Below, in pieces: positions 1-53,622 of a stretch of DNA of 53,622 nt. Within the stretch, counting starts at the first letter, position 1. The number at the start of each line of letters is the position of its first letter. The translations under genes and the position numbers were made by a program. The notes below the pieces were generated by a model. It worked only from the letters and a program-made list of their open reading frames with translations, made no database searches and was not told where the DNA came from. The stretch spans positions 1 through 53,622 of the forward strand of contig JAYPQH010000006.1 in assembly GCA_038131935.1 (NCBI GenBank), in the 5' to 3' direction. This DNA is from Alphaproteobacteria bacterium (GTDB taxonomy: Bacteria; Pseudomonadota; Alphaproteobacteria; UBA8317).

Positions 1-1289
1 CTGCGGAGATGGCGATGAAAGTCGCAGCCGCCGCCGGACAAGAAATGGCAAGAGCCCAACATAGATCACGTGTGGTGGTGGCAAAAGATACCCGTTTAAG
101 TGGTTATATGATTGAAGCGGCCATGCAAGCAGGCTTTGTGTCTGTGGGTATGGATGTGATGCTTTTGGGCCCTGTTCCCACACCAGCAGTAGGTATGCTT
201 ACCCGCTCATTGCGTGCTGATTTGGGTGTGATGATTTCCGCGTCTCATAACAGTTTTGAAGATAATGGTATTAAACTTTTTGGTGCCGATGGTTTTAAGC
301 TATCCGATGAGACAGAGCTCGCAATTGAAGCGAGAATCGACGCGCAACGCCAACAATCAAGAGCAGGTCCTGAGCAGTTAGGACGGGCACGACGGATTGA
401 TGATGCCGCTGCGCGGTATATCGAAGCGGTAAAGTCATCTTTTCCCCGTCACCTAGGCCTTGAAGGTTTGCGTATCGTGGTCGATTGCGCTCATGGTGCT
501 GCCTATAAAGTAGCCCCAACTGTGCTGTGGGAGTTAGGTGCGGAGCTTGTTGTGTTGGGTGATGAACCCAACGGTATGAATATCAATAAGGACAGGGGCA
601 GCACGCATCTCGATGCGGTGCGTGCAAAGGTGGTGGAAACAAGAGCAGATCTTGGTTTGGCTTTAGATGGAGATGCTGACCGGGTGATCTTGATTGACGA
701 AAAAGGACGCGTTGTTGATGGCGATCAGCTCATGGCCGTGATCGCAAAAGACTGGTCTCGGCGTGGGTTGTTGGCAACCCCTCATGTGGTAGCCACAGTG
801 ATGTCGAATTTAGGCTTGGAGCGTTGTTTGGCGGCTGAAGGGATTACCTTGCTGAGAACGAAAGTAGGCGATCGTTATGTGGTGGAGGCCATGCGCGCAG
901 GAGGGCATAATCTTGGTGGCGAGCAATCAGGCCATTTGGTGATGACCGATTATGCCACAACCGGGGATGGTCTCTTGGCCAGTCTGCAACTTTTGGCCTG
1001 CTTGCGTGCCCAGGATCAGCCTATGAGTCAGCTTACGCGCATGTTCGAACCTGTTCCACAATTGCTGCGAAATGTTCGTTACCATGGCGGAGACCCTTTA
1101 GCAGCACCTCATGTTCAAGAGATGCTGCAGCAAACCGAACAAAGCTTAGGCGAGCAGGGGCGTCTTGTTGTGCGCAAATCCGGTACTGAGCCTCTGATCA
1201 GGGTCATGTTGGAGGGCGACGATGCTTCGCTGATCAATGATCTGGCCGAGAAGCTTTGTAAGATCATTGAAGAGGTGTCTACAGATTAA
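1..1289 (+). CDS. glmM: Phosphoglucosamine mutase (5' end lies outside the window)
   Basis: Motifs [17 protein letters not shown] (catalytic Ser), DGDADR (metal loop), [19 protein letters not shown]. The usual N-terminal FGTDG motif is absent, so the gene starts upstream. Confidence 0.96.
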
Positions 1290-1357
1290 AAAATGCTGTT
1301 GTCTGCATTTTGTCCTTGACCGTTGCGCGCGAAGGGCGTAACCGCGTCAATGGGCCA

Positions 1358-1398
1358 CGCCTCCCCACCGGGGCGCGCCTATCTGGAAGGATAGGAGG
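1358..1398 (+). promoter_or_regulatory. Two-hairpin leader resembling the alphaproteobacterial serC RNA motif
   Basis: CGCCTCCCCACCGGGGCGCG hairpin followed by CCTATC-TGGAAG-GATAGG hairpin overlapping the AGGAGG RBS of serC. Confidence 0.65.
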
Positions 1399-1405
1399 AA
1401 ATCAT

Positions 1406-2575
1406 ATGCCAGATCTAAAACCAACCGCACGGCCGGTTTCGCCGTATTTTTCGTCCGGACCCTGCGCCAAACGCCCAGGATGGTCGGTTCACGCACTAGA
1501 AGGTGCCCTATTGGGGCGATCCCATCGTGCCAAAATGCCCAAAGCACAATTGTCTTCGGCCATTGAAAAAACCAAATCACTGCTTGGTATCCCTGATGAC
1601 TACCGTGTAGGCATCGTTCCAGCTTCTGACACGGGTGCCATTGAAATGGCTATGTGGTCTCTTTTGGGAGCACGTGGTGTGGATGTCCTTGCTTGGGAAA
1701 GTTTTGGGGCGACCTGGGTATCAGATATTTTAAAACAGCTTCGATTAGATGATGTTCGCAGTTTTCAAGCGGATTACGGCAAGCTTCCAGCATTGGATGA
1801 GGTCGATTTTGATCGTGATGTTGTGTTTACCTGGAATGGTACAACATCAGGTGTTTGTGTGCCCAATGCGGATTTTATACCCGATGACCGCCAAGGGTTA
1901 ACGATCTGCGATGCAACATCAGCTGTGTTTGCCATGCATCTTGATTGGACCAAACTCGATGTAACAACCTTCTCATGGCAGAAAGTTTTGGGCGGTGAAG
2001 CCCAACATGGCATGATTATTCTCTCGCCGCGTGCGGTTGAAAGACTTGAGAGCTATACGCCATCATGGCCAATGCCAAAAATTTTTCGCATGACCAAGGG
2101 TGGAAAATTGATTGAAGGCATTTTCCGTGGAGAAACCATCAATACCCCATCGATGCTATGTGTTGCTGATTATATGGATGCTTTATCCTGGGCCGAGCAA
2201 ATTGGTGGCCTAGAGGGATTGGTATCACGAGCGAATCAGTCTTTGCATGCGATTGCTACCTGGCTTGAAGGCCATGAAAAAATTGCCTTCCTAGCCGAGG
2301 ATCCATCACAACGCTCGTCAACATCCGTATGCTTGAAAATCACGGATGCCCGTGTGACGGCGCTATCAGATGACGAACAAAAGGCAATCTGTAAAAAGTT
2401 GTCGTCTCTTTTGGAAGCCGAAGATGTTGCTTACGACATCAACGGTTACCGTGATGCACCTGCTGGTTTGCGTATTTGGTGTGGTGCTACTGTGGACCCT
2501 CAAGATGTCGCATTGTTGTTGCCTTGGATTGATTGGGCTTTGGAAAAGACCCTCGCAGAGCAAAACGCAAATTAA
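1406..2575 (+). CDS. serC: Phosphoserine aminotransferase
   Basis: [22 protein letters not shown] (PLP lysine), [17 protein letters not shown] 1406 follows AGGAGG; upstream of serA. Confidence 0.96.
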
Positions 2576-2661
2576 ATTTATGACGTTTTCGTCACGTTTT
2601 TGAAGAGAGCGCAAGCTCTCTTTTCTCCACTTACCCATTTCACAAATCATAGGTATCTATT

Positions 2662-4254
2662 ATGCCAAAAGTTCTTATTTCTGATAAATTATCGCCACAA
2701 GCCGTGGAGATATTTAAGTCTCATGGAATCGACGTAGACTTCAAACCAGGTCTTTCCAAAGATGAGTTGAAAGAAATCATCTCTCAGTATGATGGTCTTG
2801 CAATCCGTTCTGCAACCAAAGTTACCGAGGATGTTATTGCGCTTGCCGACAACCTTCGGGTTATTGGACGGGCAGGGATCGGTGTCGACAATGTTGACAT
2901 CCCAGCTGCAAGTTTGCGTGGTGTCGTTGTGATGAATACGCCTTTTGGGAATTCCACCACCACAGCAGAACATGCGATTTCCATGATGATGGCGTTGGCG
3001 AGGCAAATACCGCAAGCCAATGCGTCTACACATCAAGGGCTTTGGGAAAAGTCACGTTTTATGGGTGTGGAGATTACCGGTAAAACATTAGGTGTCATAG
3101 GCTGCGGTAACATTGGGTCTATAGCTGCAAGTCGTGCTATTGGCTTACGTATGAAGGTGATTGCTTTTGATCCATTCTTATCTCAAGAACGCGCTCAGGA
3201 ACTTGGGGTGCAGAAAGTTGAGTTGGAAGAGCTATTCACACGTTCTGATTTTATAACCCTACATACCCCTCTCACGGACAAGACCCGAAATATTATTTCT
3301 GAGGGCGCGATAGCCAAGATGAAAAAAGGAGTTCGGATCATCAATTGTGCTCGTGGTGGTTTGATTGATGAGTCTGCGCTGAAAGATGCCCTGCTCAGTG
3401 GTCATGTTGCAGGCGCAGCACTTGACGTTTTTGAACAAGAGCCTGCCAAAGAAAATATCTTATTTGGTCTTGATAATGTCATTTGTACACCACATTTGGG
3501 TGCGGCAACGACAGAAGCGCAAGAAGCTGTGGCGCTACAAATTGCTGAGCAGATGTCCGATTATTTGAATAAGGGCGCGGTCACCAATGCCTTGAACATG
3601 CCATCTGTCAGCGCTGAGGAAGCACCCATTTTAAAGCCATTTATTGCATTGGCCGAGCAATTGGGAAGTTTTGCTGGACAGATTACAGAAAGCGCTATTC
3701 GAAAAGTAGAAATCGTTTTCGATGGAAAAGTATCGCAGATGAATATCCGTCCACTTACATCGGCTGCATTGGCTGGCCTATTGCGGCCCCTACTGAGTGA
3801 TATCAACATGGTCTCCGCACCCATCGTCATGAAAGAGCGTGGGGTTCAGCTTACAGAGACAAAACAAGACCAAACAGGCGTGTTTGAGAGCTATATCAAG
3901 ATTACCTTGGTCACAGAAAAACAAACCCGTTCGGTGGCTGGTACTATTTTCAATGATGGACGGCCCAGAATTATTCAAATTAAGGGGATCAACATGGAGG
4001 CAGAACTCTGCCCACATATGTTGCTCACCTCCAATACTGATAAGCCTGGTTATATTGGCAAATTGGGTAACCTCATGGGTGAAGAAGGGATTAATATTGC
4101 AAGCTTTAACTTAGGTCGGGCTGATACCGGTGGCGATGCTATTGCTTTGCTTGGTGTGGATACGCCTATTGATGACGCAGTTCTGAGCAAAGTTACCCAG
4201 CTTGACTTGGTGACCCAAGCTAAGGCTCTTTCCTTCCCTCAGATCTCAGGCTAA
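2662..4254 (+). CDS. serA: D-3-phosphoglycerate dehydrogenase
   Basis: GRAGIGVDN, GVIGCGNIG Rossmann motif, NCARGG, TPHLGA, C-terminal ACT domain (DKPGYIG). Confidence 0.97.
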   Translation: MPKVLISDKLSPQAVEIFKSHGIDVDFKPGLSKDELKEIISQYDGLAIRSATKVTEDVIALADNLRVIGRAGIGVDNVDIPAASLRGVVVMNTPFGNSTTTAEHAISMMMALARQIPQANASTHQGLWEKSRFMGVEITGKTLGVIGCGNIGSIAASRAIGLRMKVIAFDPFLSQERAQELGVQKVELEELFTRSDFITLHTPLTDKTRNIISEGAIAKMKKGVRIINCARGGLIDESALKDALLSGHVAGAALDVFEQEPAKENILFGLDNVICTPHLGAATTEAQEAVALQIAEQMSDYLNKGAVTNALNMPSVSAEEAPILKPFIALAEQLGSFAGQITESAIRKVEIVFDGKVSQMNIRPLTSAALAGLLRPLLSDINMVSAPIVMKERGVQLTETKQDQTGVFESYIKITLVTEKQTRSVAGTIFNDGRPRIIQIKGINMEAELCPHMLLTSNTDKPGYIGKLGNLMGEEGINIASFNLGRADTGGDAIALLGVDTPIDDAVLSKVTQLDLVTQAKALSFPQISG

Positions 4255-4296
4255 ACGATGTGTTTGTGATGATTATGACGGGATTGTGAAATCGCT

Positions 4297-5589
4297 ATGG
4301 CAAGTGTTGTTGTCGTTGGCTCTCAATGGGGCGACGAGGGTAAGGGTAAAATTGTTGATTGGCTCAGCTTGAAAGCGGACGTGGTGGTGCGCTTTCAAGG
4401 TGGACATAACGCTGGGCATACACTTGTCATTGATGGGGTGACCTACAAATTGTCATTGTTGCCATCTGGGATTGTCCGACCTGGAAAGCTCTCCATCATT
4501 GGTAATGGTGTGGTGATTGACCCTTGGGCTTTGTCTGATGAAATCATTCGCATCCGCGAGCAGGGTGTGCATATAGACGCTCAAAAATTAAAAATAGCCA
4601 ATAATGCACATATTATCTTACCACTGCATCGTGAGTTGGATCTGTTGCGTGAGTCCCTTGCAGGTCGTGCAAAAATTGGGACAACGGGACGGGGAATTGG
4701 CCCAGCCTACGAAGACAAGGTCGGACGCCGTGGTGTGCGTATGATGGATCTCTTGGATGAAACATCGCTTGATGGTCGTTTGGACCGTCTGTTGGCCCAT
4801 CATATTCCGCTACGGCAAGGCTTGGGGGCAGAGCCAATCGATCGAGATGAGTTGCGTGCGCAACTTCTCCATGTGGGTGCGCAGTTTGAACCTCATTTGG
4901 TAAATATGTGGGAAGAAATGGCCCGTATTCGTGCTGAAGGAAAACGGGTTCTTTTCGAAGGTGCGCAAGGCACGTTACTCGATATAGATCATGGCACTTA
5001 CCCATTTGTAACCTCTTCCAACACGGTTGCAGGCCAAGCTGCGAGTGGTGCGAGCGTGGGACCTGGATATTTGGGCTTTATGTTGGGGATTACCAAAGCC
5101 TACACAACACGTGTGGGCGAGGGACCCTTTCCAACTGAATTGCACAACGCAACAGGGTCTTTGTTGGGTGAAAGAGGCCATGAATTTGGAACCGTAACAG
5201 GGCGACAGCGCCGCTGCGGTTGGTTTGATGCCGCTTTGGTTCGGCAATCCGTGGCCATCAACGGATTGCATGGTATTGCCTTAACCAAATTGGATGTTTT
5301 GGACGGTTTTGAAACAGTATCTATTTGCACAGGCTATAAGTTGGATGGGAAACTTTTGCATGCGTTACCTGCTACGATTGATGCGCAGCAAAGGTTAGAG
5401 CCTGTCTATGAGACATTACCAGGTTGGAATGAATCAACTTATGGTGCCAGTTCTTTCGCTGAATTACCTGCCAACGCGGTCAAATATGTACGGCGGATCG
5501 AGGAGTTGATTTCATGCCCTGTAAGCATGCTTTCAACATCCCCAGAGCGTGAGCATACAATTTTGATGCAGGACCCCTTCTCAGGGTAA
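4297..5589 (+). CDS. purA: Adenylosuccinate synthetase
   Basis: [52 protein letters not shown]. Confidence 0.98.
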
Positions 5590-5738
5590 ATAGGGTTTAA
5601 TCTTGGTAGAAACATCCTCATCGAGAATGTCGTATCGTGAGCTTACTACCAAGATGAGGAATCCAAACGGTTATCTTGATGGTATTTGATACCCGCCTCT
5701 GAACATATCTAAAAGAGAGTTTTGATGAGGCTTCGTCT

Positions 5739-6623
5739 TTAGGTTAGCCTCTTTACACCTTCTGATGCCAACTGGCGCACGGCACGTTCCAATTTTTCCA
5801 TTGCTCTGCTTTCGATTTGGCGCACCCGTTCTCTGCTGATGGAAAAATGCTGCGCCAATGTTTCCAAGGTTTCAGGTTCATCGGAGAGACGTCTTGCGCG
5901 AATGATTGATTGTTCCCGGTCATTGAGCTGTTGTAATGCAGTCTCTAACAAGGCGTTACGATGGGTTCGTTCTTGCTCTTCTGCAACATAGGTTTCTTGA
6001 TCAAGACGTTCATCCACCAACCAGTCTTGCCATTCGCCACCTTGATCATCATCGCGCATGGGGGCGTTCAAAGAATGATCGGAACCAGCCATGCGCTGTT
6101 CCATCATGGTGACGTCTTGTTCAGCAACCTTGAGTTGATCTGCAATCGCGCGGACTTCCTCTGGCTTGAGATGCCCCTCATCGGCTTGCTGTATCTTGTT
6201 CTTCATTCTTCTCAAGTTAAAAAATAGCTTTTTCTGAGATGAGGTGGTCCCAATTTTGACCAATGACCAAGACCGCAAGATATATTCCTGGATGGCAGCA
6301 CGTATCCACCACATGGCATAGGTCGCCAAACGAAATCCCCGCTCGGGATCAAAACGTTTAACGGCTTGCATCAAGCCTACATTGCCCTCGGAAATAATTT
6401 CATTGACGGGTAAGCCATACCCTCTATACCCCATGGCAATTTTTGCCACCAAACGTAGGTGGCTTGTAACCAACTGGTGTGCTGCGTCCCGATCCCCATG
6501 GTCTGCCCATGCTTTTGCAAGGACATATTCATCCTCTGGCTCGAGCATAGGCATATTACGGACCTCTTGGAGGTACCGCACCAAACCGCCATCATGTGAT
6601 ATTTGTGGTACATTCTGTGTCAT
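5739..6623 (-). CDS. rpoH: Heat-shock sigma factor sigma32
   Basis: Sigma70 regions 2 and 4 plus the RpoH box QKKLFFNLR. Confidence 0.95.
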   Translation of the reverse strand: MTQNVPQISHDGGLVRYLQEVRNMPMLEPEDEYVLAKAWADHGDRDAAHQLVTSHLRLVAKIAMGYRGYGLPVNEIISEGNVGLMQAVKRFDPERGFRLATYAMWWIRAAIQEYILRSWSLVKIGTTSSQKKLFFNLRRMKNKIQQADEGHLKPEEVRAIADQLKVAEQDVTMMEQRMAGSDHSLNAPMRDDDQGGEWQDWLVDERLDQETYVAEEQERTHRNALLETALQQLNDREQSIIRARRLSDEPETLETLAQHFSISRERVRQIESRAMEKLERAVRQLASEGVKRLT

Positions 6624-6663
6624 ACCTGCTATATAGGTGTTGTGGGTAGCGTTTGACCAGATC

Positions 6664-6696
6664 TTGCCTCCATTTGAGGCAATTTTTTATTTTTTT
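6664..6696 (+). terminator. Intrinsic terminator-like hairpin
   Basis: TTGCCTC-CATTT-GAGGCAA followed by a T-rich run. No + strand gene lies immediately upstream, so its role is unclear. Confidence 0.35.
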
Positions 6697-6712
6697 CGGC
6701 ATAAAGCATGCA
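6697..6712 (+). promoter_or_regulatory. Possible sigma54 -24/-12 site
   Basis: CGGCATAAAGCATGCA has GG-N10-GC spacing, upstream of the 6758 ORF. Confidence 0.35.
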
Positions 6713-6757
6713 AGTTCATGTTAGGTATTTATTTTAACCCATCGCTTTTGAAGGCTT

Positions 6758-7531
6758 TTGGAGAGATTGATCATGGGGAATAGAGCCGGCGATAAAGAAT
6801 GTTATTGTCAATGGCGGATATGGCCATTGGCTGTGGTGATGATCATTATATCACTATGCTCATTTCAGGCCTCGGTTGCTTTTGCTGACAATGATGTGGA
6901 AGTTAAAACATCGGGCAGCAAAAATGAAGAAATGGTGAAAGATGAAGAGGCTACGGATACGCAAGAGGTTGTGCGCATCCATGCCAAAACAGCTGCTGAA
7001 TTGGTTGAGAGTATACAGCTTATTCGTGAACATCTTGATCCTGAGATGCGCGATTACTTTGACAAAGGCTTGCCGTTGATTACCGAAGAAAGGCGTGCTT
7101 TGTTTGCAGGCTTGGGGCGTTTTTGGATTGAGGAAAATGGATATATTCTGCTCGATCAATTACCTGTTGAAGAGGTCATCAGGCGTGGATATGAGGAATA
7201 TGAGCGGGATATTGTAGCCTTTGACAACAACCCAGCATCACTTGTCCAAAATGCTGTAAAATATTGTTGGACAATGACCCCTCTTCCCAAAACATTACGT
7301 TCCGGTGTGATCGTGGTTGAATTGCGGATGAATAAAGATCTTACATTGACGCGGCCACCGGGTATTGTTCACAGCATTCTTACAGGCCCAACCAAGGATA
7401 GGAAAAAAGCTGAAATGGCCGCCTTGCTTGCGGCAAGCCGCTGCGGTCCTGTCGAAGGCTTGGCGATTGAAAATTACAAGCAATGGCAAAAGGTCCAGAT
7501 ACGCTTGTTGATACCGCAAAGCCGGCGTTAA
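6758..7531 (+). CDS. Exported hypothetical protein with a TolA/TonB C-terminal-like domain
   Basis: Signal-peptide-like segment ending AFA. C-terminus VKYCW...VVELRMNKD...AALLAASRCGP resembles alphaproteobacterial TolA C-domains. Start uncertain. Confidence 0.5.
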   Translation: MERLIMGNRAGDKECYCQWRIWPLAVVMIIISLCSFQASVAFADNDVEVKTSGSKNEEMVKDEEATDTQEVVRIHAKTAAELVESIQLIREHLDPEMRDYFDKGLPLITEERRALFAGLGRFWIEENGYILLDQLPVEEVIRRGYEEYERDIVAFDNNPASLVQNAVKYCWTMTPLPKTLRSGVIVVELRMNKDLTLTRPPGIVHSILTGPTKDRKKAEMAALLAASRCGPVEGLAIENYKQWQKVQIRLLIPQSRR

Positions 7532-8541
7532 TAGCCCCCTCTATCTAAAGCGTCGATCATGTTCGCGAAATCATCGGGCCAAGCTGCATCAAACGATAGC
7601 CATTCGCCATGACGTGGATGCGTGAATCCAAGTTCTGCTGCATGCAAACATTGTCTTGGTGGTAGGGGAAGGTGGGGTGTTTTCCCGCCGCCAATATGGC
7701 GGATTTGAGCAGGCGTGGGGCCATAAATTTTATCACCAAGCATAGGGCAACCAATGGCTTGTAGGTGAACCCTAATCTGATGGGTGCGTCCTGTTGTTAA
7801 CGTGCATGACAACAAACTTACCAACGCATACCCATTTGCGGAGCGCCAAATTTTTTGTGGTTGAAGTTTTGTTTGGGCCGGTTTGCCATCTTGATGAACA
7901 GCCATGGCTACACGGTTATGTTTGTTGCGCCCGATTGGGGCATCAACCACAATCCCTCCATCCTCATCAGTCCATGTAATTTCTGGTTTTAAAGAGGGTA
8001 TACCCATGCAAAGGGCATCATACCGGCGATGGATATCATGGTGGAAAAAAAGTTCCGAGAGATGTTGATGGGAGAAATCATTTTTGGCCACCACGAGAAG
8101 GCCGCTGGTGTCTTTATCGATGCGATGAACAATGCCAGGACGCCTTACCCCACCAATACCAGATAAGCTATCGCCACAAGCATGAAGCAATCCATTTACC
8201 AACGTACCATCTGGGGTTCCTGGTGCGGGGTGAACAGCCATACCAGCTGGTTTGTTTACCACCAAAAGGTCCTCATCCTCATATAGGATGTCAAGCTGAA
8301 GGTCTTGAGGCTTGGGTGTGGCATCCTGTGGGGCAGGTACATGCATCACCAGTCTGTCACCTGCCATGATTTTTCGTGAGGGGCTTGTCACCACGATACC
8401 ATTAAGCGTAACTGCACCCTCAAGGAGCAATTCCTTAATGCGTGTGCGGCTAGGGGTGTTCTCTGCGTTTCCTAAGACTTGGTCGATCCGGCCGTCTTCG
8501 GGTGCTACGATGTCAATAATAGTAACGGTATCTTCATTCAT
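7528..8541 (-). CDS. rluD: RluA-family 23S rRNA pseudouridine synthase
   Basis: N-terminal S4 domain, VVNKPAGMAVHP, GIVHRIDKDTSG (catalytic Asp), TGRTHQIRVH. Typical position next to rpoH. Confidence 0.93.
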   Translation of the reverse strand: MNEDTVTIIDIVAPEDGRIDQVLGNAENTPSRTRIKELLLEGAVTLNGIVVTSPSRKIMAGDRLVMHVPAPQDATPKPQDLQLDILYEDEDLLVVNKPAGMAVHPAPGTPDGTLVNGLLHACGDSLSGIGGVRRPGIVHRIDKDTSGLLVVAKNDFSHQHLSELFFHHDIHRRYDALCMGIPSLKPEITWTDEDGGIVVDAPIGRNKHNRVAMAVHQDGKPAQTKLQPQKIWRSANGYALVSLLSCTLTTGRTHQIRVHLQAIGCPMLGDKIYGPTPAQIRHIGGGKTPHLPLPPRQCLHAAELGFTHPRHGEWLSFDAAWPDDFANMIDALDRGGY

Positions 8542-8878
8542 GTCAGATCAACACCAGGATGAGCCATTAGATGAACTTCCGCCACAACTGGTAGGCTTGC
8601 GCAATTTGGTTATGGGCATGGGCGTGTTAATGGTTGCTGGAATATTCATTTTGGTTGGGCTCCTCGTGTGGAAGATTACGACAGGTTCAGACAGTAGCGT
8701 ATCTAACCCTTGGAATAATGTGGAATTGGCTTTGCCCCTCGATGAAGAAATCGTCAATATGGCCAGCCATCGGCGTCACGTTGATATTTTGGTGCGAAAA
8801 GCAGATGGCCAACAGGAACTGCGGCGCGTGCATGCCGATGGTCGCGTCGACATCTTGTTCAAAATTTTGCCGGAGTAA
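8540..8878 (+). CDS. Small membrane-anchored conserved protein (DUF6476-like)
   Basis: One TM helix (LVMGMGVLMVAGIFILVGLLVW) then a LALP..EEI beta region; divergent from rluD. Confidence 0.6.
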   Translation: MSDQHQDEPLDELPPQLVGLRNLVMGMGVLMVAGIFILVGLLVWKITTGSDSSVSNPWNNVELALPLDEEIVNMASHRRHVDILVRKADGQQELRRVHADGRVDILFKILPE

Positions 8879-9056
8879 CAACCGAAACATCTGCGGCACT
8901 CAAAAGAATAACTTGTTTGCCCGCATCTTCAAAATTTGCAGTTACTTTCTCCCCAACAATAGACTGAACCAAGCCAAGGCCCCAATCTTCACGTCCTTTG
9001 AGAAGAATCCTGCATCCTGGTTCGATAAGTTGGCTTGGTACATTGGTTGCCATCAT
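8859..9056 (-). CDS. DUF3553-family small SH3-like protein
   Basis: EPG...DWGLGLVQS...VTANFEDAGK pattern. Confidence 0.75.
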   Translation of the reverse strand: MMATNVPSQLIEPGCRILLKGREDWGLGLVQSIVGEKVTANFEDAGKQVILLSAADVSVVTPAKF

Positions 9057-9265
9057 TCCTCTTCGCCAAGATCAGCTTTTGCTTCTGCAGAACCTGGGAT
9101 ATAGGCTTTGCCTTGAATAGCTTTAGCGCCAAGCTCTTCTATCAGGCTGGGGTCAGTCATCACCCATTGTTGAAGGCGTTGTTGCACCATTTGTTCAGCT
9201 TGTTCAGCGGTCTCCGCTTCACATACCGCGATACCATCGACAATCCAATGCACTTTAAATTCCAT
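9053..9265 (-). CDS. Hypothetical protein (70 aa)
   Basis: ORF with an AGGAG RBS, overlapping the next gene's start. Confidence 0.6.
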   Translation of the reverse strand: MEFKVHWIVDGIAVCEAETAEQAEQMVQQRLQQWVMTDPSLIEELGAKAIQGKAYIPGSAEAKADLGEEE

Positions 9266-9328
9266 AACATCTCCTAGCTCTAAAATGCGACGTCATTTGC
9301 TATTTATGACGTGGTTGGCGTGATTTTG

Positions 9329-9832
9329 CTAGAAAGTACCGCCAAATGCATCCATAAAAGTCACTTCTTGGGTGATGGTCGGGGCAAGCCAAGCAATGTC
9401 TGGCACTTTATCAAGACTCCAACCTTCTGGTTTTTTGAGTGCGGGGTCATTGCGCAAACGAAATAGATAGGCACGAAACATTTTGACAATTTGTGCCACC
9501 TCGGTCTCTCGCTCAGCTGGTTTGTAGGCCGAGCTAAATAAGGTTTTGATTTTTCGTGTTGCTCCATTGGCATCAAAAGACGCCATATTATGGATAAACC
9601 CTTCGCAAACATAATTGATGTCAACATCTTCTATCTCAGCGATAGATCGCAAGATATCCTCAGCAGTCGCTGAAAACTTCTCACCGGTACAATCATCATA
9701 ATGTTTTTGGGCAACTTGAGCGAATTTGTTAGCAAAAGCTTCAATGGGAAGTTCGTCACCCACATAGCGGCGGGCAACTTCTGCGCATAATATGGCGACT
9801 ACCCAATCTGGTGCATAACGAATGGCTGTCAT
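9329..9832 (-). CDS. Hypothetical protein (167 aa)
   Basis: Clean ORF with protein-like composition; no family recognised. Confidence 0.65.
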   Translation of the reverse strand: MTAIRYAPDWVVAILCAEVARRYVGDELPIEAFANKFAQVAQKHYDDCTGEKFSATAEDILRSIAEIEDVDINYVCEGFIHNMASFDANGATRKIKTLFSSAYKPAERETEVAQIVKMFRAYLFRLRNDPALKKPEGWSLDKVPDIAWLAPTITQEVTFMDAFGGTF

Positions 9833-10008
9833 AAATCCACTTTTCCATTAGTAACTATTGCTTTAGAGTTATGTTTAACAAGCAAATTGCTCTTCGCCAA
9901 TGGGGATGAAGAGGTAATGCTGTAAAAGATCGTCGCTGTTTGTTGCTTTGTTCATGAAAATAGAGATTGAGGTATATAGATTTTTCTGTTGAATTGATGT
10001 CTTAAAGC

Positions 10009-10035
10009 TAAATGATTTTGTTTCCCTGTCGTTAC
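10009..10035 (+). promoter_or_regulatory. sigma28 (FliA) promoter of fliS
   Basis: TAAA-N15-GTCGTTAC; the same pattern occurs before fliD, flgM and the flagellin. Confidence 0.7.
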
Positions 10036-10071
10036 AAAGCTTACGGAGTTATTACGATGAGGAGTTCCCCC

Positions 10072-10449
10072 ATGACATTCCAAGGGCCACACGCAGCATA
10101 TATGCGCACACAGCAACGCGAGGAGCATGATCTTGGGGATGCGCATAATCTTGTATCCATCACCCTCACAGAATTCTTGCGGTCACTGAGTATTTTGAAC
10201 ACGGAAGTTGATTTGTCACACGAAGTTCGGAACCGACATTTGGCACGCTCTTTTACAGCGCTTTATATTCTTCAAGACAGTTTGGATTTTGATAAAGGTG
10301 GGGATATCGCGTTGAACCTTTTCCGCATCTACGAATTCACAAGGCAGCAATTGTTGGCTTATGGTCGTCGTGAAAAGGTGGATTTATCTGTTCCGCACCG
10401 TGCTATGTCCGAAATTCTGGATGCATGGAATGCCATCGGCCAGGAATGA
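10072..10449 (+). CDS. fliS: Flagellin export chaperone FliS
   Basis: N-terminal AAY, LQDSLDFDKGGDIALNLFRIYEF, EILDAWNAI. GAGGAG RBS before ATG 10072. Confidence 0.9.
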   Translation: MTFQGPHAAYMRTQQREEHDLGDAHNLVSITLTEFLRSLSILNTEVDLSHEVRNRHLARSFTALYILQDSLDFDKGGDIALNLFRIYEFTRQQLLAYGRREKVDLSVPHRAMSEILDAWNAIGQE

Positions 10450-10747
10450 AACGGGTATAGAAGACAATCTATCACAACTTGAATTGGCCATGGCCAATTT
10501 AGAAGAAGAGATTTCTCGAGGAGAAATCTCTTTTGATTCGGCTGCGCGCTTAGAGACTTTGGCACTGTCGGCTCAAGAACTTGCCTTTGGTACCCCTGAT
10601 GCGCAAACACAAGAAAGATATGTAAATATTTCTGCTCGGGTTCAAATCTGCACCCGCCAAATCACCACCCATATGGAAAAAATGCGCAAATCAACCTCAC
10701 AACAGCAACGTGGTTTGAGGGGTTATGCGCGGACCCTTAAGGATTAG
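10430..10747 (+). CDS. Small helical protein after fliS, possibly a FliT-like chaperone
   Basis: Overlaps the fliS end; coiled-coil character; C-terminal RGY motif. Assignment is positional only; start uncertain. Confidence 0.45.
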   Translation: MPSARNETGIEDNLSQLELAMANLEEEISRGEISFDSAARLETLALSAQELAFGTPDAQTQERYVNISARVQICTRQITTHMEKMRKSTSQQQRGLRGYARTLKD

Positions 10748-10752
10748 ATCGA

Positions 10753-11550
10753 TCACTTTGAAGAGTGTTTTTCCCAGATTTCCTGTAAAGGTTTTCTATG
10801 GGCTGTGGTGTGGTGATACCATTTTTGATCCATACCAAAACCTTTTAACGCAACATTAGCTTCCGTTTTATTTGACATTTGACCGCGCAAAGATGAAGGA
10901 TTTTGAGCGACCCAACGCATGGTTTCGCGCAATGTACCTGCATCAAACATATCTAACGCTCCATTGCGATTGTTTTTCTGCAAATCTGATACACGTAACA
11001 TACCAAAGCGGGCACTTTTGTTGAGAAGTGCTTCATGGGCTTGATCAAAGTCATCAACCCAAACAATGTTGTCTTTTAGGCTTGTCAGGACTTTCTGGAC
11101 ATAATCAAGTCCACGGGTTGAACTTAAAGCTGCATAAATTTGACTATGCGGTACGCCTGCCGCCATCAATATCCATTCTGGTATGTAGCGAGCCCCGCGC
11201 ACGAGGACTCTTTTGCCTGGATAGGCTTCAGTATTAAAAAAATGCTCGGGTCCAGCCAAGGGTAGGGGGCCTATCATGTCGGTATCCATCACCATGACAA
11301 CATATTGTACATGAGCAGCTGCGCATCGTTCTGGCTCATTCTTGCAGAATATTCTTGCTTCATATTGAGGCAGATACCAACGCCTACAGTTTCCTGAAAA
11401 TATGTCTCCATCTTTTGGAAACGCGCGCCATTGCGTTTGGCCATCACATTCTGCCTCGAATTTGTCCTGAGCCCAGGAACCCGGGGCCAAAAAAAGACCA
11501 ATGGCCGCTATGGCAAACAGAAGGGTTCTACAACACAGCATGTTCTTCAT
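10753..11550 (-). CDS. Exported protein resembling a shortened polyamine-type solute-binding protein
   Basis: Signal peptide; FFNTEAYPGKR, WILMAAGVP..IYAALS..RGLD, LKDNIVW resemble PotD/PotF-like binding proteins. Confidence 0.55.
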   Translation of the reverse strand: MKNMLCCRTLLFAIAAIGLFLAPGSWAQDKFEAECDGQTQWRAFPKDGDIFSGNCRRWYLPQYEARIFCKNEPERCAAAHVQYVVMVMDTDMIGPLPLAGPEHFFNTEAYPGKRVLVRGARYIPEWILMAAGVPHSQIYAALSSTRGLDYVQKVLTSLKDNIVWVDDFDQAHEALLNKSARFGMLRVSDLQKNNRNGALDMFDAGTLRETMRWVAQNPSSLRGQMSNKTEANVALKGFGMDQKWYHHTTAHRKPLQEIWEKHSSK

Positions 11551-13273
11551 CCCTTAATTGCTGCACAATCTTTAAATAAGCTTGGATGATATCAGCTTCG
11601 GTTACCACCCCCAAAAATTTTTGATTTGTTTCATCAACCACGGGAACCGCATCACCTACGAAGCCTTCGAGTAACAACATCGCATCTCGAATAGATGTGG
11701 TTTTCGTGAACATAAGATTATTATCCTCTAATGGTATGGGAAGCTGCTCTTCGTGGGTTGTTAAGATTTGCCTTGCTGTAAGCTTTCCATAAAATGTGCC
11801 ATCTTCCTCGGTGACAAACAGTTCAGACCAATCACTTTGGGCCATGATATGCTTAACGTCCGTGGTGGTCTGTGTGCGTTGAACAACAGGCGCATCCAGC
11901 GTTAAATGTTCATGCACGTATGTGATCGCCATACGTGCCTGATCTCGCCCATTTGCGAGATCTATGCCATTATTTAATAGTGCCAAATCAAAAAACGAAC
12001 GCCCTGCAAGACGGTAGCAAAGGGGGGTGGAGAACACCACGGCCAACATCGCAGCGATCGTGAGTTCATAATTTCTTGTAAGTTCGAAAACAATAATGAT
12101 CGCCGTTAGCGGAGCACCCACCACGGGTGCAGTTAAAGCCATCATGCCAGCCACCACATAAAAGCTCATAGGGGCAAAGCCACCATCTATGACCCCGGTG
12201 AGAATGCACCAAAACAAGCCCCCCAGAGCGCTACCTGCGACCAAAGAGGGGCTGAACACACCACCGACAAACCCCATGCCTAGACAGAAAGCTGTCAAAC
12301 AAATTTTTCCAACCATTAAAATCAGAAAATCAGTGCCCGTGAATGCACCCTCGACGGTTGCAAGTCGTAGGCTGAGTTGTCCTACACCTGTGATTTCTGG
12401 AAACCATAAGGCGATGCATCCAACAACCAATCCCGCTGAGGCGGTTTTCATGGGCAGAGGCCATGAGATTTTGCCAGCATTTTTTTGCGCAAAGCCAATA
12501 GCTTTGATCAACATAAATGCCGCAAGTGCTGCACATCCGCCCAGAACAGCAAAAAGTGGAAATTCCCAACTGTTTGCGACAAGCCCTGTTTTGACCACCA
12601 ACAAAGGTGGGCGATCTAAAATAACGGCTGAGAGAACATAGCCACATGTGCTGGCAATGGTGATGGGGGCAAAAGCTTGGATTGAATAGTGACGCAGGAT
12701 AACCTCATGGGCAAAAATTAACCCAGCGATGGGTGCATTGAAGGCTGCTGAAATGGCCGCCGCAACGCCACAACCTATGGTGACCATGGTGAAGTTTGGG
12801 AGCTGTAACCCGATACGACTTCCCAAATGTCCGACCATGCCTCCTATAAAAACCATCGGCGCATACTGGCCAACAGATGCTCCACCAGCAAGGGACACAA
12901 GCGCTGCTAAAGATGATGTGATCCCTGCGCGCAATGGAGGTAGGGGCAACCCCAATTGTACCGCTTTTATTACGTCTGGTGGACCATGTGGCTTATGGGT
13001 TGGAGAGAGATAGGTCATCATCAAACCCACCAGTAGACCAGCCATGGAGGGAACCAATATGGTCAGGAAGATCAGCACTGTGGGTGATAATCCTGAGACC
13101 AACTTGGCATGGTCACTTACCAGCCAAAATGTACTTAGCATGCTCACGGTATCAACAAAAACAATGGCAACGAAGGCGGCGAAAAACCCAACCAGCATGC
13201 CGACAAACATATAGATACCTGCGCGGCCTGCAGCGTGGAGGATTGGTTCACCTTTTGTATGCACCACGGCCAT
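11528..13273 (-). CDS. CLC-family chloride channel/transporter with C-terminal CBS pair
   Basis: GVAAAISAAFNAPIAGLIF, GGVFSPSL, APLTAIIIVFELTRNY, CBS repeats. Confidence 0.9.
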   Translation of the reverse strand: MAVVHTKGEPILHAAGRAGIYMFVGMLVGFFAAFVAIVFVDTVSMLSTFWLVSDHAKLVSGLSPTVLIFLTILVPSMAGLLVGLMMTYLSPTHKPHGPPDVIKAVQLGLPLPPLRAGITSSLAALVSLAGGASVGQYAPMVFIGGMVGHLGSRIGLQLPNFTMVTIGCGVAAAISAAFNAPIAGLIFAHEVILRHYSIQAFAPITIASTCGYVLSAVILDRPPLLVVKTGLVANSWEFPLFAVLGGCAALAAFMLIKAIGFAQKNAGKISWPLPMKTASAGLVVGCIALWFPEITGVGQLSLRLATVEGAFTGTDFLILMVGKICLTAFCLGMGFVGGVFSPSLVAGSALGGLFWCILTGVIDGGFAPMSFYVVAGMMALTAPVVGAPLTAIIIVFELTRNYELTIAAMLAVVFSTPLCYRLAGRSFFDLALLNNGIDLANGRDQARMAITYVHEHLTLDAPVVQRTQTTTDVKHIMAQSDWSELFVTEEDGTFYGKLTARQILTTHEEQLPIPLEDNNLMFTKTTSIRDAMLLLEGFVGDAVPVVDETNQKFLGVVTEADIIQAYLKIVQQLRDEEHAVL

Positions 13274-13316
13274 GGTTACATCTCCTCATCATGGATGGCC
13301 TTCAAATGATGGCCCA

Positions 13317-15017
13317 CTAATCTTTTTTATTCCAGCTATCCATCATGGTTTGCAAATATTCGCCTGTGCGTTTGAGGCTGCTGACTGCAGACTCCATGGC
13401 TCCAAACTGGGTTTTATAGCGCTCGGTTAGTGCTGTAACTTTTTCTTCAAGATCAGCAAGGCGGTCATTGGTATCATCACGTTGTTCGTTCAGAATATTT
13501 GTGCGCTCTTGAAGGACGCCAGAACTGGCCAAGACTTCAGAAAGATAGGTTTGCAAACGGTCGATAAAACTCGTCCCATGATTTACTTGGGTGGTGAAAT
13601 CAGAACCTGTTTGGGCTGCAGGAACAGAGATCACCAACCCATCGGTTAGACTGCCGCTAGATCTGAAGCTTAGTGAGCCATCTGCATTGGTCACTTTGGT
13701 TAAACTCTCACCACCTAAGGTGGCGGTTTCATTGCTTGCATCAAAAACGAAGGCATATTGACCAGCTGTTGCTTCAGCACCGGTTGTTAGCTGAACGCCA
13801 ATTTCTGACATGTCAGCGGATTGTAGAGAGCTGAAAACAGCATCAATTTTTTCTGGATTGCTTGCAAGAACACTGTCAAATCTATCCTCATCCAAACTCA
13901 AGCTGCCATCTCGCTCGGTGCGCACACCAAGTTCTGCAAGATAAATGTCATCGGCCCCAAACCCTGCGATTGCTGTTGTGGTCAGATTGCGTAATTGGGT
14001 TTCAATGGATCGCGCTGCAGTATCCCCAGCAAGTTGGCCATCAGCTGCACCGTTTAGGCCGCGTGCCGTCTCTGTTTTTAGGAAAGTTTTGATGCTGTTT
14101 AGCTCTTCTAGAAAAGCATTCATGCGGGTTTTCATGTCATCATTGTCGGTTTGTGATGTAACCGTGATGGGGGTGTTGGCCCCTGGTGCGGTGTTCAGCG
14201 TGATTTCATGGCCCGGAAACAAATCTGTAAACCTATTGGTTGTGCGGGTTACATCGACATTGTCCACGGTTAATTCAGCATTTTGGGCAGCCTGAGCTTG
14301 GTGGTCCGCCCAATCACTGGCGTTTGTATCAGCCTCAAATTGAAAATCTGCAATCGCATCTCCACCATTTGTTGGTGTGGTGGAAATTTTGATCGCATTG
14401 TCGGCACCGCTGCTGGTCTTTACCAACATGCTCAAGCCATTACCTGTATCAATGAGGCGTGCGGACAAACCATCTATATTGTCTATGGCTTCCACGAGTT
14501 CCTCAAGCGAATCACTGCCGCTTGCAAGGGTGATCTGGGCATTGCTGCTCGCATCTTTGTCCGTGAAACTGTACGTGCTGTCTCCGTTGTCTGTCCACGT
14601 ACCTGTTTCGATCACAATCGATGCAGGCCCGACACTATCGCTTGCCAGCATGTTGCCAAAATCAAACTGTAATGTTTGTCCTGAAGCCAGTTGATTGACG
14701 GTCATAGATACATCAATGTCTTTCGCGATGGATTCATTGGTGACCGACATAGAAATGGCGCTATTGTTGCTGCTTACACTGCGTGCGGTGCTGCTTTTGA
14801 TGGTGGTGAGGTTGCTATCAAGGCTATTGATCCGAGATTTGAGTGTGCCGAGGGAGGAAACGGTCACATCAATATCCTCGAGGCTTTTTTCAAGCTGACT
14901 ACGCTCTGTGCTTGTTTCTGCCGTAACCAAAGATGTGACCAACCCAGAAATGTCTAAGCCACTGCCACTGTTCTTATTCAGTTGCGAAATAATATCTGTA
15001 CCGGTTGTGGTGCTCAT
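13317..15017 (-). CDS. fliD: Flagellar filament cap protein FliD (HAP2)
   Basis: GSGLDISGLVTSLV, VNQLA, AQNAELTVDNV..TRTTN, C-terminal ERYKTQFGAME. Confidence 0.93.
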   Translation of the reverse strand: MSTTTGTDIISQLNKNSGSGLDISGLVTSLVTAETSTERSQLEKSLEDIDVTVSSLGTLKSRINSLDSNLTTIKSSTARSVSSNNSAISMSVTNESIAKDIDVSMTVNQLASGQTLQFDFGNMLASDSVGPASIVIETGTWTDNGDSTYSFTDKDASSNAQITLASGSDSLEELVEAIDNIDGLSARLIDTGNGLSMLVKTSSGADNAIKISTTPTNGGDAIADFQFEADTNASDWADHQAQAAQNAELTVDNVDVTRTTNRFTDLFPGHEITLNTAPGANTPITVTSQTDNDDMKTRMNAFLEELNSIKTFLKTETARGLNGAADGQLAGDTAARSIETQLRNLTTTAIAGFGADDIYLAELGVRTERDGSLSLDEDRFDSVLASNPEKIDAVFSSLQSADMSEIGVQLTTGAEATAGQYAFVFDASNETATLGGESLTKVTNADGSLSFRSSGSLTDGLVISVPAAQTGSDFTTQVNHGTSFIDRLQTYLSEVLASSGVLQERTNILNEQRDDTNDRLADLEEKVTALTERYKTQFGAMESAVSSLKRTGEYLQTMMDSWNKKD

Positions 15018-15046
15018 GTGCTGATCCTAATGACTTTCCTTTTTTG

Positions 15047-15072
15047 GTAACGTCCAGATACCAAAATATTTA
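15047..15072 (-). promoter_or_regulatory. sigma28-like promoter of fliD
   Basis: Minus strand TAAA-N14-GACGTTAC. Confidence 0.55.
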
Positions 15073-15260
15073 GCCAAAACGCTTGCCAATTGACGCGAAA
15101 AAGAAGCACTTTTATTGATTTCACAGTTTTTGTGAGGCTTTGATGTTCTATCTTTTACGCACATGGTTTGAGAGATTTGGCTCATGTTCTCCCATCAGTA
15201 TGAAATGTCTCGTTTTTCCTATGTTGCTTGATGTTTCTTACGCATTCTCATGGCTGTTGA

Positions 15261-15276
15261 TGCAACTTGCATGCCG
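15261..15276 (-). promoter_or_regulatory. Possible sigma54 site upstream of fliD
   Basis: Minus strand CGGCATGCAAGTTGCA (GG-N10-GC). Confidence 0.45.
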
Positions 15277-15312
15277 TAATCGTATATGGCTGCATCAGGG
15301 TTCTGATGGCTG

Positions 15313-15666
15313 CTACATTTGCAATAATGCTTTTCGGCAATTGGTAGAGGTGTAGGTTGCCGCTTTTATAAAGCCTACTTTTCCAGTCTGGCGATCAATG
15401 ATTAAACGGCCCCAAGGGGTGTTGGCCGCCAATTCATCATCGGTTAAGCTGTCAATGACAACGGTGAGGTCGCCCTCTTTGCTCTCAATATGAAGCTTCC
15501 CGCCTACAAATTCTTCATTGAAGCTTATCCGATGCGCAATCGCATCAGGGGTTTCACATAAGTAGGTCTCTTCAAAAAAACGACTCAGGATATCACAGCC
15601 AGAAAGTCCCATAAGTAAAGTGATAAGGGTAAGACTAGGAAACCACTTTTTCGTTTGTGTCATCAT
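15313..15666 (-). CDS. Hypothetical lipoprotein
   Basis: MMTQTKKW, hydrophobic stretch, lipobox LSGC. Confidence 0.65.
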   Translation of the reverse strand: MMTQTKKWFPSLTLITLLMGLSGCDILSRFFEETYLCETPDAIAHRISFNEEFVGGKLHIESKEGDLTVVIDSLTDDELAANTPWGRLIIDRQTGKVGFIKAATYTSTNCRKALLQM

Positions 15667-16246
15667 CTTGCTCCTCATCACCTTCTTCACCATCTGTTGC
15701 GTCACTATCTTCAGCAGGCTCCCTATCCTCAGCTTCATCTTCCTGCTCGGTGGAAGGATCTATCTCATCGGTTTCTGTGGCTTTGCCTTCCTCGATGAGC
15801 CTACGGGCATCATGCTCAGACACTTCAATCATCATTCCTTTGGGAATCTTTACCCCATGGAGAATGCAATCTTCGATAATCTCAAGTCTTAGGTATATTT
15901 GATCAACAGCTTCATTTGTTTGGTCTGCCTGTGCAGCAGCTTCCTCATCAGCTGATGGTTCTTGACCATTTACGTCCTCACCCTCAGCTTGTGCTGGCTC
16001 TTCTTGGGGAACAAGCCCACGCATCACTTCTTTCCCCATCACACTCGCTTGATCGCGAAGGTGATGTATACGTTGGCGCAAAACCCGCAACCGTGCGGCG
16101 AGAACTGCTAATCTCAAAACACCGTCTGTGCTCGAAGAAAAAGTTTGCCGCAAAGCTTTGAGGACAACATCAAGGGGCTTTCCATCAAGCTGGGAGAGTA
16201 TAATATCACGTCGTTGTGTGATCACGTCATCATCATCGGTTGTCAA
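15635..16246 (-). CDS. Hypothetical acidic protein divergent from flgB
   Basis: 203-aa ORF with a helical N-terminus and an Asp/Glu-rich C-terminus. Confidence 0.65.
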   Translation of the reverse strand: MTTDDDDVITQRRDIILSQLDGKPLDVVLKALRQTFSSSTDGVLRLAVLAARLRVLRQRIHHLRDQASVMGKEVMRGLVPQEEPAQAEGEDVNGQEPSADEEAAAQADQTNEAVDQIYLRLEIIEDCILHGVKIPKGMMIEVSEHDARRLIEEGKATETDEIDPSTEQEDEAEDREPAEDSDATDGEEGDEEQDDDTNEKVVS

Positions 16247-16277
16247 TTTACCACCTCACATCATTTGTGGAATTTGT

Positions 16278-16294
16278 TTGGCATCATCCTTGCA
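16278..16294 (+). promoter_or_regulatory. sigma54 promoter of the flgB operon
   Basis: TTGGCATCATCCTTGCA. Confidence 0.8.
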
Positions 16295-16358
16295 AGTGTC
16301 ATTCCATACCCAATCAATCTTGGGCTGATTTTACATTGACTGCAACGGAAAAGGTGAC

Positions 16359-16751
16359 ATGGCAACAGAAACGATAAGAGATTATCTTTCTTTACAAGCA
16401 GAGGTTCTGTCTTTGCGTGAAAAGCGTAACCTTATTTTGGGGTCAAACATCGCGAATGCAGCAACCCCACATTACAAAGCCCGTGATATCAATTTTCAAG
16501 AAGCATTAGAAAAGCGTTTGCGCACGCCCTTGGATGCTGGCATGCGTCAGCCGAGACATCTTCCCCTCACAGGTGGATTCGATGCTGATGTTGGCTATCG
16601 TCAGCCTTTGCAGCCATCCATGGATGGCAACACGGTAGAATTAGGTGTTGAGCAAATGCAGTTTTCGGAGAATGTGGTCCGCTATCAAGCGACCTTGTCA
16701 ATGCTGAACAAAAGAATCAGTGGTCTGATGACCGCGATCCGTGGAGAATGA
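16359..16751 (+). CDS. flgB: Basal-body rod protein FlgB
   Basis: SNIANAATPHYKARD, DGNTVE. Confidence 0.95.
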   Translation: MATETIRDYLSLQAEVLSLREKRNLILGSNIANAATPHYKARDINFQEALEKRLRTPLDAGMRQPRHLPLTGGFDADVGYRQPLQPSMDGNTVELGVEQMQFSENVVRYQATLSMLNKRISGLMTAIRGE

Positions 16752-17170
16752 AGATGACCGGTGTTGATAATATTTTCCAGATTGCAGGTAGGTCCTTAGG
16801 GGCACAACAGGTGCGGCTTAATACCATCGCAAGTAACCTTGCGAATGCAGGTGCGAAGGTGGGCAGCAAAGCAGAGGCCTATCAGCCTCTGAAACCAGTG
16901 TTTGAGGCCGTGATGTCTGACAGGGTTGGAAATACAGGGTTGGCTGGCGTTGAAGTTGCGGCCGTCGTGGCTTTGCAGCGTGATCCTAAGCGAATTCATG
17001 AGCCTGACCATCCTTTGGCGGATGAAGAAGGCTTTGTGTATGAATCTGCGGTCAATGTGCAGGAAGAGCTGGTGGAGATGATGGAAGCCAGTCGGCAGTA
17101 TCAGAACAATTTGAAAGTGGTTTCAACCATCCGAACGCTCATGTTGCGTACGGTGGATATGGGCAAGTGA
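16748..17170 (+). CDS. flgC: Basal-body rod protein FlgC
   Basis: RLNTIASNLANA, EPDHPLADEEGFV, EMMEASRQYQNN. Confidence 0.95.
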   Translation: MKMTGVDNIFQIAGRSLGAQQVRLNTIASNLANAGAKVGSKAEAYQPLKPVFEAVMSDRVGNTGLAGVEVAAVVALQRDPKRIHEPDHPLADEEGFVYESAVNVQEELVEMMEASRQYQNNLKVVSTIRTLMLRTVDMGK

Positions 17171-17204
17171 TGGGTATGACGAAAAGACAAGCGGGAGACA
17201 CCCA

Positions 17205-17900
17205 ATGAGTGATATAAACAAGGTTCAAGATGCGCAAAATGCTCTGTTTGATAAGTTGGGCATCAAGACAAAAGCGGAGGCTGATCGGGCCACGTCAAAT
17301 GAATTGGGTCAAGAAGAGTTCTTGCGTTTGATGACGGCGCAATTGCAAAATCAAGATCCATTCACACCCATGGAAAATGGTGATTTCATCGCACAAATGG
17401 CCCAGTTCTCAACGGTTGACGGTATCAACCGTATGAGCACCGGGTTGAGCGATATTGCCTCACAAATCGAGCAGTTCCGTGTTGCCATGGCGACAAATCT
17501 CATGGGGCATGACGTCTTGGTTCCTGGGAATGTGGGGCGCGTGAATGCGGATGGTGAACTTCATGGAGCGTTGGAGCTTCCACAAACAGCGCTCGCGGTA
17601 ACCTTAAAGTTTTTGGATGCTGAGTCTGGAGAGTTGCTGGAAACCCAAGAATTGGGTGGCCAGGCCGCAGGGCTTGTTGGGTTTTCGTGGTTGGATACCC
17701 CTGATCTTTATCGTGATGGTTCAAAATCCATTTTGGTTGAGGCGATTGTCGATTCTGGCAATGGCCCAGAGAGTTTTTCACCAGCGCTGTTTGCGAAGGT
17801 GATGGGGGCGGAAATCGGCGCTGAAGATGGTGCTATCCGCCTGGATGTTCGGGATAACGGTCTTGTCCGCGTGGATGAGGTCAAGAGGTTCAAAATTTAA
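17205..17900 (+). CDS. flgD: Hook capping protein FlgD
   Basis: FLRLMTAQLQNQDPFTPMEN..FIAQMAQFS. Confidence 0.95.
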   Translation: MSDINKVQDAQNALFDKLGIKTKAEADRATSNELGQEEFLRLMTAQLQNQDPFTPMENGDFIAQMAQFSTVDGINRMSTGLSDIASQIEQFRVAMATNLMGHDVLVPGNVGRVNADGELHGALELPQTALAVTLKFLDAESGELLETQELGGQAAGLVGFSWLDTPDLYRDGSKSILVEAIVDSGNGPESFSPALFAKVMGAEIGAEDGAIRLDVRDNGLVRVDEVKRFKI

Positions 17901-17948
17901 GTGCATGGCTTAACCGCCCTCGAGCGGTAAAAAACAAGGAGATGCAAC

Positions 17949-20900
17949 ATGTCGTTTTATACAGCATTGACAGGATTGAATGGTGCCCAGGCCGATATTT
18001 CGGCGACATCAAACAACATCGCAAACGTCGGGACAACGGGTTTTAAAAGAAGCCGCGCAGAATTTGGTGATATCTTCGCAACATCACCATTGCAGAATTC
18101 TTCTTCATCAATTGGTTCTGGTTCGATTTTGAAAGGTGTGAAACAGCAGTTTACCCAAGGTAACATTGCCTCATCATTGAACGCGCTTGACTTGGCTATT
18201 TCGGGGCAGGGTTTCTTTGCGCTCAAGCCCTCGCTCACATCTTCTCAAGTTGTCTACACGCGGAATGGTTCATTCAACGTTGATAACAACCGTAACGTGG
18301 TCGATTCCACAGGTCAGTTTCTTTTGACATATCCTGTGAACGATGACGGATCCGTAACATCTAAATCCATAGGTGATGCGGTTCCTTTGCAATTGCCGAT
18401 CACATCTGGTGATCCTCAAGCGACAGCGAATATTGACCTTGCGGTTAACCTTCCTGCTGATGCGCCTGTGATCCTTGATAACCCCAAATTTGCAGAAGGT
18501 TATCAGTTCAGTCCAAATGATCCTTCAACCTTCACCAACTCAACCTCGCTGACGATCTTCGATGATTTGGGTAACCCAACCATTGCGACGGTGTATTTTA
18601 TCAAAACCCAAGCGGCAACTGCCGATGATCCGACCAACAAATATGATACCCGTTTGGTGATCGATGAAACGGTTATCCAGCCTGACCTGGTGGCATCAGT
18701 TGACGATAATGGCCGCCAATTGTTTATTGACCGTTTTGGCAATCAAACAACAAGGGATCAAATCCCAGATGATAACTTCTTCCTTGAAGGAAAAGGTTCG
18801 CCACTTTACCGCTTAGACGATCTGAATGATAAAATTCCATCCCAGCCAGCTCGATTGACAGGCTCACAAAGTGGGTTTGATTTCGGTGAGGAAGGCAACA
18901 AGCTGATCGAAATCACAAATGATCCCGTGAAATTTAATGCTACGAGAGAAGCTGGGAATTCATCAAGCTCTATTTATTGGGGCAAGGACTTCCTTTTGGT
19001 GAATGTGGATGATGGTGACGTTCCTGTAAGTATTGACTTGCGTCCTGGTAAATATATGCCCAAGCACTTGCTGCCGAGGTGGAGCGCGCGATTAATGAAG
19101 CTTATGGGGATGATAAGAAGCTACAGGTTCGTTCCAACGTCGATGACATCTTAACGGTGGATTTGTTTACATTAAACCCAGCTGATGGCACGTTGAATTC
19201 TCTTGCGACGCCCATTTCTGTCGATCTTTTGCAGCCTACATTTGTGTCTGAGCAATTAGGTGTTGATGTAAGCGGCTCATCTCCTGATTTTACCAGAGAA
19301 GAGTTCTTGGCTCATGCACAGGTTCGTCTCAATGAAGCCATGGATGCATATGTGGTCAAGGATGGAAACCAGTTAGGCGTGGAAGACAGTTTCTTCGCCA
19401 AGGTTAAAGGCTCGGCCATGACCGCCGTGTTCGAGGAGACAGAGGTCGTAAAATTTCAACATAGTTACAATGGTGACACAGGGGTTGTAAAAGAAGATTT
19501 GCATCTTGCTTACTCTTATTATGGTCAATCTCCAGAATTGACCGTTTACAAAGACTTCCATCCGCTATCTCAAACACAGGGTACATCAGATGGCAGCAAA
19601 ATTGTTTATGACTCCGCGAACAATATTTTAACCATTGATTTTGGTTCAAACCCGCCTGCGGAAACATTCGCACCCGATAGTGTGGTGCGTTTGGCAGGTA
19701 ATTTTGGTTCGCAGAATAGTTTGTTAAATGGTCGTGAATTGAGGGTCTTAGAGACTGTTGGTAATACCTTGCGGATTGCCACAACAGGACTTGGTTTCCC
19801 TGACTCCAACTTCACCTTGCAAGACCAGCTGCCTGTCGATGCACCTACCAACATGGCTATTTTGTATAATGAGTCAGATTCTGTAGAAGCCTATTTCGAG
19901 GGTGCAGATTTACGTCCAGACGGTGCTGTAAACAGCTACAATTCGAAAAAAATCGTGTTGCGTGAAACGCAATCGGCTGTCCATTCAGGACGGGCCCATG
20001 AGTTGCTTGATTCAACGGGTGTTAATTTGAGTGTTTTTGATGGTTTTGAAAGTTTGAGCTATTCAAGCGCCGACAATGCACTCACAGAATTGGGTTTTGA
20101 AGCCGTTTCCATTTCAAGTGCTGATACCAATGTGGTTCAACCAACGGTAACAAATGGAGAAATCACTTTTGCCGGTGACATCTCCGCAGAAGCTGCAACC
20201 TACAGCGAAAATATCGCCATGGTCATTAATGGCATTGAGGTGTCTTTCACAGTGGCTGGGGAGATAATCCCGCTGCTGTTGCAACAAAGGCAGTGACGGC
20301 GATCAATGCAGCACTTACCGAAAGAAGCATTGACGGTTTTGTGGCTGAAGTTGACCCAGCAAATACAACTATAGCCCGTTTGGTGCCTTCTAATGTATCG
20401 GTGACAGCACCAGCTGATGTTGCAGGAACGTTCACATTTGGTGCGGCAAGTGGCGATAGGAACGTCATTACATTGGCGGGTGTGGGTGCTGCAACACCAC
20501 AGAGCATATCTGTGTCTGTCGCAGGGGTACAGGTTTTTGTATCTATAGATGATACGGATAATGACTTAACCATAGCCTCAAAGATCGCTTCTGCGCTGAA
20601 TGAGCAAGGTGTGCCAGGCTTTAAAAGCACGGCAAGTGGTGCTGCAGGTAATGCGCAAGTGGAATTCCAATTTGTGGGGTACTCCCAAACCACGAGTTGG
20701 GTTGATGATTTGGATCCACCCATTGATATTTCTTATGATGCTGCAAACCAGCGCTTCCAATTTGGTATCAATCACACAGTATTGGGCCCAGCTGGAGCCA
20801 ACTATAGAGCGTTCAAAGTGTTTGGGGCTGAATCAGCAGATGCCACAAACAATCTGGGTATCCCAAGTGCGGATGCTGCAGAACAGGTCGCGATTGGAAG

Positions 20901-22269
20901 TACCGCGGTTATCAGCGCACGTCCATTTGTGGCGGATGGTCCAGAATTGCAAATCAATGCGAAACGCTTCGGTGTAGAGGTTGAATACAACTCTGATACC
21001 AAGAGCTTTACATTCTCCAGTGGTACCACGGGTGAAAATATTGACGCCAATGGTGCCTTAGGCGTTGAGAGTGACCAATCTGCCTCAAATATCCAAGTTG
21101 GGCGCTATGCAATTTCCACCGAGGATGGTTCCGTGGTCAACGACTCCTTTGATACCGCAACCCGTGCTATGGGCTTGGGCGATAACTCCTTGATGGGGGT
21201 TGGTGCAAGTAAGAATGATGTGATCTTCGAAGGTCCTCGTGGTAAAGCATCCCAGCCTGCACAGGCGATTGGTGCTTCAGCAACCGAGCCATTGGATGAG
21301 ATCTTCAATTTGTCTTCAGCAGGTGGTGCCAATATTTTCAACGTTTCTGTTAATGGTATTTCTGGTGTTATTGAAATCCCACCAGGGAATTATGTGGGAT
21401 CAACCTTAGCTGAGCAGCTTCAAACACGTATCAACCAGATTATTGATGGTGATACAGGTGAAGTTGTTGGTGGCGTACAGGTTCAATACCGCCCTGAGAC
21501 CAACAATTTCGTGTTCACCACGGGGACAACGGGTGACACCTCAACAATCAAGGTCAAAGGATCCGCACGTCTTGGTTTGGATGATGTTCCATTGGGTGTG
21601 GGTACGGTTCCCGAAATTGTGAACCTTGTCCAAGCCACCAATGATGCTGGGGTACCTCTTTATGTGAACGCAGCTGGTGAAATTGTGGAAACCCCACCAG
21701 AATCGCTGGTGACAGATTATTACCCGCTTTATTTGGATGAGGGTGAATTGACATTTGACAAAACCGGTCAGTTGGTCAGCCCGTTGAATAGGGTTCATTA
21801 TGAACAACAGGCAGCAGGCTTCTCCATTTCCTTGGATGTCGATTACAGTCAATCCACACAGCTCGCCCAGCCATTCTCAGTCCGGAACATTGAACAAGAT
21901 GGTTTCACATCTGGTCGACTTGATGGTTTGGATATTGATGCCACCGGTTTGTTGCGCGCCAACTATACCAATGGTGAAAACAAACCGCTTGGGAAAATTG
22001 TGCTGGCCAACTTCAACAACCAGAATGGTTTGAAGCAGATTGGTAATGCAACCTTCGTTGAAACAGCAACATCGGGTACACCAACATTTGGTGAGGCGGG
22101 TGCAGAAGGCTTTGGTTCTATTCAATCTGGTTCGTTGGAACGTTCAAATGTCGACATCACCGAAGAACTGGTGAATTTGATCACGGCCCAACGGAACTTC
22201 CAAGCGTCATCAAAAGCGATTGAAACATCAACGCAGTTGACGCAGACCATTATCAATATTCGGTCTTAA
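17949..22269 (+). CDS. flgE: Very large flagellar hook protein FlgE (about 1,440 aa), split here by two single-base frameshifts (near 19056 and at the G4 run 20258-20261)
   Basis: N-terminus SNNIANVGTTGFKRSRAEFGD, LDLAISGQGFF, YTRNGSF; C-terminus SGSLERSNVDITEELVNLITAQRNFQA. The three ORFs join on adding one base at each junction. Confidence 0.9.
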
Positions 22270-22302
22270 GGGGCTTGGGTAAGGTAACCAGGGGGTAAAA
22301 AC

Positions 22303-23054
22303 ATGAAGTTAAATCATGTAGCACTCAATGCGATAAAAGTGTTGGAAACAGATAAGCATATCAATGCGCAGAATTTGGCCAACATCTCTGTTCCTGGTTA
22401 CCGTCGTGATCTGCCAGCAAGCCGTGAAAGTAGCTTTCTGCAGGCCTTAGATCAGTTCACCACCAGGGTATATAGCCGTGTTAGCACAGATAACAGCTTC
22501 TCCGATCAACCAGGGAAGCTGAACCCCACCGGGGACAATATGGATATTTCCATTGAAGGCGCGGGATATTTTTTCATCAAACCAGAAAATGCACCAGAGG
22601 CTCTGTCACGTCGTGGTGATTTTAGCGTCAATGGGGCTGGGTTTTTGGTTGATGGATCTGGACATCAAGTTCTTGATGACAGTTTGTCACCGATCAATAT
22701 CCCACCTTTTCGTACATTTGTGGTAAACGAACTTGGCGAGATATTTATTGAGCCGCAAGATGGTGCACCTGGTCAACGGATCAATGTCGGTATTATTGGC
22801 ACAACGCTGGCGGGGGATACGCGATTAGGAAAATCAACAGATGGCTTGATCCGGCCGGTAGGAGGTGCAGAGTTACCAGCGGCCGATCAAAAGGCAAAGA
22901 TCGCGCAAGGCTACCTAGAAGCCAGTAACGTTTCCACTGTTGAGGAATTGGTGGTCTCCTTGAAACACAGCGTAGGGTGGAGATGGTGACCAAATTGATG
23001 GAAACGTCAAAGCAGAATGACGAAAGTTCCACAGAAATCATGGGTCTTCCCTGA
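22303..23054 (+). CDS. flgF: Basal-body rod protein FlgF (frameshifted near 22960)
   Basis: NLANISVPGYR, DISIEGAGYF, SRRGDF, GYLEASNV. C-terminus continues in another frame (EMVTKLMETSKQNDESSTEIMGLP*). Confidence 0.88.
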
Positions 23055-23067
23055 TCTGAAAAACTAT

Positions 23068-23084
23068 TTGGCATAGCCCTTGCA
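23068..23084 (+). promoter_or_regulatory. sigma54 promoter of the flgG operon
   Basis: TTGGCATAGCCCTTGCA. Confidence 0.8.
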
Positions 23085-23166
23085 AAGCTCCTTTAGACAA
23101 TAAGATGTAACCAAGAGATTTGCGCACAAACGTGATCAAATCTTATGTTTTCGAGGAGTTCGGACA

Positions 23167-23952
23167 ATGTCAACCAGCGCAATGCATGTTGCAAAAACAG
23201 GAATTAATGCACAGCAAACCCGAATGCAGGTGATTGCCAACAACCTCGCCAACGTGAACACTGCGGGTTTTAAGCGTGATCGTGTAAATTTTGAGAGCCT
23301 GCTTTATCAGGTGCAGCGCAATGGTGGTGAAGAGACATCTGATTCCAGTAATCTCTCCTCAGGTTTGTCGGTAGGTACGGGCGTTCGTGTTGTAAACACC
23401 CAAAAATTATTCACCCAAGGTCCTTTGATCAACACAGATAACTCCCTTGATTTGGCTATTGAAGGGGATGGTTTTTTCAAGGTGCAACTACCTGATAATC
23501 GTTATGCCTACACACGTGATGGTGCGTTTTCTCGTGATGCCAATGGCAACCTTGTGACCGCGAGTGGTTATCAGGTTGATGGGGGCGTTGTGATTGCAGA
23601 ATCGGCCATGAGTATCAACGTGTCGGCGGATGGCAACGTGACCTATTTGGACGCTGAGGGTAACAGTGTTCAGGCCGGCAGTCTTTTGTTGGCAAAATTT
23701 GCCAACCCACGTGGGTTGCAGCCCATTGGTGAAAACTTCCTCGTGCCTACAGATGCCAGCGGACAGCCAATTGAAGGGGCACCATTGAGTGCTGGTTTTG
23801 GGAAGTTGGTGCAAGGATCTCTAGAAAATTCCAACGTTAACGTCGTTCAGCAGTTGGTTGAAATGATCGAAACACAACGTGCTTATGAGGTAAGTTCTAA
23901 GACGATTTCATCTGTTGATGAGATGCTTCGCTACATCAACAACAATCTCTAA
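23167..23952 (+). CDS. flgG: Distal rod protein FlgG
   Basis: IANNLANVNTAGFKR, FESLLYQ, GTGVR, AYTRDGAF, EMIETQRAYE. Confidence 0.96.
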   Translation: MSTSAMHVAKTGINAQQTRMQVIANNLANVNTAGFKRDRVNFESLLYQVQRNGGEETSDSSNLSSGLSVGTGVRVVNTQKLFTQGPLINTDNSLDLAIEGDGFFKVQLPDNRYAYTRDGAFSRDANGNLVTASGYQVDGGVVIAESAMSINVSADGNVTYLDAEGNSVQAGSLLLAKFANPRGLQPIGENFLVPTDASGQPIEGAPLSAGFGKLVQGSLENSNVNVVQQLVEMIETQRAYEVSSKTISSVDEMLRYINNNL

Positions 23953-23969
23953 CATGATGGGGTAAACTG

Positions 23970-24638
23970 ATGCGCCTTGCGATATATCCTTTATGTGGAG
24001 TGGTGCTTTTTTTGGCATCTTGTGCGAGCTACACAGAAAAGCAAGCTGCCCAATCTTATAAGCCGGTAGACCCACCTGTGGTTGCGCCCGTCACAACGCA
24101 GCAACCTGCCACAGGTGCCATCTTTAAGGCCAATATGCGTGGTGGGCTTTTTGCCAATGACAACAAAGCATCACAAGTTGGTGATATTTTGACGGTCATG
24201 CTGATGGAAAATAACCGGGCACTAAAGAGCCAGTCCGTGGTGTCAGATAAAACCGGTGCACTCAATCTTGGTATTCCAAGTCTGAGTTTGGGAAAAGATA
24301 ATGGTGCCCTCTCAGGCTCTGTAACCAATACATTTGAAGGTGTTGGAGAATCCGAGCAATCAAATTCCCTGGTTGGTGAAATCTCAGTGATGGTGGTGCG
24401 CCGTTTTGCCAATGGTAACTTGGAGGTTCGTGGGCAGAAAAAACTTACCTTAAACAATGGTGATGAATATGTTCGGGTGGCGGGTATTGTGCGACCTAAA
24501 GACATTTCATCAAACAATAAAGTCAATTCTAACCGCCTGGCCAATGCGGATATTATCTATGTGGGTGCAGGTGACGTGGCGGATGTTGGTAAGAAAGGCT
24601 GGGTATCTAAGGCGTTAGATACCTTGTCGCCATTATGA
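23970..24638 (+). CDS. flgH: L-ring lipoprotein FlgH
   Basis: Lipobox [29 protein letters not shown]. Confidence 0.95.
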
Positions 24639-25816
24639 GGTGGGCCAGATCCTTCATGAAAATCCCTAAAGGCTTGGTATCTCAAGCTTTGTGGGTTTGC
24701 TTCGTGCTAACTTTAGGTGCAACGCCTGTTCTCGCCGAGCGTATCAAGGATTTGGCTAGTCTTGCAGGGGTCCGCAGCAATCAATTGGTAGGTTATGGAC
24801 TGGTTGTGGGGTTGAGTGGATCTGGTGATGGCAATTTGGGTGTCACGTTACAATCTTTGGAATCCATGCTCTCGCGTTTTGGATTGAGTGTAGATCCTGC
24901 AAGCCTCAATGGTGATAATGTGGCTGCAGTGATGGTAACATCCGAGCTTCCTCCTTTCGTAAAACCTGGCCAAACCATTGATGTGGTGGTCTCTGCAATG
25001 GGTGCCGCGGAATCCTTGCGCGGGGGAACGCTGCTGATGACGCCCTTGCTGGGGGCAGATGGTGAGACATATGCCGTAGCTCAAGGCAACCTGGCGGTCG
25101 GTGGCTTGGGGATTACGGCAGAAGATGGTTCATCACTCACCGTTAATGTGCCAACCGTTGGTCGTGTTCCCCAAGGGGCAACGGTTGAGCGAATGGTGGA
25201 TAGTCCCTTTTTAACCAATGATTACATGGTTCTTAACCTGCATATGGGTGATTTTACCATGTCTGATAATGTGGCCCGAGCCATCAATAAACTTTTGGGT
25301 AAAGATGTGGCCGTAGCCATGGATGGAACCTCGATCAGGGTCCGTGCACCATCTGATCCTGCCCAAAAGGTATCCTTTGCAAGCCTCATTCAAGATATTG
25401 AGGTTGATCCAGGGCGCCCAGCTGCAAAAGTGGTGGTGAATTCCCGCACAGGCACCATTGTGATTGGGGGCAGCGTGCGGGTGAGCAGTGCCGCGGTTGC
25501 ACATGGAAGCCTCACCTTACGGGTCACAGAGCGACAAACAGCCGATACAGGCGGGGGTGCTGGTGGTGATGCGGGGATGATGTTTGATGATGCTGGCAAT
25601 ATTATTTCGGTGGCCCCAGATCCTGTTTTGGTGCCTGAAAGCACCATAGATGTATCCGAACAGCCTGCCCGTGCATTTATGTTTACCCGTGATATTGCTT
25701 TGGACGAAATCGTCCAGGCTATCAATGAAATCGGTGCGACACCAAGTGACTTGGTGGCTATTTTGGAAGCCTTGAAGGTGGCTGGTGCGCTACGCGCTGA
25801 GCTGATTGTGATATGA
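24635..25816 (+). CDS. flgI: P-ring protein FlgI
   Basis: [49 protein letters not shown]. Confidence 0.96.
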
Positions 25817-26136
25817 TGGACAAATTTCCGCTTGATATCATGCAAAAAAATGTCCTTTTGGCGAGGCCTGAGGATAACAAAAATCCTGATCGAGCCGTTA
25901 AAGAATTAGAGGCTGTGGCGGAGCAATTTGAAGCGTTGCTGGTAGAAAAAATGTTCGCTGCAGGACGTGCCAGTAAGCTTGCTGAGGATCCTATGGGAAA
26001 TAAAGCCACAGATACGTTTTACAGTTTACTTGATCGAGAATATGCGATCAGTGCGGCGGACCAAGGATCCTTTGGTATTGCAGAAGCTCTGGTTGCGCAG
26101 TTTCGGCATCATGTTCAAGCTTCAGGAGATCGTTGA
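25813..26136 (+). CDS. flgJ: Single-domain FlgJ (rod-binding domain only, no muramidase)
   Basis: [30 protein letters not shown]; 107 aa. Confidence 0.88.
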
Positions 26137-29100
26137 TGGCCGGTATCCTGGATATCGCCAAAAGTGCGGTTAATGCCCATCGAGAGGCATTGAACCAAAC
26201 AGGTCAGAATATTGCCAATGCGAGCACGGAAGGGTACCGCCGTCGCGAAGCCGTTTTGGCGGAGGTTTCAGGGTCTCAAAGTGAACTCAATGCCAAAACC
26301 CAACAGCAGGGATTGGGCGTTCGCGTGAGCGAGATCCGTCGAGGTTTTGATCAATCATTACAAAACCGCGCCATGAATGCCACAGCAGGATTTGCCTCTA
26401 CGGAAACCATGTTGGAACAATTGCGTGTTCTTGAAAATACGCTTCTGCCTGCGGATGGCGATTTGACCGTTGCCATGGGGGCATTTTTTTCTGCGATGAC
26501 AGATGTTGCTGCATCCCCAGATGATTTATCTGCCCGTAATTTGTTGCTGAGCCAAGCCACAAGCCTTACCCAAGCCTTTGCGATCAATACGGAATCCGTA
26601 GCGGTTTTGGCTGATGATACCTATGATATGACAGTGGCCGCGACTGATCGGGTAAACGCATTGACGTCAGCTGTGGCGAAGGTGAACGAACAGCTGCGCT
26701 CAGGTTCGTACAGCACACCTTCACTCGCTTTGATGGATGAGCGTGACCGCTTGCTTGGTCTGTTGGCGGAAGAGGTTGGTATTTCGGTAGATTTTGGAAG
26801 CCGTCAGGAAGCAAATGTACGGTTGGGTATTAATGGTTCTGGTCCTCTTTTGGTATCTGGCGTCGAATCTCAAAATCTATTTATGACCCGTCGCGAAGAT
26901 CAGTTGGATGTTGTTACAGGTGCTGGACGCAACGTAACCTCAAGTGCGGATAGTGGTCTTTTGCGTGGTGCCATCGATAGTTATGCTGTAACAGGCCAAG
27001 CCCTCACAAGGTTGGATCAATTGGCACGTGATTTGGTGGCGCAAACCAATAAGATTCATGCCCAAGGGGTGGATTTAAATGGCCGACCTGGCGGGGCCAT
27101 GTTCGCATCAGCAGCATTTGTTGCCAATATGCCGCCACAAGCCGATGACCGTCTGTCCGTAGATTTTACACCGGAGCCTGGTGGTGTTGATAGCATCAGT
27201 TCCTTGGTTGCACAGTTTGATACAGGGACGTCCCAATGGCTGGTGCGTGATCAATCTGGACAGCTGCTAGGTCAGGGGCATGGGGTCATCGAAACCAACG
27301 CCGGCGTGGTTCGGATTGATGGGAAGGCGCAAGAAGGTGATGTCATCGAGTTTTCTCGAATGAAGGGTGATGCGCAGCGGTTAGAATTTTTGTTGGTTGA
27401 TCCAGAATCTATCGCGGCGGCTTCTTCCGTTTTGGGCACTGCGCGTGCCTCAAACCTGGGAGGAGCCGTGATTTCGGTGGCCATGGCCGAACAAGGGTTG
27501 TCAGGTCTTCCCTTGCTGTCTGACCGTTTACCCAATTCACTTAGTGGGGTGACGGCTTCGACCTTCCGTAACCCTGGGTTTGTGGGCATCATCCCACAAG
27601 GTGCTGGCTCTGTTGAATTGGCAAGTTTTGCAACACAGCCTAATGTGCTGATGACAGCAACCAACATGAGAGATCTAGAAACCTTTTCCTTCAATTACGA
27701 AGGTTTAAACTACGAATTTGATCTCAATAAATTCCCTGACCCTGATGCTCAAGATGGGGTAGGACAGTTCGATGTGGTTCGGGATATTCCAGCCTTCAAC
27801 ACGCTGGTAGCAAACAATGGTGGCACGACGGATGGATTGAACATCTTGCAAGTTTATGAGGGTAAGGACATCCCAGACTTGCTCAATCAAGGCGTTCTTC
27901 AAGGAAGGGATCAGGCTGGCAATTGGGTTAGTCTCGCTGATTTGGGTATGCATGCCGCAGGTGATGGGGTAAGTTTGTCAATTGTGGCAGCAAAGGGAGA
28001 ATTTTCTCAGCCTAGCATGAGCGCAACCAATCCCTCGGTTAATGATGTGCAGGCCGTGGAACGTGCGGCTGTAGATGCCAGCCAGATACAAGTTTTTACC
28101 CGCGAGGGGCGGCATATTGCAGGTTCATCATTGTCACCAACAGAAATTCAACAATTTCTGACAACAGATAATGGCTTTTTCTCAGAAGCAGAGTATCGTG
28201 CTGACTATTTAAACGCAGCCCAAGGTGTTGGTTACCGCGGGTTAGATATTAACCGTTATGTTGATGCTGGTACGTTTCGGGCCAATTTTTCAATTGTTTC
28301 ATCTGCAGATGGGATTTCTTCGGGTAATGGCGTTATTACTTCTGGGGTGAACCCATCGCCCAGTACGGTGGCACAAAATTTGACCATTGATGTCCCCCAA
28401 CTTGGGTTAACCTCTGAGGTTTCTGTGCTTGGCGGCCTCTCTGCAAAGGATGCAGCTGTTGCAATCAACCAAGAAATGGCCGCCCATGGTATTCATGCGT
28501 CCGCACAGACAAAGGTGGCCATATCACTCACTGATCCAGCATCTACGGGCCCTGTTTCTTTTGAACTCTCTACCCCCGGTGGTACATCTGTTTCCATAGA
28601 AGCGGTGGTTACAGGCGCTTCAGGTTTGGATGAGTTGGCCAAGCGTATTAATGAATATTCCATTGCAACGGGTGTGAGTGCCCATCTTACCGAAGGAAGC
28701 CAAACCTTGATCCTGGAAGATGCATCAGGACGTGATGTCATGTTGTCTGGTTTGGAAGGGCTGGGTTTGCATGCAAAATCTTTGGGCGCTGATTTTGAAG
28801 TCTTGGCTGAAAAAGATCTTTCATCAAACCAAAATCATCGCTTCCATGGTGTTATATCCATAACATCAACGTCAGCAATCAATGTCTCGTCTGATCTTGG
28901 CGGTCATGTGGATGCTTCTGCAGATCCCCTTGATAGCCCCTTGGTGCAACTAGAGCGTGCATCCTCAGGGGACCGTTTGCGTGCAGAATTTATCTTTGAT
29001 CCTGAGACAGATCTTGGAACCACGGGATCAGTAGGTGTGCGTGCCCAGGCGCCCTCGGGAAGTTATAACATTGTTTTGGATAGAGATTGGTTTGCACCTG

Positions 29101-30455
29101 TGTCGCGCACAAGTGCGGGTGTTAACAATGCTGACGATATCGCTGAGCAGATGGTACAATCTTTGCGATCACAAGCCCCAGCCATACGCCTGCAAGGGCA
29201 AGCGGTAAATTCTATGCCGTCAGAAGGCACAATCATGACCTTCACCCAAGGGGGGGAAAGCTACAGTTTACGCATGGGGCCATTGGGTGAACCTGCTGAG
29301 ATTATTGGCGTTGATGCGGGAAGATTTGTTGTCGATATGCCTTCTGATCGGAATGCGCAGACATGGAGCATTTCTACGAAAGATGGCTCCCTTTCAGGTG
29401 AACCCATCATTCCCGTATCCGGTGATATTGCAGCATTTGGGTTTGATAGCGGTACATCCCAATCACTCATTGGACGGGCTTTTACTATAGATAATGGGAC
29501 AAGCGAAACATTTGACGTGGAATTGGATGGTGAGGCCATCACCATCACGGTATCACGAGATGACAGTACCAATGGTGTGGTGGTTACATCGGATAACCCA
29601 AAGGTAACAGCTGAGGTTATAAACGCAGGAACAGCACAGCAACGCATTCGCCTGCAGGCTGATAAAGATGAAGGCCCGCTGCGTATTGTAAATGATGCTG
29701 TGGGTGCTGCTGCGATGGGGATAAAAACCACACGTGAAGAGGTCTTTGTTCGTCCTGGAGGGCTGGAGTTCCAACATCTAGACGGGAACACAGTGCAATC
29801 GCGTGTGACTTCTGAGCATCATTTGGTCAGTGAACGGTTGTCATTGCATGGTTTGCCTGATGAGGAATTGATTGTGCTGGTCACTGGTACGGGCAACAAC
29901 AAAATTGGAGCCTCATTTGGGCCACCTCCAGCCTTGGCACCCGAAAACGCACCATCATCACTGGTGTTGGAGGCAGTCGCTGGTGCTGCTGGACGTTATG
30001 AGTTGATCGATGAGGCTACGGGACAAAGCTTGGCAACGCGGACATTGGCGGCTGATAGACCTGCACAGATGCATGGTCTCGAAATTTCCATAGGGGGACA
30101 AGCGCAGACAGGTGATCTGTTCGATATCTCCTTAAATCAGCGTGCCGACCTTGATGGGCGGAATTTGGAAGCGATGGCGCAATTGGCGGTCAGTGTCGAG
30201 GGGCGGCGTGGATTGCCCGATGGGTTTCGGGATATCATTTCATCGGTGGGAGGCTCCTTGGAGGCTACTACCTTCGCAAATACCTCCGCCCAAGCGCGCA
30301 AAGATGCGGCAGATCAGGCAGTTGATGCTGTGTCAGGGGTTAATCTAGACGAAGAAGCAGCGAATCTGGTCCAGCAACAACAGGCGTTTCAAGCCGCGGC
30401 GCGTGTTTTACAAATGGCCCGTGATCTGTTTGAGACGCTGTTACAAATACGTTGA
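26133..30455 (+). CDS. flgK: Very large hook-associated protein FlgK (HAP1), 1,440 aa
   Basis: TGQNIANASTEGYRR, GLGVRVSEIRR, C-terminal VSGVNLDEEAANLVQQQQAFQAAA. Confidence 0.95.
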   Translation: MMAGILDIAKSAVNAHREALNQTGQNIANASTEGYRRREAVLAEVSGSQSELNAKTQQQGLGVRVSEIRRGFDQSLQNRAMNATAGFASTETMLEQLRVLENTLLPADGDLTVAMGAFFSAMTDVAASPDDLSARNLLLSQATSLTQAFAINTESVAVLADDTYDMTVAATDRVNALTSAVAKVNEQLRSGSYSTPSLALMDERDRLLGLLAEEVGISVDFGSRQEANVRLGINGSGPLLVSGVESQNLFMTRREDQLDVVTGAGRNVTSSADSGLLRGAIDSYAVTGQALTRLDQLARDLVAQTNKIHAQGVDLNGRPGGAMFASAAFVANMPPQADDRLSVDFTPEPGGVDSISSLVAQFDTGTSQWLVRDQSGQLLGQGHGVIETNAGVVRIDGKAQEGDVIEFSRMKGDAQRLEFLLVDPESIAAASSVLGTARASNLGGAVISVAMAEQGLSGLPLLSDRLPNSLSGVTASTFRNPGFVGIIPQGAGSVELASFATQPNVLMTATNMRDLETFSFNYEGLNYEFDLNKFPDPDAQDGVGQFDVVRDIPAFNTLVANNGGTTDGLNILQVYEGKDIPDLLNQGVLQGRDQAGNWVSLADLGMHAAGDGVSLSIVAAKGEFSQPSMSATNPSVNDVQAVERAAVDASQIQVFTREGRHIAGSSLSPTEIQQFLTTDNGFFSEAEYRADYLNAAQGVGYRGLDINRYVDAGTFRANFSIVSSADGISSGNGVITSGVNPSPSTVAQNLTIDVPQLGLTSEVSVLGGLSAKDAAVAINQEMAAHGIHASAQTKVAISLTDPASTGPVSFELSTPGGTSVSIEAVVTGASGLDELAKRINEYSIATGVSAHLTEGSQTLILEDASGRDVMLSGLEGLGLHAKSLGADFEVLAEKDLSSNQNHRFHGVISITSTSAINVSSDLGGHVDASADPLDSPLVQLERASSGDRLRAEFIFDPETDLGTTGSVGVRAQAPSGSYNIVLDRDWFAPVSRTSAGVNNADDIAEQMVQSLRSQAPAIRLQGQAVNSMPSEGTIMTFTQGGESYSLRMGPLGEPAEIIGVDAGRFVVDMPSDRNAQTWSISTKDGSLSGEPIIPVSGDIAAFGFDSGTSQSLIGRAFTIDNGTSETFDVELDGEAITITVSRDDSTNGVVVTSDNPKVTAEVINAGTAQQRIRLQADKDEGPLRIVNDAVGAAAMGIKTTREEVFVRPGGLEFQHLDGNTVQSRVTSEHHLVSERLSLHGLPDEELIVLVTGTGNNKIGASFGPPPALAPENAPSSLVLEAVAGAAGRYELIDEATGQSLATRTLAADRPAQMHGLEISIGGQAQTGDLFDISLNQRADLDGRNLEAMAQLAVSVEGRRGLPDGFRDIISSVGGSLEATTFANTSAQARKDAADQAVDAVSGVNLDEEAANLVQQQQAFQAAARVLQMARDLFETLLQIR

Positions 30456-30469
30456 GGAGTCTGTAAATT

Positions 30470-31732
30470 ATGAGTATGTCCACCAAATTATTTACCGAGC
30501 AGGCCCTAAACCGTTTTGATAGCATCGCCAAAGAAGTGCAAAAACGACAAGCACAAGTGGCGACAGGACGGCGTATCAACGAAGCTGCAGACGCGCCCAT
30601 GGATGCGGTAAAGGTTTCTGTCGGCGAGCAGCGGCTGCGTGAAGTAACGCAATATCAAGCCAATATTGAACTTGCGAACCAAAGGCTGAGTTTGACAGAT
30701 GTGGCACTTGAATCGGGTAGCAATTTGATGGTTCGGCTCAAGGAACTTGCGATTTCGGCAGCCTCTGATACCGTGAGCGCCTCTGACCGAAAAGCCATTG
30801 CTATTGAAGTTGAGCAAATCAAAGAAGCCATGCTGGGTATCGCCAATGCGCAGGATGCGCGGGGACAGGCATTGTTTGGTGGCTTATCTGCCAAAGACAG
30901 TGCATTTGTTGTCAATGATCAAGGCATTGTTGAGTATGATGGAGACACAGGCGCACGAACGATTGCTATTTCTGGAACACAGCGTGTGAGCCAGGGACTG
31001 CATGGTGCAGAAGTGTTCCAGCAAATTGAAACTTCTCAAGGTACGATCTCTGTGTTTGATGCTATCGATAGTTTTTTGCAATCGATGCAAGCCCGAGATG
31101 ACTTCGCTGTAAAATATACCAATGAAGCAGGGAGCATGTCGGTTGGGTTTAAAGGACAAGCGGAGCCACAGCTATGGAAAATGACCATCACGGGCCCACG
31201 TGGCACGGCAGATATTGCTGTGGAAATGGTCAACGGCCATGTGGGCGTAGCAGTTGATGCAATAAATGACGTATTGGGGCTAACCGGTGTTCGGGCAACA
31301 GCGTCAGATGATCAACAATATCTTCAGTTGACCTCTGATGGAGCAATTACGCTATCGCAAGTGGATATAGGTGGTGTGAGCACGGCTGGTGATCCGCCTG
31401 CTTATTATATGGAAATTACGTCCAACGAAGGTGTACAAAAACTAGCTTCAGCCAATCAAACCATCGGTGCGCAATTAGGGTTGATAGACCAAGCAACAGA
31501 ATCATTAGGGTTCTCTCGCGCCAAAGTTGGTGCACAAATCAATCAATTGGATGAGATGAACGGTATTCTTGAGCGAAGAGAATTGGTGTTGACAGAAGAT
31601 GTCAGCAAATTGCGCGACGCAGATCTGGAAAAAATAATTACCGAGTTACAGTCATTGTTGGTGAACCAAGATGCAGCGCGTCAGGTCTATAGTACGGTTT
31701 CACAAAGATCATTATTTGATTTTCTGTCATAA
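30470..31732 (+). CDS. flgL: Hook-associated protein FlgL (HAP3)
   Basis: QVATGRRINEAADAP, ANAQDARGQALFGG, RAKVGA, SLFDFL. Confidence 0.94.
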   Translation: MSMSTKLFTEQALNRFDSIAKEVQKRQAQVATGRRINEAADAPMDAVKVSVGEQRLREVTQYQANIELANQRLSLTDVALESGSNLMVRLKELAISAASDTVSASDRKAIAIEVEQIKEAMLGIANAQDARGQALFGGLSAKDSAFVVNDQGIVEYDGDTGARTIAISGTQRVSQGLHGAEVFQQIETSQGTISVFDAIDSFLQSMQARDDFAVKYTNEAGSMSVGFKGQAEPQLWKMTITGPRGTADIAVEMVNGHVGVAVDAINDVLGLTGVRATASDDQQYLQLTSDGAITLSQVDIGGVSTAGDPPAYYMEITSNEGVQKLASANQTIGAQLGLIDQATESLGFSRAKVGAQINQLDEMNGILERRELVLTEDVSKLRDADLEKIITELQSLLVNQDAARQVYSTVSQRSLFDFLS

Positions 31733-31748
31733 TGGCAAAGCATTTGCA
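31733..31748 (+). promoter_or_regulatory. sigma54-like promoter of sltF
   Basis: TGGCAAAGCATTTGCA immediately after the flgL stop. Confidence 0.6.
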
Positions 31749-31784
31749 TAGCCCATCATAGACGAAATTCTACCATGGGTTCAG

Positions 31785-32708
31785 ATGCAACAGATAGCTT
31801 ATCATTTCGTAAAAACACGAAAGACATATGGATTTTCCCTCCATATGGGCTGGCTGTTATTTGCTTCTCTAATCACCCTAGGTTTGTTAGTGGTGATAAG
31901 CCCTGCGCATGCAAGAGCAAATGATGTATGTACCCAATATGCGAAAGCGACCGAGAAGCGGCTATCGATTCCTGAAGGGATTTTGGTAGCGATCAGCCAT
32001 ATTGAAGCTGGTCGGTTGGATGCAAAGGGGCAAGTTCAAGCCTGGCCTTGGACGAGCAATATTGATGGTAGCGGGACATATTATGAGAGTTTGGATCAGG
32101 CCGTTGATGGGGTTTATGCCGCCTTACAGAAAGGGGCTGGTCAGGTTGATGTAGGCTGCATGCAGATTAACCTACGCTGGCATGGAGACAATTTTTCATC
32201 GCTTCGTGATATGTTCCAGCCTGACATCAACGTCTATTATGCAGGTAGTTTTCTCAAGACCTTGTATGAGCAAACTGGAGATTGGGACAAAGCCGTGCGC
32301 TATTACCATTCTCGAACAGCCAAATATCATGAAGCCTATTTTGCAAATTTTCAGCGTGCTTTTCAGGAGTTGAAATCTTCTGATGCCTCATACCAGACGG
32401 CTCAGTACGACCCCTCAAACAAGTCCTCCTCATTCCGTCCTAAAGCACGTCCATCTGAACAAACCTTAAGCTCAACCCATCTTGCCCAAAGCAATCATGT
32501 GAAACCTATGGCGGACTCAATTTTGGCGCTTGATCCAAAGGCTGCCCAGGCTGTGTTTTTCTTGCTTGAACGGGTGGCGCGTGGTGACTTCCCCATCGAT
32601 CTTTCTGATGATGAGGTCATTGATAGACCTCAAGAGCTACCCGTCGCCCTTCGTGTGCGCTGGGATGAGATTAAACGTTACCGAGCCGAATTTGAGAAGC
32701 GAGGTTGA
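31785..32708 (+). CDS. sltF: Flagellar soluble lytic transglycosylase (SltF-like)
   Basis: AISHIEAG (catalytic Glu), WPW, VDVGCMQINLRWH, AVRYYHS. Paired with a single-domain FlgJ. Confidence 0.8.
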   Translation: MQQIAYHFVKTRKTYGFSLHMGWLLFASLITLGLLVVISPAHARANDVCTQYAKATEKRLSIPEGILVAISHIEAGRLDAKGQVQAWPWTSNIDGSGTYYESLDQAVDGVYAALQKGAGQVDVGCMQINLRWHGDNFSSLRDMFQPDINVYYAGSFLKTLYEQTGDWDKAVRYYHSRTAKYHEAYFANFQRAFQELKSSDASYQTAQYDPSNKSSSFRPKARPSEQTLSSTHLAQSNHVKPMADSILALDPKAAQAVFFLLERVARGDFPIDLSDDEVIDRPQELPVALRVRWDEIKRYRAEFEKRG

Positions 32709-32739
32709 ACAATATGATCAACAAAAAGGAACAAACCCC

Positions 32740-33504
32740 ATGATTTCAACAATTCTTTCAGGCATTGGTGTCGCCATGAATATTATTGATGTGGTGTCCA
32801 ACAATGTGGCGAATGCCAAAACCACGGGGTTCAAAAGAACGGACATGACCTTTGGTGATGTGTATGGACAAGCAGCATCGGCTGGGAAATCTGTGGGGTC
32901 AGGTGCAATAGCATTGTCTAACCGACAGATCCACGCCCAAGGTGCTTTGTTGCAAACCGGTAATAGCCTTGATCTTGCGATCAATGGCTCCGGTTACTTT
33001 ATGTTGGCCCATCCACAGAATGATACAGATATCCTTTACACCAGAAATGGTGCGTTTCAGTTGGGTGCTGATGGTTCGATTGTGACAACAGATGGCCGAC
33101 GGTTGTTGGACCCAAAAGGTAACCCCATCAAGGTTCCACCCGTCGATGGGTCAGGGCAATTGCTGGGGAACTTGAGCATAGACAGCGGTGGTCGGGTAAC
33201 AGGTGCCTATGGAAATGGTCCAACAATGGTTTTCGGTCAGGTGGGGCTTGCGGGCTTTGCCAATGTTACAGGATTAACACAGGTAGGGATGAGCCGTTAC
33301 CAGACATCAATCGCCTCTGGTGAACCAGTGGTGCGTTTGGCAGGCCAACCAGGTGCGGGAACGATTTTATCAGGTCAGTTAGAGCAATCGAATACTGATG
33401 TTACCAGAGAATTGACCACCTTACTGCGGGCCCAGCAATCATTTGGGGCAAATTCACGTATGCTGCAAACAGAAAAATCCCTCGCTGATCGTTTTTTGCG
33501 CTAA
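32740..33504 (+). CDS. Second, short (254 aa) FlgE/F/G-family hook/rod protein
   Basis: VSNNVANAKTTGFKR, LDLAINGSGYF, YTRNGAF, LEQSNTDVTRELTTLLRAQQSFGANSR (FlgE-like C-terminus). AAGGA RBS before ATG 32740. Confidence 0.85.
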   Translation: MISTILSGIGVAMNIIDVVSNNVANAKTTGFKRTDMTFGDVYGQAASAGKSVGSGAIALSNRQIHAQGALLQTGNSLDLAINGSGYFMLAHPQNDTDILYTRNGAFQLGADGSIVTTDGRRLLDPKGNPIKVPPVDGSGQLLGNLSIDSGGRVTGAYGNGPTMVFGQVGLAGFANVTGLTQVGMSRYQTSIASGEPVVRLAGQPGAGTILSGQLEQSNTDVTRELTTLLRAQQSFGANSRMLQTEKSLADRFLR

Positions 33505-33506
33505 TT

Positions 33507-33935
33507 TTACTGCAGCGGAATATTCCAGGAGATATCTAGGAGGGGAATGGTTTGTGCAGACGTGATGGCAAGATCGCCCTCCACGGACACATCAAGTTCT
33601 TCAGAAAGGCCTAGAAAAATTGTGGCCGGACGTGGAGGGCTGTAACGCAGATGTTCATAAAGCATATGAAAATCGCTCTGGTTGATGGCCAAATCGCCAT
33701 GCATGACAGGCCTTGTGGCTTCAATATGTAGCTGTCCAATCGGTTCAATTCGGTTGCCTGTCGTGGCCTTGAGTTCCCTGGTTGGGGAAATTTTTAAATA
33801 GCAGGTGCCCCGTGCAATGCTGATCAAGCTTGCAGATGTAGCCAACGTAGCGACCCGTGGGGTCCCTGTGACCTGCAGCTCAGCTGTCTGTACCGACATG
33901 GAAATCACACGGGTTTTGTTCCATTCGCGCATCAA
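33507..33935 (-). CDS. Hypothetical protein coupled to fliA
   Basis: ORF overlaps the fliA stop; no family recognised. Confidence 0.6.
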   Translation of the reverse strand: MMREWNKTRVISMSVQTAELQVTGTPRVATLATSASLISIARGTCYLKISPTRELKATTGNRIEPIGQLHIEATRPVMHGDLAINQSDFHMLYEHLRYSPPRPATIFLGLSEELDVSVEGDLAITSAQTIPLLDISWNIPLQ

Positions 33936-34648
33936 CTGATGGCCTCAAAAGCCAGCCCCAAATCACCTTGCAAACGTTTGAAGGCGTTCGATTTGATTTG
34001 AGATACCCGCCCAGGTGTTACATCCAAAATGGCCGCGATATCATAGATATTTAATTCTTCGACATAGTAAAGTTGTAACACCAAAGCTTCCCGTTCTGGT
34101 AATGTCGCTAAGGCATCGCGCAACATGTCCCGGGCACGTGCGCGGTCAATGGTGGTTTCAGCACTCTCATGATCACTGGCGAATAGAAGAGAATATTCAT
34201 CATAAACTTCATCTATAGATTTATGAAAATTCGCTGCAAAAACACCTTGCCAGTTGGCAAAATCGATTTCATTTAAATTCAGTTCTCGCGCAATTTCCTC
34301 TTGGGTGGCCTCACGTTGTAACTTGTTGCGGAGGCGGTCTGCGGCCGCACGTGTTTCTTGCTGCATTTTGATGGAGCGGCGACAGAGGTTGGAATTGCTG
34401 CGTAAATAATCCAACATTGCGCCGCGGACCCTTAAAACGGCATAGCTGCCAAAGCTTACGCCTTCTTGGGGGGTGTAACGCTGCGCGGCTTCAACCAAAC
34501 CTGTGAGGCCGACTTGCATCAAATCTTCGATTTCGACAACGGCATTCACCCTCCCGTGCAAATGGTGAGCGACCCGCCGAACCATGGCTTCATGTTGTTG
34601 GATCACCAGGTTAATCGGGGGCGTTTGCTCGGGGTAGGATTTGGTCAT
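33932..34648 (-). CDS. fliA: Flagellar sigma factor sigma28
   Basis: EDLMQVGLTGLVEAA, YAVLRVRGAMLDYLR, LYYVEELN, RVSQI. Confidence 0.95.
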   Translation of the reverse strand: MTKSYPEQTPPINLVIQQHEAMVRRVAHHLHGRVNAVVEIEDLMQVGLTGLVEAAQRYTPQEGVSFGSYAVLRVRGAMLDYLRSNSNLCRRSIKMQQETRAAADRLRNKLQREATQEEIARELNLNEIDFANWQGVFAANFHKSIDEVYDEYSLLFASDHESAETTIDRARARDMLRDALATLPEREALVLQLYYVEELNIYDIAAILDVTPGRVSQIKSNAFKRLQGDLGLAFEAIS

Positions 34649-35442
34649 GCCTCGTCGCTTTGGTATCTTTGAAATCGAATGCCTGCAAATTCATTCTTGG
34701 GTGAATCTAAGATAGCTTGTGTGATATGTCTGATCGCACGGGCCTCTTCTCGGCTATGATCTTCCGTCATAAAAGGAATGCGCTGGGCAACAGATGATTG
34801 TATCGCCGCTGTTCGGGGCAAATAGCCACAATAATGCAACTTCACACCCATGAAACGGGAATTGGCTTGCTCGAACCGACGAAATGTTGCCTCTGCTGCT
34901 TGGGCAGAGTCAATCATGTTCACCACGATGTTAAAATGTTCTAGCCCTTTTTCTTGATGCGCAGCTTTGATCAAGGAATAAGCATCCAAAAAACTCGTGG
35001 CTTGGGCCAAAAGAACAATCACCACCCGTTCACAAGCTGCCATGGTGGATAGGATTTCGTCTTCAGCACCCGCAGCTGTGTCAACAACCAAATAAGATAC
35101 ATCATCCAACGCTGGGTTTACGGCCCTTATAAGAGAATGCACCTCATCTGAATTGACATCGAGCATGTTGGTCGCGCCACTTGAACCTCCAATGAGCCCC
35201 AATCCCCCTGGAAGCCAATGGATGGCATCACGGGCAGAGATACTTCCTTCAAGGACATCATAAAGTGTTTTTTCAGGTGCGGCACGCAAAAGGACATGAG
35301 CGTTGGATAGCCCAAAGTCACCATCAAACAAGACAGTTTTCCCCGAATTGCGGGCAAGTTCTAAAGAGAGGTTCACGGCAAGAATGGTCTTACCGACACC
35401 ACCTTTTCCACTTGAAATGGCTATCGATGAAAGCATGGCCAA
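34645..35442 (-). CDS. flhG: MinD-like flagellar number regulator FlhG/FleN
   Basis: SGKGGVGKT, DGDFGLSN, VVDTAAG, DAYSLIK, IVVNM. Lies between flhF and fliA. Confidence 0.9.
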   Translation of the reverse strand: MAMLSSIAISSGKGGVGKTILAVNLSLELARNSGKTVLFDGDFGLSNAHVLLRAAPEKTLYDVLEGSISARDAIHWLPGGLGLIGGSSGATNMLDVNSDEVHSLIRAVNPALDDVSYLVVDTAAGAEDEILSTMAACERVVIVLLAQATSFLDAYSLIKAAHQEKGLEHFNIVVNMIDSAQAAEATFRRFEQANSRFMGVKLHYCGYLPRTAAIQSSVAQRIPFMTEDHSREEARAIRHITQAILDSPKNEFAGIRFQRYQSDEA

Positions 35443-35526
35443 TTTACCTCAATAAGCACTTAAGAGAGCCAATTTGGAAATAAATCAGCACAATTAACGG
35501 AATAGATAATAAAGCTAGGAATGCCG

Positions 35527-36930
35527 TCATGGCAAGGGTTTCTCCAGTTGGGCATCAAGCCTGTTGATCATGGTGTCACGGTGCGCGATGAGTGGGTCTC
35601 CCACATCCCCCCCGCAGGTGATGCCAGCAAGTTGGGATCGCGCCATGACAACCCCTGAAAGATGATTCCAGCACAGGGGTGATATGTCGGTCTTCGTTAA
35701 GATAATATGCGGTTTATAGCCTATCAAAGGTTCAATATGTTGGCTGAGTTGATGGGGTCTGCCCGCTGCCCCCACACAAATCAAAATGGCAACATTCTTA
35801 GGCCCAAGTGCATCATGCAGAGCATGAATGCTATCCAAAACTTGAGGATGGGTGGGAAGGTCTGCTTCGATGAACAAATGATTTTCACACGTCATGGCCT
35901 TGCGTCGTAACAGTTCAGGTTCCAGTGTGATCATGGGGCAACCCATCACGCGGGCTATGTTTTCTAAACGTTGAGAGGCAAACAAAGACCGCTCTGCCGC
36001 ACGAATGATGTTGGGGCTACGGCCGCGATCTTTGGTGCTGATGGCAAGTTGGGTAAGAACATGGGTTTTGCCCACGCCAGGCTCACCAAGAATGATCTTC
36101 ACCCGGGCTTGTTCCCATTTTGGGTCCTTGGGTAGGGCATATTGGAGCAATTCTTGTTGGGCCATGGCTTGTGCCGCTGTGATGTCATCATTTGATTTAT
36201 CAAGGCAGTATTCTGACAACTCAGGAAACTGAAACATTCGCTCCATCACCAATTCCGCATGAAGACGCTGGACCTCTTGCATATGTAACCAATTGGGGGC
36301 AGCGGGTTTGTTGTCTGAAGCCGCAGATGATTTGGTCTCGGTTTCATCGCTTTTCGCCGCATCAGGATGTTCTTTGGTTACGGTTTCTGTGGCTGTTGGG
36401 GCTGCATTCTGGGGTAGAATGGCTGAAGCTTCTTGATCGGTGTTATTTGGTTCTTGAGGTAATTCTTGCAGCGGGTTGTTGAGAATATCTTTGAGGTTGA
36501 TATCGCCATCCACTGTTTTATCAAGAGCCTGTGGTTTTGCGTTGCTTTGTGTAGGCGACTTGTTTGCCTGTGCGGTGGTATCTGTAGGTTGGGGCTTTTG
36601 TGCGGGACCAGAAGATGAGAGGTCTTTTTGTTGCCTGTTCTCAACGCTCTCAGGTTTTTGTCCTGTTGTGGCGGCTTGTTCAGCCATCCGGCTTTTGATC
36701 ATTTCTTCAAGGCGGTGGGCTGTTGATTGATTTTGGGAATTGGCCTCGATCCGGGGGCGCCTATTCTGACGCCTTGGTCGATGTTTGGGTGGTGTTAACG
36801 TCGCGATGATTTCAACGCCATCCTCAACAGTCTTTGTTGAAACGATGTAGGCATTATCTCCCAATTGTTGGGAAACCCGCTCAAGGGCTGTGGGGTAATC
36901 TGGGGCATGGATCGTGACTTCATTCAGCAT
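35527..36930 (-). CDS. flhF: FlhF-like SRP-family GTPase (divergent)
   Basis: N-terminal B domain (ALERVSQQLGDNAYIVST), GEPGVGKT, TKTD. Lies between flhA and flhG. Confidence 0.8.
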   Translation of the reverse strand: MLNEVTIHAPDYPTALERVSQQLGDNAYIVSTKTVEDGVEIIATLTPPKHRPRRQNRRPRIEANSQNQSTAHRLEEMIKSRMAEQAATTGQKPESVENRQQKDLSSSGPAQKPQPTDTTAQANKSPTQSNAKPQALDKTVDGDINLKDILNNPLQELPQEPNNTDQEASAILPQNAAPTATETVTKEHPDAAKSDETETKSSAASDNKPAAPNWLHMQEVQRLHAELVMERMFQFPELSEYCLDKSNDDITAAQAMAQQELLQYALPKDPKWEQARVKIILGEPGVGKTHVLTQLAISTKDRGRSPNIIRAAERSLFASQRLENIARVMGCPMITLEPELLRRKAMTCENHLFIEADLPTHPQVLDSIHALHDALGPKNVAILICVGAAGRPHQLSQHIEPLIGYKPHIILTKTDISPLCWNHLSGVVMARSQLAGITCGGDVGDPLIAHRDTMINRLDAQLEKPLP

Positions 36931-36956
36931 TATGGGTCTCCGGATTCATGGTCATA

Positions 36957-39074
36957 TCATGCCCCTCCAGCAGTTTGGGCTTGCCCAGAAATGGTTGCGA
37001 CGATGTCAATCTTACGTGCGTTGGGCAATTCTGTTGCAGAGATGATCACCACATCGGTGAGATGTTGGCGGACAAAGCTTGCCAATTTACGCCGTAGAAC
37101 TGGAGACACCACAATCAGGGCTTGCTTATTCTGTGAAGCAAGTTCTTCCAATATCCCTGAAATTTCTTGAAGAAGGGCTTGGGCGAGACTTGGATCCAAC
37201 ATCAAACTATCTTGGTCACCATGCCGTGCGGCATTGACCAAAAGTTGCTCAAGTTCTGGTGCCAAGGTTACCACGGGTAATGCATCTTTAATGGGCACGA
37301 CTTGCTGGATCAGCAAATGCACGAGGGCCGGTCGAAGGGCTTCTGCAAGTTCCACCAAGGAAAGATTTTTACCTGTCAATTCAGGAATCATTTCCAGAAT
37401 GCGCCGCATGTCAGAGATGGGAATACGTTCGATGAGAAGCTGGCGCAAAACGCCGGTCAATGTGTGAAGCGGTATGATCTTGGGAACCACGGAAGACACC
37501 AATTGAGGAGCGGCTTCGGGGAGATGGTCAAGGATGGCTTGTACGTCATCTTGCCCCAAAAGTTCACTGGCATGTGATTGAAGAAGTTGACTCAAATGGG
37601 TGGCAATAACAGATTCAGGTTCAATCACCACATATTCATTTGCTTCCGCTTCTGCTTGTTGGTCGCTACGTATCCAAATAGCTTCCATGCCAAAGGATGG
37701 GTCTTTTGCCTCTATGCCGTCTAATTGCAGCACAGAGCGACCGCTAGGGAGCGCCAACTTGCGATCAGGGTAGACAAGATCCTCCCCAACAATTTTTTGA
37801 CCAATGCGGATGCGGTAATGGTTAGGGGCCAGCATCAAGTCATCAGTTACCCGCACTTTCGGGATCACAAAGCCTAGCGATTTAGAGACGTCTTTACGCA
37901 CAGAGGTGATGCGATTGACCAATGGTCCACCTTCTGCGCTGTCATCTACCAGGGATAACAAGGGGTAGCTGAGCAGAACTGTAATGGGCGCGTTGTCTGC
38001 AACTTCCTTAATATCCAGTCGCTCCTTGTTTGGACTGTCATCCGCTTGGGGTTCTTCTTCGGTATAATCAGGCTCAAGTGCTGCACGGCGCTCGGCAACC
38101 CTACAAACAACGCCTACGATTGCAGAAAATGCTGCCATTGTGAGAAAAAGTACGTTTGGCATGCCTGGTATGATACCAATCAAGCCCAAAACACCTGCCA
38201 CAGGAAACCAAGCCCTAGAGATTGATACTTCACCAGAGATATGTTTGGCCATGTCATGGCTTGCGGACACCCTCGTGACAATAATCGCGGTCGCAATAGA
38301 AAGAAGAAGAGAAGGGATTTGGGCTGCAAGTCCATCACCAACGGACAATAAGACATAGTTTTCAGCGGCGATGCCAACAGGTAAATCATGTTGCAAGACG
38401 CCAATAGCCAAACCGCCGATAACGTTGATGATCAAAATTAAGATGCCCGCAATGGCATCACCTTTTACAAATTTAGAGGCACCATCCATGGCGGAATGAA
38501 AGTCTGTTTCACGGCTGAGTTCTGCACGACGCTCGGTGGCTTCCTCAGGTGTCAAAATTCCGGCATTGAGGTCTGCATCAATGGCCATTTGTTTGCCAGG
38601 CATGGCATCCAGGGTAAAACGTGCCGATACTTCGGAAACACGGCCAGCGCCTTTGGTGATCACAACAAGGTTGATGATGACCAATATCAAGAAGACAAAT
38701 AAGCCAACCACGAAATTACCCGCGATCACAAAGGCGCCAAAGGCTTCGATCACCTTTCCCGCGGCGTCAGGTCCGTTATGTCCCTCAGAAAGGACAACCC
38801 TTGTTGATGCCACATTTAGTGCGAGCCGCAACACGGTGGCCACCAAAAGTACGGTGGGAAAACTTGAAAAGTCCAAGGGGCGAAAGGTGTGCAGTGACAC
38901 CATGAGAACCAAAAGGCCCAGTAAGATATTCAGCGAGAAAAAAACATCTAGCAATATGGGAGGAATGGGAAGGACCATCATGGCCACAACAATCAAAATC
39001 CCCAAAGGAAGGATACTTCCCCCTAACCAGGATTGAAGTGATTGCAATCGCGATGAGCCAAGAATGAGATCCAT
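36957..39074 (-). CDS. flhA: Flagellar export gate protein FlhA
   Basis: RLALNVASTR, RVSEVSARFTLDAMPGKQMAIDADL, AMDGASKFVKGDAIAG. Confidence 0.97.
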   Translation of the reverse strand: MDLILGSSRLQSLQSWLGGSILPLGILIVVAMMVLPIPPILLDVFFSLNILLGLLVLMVSLHTFRPLDFSSFPTVLLVATVLRLALNVASTRVVLSEGHNGPDAAGKVIEAFGAFVIAGNFVVGLFVFLILVIINLVVITKGAGRVSEVSARFTLDAMPGKQMAIDADLNAGILTPEEATERRAELSRETDFHSAMDGASKFVKGDAIAGILILIINVIGGLAIGVLQHDLPVGIAAENYVLLSVGDGLAAQIPSLLLSIATAIIVTRVSASHDMAKHISGEVSISRAWFPVAGVLGLIGIIPGMPNVLFLTMAAFSAIVGVVCRVAERRAALEPDYTEEEPQADDSPNKERLDIKEVADNAPITVLLSYPLLSLVDDSAEGGPLVNRITSVRKDVSKSLGFVIPKVRVTDDLMLAPNHYRIRIGQKIVGEDLVYPDRKLALPSGRSVLQLDGIEAKDPSFGMEAIWIRSDQQAEAEANEYVVIEPESVIATHLSQLLQSHASELLGQDDVQAILDHLPEAAPQLVSSVVPKIIPLHTLTGVLRQLLIERIPISDMRRILEMIPELTGKNLSLVELAEALRPALVHLLIQQVVPIKDALPVVTLAPELEQLLVNAARHGDQDSLMLDPSLAQALLQEISGILEELASQNKQALIVVSPVLRRKLASFVRQHLTDVVIISATELPNARKIDIVATISGQAQTAGGA

Positions 39075-39106
39075 GCTATCCTCAAGATGTTCAATGGATT
39101 AAAAGA

Positions 39107-39122
39107 GGCAATAATCATGCCA
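39107..39122 (-). promoter_or_regulatory. sigma54 promoter of the flhA-flhF-flhG-fliA operon
   Basis: Minus strand TGGCATGATTATTGCC. Confidence 0.7.
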
Positions 39123-39286
39123 TTGAGGATATGTTTGTTTTATGTTTTGGATTTGTTGACCCGTTTGCGCAAAGGGGGCCGCGGTTCACTCATGCTGCAT
39201 CATCTATGTTTTAAGATATGAATAAAGGTGTCAATATTTGTGCGGATTGTGGAGCGCATCATCTGTTTGTTTGCATTCCCATTTTC

Positions 39287-39303
39287 TTGGCACGTTTCAT
39301 GCA
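39287..39303 (+). promoter_or_regulatory. sigma54 promoter of the flgP-flgT-flgA operon
   Basis: TTGGCACGTTTCATGCA. Confidence 0.7.
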
Positions 39304-39484
39304 AGCCGTCTTTAGTTTTGGTAAAAAAGATTGCGTCCATGGTTTGCGATGATGGTTAAAAAAACTGAATATCAAGGGTTTTATGCCGTCATGGCGGGGT
39401 TTCGAGGTTCATGAGAGAACGCAAGGAATTGTTTCTCGACGAAGGGTAAACCCTTCATGAATGCAAGGTTTAAGAGTTTAAGAC

Positions 39485-40078
39485 ATGAGTGATGGTATAG
39501 GTAATACGAACATGACAAAAAATATCGGCGAGAAGAAAGTCGTAAAATTCGGCCAGCGGTTCATGCAATCTTGTGTGCTGTTAGGGTTCACATTGCTCTC
39601 AGGATGTGGGGGGATAGCATTTTTGGAGCAAGGTGGCTCAGGTCAACCGCAAACAATGCTGTCGATGATGAATGGTGATCGTCCTGCCACCAAAGATATG
39701 GCGGCGGTAGAGGCAGCACTTGATTTCACGCAAGCAGCCCAAGTGGAAGTTCCAACCATCACGGCGACCGGATATGCTGCAGTGTCTGCGCAACCAGCAC
39801 GTTCGCAAACGGAGAAGCGTCTGATGGCGATCAGGGCAGCACGTCTGTCGGCTTATCGTGACCTTACAGAGCAAATTCATGGCATGAAGATAAGCGCGCA
39901 AACCACAGTTATTGACGCTGTTGTGCAAAATGACTCCTTGCGTGGACAGGTAAAAGGTGTGGTTCGCGGCGCAAGAACGGTACGCATCAACCCAATGGGC
40001 AGTGATACCTATGAGGTTGTGTTGGAAATAGATCGCGATTCCATTAGGCGGATTTTGAGTGCTGCTCGGGGGGCTTAA
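39485..40078 (+). CDS. flgP: LPP20-family flagellar lipoprotein FlgP
   Basis: Lipobox LSGC, ATGYA, KRLMAIRAARLSAYRDLTEQIHG, GVVRGA. Confidence 0.85.
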   Translation: MSDGIGNTNMTKNIGEKKVVKFGQRFMQSCVLLGFTLLSGCGGIAFLEQGGSGQPQTMLSMMNGDRPATKDMAAVEAALDFTQAAQVEVPTITATGYAAVSAQPARSQTEKRLMAIRAARLSAYRDLTEQIHGMKISAQTTVIDAVVQNDSLRGQVKGVVRGARTVRINPMGSDTYEVVLEIDRDSIRRILSAARGA

Positions 40079-41208
40079 TGCAACCAATAAGGCTCCATAA
40101 TCATCTATCTTTTGGTCTGTTTGTGCAGGTGCTTGCCTATGTATTTTTGTTGGGCATGCAACCATTATGGGCACAAACTGTAACCGCAAGGGGTTATGCC
40201 ATGGTGATCCAAGATGATGTGGCCATGGCGAAACGGTCTGCTCTCGAGCAAGCACTGTTTTTTGCAGCCGCAGATGCGGGTCTCAATGTTTATGGCTATA
40301 CGGCCTCTGATGGGGGCAAAATGTTGGCAGATCAGGTCGCCATTCAACCTGGCGGAAAGATCCTTCACTACAAGATAGTCGATGAGCAAGTGGCCAATGG
40401 GCGCGTTGAATTGGAAATCCAAGCCGATGTGCAAACCAAGGCAGATGAAGCCTGTGTCCAAAACCGAAAATACCGCCTGACGGCAGATATTAACCCCATA
40501 TACCTTCCAGCCCGAGCTCCTTATTGGTTGGGTGATCTTCTTCAAGATGCCGCGCAAAAAGTGGTGGAGGAGGTTTTTGCTTCCCCCATGGTGGTGGCAG
40601 CCCCCGCCCCTTATGCGCCCACGTCAGCGGAAAAAGCTGATTTGGATTATCGTTCGATCATGGGGCTGAAGCACGCGTCAACTATAGGGAAAGTTGGCCA
40701 TGCAACCATGCCTGCCACACATCGTTTGTTGGTATCCACAAATCTTAGCGCTGGCCCTGGTTCTGAAGAATTTACCTATGATTTGGTCGCACAAATCTTT
40801 GCCTTGGAAGATGGTCGTCTTGTGACCGAAAAGAGACTGCAAACCCCTTTAAAGTTGGGTTTGGTGACGCCGGTGGAATGGCTTGATGTATTTGGCCAAA
40901 AAACGCCTCAACAGGTCCGCGATGAGCTTCAAGCGTTGACGTCTCATCAATTTATGGGGGTCTTGTTTGATGCGCAATGTGGGCAGTTGGAAGCCATACT
41001 ACAACGTCAAGGGGACCGTTTAATCGCACCTTTGGGTCGTGTGGATGGGGTGCGCCCCTCGGATCTTGCATTTGCAGAAGGCGGAGAGCATTGGCGTGTG
41101 ATGCGTGTGGAGGCATTGCATGATGATCATACGGTTCTCGCCCCTCTCGTGGGGGCGGACTGGGAAAAGCTACAGGGCGTAACGGTTCGTTTTGCAGGTG
41201 GTTCATGA
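40078..41208 (+). CDS. flgT: Flagellar H-ring/T-ring assembly protein FlgT
   Basis: Signal peptide, ARGYA....D..AKRSALEQAL N-domain, C-terminal PLGRVDGVRPSD; follows flgP. Confidence 0.75.
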   Translation: MQPIRLHNHLSFGLFVQVLAYVFLLGMQPLWAQTVTARGYAMVIQDDVAMAKRSALEQALFFAAADAGLNVYGYTASDGGKMLADQVAIQPGGKILHYKIVDEQVANGRVELEIQADVQTKADEACVQNRKYRLTADINPIYLPARAPYWLGDLLQDAAQKVVEEVFASPMVVAAPAPYAPTSAEKADLDYRSIMGLKHASTIGKVGHATMPATHRLLVSTNLSAGPGSEEFTYDLVAQIFALEDGRLVTEKRLQTPLKLGLVTPVEWLDVFGQKTPQQVRDELQALTSHQFMGVLFDAQCGQLEAILQRQGDRLIAPLGRVDGVRPSDLAFAEGGEHWRVMRVEALHDDHTVLAPLVGADWEKLQGVTVRFAGGS

Positions 41209-41558
41209 TATGCTGGTGCGAAGTTAAGGGGATGTTGGTGATGAAACAGGTGATGATAGCTGGATGCATGATCATGGTCATGATGGCAGTGCCTCAAAAG
41301 CTTTGGGCCCATGGTGATGAGGCAGGTTACCTCGTTCGCCCTGGTGATACATTAAGCAGAATTCTGATAGATCGTTTTGGTCACGATGCACCCATTGAGC
41401 AATTGATCAACCAGGTAATCCAAGATAATCAGCAGGCGTTCCCCAATGGGCAGGCGCGCAGCATGCAAGCAGGCCGGCGTATAAAACTCCCTGATGACCG
41501 GTCTGGCAGATATGGCAGGTCCGGTGGGGTCCGTGATGAGATTTACTTCTTCAATTGA
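41205..41558 (+). CDS. Small exported LysM-domain protein
   Basis: YLVRPGDTLSRI ... N..AF...MQAGRRIKLP. True start probably 41232 or 41241. Confidence 0.75.
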   Translation: MICWCEVKGMLVMKQVMIAGCMIMVMMAVPQKLWAHGDEAGYLVRPGDTLSRILIDRFGHDAPIEQLINQVIQDNQQAFPNGQARSMQAGRRIKLPDDRSGRYGRSGGVRDEIYFFN

Positions 41559-42321
41559 AACCTGTCTTGGTCACTTAATTTTCTGTGTCATGATGTTTGG
41601 GATGGTTTTGGGGACTTCTGCCTTCTCCGAGCCAACAAAATCATCTGATCCGCTCACAGGTGCGCAACTCAAAGCCTTTGTTGAAGGCCTTGCGCAAGAA
41701 AAACAGCTTCATGTTGAGGCGCTTTTGAGTGAAAAACGTACATTTTACCCATGTGAACAAGATCTTGTGGGAGAGCCTGTATCACCCAATTGGCGTGCGG
41801 TTCAGGTGCGTTGTCCTGGAGATAAGGGTTGGGATGTCGTGATCAGAACGTCAGGATTGCTCTCTGCTCAAGAAGAAAGCGCATCACCCAGCGCCCCAAT
41901 AGGCAACATGGGCACCAATCCTCAAGAAACATATCCGGCAGTTGTTTATGCAAAGCCTTTGGTTCGTGGCACGGTTCTTAGTTCGGCAGATGTTGAAACC
42001 GCCATGCTTCCTCAAGTCCAAACAATTGGCGTCATGACGCAAATAGAACAAGTCATTGGCCGCACCTTGTTACGAAATGTGGTCGCAGGCGTTGGTGTGG
42101 CAGCAACCCATTTGGAGCCAAGATATATTTTTCGGCCGGGAGATGTTGTGCGCGTGATCAACAACCAAAGCCGTATTGTGATTGAAACAGAGGCTATTGT
42201 GTTGGAACCGGCACAATTGGGTGAAACTTTCCTTGTACAAAATCGGACTTCTGGGGTAAAACTACGTGTGAAAGCATTAGGTGGAAAAAAAGTTCAACTT
42301 ATCGCTAAACTTGATAAATAA
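41536..42321 (+). CDS. flgA: P-ring assembly chaperone FlgA
   Basis: VQVRCPG..GW, SAF-like LVRGTVLSSADV, QVIGRTL, LEPAQLGETFLVQNRTSG. Start uncertain. Confidence 0.88.
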   Translation: MRFTSSIETCLGHLIFCVMMFGMVLGTSAFSEPTKSSDPLTGAQLKAFVEGLAQEKQLHVEALLSEKRTFYPCEQDLVGEPVSPNWRAVQVRCPGDKGWDVVIRTSGLLSAQEESASPSAPIGNMGTNPQETYPAVVYAKPLVRGTVLSSADVETAMLPQVQTIGVMTQIEQVIGRTLLRNVVAGVGVAATHLEPRYIFRPGDVVRVINNQSRIVIETEAIVLEPAQLGETFLVQNRTSGVKLRVKALGGKKVQLIAKLDK

Positions 42322-42332
42322 ATTGTCGTTAT
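42306..42332 (+). promoter_or_regulatory. sigma28 promoter of flgM
   Basis: TAAA-N15-GTCGTTAT. Confidence 0.7.
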
Positions 42333-42459
42333 AGCTTGTGAGGATTTGTATCACATGCTCTGAAAGGACAAAAAACCATACCTAAAAGCCTATGTTTGCA
42401 GGATTATGGGTTGGTTTAAGGGTTCGGACGACAAAGTGATTTTTTGAGGAGTTGGTCAC

Positions 42460-42801
42460 ATGGCGGATCCAATACAGGGTGTACCCGGGACAGCAACAAC
42501 GCTGGTTATACCAGAAGCAACATCAGCACCAAAGGTGCGGGTTTCTGAAGCGGATGCACAGGCTGCTGCACAGGTTGGTGTCGATGCCCCTGCACCTGCT
42601 GCAACCAATGCGGCGGATTTAAACTTAGAATTATCATCAGCGGCACGCGACGTTTTGGCAGTTATGCCAGACATGCCTCCACAGATTGATATTGAGTCGG
42701 TTGAGCGCATCAAAACGGCTATTGCCAACAATGAGTACCCGATTGACTATGATAAGATCGCGACCAAATTGTTTGATGCGGTAAAGTCACTGGAGACCTG
42801 A
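42460..42801 (+). CDS. flgM: Anti-sigma28 factor FlgM
   Basis: LELSSAA, IDIESVERIKTAIANNEYPIDYDKIA. Confidence 0.92.
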   Translation: MADPIQGVPGTATTLVIPEATSAPKVRVSEADAQAAAQVGVDAPAPAATNAADLNLELSSAARDVLAVMPDMPPQIDIESVERIKTAIANNEYPIDYDKIATKLFDAVKSLET

Positions 42802-42862
42802 CATCGCAACCAATCAAGAGCTGATAGACAAGATTGAAGAAAGTTTAAAAGGGCTGCACGCT

Positions 42863-43054
42863 TTGCGTGACAGCCCTTCTGGATTCAAACAGCAGGCTGA
42901 ACAGCTTTACCAGATGTTGACCCAGCTCTCCCAAGAACGCCTTGCTGATGAAGATGAAGAGCGCTTGCAGGCGTTGCTTCCTCTTCTTTCCCGTGAGCTG
43001 TCATTTTCTGAAGAGCTTGCCAATGTCCTTACATTCGCGCCAAAACAGAAGTGA
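42863..43054 (+). CDS. Small helical hypothetical protein after flgM
   Basis: 63-aa ORF in the position usually held by flgN, but too short to call. Confidence 0.4.
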   Translation: MRDSPSGFKQQAEQLYQMLTQLSQERLADEDEERLQALLPLLSRELSFSEELANVLTFAPKQK

Positions 43055-43091
43055 ACATCAATAGTTTTGATGAGGAAAAGGAGAGGGAATC

Positions 43092-43508
43092 ATGGAATGG
43101 TTCGCCGAATTTTGGGGGCTGCTCTTGATTATGCAGGTCTTGGTTCTTTTGGGTTTGCTGCTGGTCTTTATGCAAGCGAGGCGATTGGCTCTAAAGTCAC
43201 AGCAGTCATTGATAAAGAACATGACAGACCTGATGTCACGTATTCAAGCCCAAGAAGCTATGTTGGACGGTATTCAAGAGAAAGTTAAAAACCTCCATGC
43301 CCAAACTGCTGACCGTGATGTGGCACTTGCAGACCTTGATACAAAACTGGAGCGCGCTCAGGAAATGATGCGGAACAATACACCCCATCAAGTTGTTGGG
43401 TCTTCAGTGGGGGCGAGTGAGGGCGAAGTTGCCTTTTTGAAGCGTTTTGCAAGCAAAGGTGGGCCCACCAAACCTCGAACAGATATCAATCCTTCGGATG
43501 AGGTTTAA
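43092..43508 (+). CDS. Membrane-anchored coiled-coil hypothetical protein (DUF2802-like architecture)
   Basis: N-terminal TM helix, coiled coil, C-terminal short HTH-like segment (GASEGEVAFL). Confidence 0.55.
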   Translation: MEWFAEFWGLLLIMQVLVLLGLLLVFMQARRLALKSQQSLIKNMTDLMSRIQAQEAMLDGIQEKVKNLHAQTADRDVALADLDTKLERAQEMMRNNTPHQVVGSSVGASEGEVAFLKRFASKGGPTKPRTDINPSDEV

Positions 43509-44127
43509 GGAACTTTTCTGCGAATTTTTGTTCCTCAAAAATGGCTTTGGCATTTGCTTGAACCTCAAGCAGGCGAGGAACTTCAAAGGAGCTTGCCAGT
43601 TCATCGCGGGTTTTTTTGGCATCCTTGATGTTAAGGGCTGTCGCCAACATCCACCAGGTTAGTGCTTGGTCCTCGTCTGCTGGGTTGAGGATGTCGCTAT
43701 AATAATGGGCCATTTGCGTGATGTAAGAGATGTCACCAGCCGCTACTTTGTTTTCAAGTTGTTTCAAAACATTGGCATAGATACCCTCAAGGCGATCCTC
43801 AGGAACAATATCTGAGAGATCTTCGGCAAGCTCATCGGCACGTTTCACATTGCCAAGTTTTGCCAATAAGGCGAGCTCCAATGCTTTAACATAATCTTGC
43901 GGTACACCGATGCCGTCATGAAGAATAAACGCCGCGTTATACTGAGCATCATGATCCCCTTGTTCTGCCAGAGCCAGAAATATCGAGATGGCGTCATAAT
44001 AAGCGCCTTCACGAAAATGTTTCATGGCTTGAGAAAAGGGTGTTGCAACTTGATGTTCCGCTGCCTGTCCCATGGACATGTTTAATGAGAGCAACATAGC
44101 GGTCAGTGCCAATATTCTATTGTTCAT
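43486..44127 (-). CDS. Exported Sel1-like repeat protein
   Basis: Signal peptide; LAEQGDHDAQYNAAFILHDGIGVPQDY Sel1 repeat. Confidence 0.85.
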   Translation of the reverse strand: MNNRILALTAMLLSLNMSMGQAAEHQVATPFSQAMKHFREGAYYDAISIFLALAEQGDHDAQYNAAFILHDGIGVPQDYVKALELALLAKLGNVKRADELAEDLSDIVPEDRLEGIYANVLKQLENKVAAGDISYITQMAHYYSDILNPADEDQALTWWMLATALNIKDAKKTRDELASSFEVPRLLEVQANAKAIFEEQKFAEKFLKPHPKD

Positions 44128-44129
44128 GA

Positions 44130-44510
44130 TTACCTTCCTGCCAGCATAATCAGCTGAAGATAAAACAACCTCAGTTTAAATCGAGAATTTTGCTGCTGCT
44201 CATAGACCACAACCTTGGGTCGTTCCCCATGGGATACAGAAAATTCAATATGAATGGTATCGGGTAACAATACACCATTGGTTTTGAGTGCATCACGAGG
44301 GTTTTTCATGAATTCTGCATGAAAGTCCGGATCAATCCAAATACGCGCCAAAACGCTACCCATGATATCTGGCAGCTGCTTTCGGACCTGATGGCGGTCC
44401 AACAAGACCACATCTTCTGATTTCTCACGTCCTGGGCTCATATGACCTGAATGCATACCAGGAGAGCGCACCACGGCAAGAGATGTAGCAGCTGATGTTT
44501 CAGATGGCAT
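44130..44510 (-). CDS. Protein with a nitrile-hydratase-alpha/NHLP leader-like segment
   Basis: VLARIWIDPDFHAEFMKNPRDALKTNGVLLP resembles the NHLP/NHase-alpha N-terminal motif. Confidence 0.6.
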   Translation of the reverse strand: MPSETSAATSLAVVRSPGMHSGHMSPGREKSEDVVLLDRHQVRKQLPDIMGSVLARIWIDPDFHAEFMKNPRDALKTNGVLLPDTIHIEFSVSHGERPKVVVYEQQQNSRFKLRLFYLQLIMLAGR

Positions 44511-44833
44511 GAGGAACTCCGAGGTCTTTTAACTGCTAACGGATGAATTAAGACAACTTTTAGGTTAACTGTTAATTCGTCAGTAGATCATGGCCATTTA
44601 TTTAAGTAAGCGGCATTCTAAGATCCACAAAAAGTTAAGTGTATTTGGAGAACTCGTATGTTAGAACTTTGATCCATGCCAAATGGTTTTAGTCATTTGT
44701 TCAAAATTTTATTGAGATAATGAATTGAGGGATTTGCTATCAACAGTGTCACGACAGTAAGGTATTTGTGCCCCAAATATCCTTTTTAAAACTCTCGTCT
44801 GCACGAAAAAAACAGAAAAGTTCCCTGAAAACC

Positions 44834-44859
44834 TAAACATTTGTGAAATTCGTCGTTTT
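44834..44859 (+). promoter_or_regulatory. sigma28-like promoter of the flagellin expression site
   Basis: TAAA-N14-GTCGTTTT, followed by AAGGAGA RBS before ATG 44942. Confidence 0.65.
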
Positions 44860-44941
44860 CTTCATCAGGACGCCCAAGGTCTCAGACCAAAACGGGCTGA
44901 ATTGTCCGACTAAATTCTGGGCTAGATAAAGGAGAAAACCG

Positions 44942-46132
44942 ATGGCTCTTACAGTTGCTACTAATACTGGCGCTCTTACGGCCCAAGCTGCCGCCTCAAG
45001 CGTAAACAGGGATATGGAAACATCAATGCAGCGACTTTCTACTGGAAAGCGCATAAATAGTGCTGCTGATGATGCCGGCATCGGGATTGCATCGCCTAAC
45101 ATCTGAAATTAGGGAACAAATCAATCCATTAGAAATGCGCTAGACGCACAGGCGATGCTATCAACCGCAGAAAGTGCGCATAATGAAGTGGAAAATATTC
45201 TGCAGCGCATGCGTGAAATCGCAGTTCAAGCATCCAACGACACAAATGGATCAGCTGATCGGACCTCACTCCAGGCTGAAATGACCCAATTAACAAACGA
45301 AATCAACAGAATAGCAGCATCAACAACTTGGGCTGGCGTATATTTGCTTAACGGTGATGGCGCAGATGGTTCTGTTTCTACTACTGCTGATGCAACAAAT
45401 ACGTTCACGTATCAAATATCATCAAATGAAACAGGTACAAATGATACCCTCTCCGCTGTAAATGAAAGCGATTGATGCCACGAGTTTGGGTGTAGGTGGT
45501 TCTTCGTCAGCTGCGACCGTTGCATTCGGTACACTTACTGCTGCTGATGCTTCGGCTTCGGCTTCCAGCAACAGCAACTGGGACAATTACGCTTGTTGCA
45601 GAGACTGATGCGTCCGCCGCTGCGAACACAGAAAAATTTACATTCACTGTTGATGGTGGAGTACGTTGACATACGACTCTTCACAGACGGTGTCGCAAAA
45701 GGTTATGACACAACAAGTTTAACTGCTTTGGCTCAATCATTCATTCAATCTCTTGAAGATAACCTAGATACAAACACCTTACTCCTTTTTCTGTAGCCAG
45801 CAGGAGCTGTATCAATAACAAAAAGAATTCGGTTAGCGTGTTTCTTCAAATTCAAACGCTCAAGCTTCAATGACATCTATCGATGCCGCCATAACTGAGT
45901 TGAAACACGCAGCGTGGTGCCATTGGTGCTTACATCAACAGACTAGAAAGTACGGTAGCGAACTTAACTGGAAGTTGTCGGTCAGCTTCAGGGTGGTTTA
46001 GGCCGGATACAAGACGCAGATTTTGCTTCAGAGACAACAAATTTGTCGAAAACACAAATTTTGCAGCAAGCTTCGACTGCAATGTTGGCCCAGGCTAACG
46101 CTTCAAAGCAGAGTGTTTTGTCTCTATTGTAA
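44942..46132 (+). CDS. fliC: Flagellin A (about 395 aa, currently at the expression site; several apparent sequencing frameshifts)
   Basis: [15 protein letters not shown]...[34 protein letters not shown]-terminus [32 protein letters not shown]. Confidence 0.92.
44966..44988 (+). repeat. Left inverted repeat / putative recombination site inside flagellin codons 9-16
   Basis: ACTGGCGCTCTTACGGCCCAAGC, exact reverse complement of 51126-51148. Confidence 0.9.
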
Positions 46133-46153
46133 GGCTAATTCAGAATATTTCTT

Positions 46154-46179
46154 GAGCCCACTAATTGGTGGTTCTTTTT
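46154..46179 (+). terminator. Probable terminator of flagellin A
   Basis: GAGCCCAC-TAATTG-GTGGTTC imperfect stem followed by a T run. Confidence 0.5.
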
Positions 46180-46296
46180 ATAATTAAATTAAAAAATAAT
46201 AAAAAAATAAATAAATTTAATTAAAAAATAATTAATAATTAAAAGTTTTGAGCGTTTTGTCGAAACCTTATGTGTGTGTTTTCTGTGGAACTAAGT

Positions 46297-47462
46297 ATGC
46301 TTACAAATAGAAAAATAGAACGCCAAAGATTTGCCCTTCAGGTAAAAATTTTTACGTTCGTGATCAAAAAACAAAAGGTTTAAGTTTGATTATATCAAGC
46401 AAATCAAAAAGATTTGTCCTTAGATTTCGGCGCAATGATAAGTTTTATAGCCGCACTTTAGGCTACTGGCCGTATGTCAATTTACAGACAGCTAGATCAA
46501 TGGCGGTTCATATAAAGTCTGCTAACGAATCGCTTCATTATGCAATTCCATCGCCGAAGAACTTCAAATCAATAAGCATGGATGATTTTATGTCTATCCA
46601 TCACTTGCCTTACCTAAGGGTTCAAAAGAAAAGTTGGTTTTTGGATGAAGGTTATTTCAAAAACCATATTCGACCATTGATAGGCACCTCACCGATCTCC
46701 TACATTAATAACGCTCATGTTGAAACATTAATTATTGAACTTAAAAGCAAAAATCTTGCAAATAGCACAATCAACAGAATATTGATTTCGCTTGGAAAAA
46801 TTCTGAAGCACGCGGAAAATATTGGACATTGTCCAATTGGCAACAGGAATAAATTAAAAATTAAACTTCTACCAGAGCAAAATCATATAACCAGATACTT
46901 AAGCAATGAGGAGCATCAGCGTCTTTTTCAAGCACTGGCCCAAGAAAATAAGCCTATTTTTAAATACTTTATTTCATTTTTGCTTTTAACTGGTTGCCGA
47001 AAGATGGAAGCCTTACAAGCTAAATGGATTGACTTTGATTTTAATAACAACATCTGGGTTATACCAAAGACAAAAAGTGGAAAAATTCGGAGGGTCCCCA
47101 TTTCTGATGCTGTCAAAAAGTTATTGTTGTTGAATGTTTCATCTTATCAGAAAAACAACCTTATCGAGGATAAGAGCCCTTATGTTTTTGTTAATGTCAA
47201 AACAGGAAAGCCATATGTGAACTGCGATAAGACATGGAAGAAGATACGAAAGAAGGCTGATCTTAAAAATTTTAGATTACATGATTTAAGGCATTCATTT
47301 GCCTCTATTTTGGCAAACGAAGGCGTGTCAATATATGAAATTCAGCATCTTCTCGGGCATGCATCAATTACAACCACAAATCGTTACGCACATTTAGTTC
47401 CTGAAAGACTTAGGCAGAGTGCGTCCATCGCAGCTGAGGAATATTCTCTTGCTTCTGATTAA
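46297..47462 (+). CDS. Tyrosine recombinase/integrase with an N-terminal arm-type DNA-binding domain (one frameshift near 46320)
   Basis: Catalytic set intact: TGCR, KTKSG, HDLRH, LLGH, TTNRY. N-terminus MLTNRKIE...RDQKTKGLSL...TLGYWPYVNLQTAR. Confidence 0.93.
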
Positions 47463-48236
47463 ATAGCGGCAGTAATCATATCACATTTCGCGCAAGCAAC
47501 TTTAATTTTTATTATTTCACGCCGTGGAAATTATTTATTGATTAAATTTAGTTTTGTTTAAACAACTTAACGAGATACTTATGATGCTCGTAATCCCAAG
47601 GCAGAAGTAAGATGTTTCTTGCCGTAACATTTCCTTAAATATTTTACGTAGATATACCACCAAAATTTTTGTCTTTACTTCACACACGTTACTAACCTTC
47701 TTATACCCTTAAATCTTTATAGATAGTTTCTGTTTATAGCTTGAATAAAGACCGATACAAGCCTGGTAGCTTTGAGTTAATGATATAATGTCCGTTTGCA
47801 AGTTTGTTTGTACAGAATGTTTTTGTTCACGCTGGATTTATTGAGAGTTTTGAAACATTCACCAACAAGATTAACCTTATTACCTTAAATTGAAATTTAT
47901 TATTTCTACTAGAACAACATTCTGAAATTATGTTTGTTATAATTCTTTATTTTATGTCATCTTAATAAATATTCGAACAATATCAAATATTTTTTAAATG
48001 ATTATAATGGAGGCTTTCAACAGTATCAATTGTGATGAATTCTGAGCAGAACAAGCAATACTGTCCAATTGATAATAAAAATTTCCTTTTCATTGAAAGC
48101 CGTTCCACCGATCTTTTCACGTACAGCTCCGCGTGATGACAGAATTTTGTTAGTAACTTAGTTATTTTCCATTAGGCAGCCTTATCACTACATCATTGTC
48201 GGATGATGCCATTGAATAATTCGACCATAGAATTAG

Positions 48237-48600
48237 TTGCAAAATACAATTTTGCGTCTTAAATTTGGATGTATTTTTGTGATCAGTAAGAAAGTTCAAA
48301 TTTTGAATGAATATTTTACATATTACACAAGACTAAGGAGCGAAGGTTTAGTCTTACAGGACAGACGCTTGGAAATTTTGTTTGTATTATTTCAGCATAA
48401 GAGAAAATGGATGGACCGAGTTTCGATTTCAAAGATGAGTCAAATGAGTTACCAATCAGCACTATATGAATTAGAAAAAATGGTTGCTGAACAAATTATA
48501 ATTACAAAAAAAAACGAGTGACATAGTTATTTCCAATACGGAATTTTATGCATTGTCAGAGGAAACATTTAAAAAGTTGCAAAACTTGTTTGATGAGTAA
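48237..48600 (+). CDS. Putative winged-helix DNA-binding protein (frameshift at the A9 run 48506-48514)
   Basis: LEILFVL...RVSISKMSQMSYQSALYELEKMVAEQII; with one A fewer it continues TSDIVISNTEFYALSEETFKKLQNLFDE*. Confidence 0.5.
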
Positions 48601-48672
48601 ATGAGAGAAACTAGCCAAACCTTTAGCGTATGCATTAATATTGAGCATTTTCACCTTTGTATTTGTAGTCAT

Positions 48673-48702
48673 AAAAAAAGGCCCAAATATTTGGGCCTTT
48701 TT
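48673..48702. terminator. Bidirectional intrinsic terminator (end of flagellin B and the wHTH gene)
   Basis: AAAAAAAGGCCCAAATATTTGGGCCTTTTT: perfect palindrome with A/T tails. Confidence 0.9.
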
Positions 48703-48727
48703 CATATTCGGTCTTTATAGGGTAGTT

Positions 48728-51148
48728 TTACCCCTTGAAGTAAGGATAGAATGTTCTGCTTGGCAGCATTCGCTTGAGCTAACATCGCCATGGATGCTTG
48801 TTGAAGGATTTGTGCCTTGGCTAAATTGGTAGTTTCACTTGCAAAATCAGCATCAGAAATTCTGCCCTTGGACGCTTCTGTATTGATAGCCGGTAAGTAA
48901 GACTTGCAATAGTGTGATCAAGTCGGTTCATTACCGCACCAAGCTTTGCACGCTCAGATGAAACATCATTTAATGCACTGTCAATAATCGCAAGAGCATC
49001 AGATGCAAGAGAGCTAGAGCCCAAATTCACCTCACTAACGCCACTTGCAGATGATGCGTTACCATCATCTAGAAACTTCTTTGCAGTGCCGGTTGTATTG
49101 CAGAGCCTGAGCAACCTGCATTGAGCCAGCCGCATCGGATTTAAACGAAGTAATAGAAACTTCCGTCCTGCAGATTGAACAAAGGTTAATGAGCCATCAC
49201 CATTATCTGCGACACTGATAGAACTAGTCATTCCAGCAGCTGCCAAACCATATTCAATTGCGGCTTTAATTTCTGCAACACAAGCTGTTGTGCCAACTGC
49301 TGATACGCTAGTTGGATCAACCACGGCAGTCCGCTCACCATCGGAAATCCGGAAAGCGTAGGTATCGATTGCAGTAAAGCTTATATCTATATCCGTAGCT
49401 TGTGCTGTCCCAACCGCAGTCGCTGGCAACTGCAGCTGTGCCATATGATGTGTCGTCGAGTACTTCAGACAACCCTTGAGTCCCACCACTATCTGAGTCA
49501 GTTGACGCGACAATTTTGCCACCTGCCGTAGATGTGAATCCAGTAGCACTGAAACTTCCTCCAGCTTCTTCAATGATACGAATTTGACCATTCGCGTGAG
49601 AAACGGTGTACGTATTACCGAGGGCATTACCTATCGTTGTAGCGACAAGATCCCGACAGCTGAAGTTCCATCGCAGGAGAATGATATTGCCGTCGTAACC
49701 CCACCATTCACGATGTTAAAAGCGTAGTCATCGGCAGATAATAAATCTAGATACATATTGCTTCCGCCGGACTCAGGTGTTGCAGCCGTCGCATTTGTCC
49801 CATCCGTATTGGTCAAAGTAAGCGCCAAACTGCCATTTACGGCAGCTGGTGGACTAGCTGTATCAACTTCCGTTAGCACGAGAGCTGTTTTCGTACCAAC
49901 GGCTTGCGCTGTAGCCGTCAAAGTCCCAGTTGTGGCATCTGCAGTGAAATTATAATCAGACTGAACAGCATTTAGCGTGCAGATGCTAAATCACCGACTG
50001 TACCAGAATCATCAACCGCTACTGAGACAGTGTAACCACCAGCACCGGCACCACCTTCTACATCAAGCTGAATCCGATTTTGATGTCGTGTTGTCAGGAT
50101 CAAAGCCGTTTCAGCCAAATCTCTTGCCTGTACAGATGCAGTGCCAGCTGTTGCACCAGCTGCTGCTGTGTAGGCTGCGCGATTGGTTCCATCAACCTCA
50201 AAGGTTGTCCCTGTACTAGCAGGTGCAGTACCGATAACTGCAGATGCATCAGAGCCCGCGCCACCATTAATCGTTGGAAATACAATTGACCGTGGTATTC
50301 GCAGTGGCTGAATACCCTGAGCGACCCCAAGCAGAGCCTGCCGGCGCTGTCTTCTTAATGGTTACTTTACATTGCCAGACGACAGCTGCTTGAATATCGT
50401 TGTCGACATTTTTGCGTTCTCAGTGGCCCGCAGGGGCTGTCGCAACAGAAATTGCCGCTGCAGAGTTATTTTTGCACCTTTGCATTTGCTAGGGACAACT
50501 GGGCCGCCGCACCGTGGTTATAGCTGCAACGTCAAAAGAGAAAAGTGTCGTTACCATTGGACGCAAGTTGGACCTGCGTAACACCTGCTTCAGACACCCT
50601 TGAAGCTTCCGCTTGTTACTGCTGTAAGCGTCGATACTGCACCATTTGTTCCCAGCGACGTTCGATACCCAAAACCTGAAACAAAGATCAAATTCATCGT
50701 TTGACCTGCCGCGATGCACTCGATTTGCAAATCGAAAGGACACCTGAGTTCCATTCTGGTGGAAGAGTCTTTCCGTTGAATTGAGTCGTGCTGACAATTC
50801 TGTCAATTTTTGCTTTTAATTGAGTTGTTTCTTTTGCTGATTATACGGTCATCATCACTGTTCGTGTCAGAAACCGACTGAACCGCCAATTCACGCATTC
50901 TTTGCAACATACTCTCTATTTCAACCATCGCACCTTTCAGCAGTGCTAGCAAGAGCCTGTCTTATCGCCAGCATTTCGGATTGCTTGGTTCAAACTCCTG
51001 ACCTGAGCCTCTAGACGTGATGCAATAGCAACGCCTGCGGCATCATCGGCGCGGCTGAATTGCCGCTGCCCTGTGGACAAAACGATTCATGGCCGTTTCC
51101 ATTCTTTGTTTACACTGACGCCGCGGCTTGGGCCGTAAGAGCGCCAGT
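48728..51148 (-). CDS. fliC: Flagellin B body (about 810 aa): silent cassette lacking promoter, RBS and codons 1-8; many apparent sequencing frameshifts
   Basis: Minus strand [11 protein letters not shown]..., [63 protein letters not shown], ending [16 protein letters not shown]. Confidence 0.88.
51126..51148 (-). repeat. Right inverted repeat / putative recombination site
   Basis: GCTTGGGCCGTAAGAGCGCCAGT, reverse complement of 44966-44988. Confidence 0.9.
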
Positions 51149-51652
51149 CTTAAAACCTTTTGTTTTGCGCTTGTAAAATATTGAAAGAGAATAAATTTTT
51201 AAGACTTCTTAAGGTAGAGATTTTTGACAGGTCATCCGGTGCAGTAATTGTCAAGAAATATGACAAGCAGATTGTTTTTAAATATGTTTTGATTATGTTT
51301 TTCCCCACTTACAATGAGCAAAACGCATTGATATTTTTGACAAAAAACGCATGCATTTTCTTATAAATTCTTCAAAATAATCAGCCATAAGCCCTCCGTG
51401 AGGTAATTTTGGTGTTTAGGATTGATAGGGTGTTTGGTGGAACGCGTGCTTCTGCGCAAGGAGAATGTAATGTATAGGGTCCACATTACCTGGGTTCAAA
51501 TTGATAAATGGATCTCTTTTTTAAGAGCGCTCATCAGAATTCATGCCGTTGTATGGATCTTTATTCTTTGAGCGTCACTTGCTTTATGGCTCAAGGAAAA
51601 CTTTGACTTGAGAAAACAGCTAACATCTCGTTTGTGTTGAAGGGTGTGATCG

Positions 51653-52154
51653 TTACCGTCTAATCCTATCTCTTACAAACCTTACAGCCATCTCTTGATT
51701 AGGAAAAAAGCGACCATAGGAATTCCCTGTATGAAAACTTACGGTCCAATAGTTTTCTTTGTTCCAAAAATTGGCCTGTCCTGTCAATAGGGTCCATTAA
51801 ATGTTGTTGGGAAACACAAGACGATTGATGGTTGGGCTTCCCCTTGATCTTTGCGGACCAAACCCTCGAGTTCATCTTTGGTTGGTAGACGCCATGGATT
51901 GCTTTGTTGTTCTTCTGACATTTTTTTCTGCAATTTTTTGTGCTTGTTCGACAGATAGGTGTATAATGTCGCCCTCACAGCTTGCTTTCCCGTCTTGCTC
52001 TTGAAAGGTTTGACCAAAGCTACAGCGCTGCCATTCAAGTTGTTGATGATGTCGATGGCAAGGTCACCTTCTCGCAGAAGTGCGATGCTTCAGCGGCTGC
52101 ATTATGTCCTAATGTTGCTATTATTAGAAGAGCGCTAAGGGTTCTTTTGTTCAT
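51653..52154 (-). CDS. Exported DUF1566 (Lcl C-terminal-like) protein, frameshifted
   Basis: Signal peptide MNKRTLSALLIIATLG; WRLPTKDEL; YWTVSFHTG; terminal AVRFVRD. Confidence 0.7.
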
Positions 52155-52198
52155 GGCATTTACTTTAACGTTGTGAATTTGTGAACTTAATCTCTTTT

Positions 52199-52215
52199 CT
52201 GGCATCATGCTTGCA
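52199..52215 (+). promoter_or_regulatory. sigma54 promoter of motAB
   Basis: CTGGCATCATGCTTGCA. Confidence 0.8.
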
Positions 52216-52286
52216 TAATCCCTTCGGTACAAGAAACTGCAAATCACTGCCAAATAGGATGATATGCAAAAATGGAGATAAAGGTT

Positions 52287-53049
52287 ATGGATCTCGCCTC
52301 ATTAATTGGCCTTATTGGTGCCATCGGTATGATTGTAGGAGCTATGATCTCTGGTGGTGGTATTGGTCCTTTTATCGATGTCCCCTCTATTTTAATTGTG
52401 TTTGGGGAACTTTTTTGCAGCTATGTATGTGTTCCTTTGGGTGTTTTTCTTAGGAAGCTTTTGCGCCATGGCCAAGGCTTTTATGCCTTCTAACAAGCCC
52501 AAAGAGGCCTTGATTGAGCGTATGGTCGAGCTTATGGTATTGCACGAAAGATGGTATGATGGCGCTTGAAGGCCAAGAAGTCCCTGATAAATTTTGGTAA
52601 AGGCCTTCAATTGCTGGTTGATGGTGCTGATGAGTAAGCTTGTGAAGCAGCTTAATCAGGAAATCAAAGCCATGAAGGCGTCACGAAGCCAACCAGAATG
52701 CGATTAAGGGCCGGGGTGGATCTGGCACCTGCAATGGGTACGGATTGGTACGCCCATCGGCTTGGTTCTGATGTTAGGAAGACATGGCTGACCTGAAAGC
52801 TATTGGTCCCGCAAGATGGCGTAGTTGCTCTTTTGACAACGCTTTATGGGGGCGTTCATCGCAAACGTCTTGTTCGGTGCCCATGGTGGCGAAGCTTGAA
52901 TATTATACCTCTGATGAGGTTGTGTACCGTGAAAATGGTTGTTGAAGGGTTGCGCACATTGCCCGCGGTGAGTCGCCCGCAACATTCAAGACCAGATGGC
53001 AAGTAACTCCGGCGCCTCAGCGCGCAGTGCAAAATTTGACGCGGCATAA
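52287..53049 (+). CDS. motA: Flagellar stator A subunit (PomA/MotA), multiply frameshifted in this sequence
   Basis: MDLASLIGLIGAIGMIVGAM..GGIGPFIDVPSILIVFG, KGLQLLVDG, DLAPAMG, GLVLMLG, VALLTTLYG in shifting frames. Confidence 0.88.
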
Positions 53050-53064
53050 GGTTAGAGGATCGCC

Positions 53065-53622
53065 ATGGCTGCAAAAGAAGCTCCACCAGTCGAAGAAGAA
53101 GGCCAGCCGACGAAGAATGTCCCAAATGCCCACCTGTGGGCGCGCTGGCGCTGACGGCTACTTTCGCGGATATGGCCACCTCGTTGATGGCGTTCTTTGT
53201 TTTCGATTTTGTCATTTGCTGAATTTAACGTGCCAAAATCAAGCAGATTTTTAGGTCCGCCGATGAAGGATTTTGGTGTCTGTGAAAAATTATCCTGCTT
53301 GTTGAGCAGCTCTAAAGGGAACGACCTTACTGCAATTAAGCTTCACCATCTCCATCGCCGTCGGTGATTGATGAGGCAACTCTGTATTAACACGCAAGAC
53401 AATAAACTGGTTAAATTGAGCAGCTAACTGATAATGACTGAGCCAAGGATCAGATCAGCTTCAGGGTGCGAAATGAATGGAAGGCTTAGGTGGCAAGATA
53501 AAGATATGGGACAGAGTTCCAGAAAGCATTGCGGGCAGAGCGTTTGGCCGATGCTATTAATCAATTGGCAGCAAATTCAGACATAGAAGCACGCGTGATG
53601 GATGGCACTGTCGTTGTGGGTC
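53065..53622 (+). CDS. motB: Flagellar stator B subunit (PomB/MotB), frameshifted, runs off the window
   Basis: ECPKCPPVG...ATFADMAT.LMAFFV...FAEFNVPK; follows motA with a GAGG RBS. Confidence 0.85.

Follow-up and report, generated by a model that had tools for sequence, protein, structure and literature searches.

Two flagellin genes converge tail-to-tail near one end of an alphaproteobacterial contig, with a single promoter and start codon for the pair. The question raised by this locus is whether DNA inversion brings the second gene to that start. The stretch analysed, called the window, covers 53,622 nt of the forward strand of contig JAYPQH010000006.1 (Alphaproteobacteria bacterium, UBA8317; GCA_038131935.1), and the genome searched is 2.48 Mb and 90% complete. 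Flagellin A is on the plus strand and flagellin B is on the minus strand. The layout matches that expected of an expression-site inversion that alters a gene, and we place the probability that the locus is an expression-site inversion switch for two flagellins at about 0.5. The features are listed in Table 1.

Table 1. Positions of the features at the two-flagellin locus, in window coordinates.
Feature	Position	Strand	Remarks
Flagellar (sigma-28-type) promoter-like motif TAAAC-N12-CGTCGTT	44834-44857	+	about 85 nt upstream of A's ATG
Fixed expression segment	44929-44965	+	Shine-Dalgarno AAGGA, ATG 44942, codons 1-8 (MALTVATN)
Flagellin A, 398-aa type	44942-46135	+	Flagellin_N; broken as assembled
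Left inverted repeat	44966-44988	+	exact 23 nt, codons 9-16 of flagellin A
Terminator-like hairpin and T run after flagellin A	46158-46180	+	hairpin 46158-46171
Low-GC islet	46175-48670		32-36% GC compared to 43-52% around; recombinase and about 1.2 kb without a recognisable gene
Tyrosine recombinase, arm-binding (P4-like) integrase type	46297-47462	+	full length would be 398 aa
Terminator after flagellin B	48675-48702		perfect 16-nt palindrome GGCCCAAATATTTGGGCC flanked by A/T runs
Flagellin B, 800-aa type, from codon 9	48732-51148	-	no start, Shine-Dalgarno or promoter motif; broken as assembled
Right inverted repeat	51126-51148	-	exact 23 nt, codons 9-16 of flagellin B
AT-rich flank beyond the right repeat	51149-51700		no homology to A's upstream region
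Lcl_C/DUF1566-like gene fragments	51700-52253	-	broken; Lcl_C E = 2.7e-4, below cut-off
motA/pomA-like gene and start of motB-like stator gene	52287-53309	+	broken by frameshifts and stops

A preliminary description of this DNA had reported an exact 23-bp inverted repeat with synonymous divergence directly after it, and both observations were confirmed. The repeat is in phase in both flagellin reading frames, and wider arms of 37 nt (44962-44998 and 51116-51152; 89% complementarity) enclose the exact core. With up to 5 substitutions allowed, the core has two sites in the genome, both at this locus. All seven full codons inside the repeat are identical between A and B. Outside the repeat (residues 17-135), 26 of the 64 codons that specify the same residue agree (41%), as do 190/339 nucleotides (56%), so the chance of a seven-codon run at that place is roughly 0.41^7 = 0.002. 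The repeat is a non-random island of identity within otherwise diverged paralogues. The homology of flagellin B to A and to all full-length relatives stops exactly at the outer edge of the repeat. The repeat is exact over 23 bp only because the window's A has Thr13. The other full-length A-type sequences have Ala13 (4/4), and the perfect repeat may therefore be strain-specific, which counts against the switch.

The expression signals are confined to A. The ribosome-binding site and start codon ascribed to A are in place, with the Shine-Dalgarno sequence at -13. The sigma-28-like promoter ascribed to it stands in part: the flagellar-type motif is present, whereas a search upstream of A for the strict E. 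coli-type consensus TAAA-N14-16-GCCGATAA (≤1+2 mismatches) gave no match. The flagellar-type motif matches twice in the window, both times on the plus strand (the second at 42306); it has no match on the minus strand, hence none upstream of B. The same motif type precedes flagellin genes at three other loci (L119, L126, and L159), and a FliA-like sigma factor is encoded at 33932-34648. The 24 nt encoding codons 1-8 of A have a single site in the window when up to 3 mismatches are allowed (0 expected from 100 shuffles), so B has no copy of the first eight codons. As first described, B starts abruptly at codon 9 and each flagellin is followed by its own terminator-like sequence. A TAA lies in frame upstream of B and is followed by 20 sense codons (EVLKIYSLSIFYKRKTKGFK), none of them ATG, GTG, or TTG, and no Shine-Dalgarno-like motif was found within 40 nt of B. 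The part of Milman et al. 2023 (PMC9881135) drawn on here argues that the DNA of a silent copy upstream of the repeats is useless in every variant and is eventually deleted. The missing upstream part of B is this pattern and is counted in favor of the switch.

In the proposed switch, the promoter, ribosome-binding site, start codon, and eight codons (44834-44965) would stay fixed, now fused to the 398-aa A. The 800-aa B, 6.1 kb away in the opposite orientation, would be a silent cassette beginning at codon 9. A crossover at the two repeats would invert the 6.2-kb segment; B would then continue in frame from the fixed segment, and A would lose its start. The preliminary description had proposed this fusion, and the anatomy fits it. 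The predicted B-on product, MALTVATN followed by the B body, matches P0001 and P0151, full-length 800-aa proteins from other metagenomes, at 18/18 residues up to the first frameshift. The MALTVATN N terminus is found in 49 of 161 flagellin relatives, so these two proteins alone are not proof of a flipped state. The start-less B body is conserved, with 728 of 789 codons identical to P0001 (∼92%) and no in-frame stop, and this counts for the switch.

Two collection scans returned no close relative of the locus and no opposite orientation at the DNA level. An inverted, truncated partner was found at none of the other 160 flagellin loci fetched, and both negative results are counted against the switch. 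Full-length A-type proteins are on contigs of 2389 and 4173 nt, and contigs of those sizes carry the window's 126-aa upstream gene. P0156 and P0157 are 370-aa A-type forms that start at Met29 on contigs of 18,078 and 29,609 nt, sizes that match none of the listed members for the upstream gene (15/15), the integrase cluster (8/8), or the B cluster (2/2). Such a pattern would be seen if A on these contigs adjoined a different flank. Alternatively, the A forms without a start could simply reflect gene calling at the edges of contigs. Internal starts occur elsewhere in this collection, at Met69 or Met91 in some flagellin calls, and P0287 likewise begins at an internal Met.

The tyrosine recombinase inside the segment is the likeliest candidate for the enzyme, and we assign it that role only tentatively. 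Its ORF (46386-47462) matches Phage_integrase with E = 1.4e-34, and its location within the segment is counted for the switch. The recombinase had been described as intact, and it carries one frameshift. Its real start is ATG 46297, and comparison with P0279 and P0241 reveals one base missing from a C run near 46337-46341, which leaves the ORF open only from an internal TTG at 46386. Arm-DNA-bind_3 was detected in P0241, a 92%-identical relative, at 30 bits compared to a cut-off of 27. To our knowledge, known tyrosine invertases usually have no arm domain. The closest relatives of the recombinase are only 92% identical compared to ∼97% for A, and recombinases at 32-40% identity are ordinary island integrases. 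The recombinase cluster has seven members outside the window, four of them intact and three split-gene pieces (P0279, P0278, and P0284); P0279 and P0278 are split pieces on contigs of one size, and the split forms come from two other assemblies. The arm-binding type, low-GC islet, and split relatives suit a passenger mobile element no less well than a dedicated invertase, and they are counted, along with the sequence distances, against the switch. Inversion by a recombinase encoded elsewhere, or by RecA acting on the short repeat, is a more doubtful proposition.

The rival that survives best is that nothing switches today. B would be a dead 5'-truncated paralogue, the integrase would belong to an unrelated small islet that landed between convergent flagellins, and the 23-bp identity would have been left by one past event of recombination or gene conversion. 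We consider this explanation possible but short of probable. The integrase properties fit it, and at two other loci (L010 and L148) homologues at 36-40% identity belong to ordinary islands next to flagellins. The Ala13 relatives, by which the perfect repeat may be recent, also fit it, as does an intact third flagellin on another contig (C27). Inverted repeats shared by flagellin paralogues do not usually mark programmed inversions: in the part of Milman et al. 2023 (PMC9881135) used here, predicted gene-altering inversions are depleted of 'Flagellin' (odds ratio 0.27), which counts against the switch, and the supplementary tables of that study might contain flagellin cases. A dead relic leaves unexplained why B is truncated just where the perfect 23-nt block begins (∼0.002 from the synonymous-site count), and why a start-less 2.4-kb B has acquired no nonsense substitution and stays close to its full-length relative. 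Nor were att-like direct repeats found around the islet, or a tRNA target in the window.

Neither flagellin is open as assembled, a point that the preliminary description had missed. The longest ORFs are 54 and 106 aa in A and 268 aa in B. With 379/392 codons identical, frameshift-aware alignment of A to its intact relative P0031 (398 aa) revealed 12 frameshift events and the loss of one codon; a TAA also stands two codons ahead of the natural end. Alignment of B to P0001 gave 31 frameshift events and nine codon-sized gaps. The frameshifts in A, B, and motAB most probably arose as consensus errors where the contig end is poorly supported, not through decay, and these genes are thus probably whole in the living cell. 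Poor quality is visible over the final 8.7 kb of the contig, which ends 2.5 kb past the right junction. Other contig ends lack ORFs of at least 200 aa over stretches of up to ∼21-23 kb, and ORF-free stretches cluster at contig ends genome-wide. It is unlikely that decay of a redundant motility locus has turned A, B, and motAB into true pseudogenes. The number of frameshifts, the broken motA/motB, and the intact flagellin on C27 point in that direction. So does the uneven damage, with one frameshift in ∼1.2 kb of the nearly intact recombinase compared to one per 80-100 nt in the flagellins, and only 19 of 43 events near a homopolymer (background ∼30%); a simple error model does not explain these two observations. 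Natural gene decay is expected to produce many more substitutions than indels together with a deletion bias. Against relatives from other samples, indels instead about equal the residue differences in A (12 versus ∼12) and are half of them in B (31 versus 61), insertions are at least as frequent as deletions, and nonsense substitutions in B are zero. The window's FlhA, FlgI, FlgK, FlgA, FlgT, and FliA-like sigma factor are intact by family scan. A 420-aa ORF matching Flagellin_N (30470-31732), which in our reading is FlgL, and an FlhG-like ORF are open. The queries used found no motA/motB in the genome other than these broken copies.

It is very unlikely that the right junction, where unrelated DNA meets codon 9 of B, arose as a chimera of the assembly or library in a contig tail of low coverage: the poor tail and nearby contig end would permit it, and P0286, a hybrid, internally deleted flagellin from another assembly, is an example of mis-joining in such genes, but a chimera via the shared 23-mer, which has two copies only, would join A's flank to B or B's to A and not a third unrelated sequence, and a random join would not land exactly at the edge of the identity block.

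The proposed switch has counterparts among known inversion systems. The Mycoplasma pulmonis vsa locus has a single expression site and silent genes without a 5' end, and inversion by the HvsR tyrosine recombinase at short repeats in or near the 5' coding region brings another body to the expression site. The flagellin locus shares the single expression site, silent 5'-less partner, 5'-coding repeats, and a tyrosine recombinase. The vsa genes encode surface lipoproteins in many cassettes with a simple recombinase, whereas here there are two flagellin cassettes, an arm-binding candidate, and a predicted inversion. Moraxella Piv is a DEDD transposase-like recombinase that acts on a type IV pilin segment of ∼2 kb. 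Like the switch proposed here, that system has a fixed promoter and N-terminal coding part and swaps two alternative filament-subunit bodies; here the subunit is flagellin, the candidate is a tyrosine recombinase, and the segment is 6.2 kb. Inversion at the S-layer locus sapA of Campylobacter fetus determines which homologue is expressed and is mainly RecA-dependent over hundreds of bp of homology. A single promoter, oppositely oriented homologues, and a conserved 5' coding region are common to both loci, but the homology here is only 23-37 bp. Proteus mirabilis has tandem flaA and silent flaB genes that undergo deletion or fusion via homologous recombination, not reversible inversion. It also uses a silent flagellin copy for a new expressed flagellin, and the process proposed here is reversible inversion. 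The R64 shufflon (Rci) and phage Gin/Cin systems exchange parts of a surface or adhesion protein by coding-sequence inversion; C-terminal ends are swapped there, whereas here the swap would be at codon 9 of the N terminus. Gin and Cin are serine recombinases, as is Salmonella Hin. The part of PMC11868660 drawn on here mentions the related Mycoplasma agalactiae Vpma/XerC shufflon and cites the Moraxella bovis/lacunata pilin inversion, and that of PMC13418256 gives a phage Gin tail-fibre shufflon as an example. The type I restriction hsdS loci and other gene-altering programmed inversions, as presented in the portion of PMC9881135 used, share in-gene inverted repeats, a truncated pseudogene partner, and a nearby recombinase. 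Salmonella Hin and Clostridioides difficile RecV, as treated in the portion of PMC5386303 used, also produce flagellar phase variation by site-specific inversion; a promoter or leader is flipped in those systems, whereas coding sequence would be flipped here.

The arrangement of the two flagellin genes at the right end of the contig suggests an inversion switch at an expression site, a reading to which we assign a probability of about 0.5. The 6.2-kb segment would flip at a 23-bp repeat inside codons 9–16, so that one promoter and eight codons would serve two flagellin genes. The filament would alternate between a 398-aa flagellin (flagellin A) and an 800-aa flagellin (flagellin B). Both proteins carry the N- and C-terminal helical domains of flagellins (Flagellin_N and Flagellin_C).

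Features of the flagellin locus and its surroundings (coordinates on the forward strand of the contig)
Feature	Position	Strand	Remarks
FlgK hook-associated protein	26133-30455		intact, unusually long (1440 aa)
Flagellin_N ORF	30470-31732		420 aa, open; read by us as FlgL
Flagellar promoter motif	44834-44857	+	TAAAC-N12-CGTCGTT, before flagellin A
Flagellin A	44942-46135	+	convergent (tail to tail) with flagellin B
Repeat core, two copies	44966-44988 / 51126-51148		exact, 23 nt, opposite orientation
Low-GC islet, 2.5 kb	between the 3' ends of flagellins A and B		32-36% GC at 46-49 kb, 43-52% elsewhere; holds the tyrosine recombinase
Tyrosine recombinase	46297-47462	+	start at ATG 46297; one frameshift
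Flagellin B	51148-48732	-	convergent (tail to tail) with flagellin A; begins at codon 9
motA/pomA-like and motB-like stator genes	52287-53309		full of frameshifts and stops

The genome consists of 67 contigs, totals 2.48 Mb, and is 90% complete; the window is one complete contig of 53,622 bp. Bases 1–44,500 form a densely packed, intact flagellar gene region. Family scans of the window identified FlhA, FlgI, FlgK, FlgA, FlgT, a rod/hook-type protein, an FlhG-like ATPase, and an FliA-like sigma factor. Between 44,942 and the end of the contig hardly any frame is open apart from a recombinase ORF. A third flagellin, intact and about 596 aa from MVGIVTDTG..., lies on another contig (C27:18908-20698) and is divergent in sequence from flagellins A and B.

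The arms of the inverted repeat are 37 nt long with 89% complementarity, and the exact core within them occurs twice in the genome, even when up to 5 substitutions are allowed. The core corresponds to codons 9–16 of both flagellins in identical codon phase and opposite orientation, as in expression-site inversion. DNA comparisons between flagellins A and B were made after the frames had been corrected against intact relatives. Outside the repeat (residues 17–135) the DNA identity is 190/339 (56%), and the codons for shared residues are identical in 26 of 64 cases. Within the repeat the two genes agree at all 7 full codons; just past it, four of five aligned codons show a synonymous difference. 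These data bear out the preliminary description, which had reported an exact 23-bp repeat with synonymous divergence straight after it. The repeat identity is more than protein conservation because 7/7 codons are identical inside compared to 26/64 outside. The chance of such a run of identical codons at a given place is about 0.002. Codon 13 of flagellin A (44978-44980) encodes Thr, as in the B-type proteins, and Ala13 is found in 4/4 other full-length A-type sequences. This Thr13 may be a footprint of recombination or of concerted evolution at the repeat. This strain may be alone in having the exact repeat, since all four other A-type sequences have Ala13. In a sister lineage, Met13 occurs in short and long flagellins alike.

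Flagellin B lacks a promoter motif and a start of its own, as the partner gene in such a switch would. Its similarity to flagellin A and to all full-length relatives ends precisely at the outer boundary of the core. Upstream of codon 9 the frame runs back through 20 sense codons, none of them ATG, GTG, or TTG, to a TAA, and no Shine-Dalgarno-like motif was found within 40 nt, which agrees with the earlier claim that flagellin B lacks a start and a ribosome-binding site. The 24 nt encoding MALTVATN, the first eight codons of flagellin A, occur once in the window. An unlikely block of identity that coincides with the end of the silent gene's homology is what a long-used inversion site would predict. 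Milman et al. (PMC9881135) describe how the part of an untranscribed copy upstream of the repeats becomes useless and is then lost.

The flagellar promoter motif before flagellin A has no minus-strand counterpart in the window, and the same type of motif precedes flagellins in L119, L126, and L159, which belong to the 160 flagellin loci fetched for comparison. A search upstream of flagellin A, for which the preliminary description had named a sigma28-like promoter, did not turn up a strict sigma-28 consensus. A sigma-70 scan gave 20 matches compared to 18.1 in shuffled sequence, and a terminator scan gave 5 compared to 6.6, with no excess in either case. Terminator-like structures follow both flagellins, as the preliminary description had stated.

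As in programmed inversion, a recombinase lies at the locus. It is of the tyrosine type and placed between the two flagellins as described earlier, but it is not intact. The ORF from TTG 46386 (358 aa) contains a complete Phage_integrase domain (E = 1.4e-34), and upstream of it one C is absent from a C run by comparison with the relatives P0279 and P0241. The closest relative, P0241 (398 aa), is 92% identical. PF00589 was found in both proteins, and Arm-DNA-bind_3 (PF13356; cut-off 27 bits) reaches 18.4 bits in the truncated ORF and 30 bits in P0241. An N-terminal arm DNA-binding domain joined to a tyrosine recombinase catalytic domain is the make-up of a P4-type integrase. By its domains the enzyme is of the arm-binding, P4-like type, because Arm-DNA-bind_3 in P0241 exceeds the Pfam cut-off. 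No NCBIfam equivalog matched, and the tyrosine-type invertase models reached about 23 bits compared to cut-offs of about 221. The 90% cluster of the recombinase has four intact members and three pieces of split genes (P0279 and P0278, on one contig size, and P0284). The pieces come from contigs of other assemblies, where a frameshift after about residue 265 divides this same recombinase. The next cluster is just 49% identical. An arm-binding integrase could have been recruited as an invertase. Of the probability given to a switch, somewhat more falls to this local recombinase than to another enzyme or RecA.

The islet differs in composition from the surrounding chromosome, as an island would. 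No tRNA was found in the window and no convincing direct att repeats at the islet borders. The locus might be a relic with a passenger integrase, which we regard as rather unlikely; this alternative leaves unexplained why the identity block and the homology endpoint coincide. Integrases adjoin flagellins in two other loci. L010 (257-7891) contains an intact flagellin of 891 aa and, downstream of it, a 5-kb island with a homologous integrase at its end. In L148 (588-3087) the neighbors of the integrase are an XRE-like gene, a sequence that resembles a tRNA by eye, and a flagellin that lacks about 37 N-terminal residues. These integrases share 36–40% identity with the window recombinase. Their co-occurrence with flagellins was dropped as a specific link because equally distant homologues (32–38% identity) occur in 5 of 400 other genomes of the class.

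The preliminary description missed that neither flagellin is open as assembled. Flagellin A matches P0031, a 398-aa protein from another metagenome, at 379 of 392 aligned codons, with 12 frameshift events and one codon missing. Flagellin B matches the 800-aa P0001 at 728 of 789 codons, with 31 frameshift events, nine codon-sized gaps, and no in-frame stop. Flagellin A ends ...SLL*G* (46128-46135): a TAA stands where P0031 has Gln, two residues ahead of its natural stop. The stator genes beyond flagellin B are the sole motA/motB-like copies found in the genome with proteins of locus L091 as queries. Several lines of evidence suggest that the breaks in flagellin A, flagellin B, and motA/motB are consensus errors rather than decay. 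Measured against relatives from other samples, flagellin A has about as many indels as residue differences and flagellin B half as many. Flagellin B carries no nonsense substitution, deletions do not outnumber insertions, and the remaining flagellar machinery is intact. However, homopolymer counts and the near-clean recombinase fit the error reading badly. Frameshift events lie near homopolymers in 19 of 43 cases against a background of about 30%, a weak enrichment, and the homopolymer-rich recombinase gene carries just one frameshift over about 1.2 kb. Homopolymer error was rejected as the cause on these grounds. We give a small chance to flagellins A and B being true pseudogenes. Least likely of all is a chimeric junction, which leaves the coincidence of identity block and homology endpoint unexplained and which, if formed through the 23-mer with its two copies, would join the flanks of flagellins A and B themselves and not a third sequence.

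Stretches without an ORF of at least 200 aa, mostly at contig ends, also occur elsewhere in the genome (C5:71149-91826, 20.7 kb; C18:214823-237527, 22.7 kb; C22:1-4845; C15:687-8908; C37:30841-39280). The C5 stretch holds fragments that resemble, by eye, sugar-nucleotide/polysaccharide genes and an IS3-like transposase or element. In strain-variable regions the assembly seems to have tails that are either error-rich or decayed.

Known flagellar phase variation involves flips of promoters or leaders and slipped-strand changes. The logic of the putative inversion switch is nearest to that of expression-site inversion systems, namely Mycoplasma vsa/Vpma, Moraxella pilin inversion, Campylobacter fetus sapA, and the hsdS loci. 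The flagellar switches Hin (Salmonella) and RecV (C. difficile) flip regulatory DNA, whereas the window repeats lie in coding sequence. The Hin arrangement, in which a serine invertase flips a promoter segment and a repressor acts on the other flagellin, differs from the tyrosine recombinase and coding-sequence repeats found here. The preliminary description knew of no described switch in Alphaproteobacteria that swaps flagellin coding sequence, and our searches, within the portions of the literature they returned, likewise found no case in which inversion swaps the body of a flagellin downstream of a fixed start. In the available parts of one systematic survey (Milman et al. 2023, PMC9881135), 'Flagellin' is depleted among predicted inversions (odds ratio 0.27), and its supplementary tables may list flagellin candidates. 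We put forward only tentatively that a marine alphaproteobacterium swaps a 398-aa for an 800-aa filament by a 6.2-kb flip and that this is the first coding-sequence inversion described for a flagellin. If true, expression-site switching would reach the flagellar filament, one of the main structures targeted by phages, grazers, and host receptors, in a marine lineage that is uncultured. The subunits of the exchanged filaments would have a two-fold difference in size, and an integrase-type enzyme would act as an invertase. If not, the locus would be a useful warning that error-rich contig tails and truncated paralogues can mimic a switch.

Comparative hints on orientation are at the protein level. 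The 20 runs listed as sharing sampled words of 44000-53622 contain 12–28% each, none as much as half, and are uninformative on habitat, strain, and orientation. Scans of the metagenome and viral contig collections did not find the exact 23-mer. The P0001 query returned 80 loci from metagenome contigs and 80 from genome contigs; the contigs of P0001 and P0031 are not among them. The best DNA identity of these 160 listed loci to the window flagellins is about 73%, rising to about 84% over stretches shorter than 110 nt. The scans thus gave no close relative at the DNA level. An inverted, 5'-truncated partner was found in 0 of the 160. In L084, L107, L119, L144, and L159 the genes of opposite-strand pairs all start in full, and what look like truncations in L119 and L126 are not cassettes bounded by repeats. 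G001, a genome of the same genus that is 84% complete, has no match to flagellin A DNA or to P0001. P0031 has no match at E ≤ 1e-40 in 400 genomes of the class, a threshold too strict to bear on distant flagellins.

P0001 and P0151 are full-length B-type proteins whose first 19 residues equal those of the predicted fusion of the MALTVATN codons to flagellin B; neither of their contigs exceeds 2,502 nt. Of the A-type sequences, four are full length, and two of these are on contigs of 2,389 and 4,173 nt, sizes equal to those of contigs bearing the 126-aa gene upstream of flagellin A. Two 370-aa A-type sequences (P0156 and P0157) start at Met29 on contigs of 18,078 and 29,609 nt. These sizes equal none of those of the 15 listed upstream-gene contigs, the 8 recombinase-cluster contigs, or the two B-cluster contigs. 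The 370-aa forms look as expected of a start-less copy of flagellin A joined to another flank. This is not proof because contig size is merely a fingerprint and MALTVATN is common (49/161 flagellin relatives). Gene calling at contig edges is a live alternative because many calls begin at internal methionines. Start-less A forms were rejected as proof of an off state, as 15/161 relatives have Met13 for their first residue and others Met69 or Met91. The Met13 starts ('MAQAAASS'; P0285, P0036, P0057, and others) are far commoner than later internal methionines. They reflect either contig breaks or gene truncations that favor the first 12 codons of the flagellin family. P0286, a protein of 693 aa from a contig of 47,107 nt, is a hybrid flagellin: residues 1 to 43 resemble a short-type flagellin, and the sequence then resumes at about residue 146 of a long-type one. 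It is either a recombinant or a mis-join.

Follow-up and report, generated by a model that had tools for sequence, protein, structure and literature searches.

The window analyzed here (53,622 nt) is the entire contig JAYPQH010000006.1 of an alphaproteobacterial genome that spans 2.48 Mb in 67 contigs and is 89.9% complete. Between 20 and 43 kb it carries an intact flagellar cluster with hook, rod, and ring genes, FlgK, FlhA, FlgT, FlgA, FlgM, LPP20, a MinD/ParA-type ATPase, and a sigma factor, the fliA-like gene for which lies at 33932-34648. Beyond the cluster are an expression site and two flagellin bodies on opposite strands (Table 1). The sequence CCGACTAA is a putative sigma-28-like -10 box; a sigma-70 promoter scan stayed at the level of shuffled sequence (20 compared to 16.7 expected). 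The Flagellin_N match of the expressed flagellin begins at residue 5. The GC content falls to 33% across 46.1 to 48.7 kb, where the integrase lies, compared to about 47% in the flanks. The palindrome at the 3′ end of body B can be read as a two-way terminator, and the 94-aa open reading frame (ORF) matched no Pfam family, the only hit being a sub-threshold one to RinB (E value of 0.0023). Nothing was found in a tRNA scan of 40 to 53.6 kb or in an Rfam scan of 43 to 53.6 kb.

Table 1 Features of the flagellin locus and its candidate recombination sites
Feature	Coordinates	Strand	Remarks
Fixed expression site, upstream part	44906..44941	+	Sigma-28-like -10 box and ribosome-binding site
Sigma-28-like -10 box CCGACTAA	44906-44913	+	Read from sequence
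Ribosome-binding site AGGAG	44930-44934	+	Read from sequence
Fixed 5′ coding piece	44942..44965	+	ATG and codons 2-8 (M-A-L-T-V-A-T-N)
Left (expression) candidate core site	44957..44983	+	Layout of the first-pass annotation: arm GCTACTAATA, overlap CTGGCGC 44967-44973, arm TCTTACGGCC
Flagellin body A	44989..46132	+	Now joined to the promoter; frame broken several times
Terminator-like hairpin and T run	46158..46180	+	3′ of body A
P4-type tyrosine integrase	46270..47462	+	Open frame 46386-47462, 358 aa
94-aa ORF	48237..48521	+	Within the putative invertible segment
Perfect 28-nt palindrome	48675..48702		Two overlapping 16-nt arms
Flagellin body B	48702..51125	-	About 800 codons; silent; frame broken many times
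Right (silent) candidate core site	51131..51157	-	Arm GGTTTTAAGA 51157-51148, overlap CTGGCGC 51147-51141, arm TCTTACGGCC 51140-51131
Palindrome TTAAGA-CT-TCTTAA	51199..51212		Outside the segment

The 5′ parts of the two flagellins share an inverted repeat. Identity is exact over 23 nt, at 44966-44988 on the plus strand and 51126-51148 on the minus strand, within longer arms (44962-44998 and 51116-51152) of 37 nt that are 89% complementary and 6117 nt apart. The repeat is far beyond chance: the 17-mer CTGGCGCTCTTACGGCC occurs exactly twice in the window, once on each strand, compared to 0.01 expected, and none of 100 shuffles gave two copies. A first-pass annotation, made from the sequence, had proposed here a tyrosine recombinase site of arm, 7-bp spacer, and arm lying within flagellin codons, and the strings and repeats that it quoted all proved correct. 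The left site reads gctac-TAATA-ctggcgc-TCTTA-cggcc (plus strand, 44957-44983) and the right site reads ggttt-TAAGA-ctggcgc-TCTTA-cggcc (minus strand, 51157-51131). The core site is embedded in flagellin codons T9 to A16, and both copies are in the identical codon phase. The left copy is preceded by AGGAG, ATG, and 8 codons. Upstream of the right copy the frame is closed by an in-frame TAA at 51211, and there is no ATG, GTG, or TTG from that stop to the site; body B, which has neither a start codon nor a ribosome-binding site, is therefore silent and promoterless. Codons run through the overlap and the right arm at both sites, whereas the left arm is coding at the expression site only. The partner overlaps fall within the stretch where 23 of 23 bases are identical, and CTGGCGC differs from its own reverse complement, i.e., it is asymmetric. 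With two sites, the window contains one putative invertible segment only.

The integrase matches the PF00589 catalytic domain over residues 171 to 338 of its 358-aa ORF (E value of 1.4e-34). Residues R244, K267/K269, H338, R341, H364, and Y373 (P0001 numbering) are invariant in all eight sequences of alignment A1, which includes the window copy; these columns would be the catalytic R, K, H, R, and H and the Tyr nucleophile. Its closest relative is P0001, a 398-aa protein with 92% identity. Compared to P0001, the window copy is shorter by some 40 residues at the N terminus, which are cut off by a frameshift of 1 base near 46336. The PF13356 arm-binding domain is below the cut-off in the window ORF, the N terminus of which is cut by the frameshift (E value of 0.0024), and is found in P0001 as well as in the two integrases of a complete genome described below, G634 (int1, 7e-14; int2, 2e-17). 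After P0001, the best matches among 5.8 billion proteins were P0002 to P0007, at 41 to 49% identity and E values of 1e-98 to 1e-77; past these, the E value falls to 1e-66. P0001 reached the cut-off of no NCBIfam model, and the matches listed were Xer, integron-integrase, and invertase models, none of them Rci or shufflon. A scan of genome contigs with the integrase returned just two weak, unrelated loci, and a plasmid search with P0003 gave matches that were all at or below 35% identity. The arrangement differs from a serine invertase system of the Hin/Gin type, as the recombinase among the ORFs of the segment that were scanned is a PF00589 protein and neither the promoter nor the ATG is part of the segment. 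Nor does it show the several adjacent segments and the Rci-like recombinase of an Rci-type shufflon.

The inverted 23-bp copies are probably the core recombination sites of the integrase that lies between them. Strand exchange between the copies would invert the 6.2-kb segment 44966-51148, and the promoter, ribosome-binding site, and first 8 codons would then read in frame into one of the two bodies, A or B; the unattached body would be silent for want of a start codon. The most likely layout would be a 7-bp asymmetric overlap, CTGGCGC, with imperfect inverted arms of about 10 bp. We infer that the integrase acts here, where exactly the overlap lies, which arms are contacted, and that the switch may still be working in the organism.

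Relatives of the integrase lie next to flagellin fragments that begin at the same site. A metagenome scan with an alignment of the proteins named above yielded 51 loci; P0002 to P0007 are the integrases of four of these (L023, L026, L033, and L030). Thirteen loci were informative, i.e., the integrase was at least 50% identical to P0003 with a full N terminus and at least 830 nt of upstream sequence, and 12 of them carried a 5′-truncated flagellin on the opposite strand starting at a homologous core, the exception being L025. Cassette homology opens at ACTAATAC-AGGCGCTTTGATGGCCCAAGC with no preceding start codon, and the cassette usually stands behind a small HTH gene. The loci are not independent (of the 10 cassettes that reach 180 nt, seven are unique, and the left flanks are of four kinds) and were retrieved through the integrase, so that the counts give the frequency of cassettes per integrase and not the reverse. 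The integrase clade is linked family-wide to truncated flagellin cassettes. Compared to the family module, the window has no HTH gene, and its integrase lies between the two flagellin 3′ ends. A scan of viral contigs with the core pattern gave no matches.

A fuller version of the system was found in a complete genome. The flank of L023 best matched family f93, and of the 401 genomes of that family that were searched, two had a close integrase. One of these, G634, consists of one 3.74-Mb contig, in which the 20-nt core occurs perfectly at exactly three places that lie within 23 kb of sequence; matches with two mismatches number four and are scattered elsewhere, and the backwards control gave one. 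Site 2 stands behind AGGAG, ATG, and MALTVATNT, heads a 534-aa flagellin, and lies downstream of LPP20, FlgT, and FlgA, which is the gene order of the window. The body headed by site 1, which is in direct orientation, is 539 aa long and lacks a start codon, and the interval between sites 1 and 2 encodes an integrase (401 aa, intact), a WYL regulator, and four further small ORFs. Site 3 is inverted and heads a 597-aa body, again without a start codon; it adjoins a truncated integrase and is followed by MotA. So one promoter appears to serve three flagellin bodies in this genome; recombination between the direct sites would excise 6.5 kb, and that between inverted sites would flip 16.7 kb. At the same position in the chromosome, the window has a compact form of the system, with two bodies and inverted sites only. 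The G634 segment between the direct cores resembles an integrative element. Separately, a CCGATAA sequence in G634 is about as far from the ATG as the -10 box of the window.

The site appears to be constrained at the DNA level, as had been suggested for checking in the first-pass annotation. When the two window copies are compared, 0 of 7 codons differ inside the 23-mer and the next three all differ synonymously. Among the seven unique family cassettes, third positions of codons with an invariant amino acid vary at 1 of 10 places at the site compared to 28 of 42 further on (P = 0.003), with a quiet zone of about 66 nt that extends to about codon 22 and is thus longer than the core site. The 23 bp are not equally conserved in flagellins with no linked recombinase, for which the small control set was one plasmid flagellin and one paralogue. 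First, the plasmid flagellin of Octadecabacter arcticus 238 matches 17 of the 23 bases (76% identity over a 145-nt match) and keeps just four of the eight right-hand bases. It is syntenic with the window flagellin, in the order flhA, LPP20, FlgT, flgA, flgM, a pair of small genes, a SEL1 protein gene, and the flagellin gene, with no integrase within 7 kb. Second, an unlinked paralogue on contig C27 of the present genome matches 15 of 23. A search with the 54-aa N terminus found no close flagellin in 120 genomes of the class, and the 20-mer was found in a flagellin in none of 400 other genomes of the class. In a class-wide pattern scan, 8 of 400 genomes had single one-mismatch matches, none in a flagellin, and the backwards control was similar.

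Comparison of flanks narrows the position of the crossover. Sequence on the side of a CLC chloride channel gene is common to L029, L030, L031, L022, and L023 up to CAGGCGCTTT, and the flanks of L030 and L023 are 99.4% identical over 3.1 kb. After CAGGCGCTTT, the flank runs into GATGGCC and a flagellin body in L022 and L023, and into TTGCGCC and the integrase element in L029, L030, and L031. These junctions, at which one flank meets two partners, confine the crossover to a common 10-bp core, corresponding to CTGGCGCTCT in the window (44967-44976). The spacer CTGGCGC of the first-pass annotation fits inside this stretch, of which it is one of four possible 7-nt windows. Three relatives with about 90% orthologous sequence (L034, L028, and G634) have no core at the CLC gene site, and the history of the junction is therefore not a single simple event. 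Junction evidence also indicates that directly repeated sites in the family appear to recombine. Whether T or A precedes GGCGC was considered as a mark of expressed and silent copies and dropped, as the expression site of G634 has A. The family cassettes, the G634 cores, and the junctions together point to a tyrosine recombinase site in flagellin codons, as originally proposed.

An overlap placed more centrally was also considered, namely TCTTACG (44974-44980) between 8-bp arms ACTGGCGC and GCCCAAGC. The 23-mer splits exactly into 8, 7, and 8 nt in this way, three of the four differences between window and family fall in the central 7 with the right 8 identical, and C-A/T-GGCGC at least is kept in every silent cassette. 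The right 8 are also the part lost by the Octadecabacter control, and the CLC gene site is symmetric at 8 of 11 positions under this split. However, the overlaps of the CLC flank partners would then be TTTGATG and TTTTTGC, which differ at four of seven positions, and identity of the overlaps is normally a requirement of tyrosine recombinases. That the differences cluster in the center is itself marginal (hypergeometric estimate of about 0.07). Given this mismatch between partners, the central overlap was set aside, and we consider it improbable.

With CTGGCGC as the preferred overlap, the arms are less clear-cut. The first-pass annotation had pointed to the perfect 5-bp dyad TAAGA/TCTTA of the right site. 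The window contains 83 perfect 5-N7-5 dyads (0.0015 per position), giving an expectation of 0.026 with the spacer inside the 23-mer and of 0.07 when spacers of 6 to 8 are allowed, so the inner 5-bp dyad alone is near chance. Family sites have TAATA, CAAGA, or GCTGC opposite TTTGA, which is no dyad, and a dyad scan found no placement inside the crossover zone that is conserved between window and family; the dyad is not supported as a feature of the site. The 10-nt half-sites, with the overlap starting at C, are GCTACTAATA, GGTTTTAAGA, and GGCCGTAAGA in the window; those of the family are GCGACTAATA, GGCCATCAAA, and GGCGCAAAAA, and GGCGCAAAAA is non-flagellin DNA. The half-sites match at 7 of 10 and 5 of 10 positions in the window and at 4 to 6 of 10 among family arms, and the flagellin right arm matches the non-flagellin arm of the element at 6 of 10. 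The arm on the CLC gene side, GAGATCGCTG, fits poorly (1 of 10). The half-sites appear to share a weak consensus, G-S-N-N-N-T-A-A-N-A, which by a rough estimate exceeds chance over 13 placements, an estimate inflated by base composition and shared descent. Independently of this, in three different classes of flank, the silent cassettes become homologous to the expressed 5′ end at a point that is exactly 10 nt ahead of the overlap, at GCGACTAATA, GCTACTAATA, and GCAACTAATA (GC-N-ACTAATA). A 10-bp left arm would explain this common start, and the arm, spacer, and arm layout is plausible.

The site may instead be asymmetric in the manner of the R64 sfx sites, with the overlap and the right, coding-side arm read specifically, a nonspecific left arm, and a coincidental TAAGA/TCTTA dyad. 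The right-hand part, GCCCAAGC, is kept at 8 of 8 positions in all integrase-linked sites, and the left sequences vary (TAATA, TAAGA, CAAGA, and GCTGC). This contrast fits the description of Rci sites, in which a 7-bp core separates a variable left arm from a conserved right arm, each of 12 bp (PMC11852207), and the behavior of the dyad described above also fits. However, in three independent flanks of silent cassettes the left arm is retained over exactly 10 nt even though it is noncoding there, and the half-site consensus takes in a non-flagellin arm. In addition, direct sites appear to recombine in this family, something that asymmetry is thought to prevent in Rci, and the integrase probably has an N-terminal arm-binding domain, which is not the Rci architecture. 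We regard an asymmetric site as rather unlikely, and two imperfect arms remain the preferred layout.

The condition of the locus bears on whether a switch operates at all. When the bodies are aligned with five relatives that are intact, three indels are seen in 365 nt of body A and six in the same length of body B, several within runs of two to four identical bases. Body A also contains one TGA and one TAG, and downstream of 51.4 kb there is no long ORF left. Elsewhere in the genome there are other ORF-poor, N-free blocks (33 low windows of 1136), several of them at contig ends (C5 at 72 to 92 kb, C18 at 214 to 237 kb, and others). Because of these ORF-poor contig ends and the indels in short homopolymer runs, poor consensus sequence is perhaps a more likely cause of the broken frames than biological decay. 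The integrase is far less damaged than its neighbors, which argues against poor consensus. With the window integrase frameshifted and both flagellin bodies broken, the switch may be dead, or the sequence may be poor. The high indel density at this contig end also makes single-base features, such as the G of TAAGA, less secure, and such features are less certain than the repeat itself.

These defects would also be expected if there were no working switch, the repeat being a remnant of the 5′ ends of two flagellin paralogues or of an element that inserted long ago in a decaying locus with rare homologous recombination. Both flagellin bodies and the region past 51.4 kb are without intact frames, the integrase carries an N-terminal frameshift, the assembly shows one orientation only with no contig carrying the alternative junction, and no Flagellin_N match is present in G001, a genome of the same genus that is 84% complete. 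Four observations argue the other way. First, the truncation of the silent copy falls exactly at the core also seen in the family systems. Second, the 23-mer is identical in both copies and adjacent synonymous sites differ. Third, the integrase carries one frameshift in about 1.2 kb compared to nine indels in 730 nt of flagellin sequence. Finally, the ORF-poor blocks at other contig ends and the homopolymer indels fit poor consensus. A mere remnant has little probability in our judgment, and an integrase-driven inversion is still the preferred account of the repeat.

A broader reading of the family is more tentative, and we place it a little short of even. A P4-type integrase clade may be specialized on a site of about 27 bp made from the conserved flagellin codons 6 to 16 and may move promoterless flagellin bodies as integrating elements that take the place of the expressed body, as excisable segments, or as invertible ones. 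One promoter with 8 codons could then express several very different flagellins, and whole alleles could travel on the elements between alphaproteobacteria. In this reading, the window has a compact version with two cassettes, limited to inversion and carried on foreign, AT-rich DNA.

Phages, grazers, and host immune systems all have flagellin among their main targets. Flagellins are known to be switched by promoter inversion, excision of a second locus, and homologous recombination, and a full-text literature search found no described flagellin switch of this kind. If true, the present system would be a further route, in which nearly the whole protein is exchanged behind a fixed start and flagellin alleles are mobile. 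It would also be an example of how one run of bases can serve both as codons and as a recombinase site. The original interpretation, a tyrosine recombinase site of arm, spacer, and arm inside flagellin codons, is partly supported. The comparative set gives a testable site, with a 27-bp core and a 10-bp crossover zone, and in G634, a complete genome, excision and inversion could be looked for directly.

The closest parallels each share part of this arrangement. In the R64 shufflon, Rci acts on short sites inside coding sequence that are asymmetric, with a 7-bp core and one conserved arm (PMC11852207). As there, a constant gene end receives alternative variable parts through a tyrosine recombinase. 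Here, however, what stays constant is the promoter with the first 8 codons, at the 5′ end, and nearly the whole protein would be swapped, and there is a single invertible segment, a P4-type integrase with a probable arm-binding domain, and a flagellin in place of a pilus adhesin. The Mycoplasma vpma/Xer1 and vsa/HvsR systems have one promoter, promoterless genes, and an adjacent tyrosine recombinase, and inversion brings a new gene to the single promoter (PMC2268961). They differ in gene family and bacterial lineage, and the vpma sites lie in the 5′ untranslated region (-1 to -72), whereas here they are inside codons. In Salmonella, DNA inversion likewise alternates two flagellins, but Hin is a serine recombinase flipping a promoter (PMC3798978), and here a tyrosine recombinase would swap the gene body at an intragenic site. 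In Escherichia coli H17, a tyrosine integrase also alters which flagellin is made: flnA/Int1157 is described as a unilateral 35-kb excision at diverse non-homologous sites, with neither a defined core in the flagellin gene nor inversion (PMC3378880). The P4-type integrase and the replacement logic recall tRNA-targeting islands, where the element carries a replacement for the displaced part of its target gene (Islander, PMC4383910). In the present case, the element would target a protein gene, at its 5′ coding end, and would bring in a different allele, so that the product would change upon integration, and the sites in the window are inverted, giving a switch and not an insertion. A survey of gene-altering inversions gives a flagellin ratio of 0.272 (PMC9881135), which we take to mean depletion.

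Two further sequences had been suggested as accessory binding sites, and neither was borne out. The recurrence of GCTCTTAC at 44945 simply encodes a second Ala-Leu-Thr, and the duplication is absent from L047 and G634. The palindrome at 51199-51212 shares the 8-mer TTAAGACT with the right site and contains the in-frame TAA upstream of body B; the window holds 21 palindromes of the 6-N2-6 kind, and this one had no sequence counterpart in relatives. A different palindrome is present in the family about 15 nt outside the left arm, where it reads AAGAAAC-GG-GTTTCTT or AAGAAAT-GG-ATTTCTT, the two forms being related by one matched double change.

The chromosomal flank that carries the CLC chloride-channel gene has two different partners at the core, the recombination site within the 5′ codons of the flagellin genes. 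Among the metagenome loci retrieved through the integrase, L022 and L023 have a flagellin body attached to this flank at the 10-bp core, and L029, L030, and L031 have an integrase element there. The CLC flanks of L030 and L023 are 99.4% identical. L034, L028, and the complete genome G634, all ∼90% identical, lack the core at the corresponding position. At its flagellin locus (L089 and L090 together), G634 carries three flagellin bodies with identical cores. One body is expressed and the other two are silent, one of the silent cores being direct and the other inverted. The locus also has one intact and one truncated integrase. The putatively excisable 6.5-kb segment of this genome contains a WYL regulator and four small open reading frames (ORFs).

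Third-codon positions in the L022 to L039 cassettes are almost invariant over the first 66 nt past the core (∼22 codons), and beyond that point they vary at nearly every codon. This invariant zone is longer than the core site requires. The silent cassettes adjoining an integrase (L029/L030/L036, L034/L038, and G634) carry a short palindrome ∼15 nt outside the left arm. It has a 2-nt center, and two matching substitutions leave it symmetric (AAGAAAC..GTTTCTT in one form, AAGAAAT..ATTTCTT in the other). The palindrome may be an operator for the neighboring HTH protein.

In locus L087, an integrase that is more distantly related (43% identity to the integrase P0003) again adjoins an HTH gene and a flagellin. 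No core match was found in this locus, and flagellin homology does not begin until about residue 27 of the cassette query (roughly residue 36 of a full flagellin), in the I-N-x-A-A-D-D-A-A-G stretch. The breakpoint here may be a different one, or the flagellin may be a remnant.

Plasmid pOA238_118 of Octadecabacter arcticus 238 (NC_020909.1) bears a flagellar cluster whose genes follow the order seen in window 37-46 kb; by this comparison, the cluster in the window seems to be of the roseobacter type. Unlike the window, the plasmid cluster has a single flagellin and no integrase. A third flagellin-like gene in the window's own genome, G000, is intact and divergent (∼595 amino acids) and has no core site; a long ORF containing internal motif repeats precedes it. 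The FlgK-like hook-associated protein in the window is unusually long, at 1,440 amino acids.

Locations of the loci, genes, and ORF-poor blocks
Feature	Location
G634 flagellin locus	G634:C1:3242000-3272500
L087, distant integrase locus	G436:C97:1-3296
Gene order shared with pOA238_118	window 37-46 kb
FlgK-like protein	window 26133-30455
Third flagellin-like gene (L017)	G000:C27:18911-20697
ORF-poor blocks, G000	C5 72-92 kb
	C18 214-237 kb
	C37 32-40 kb
	starts of C18, C22, and C15
	window 44.9-53.6 kb

The ORF-poor blocks of G000 extend from several kilobases to >20 kb, contain almost no ORFs of at least 120 amino acids, and include no N; several lie at contig ends. They point either to blocks of poor consensus sequence or to local decay.
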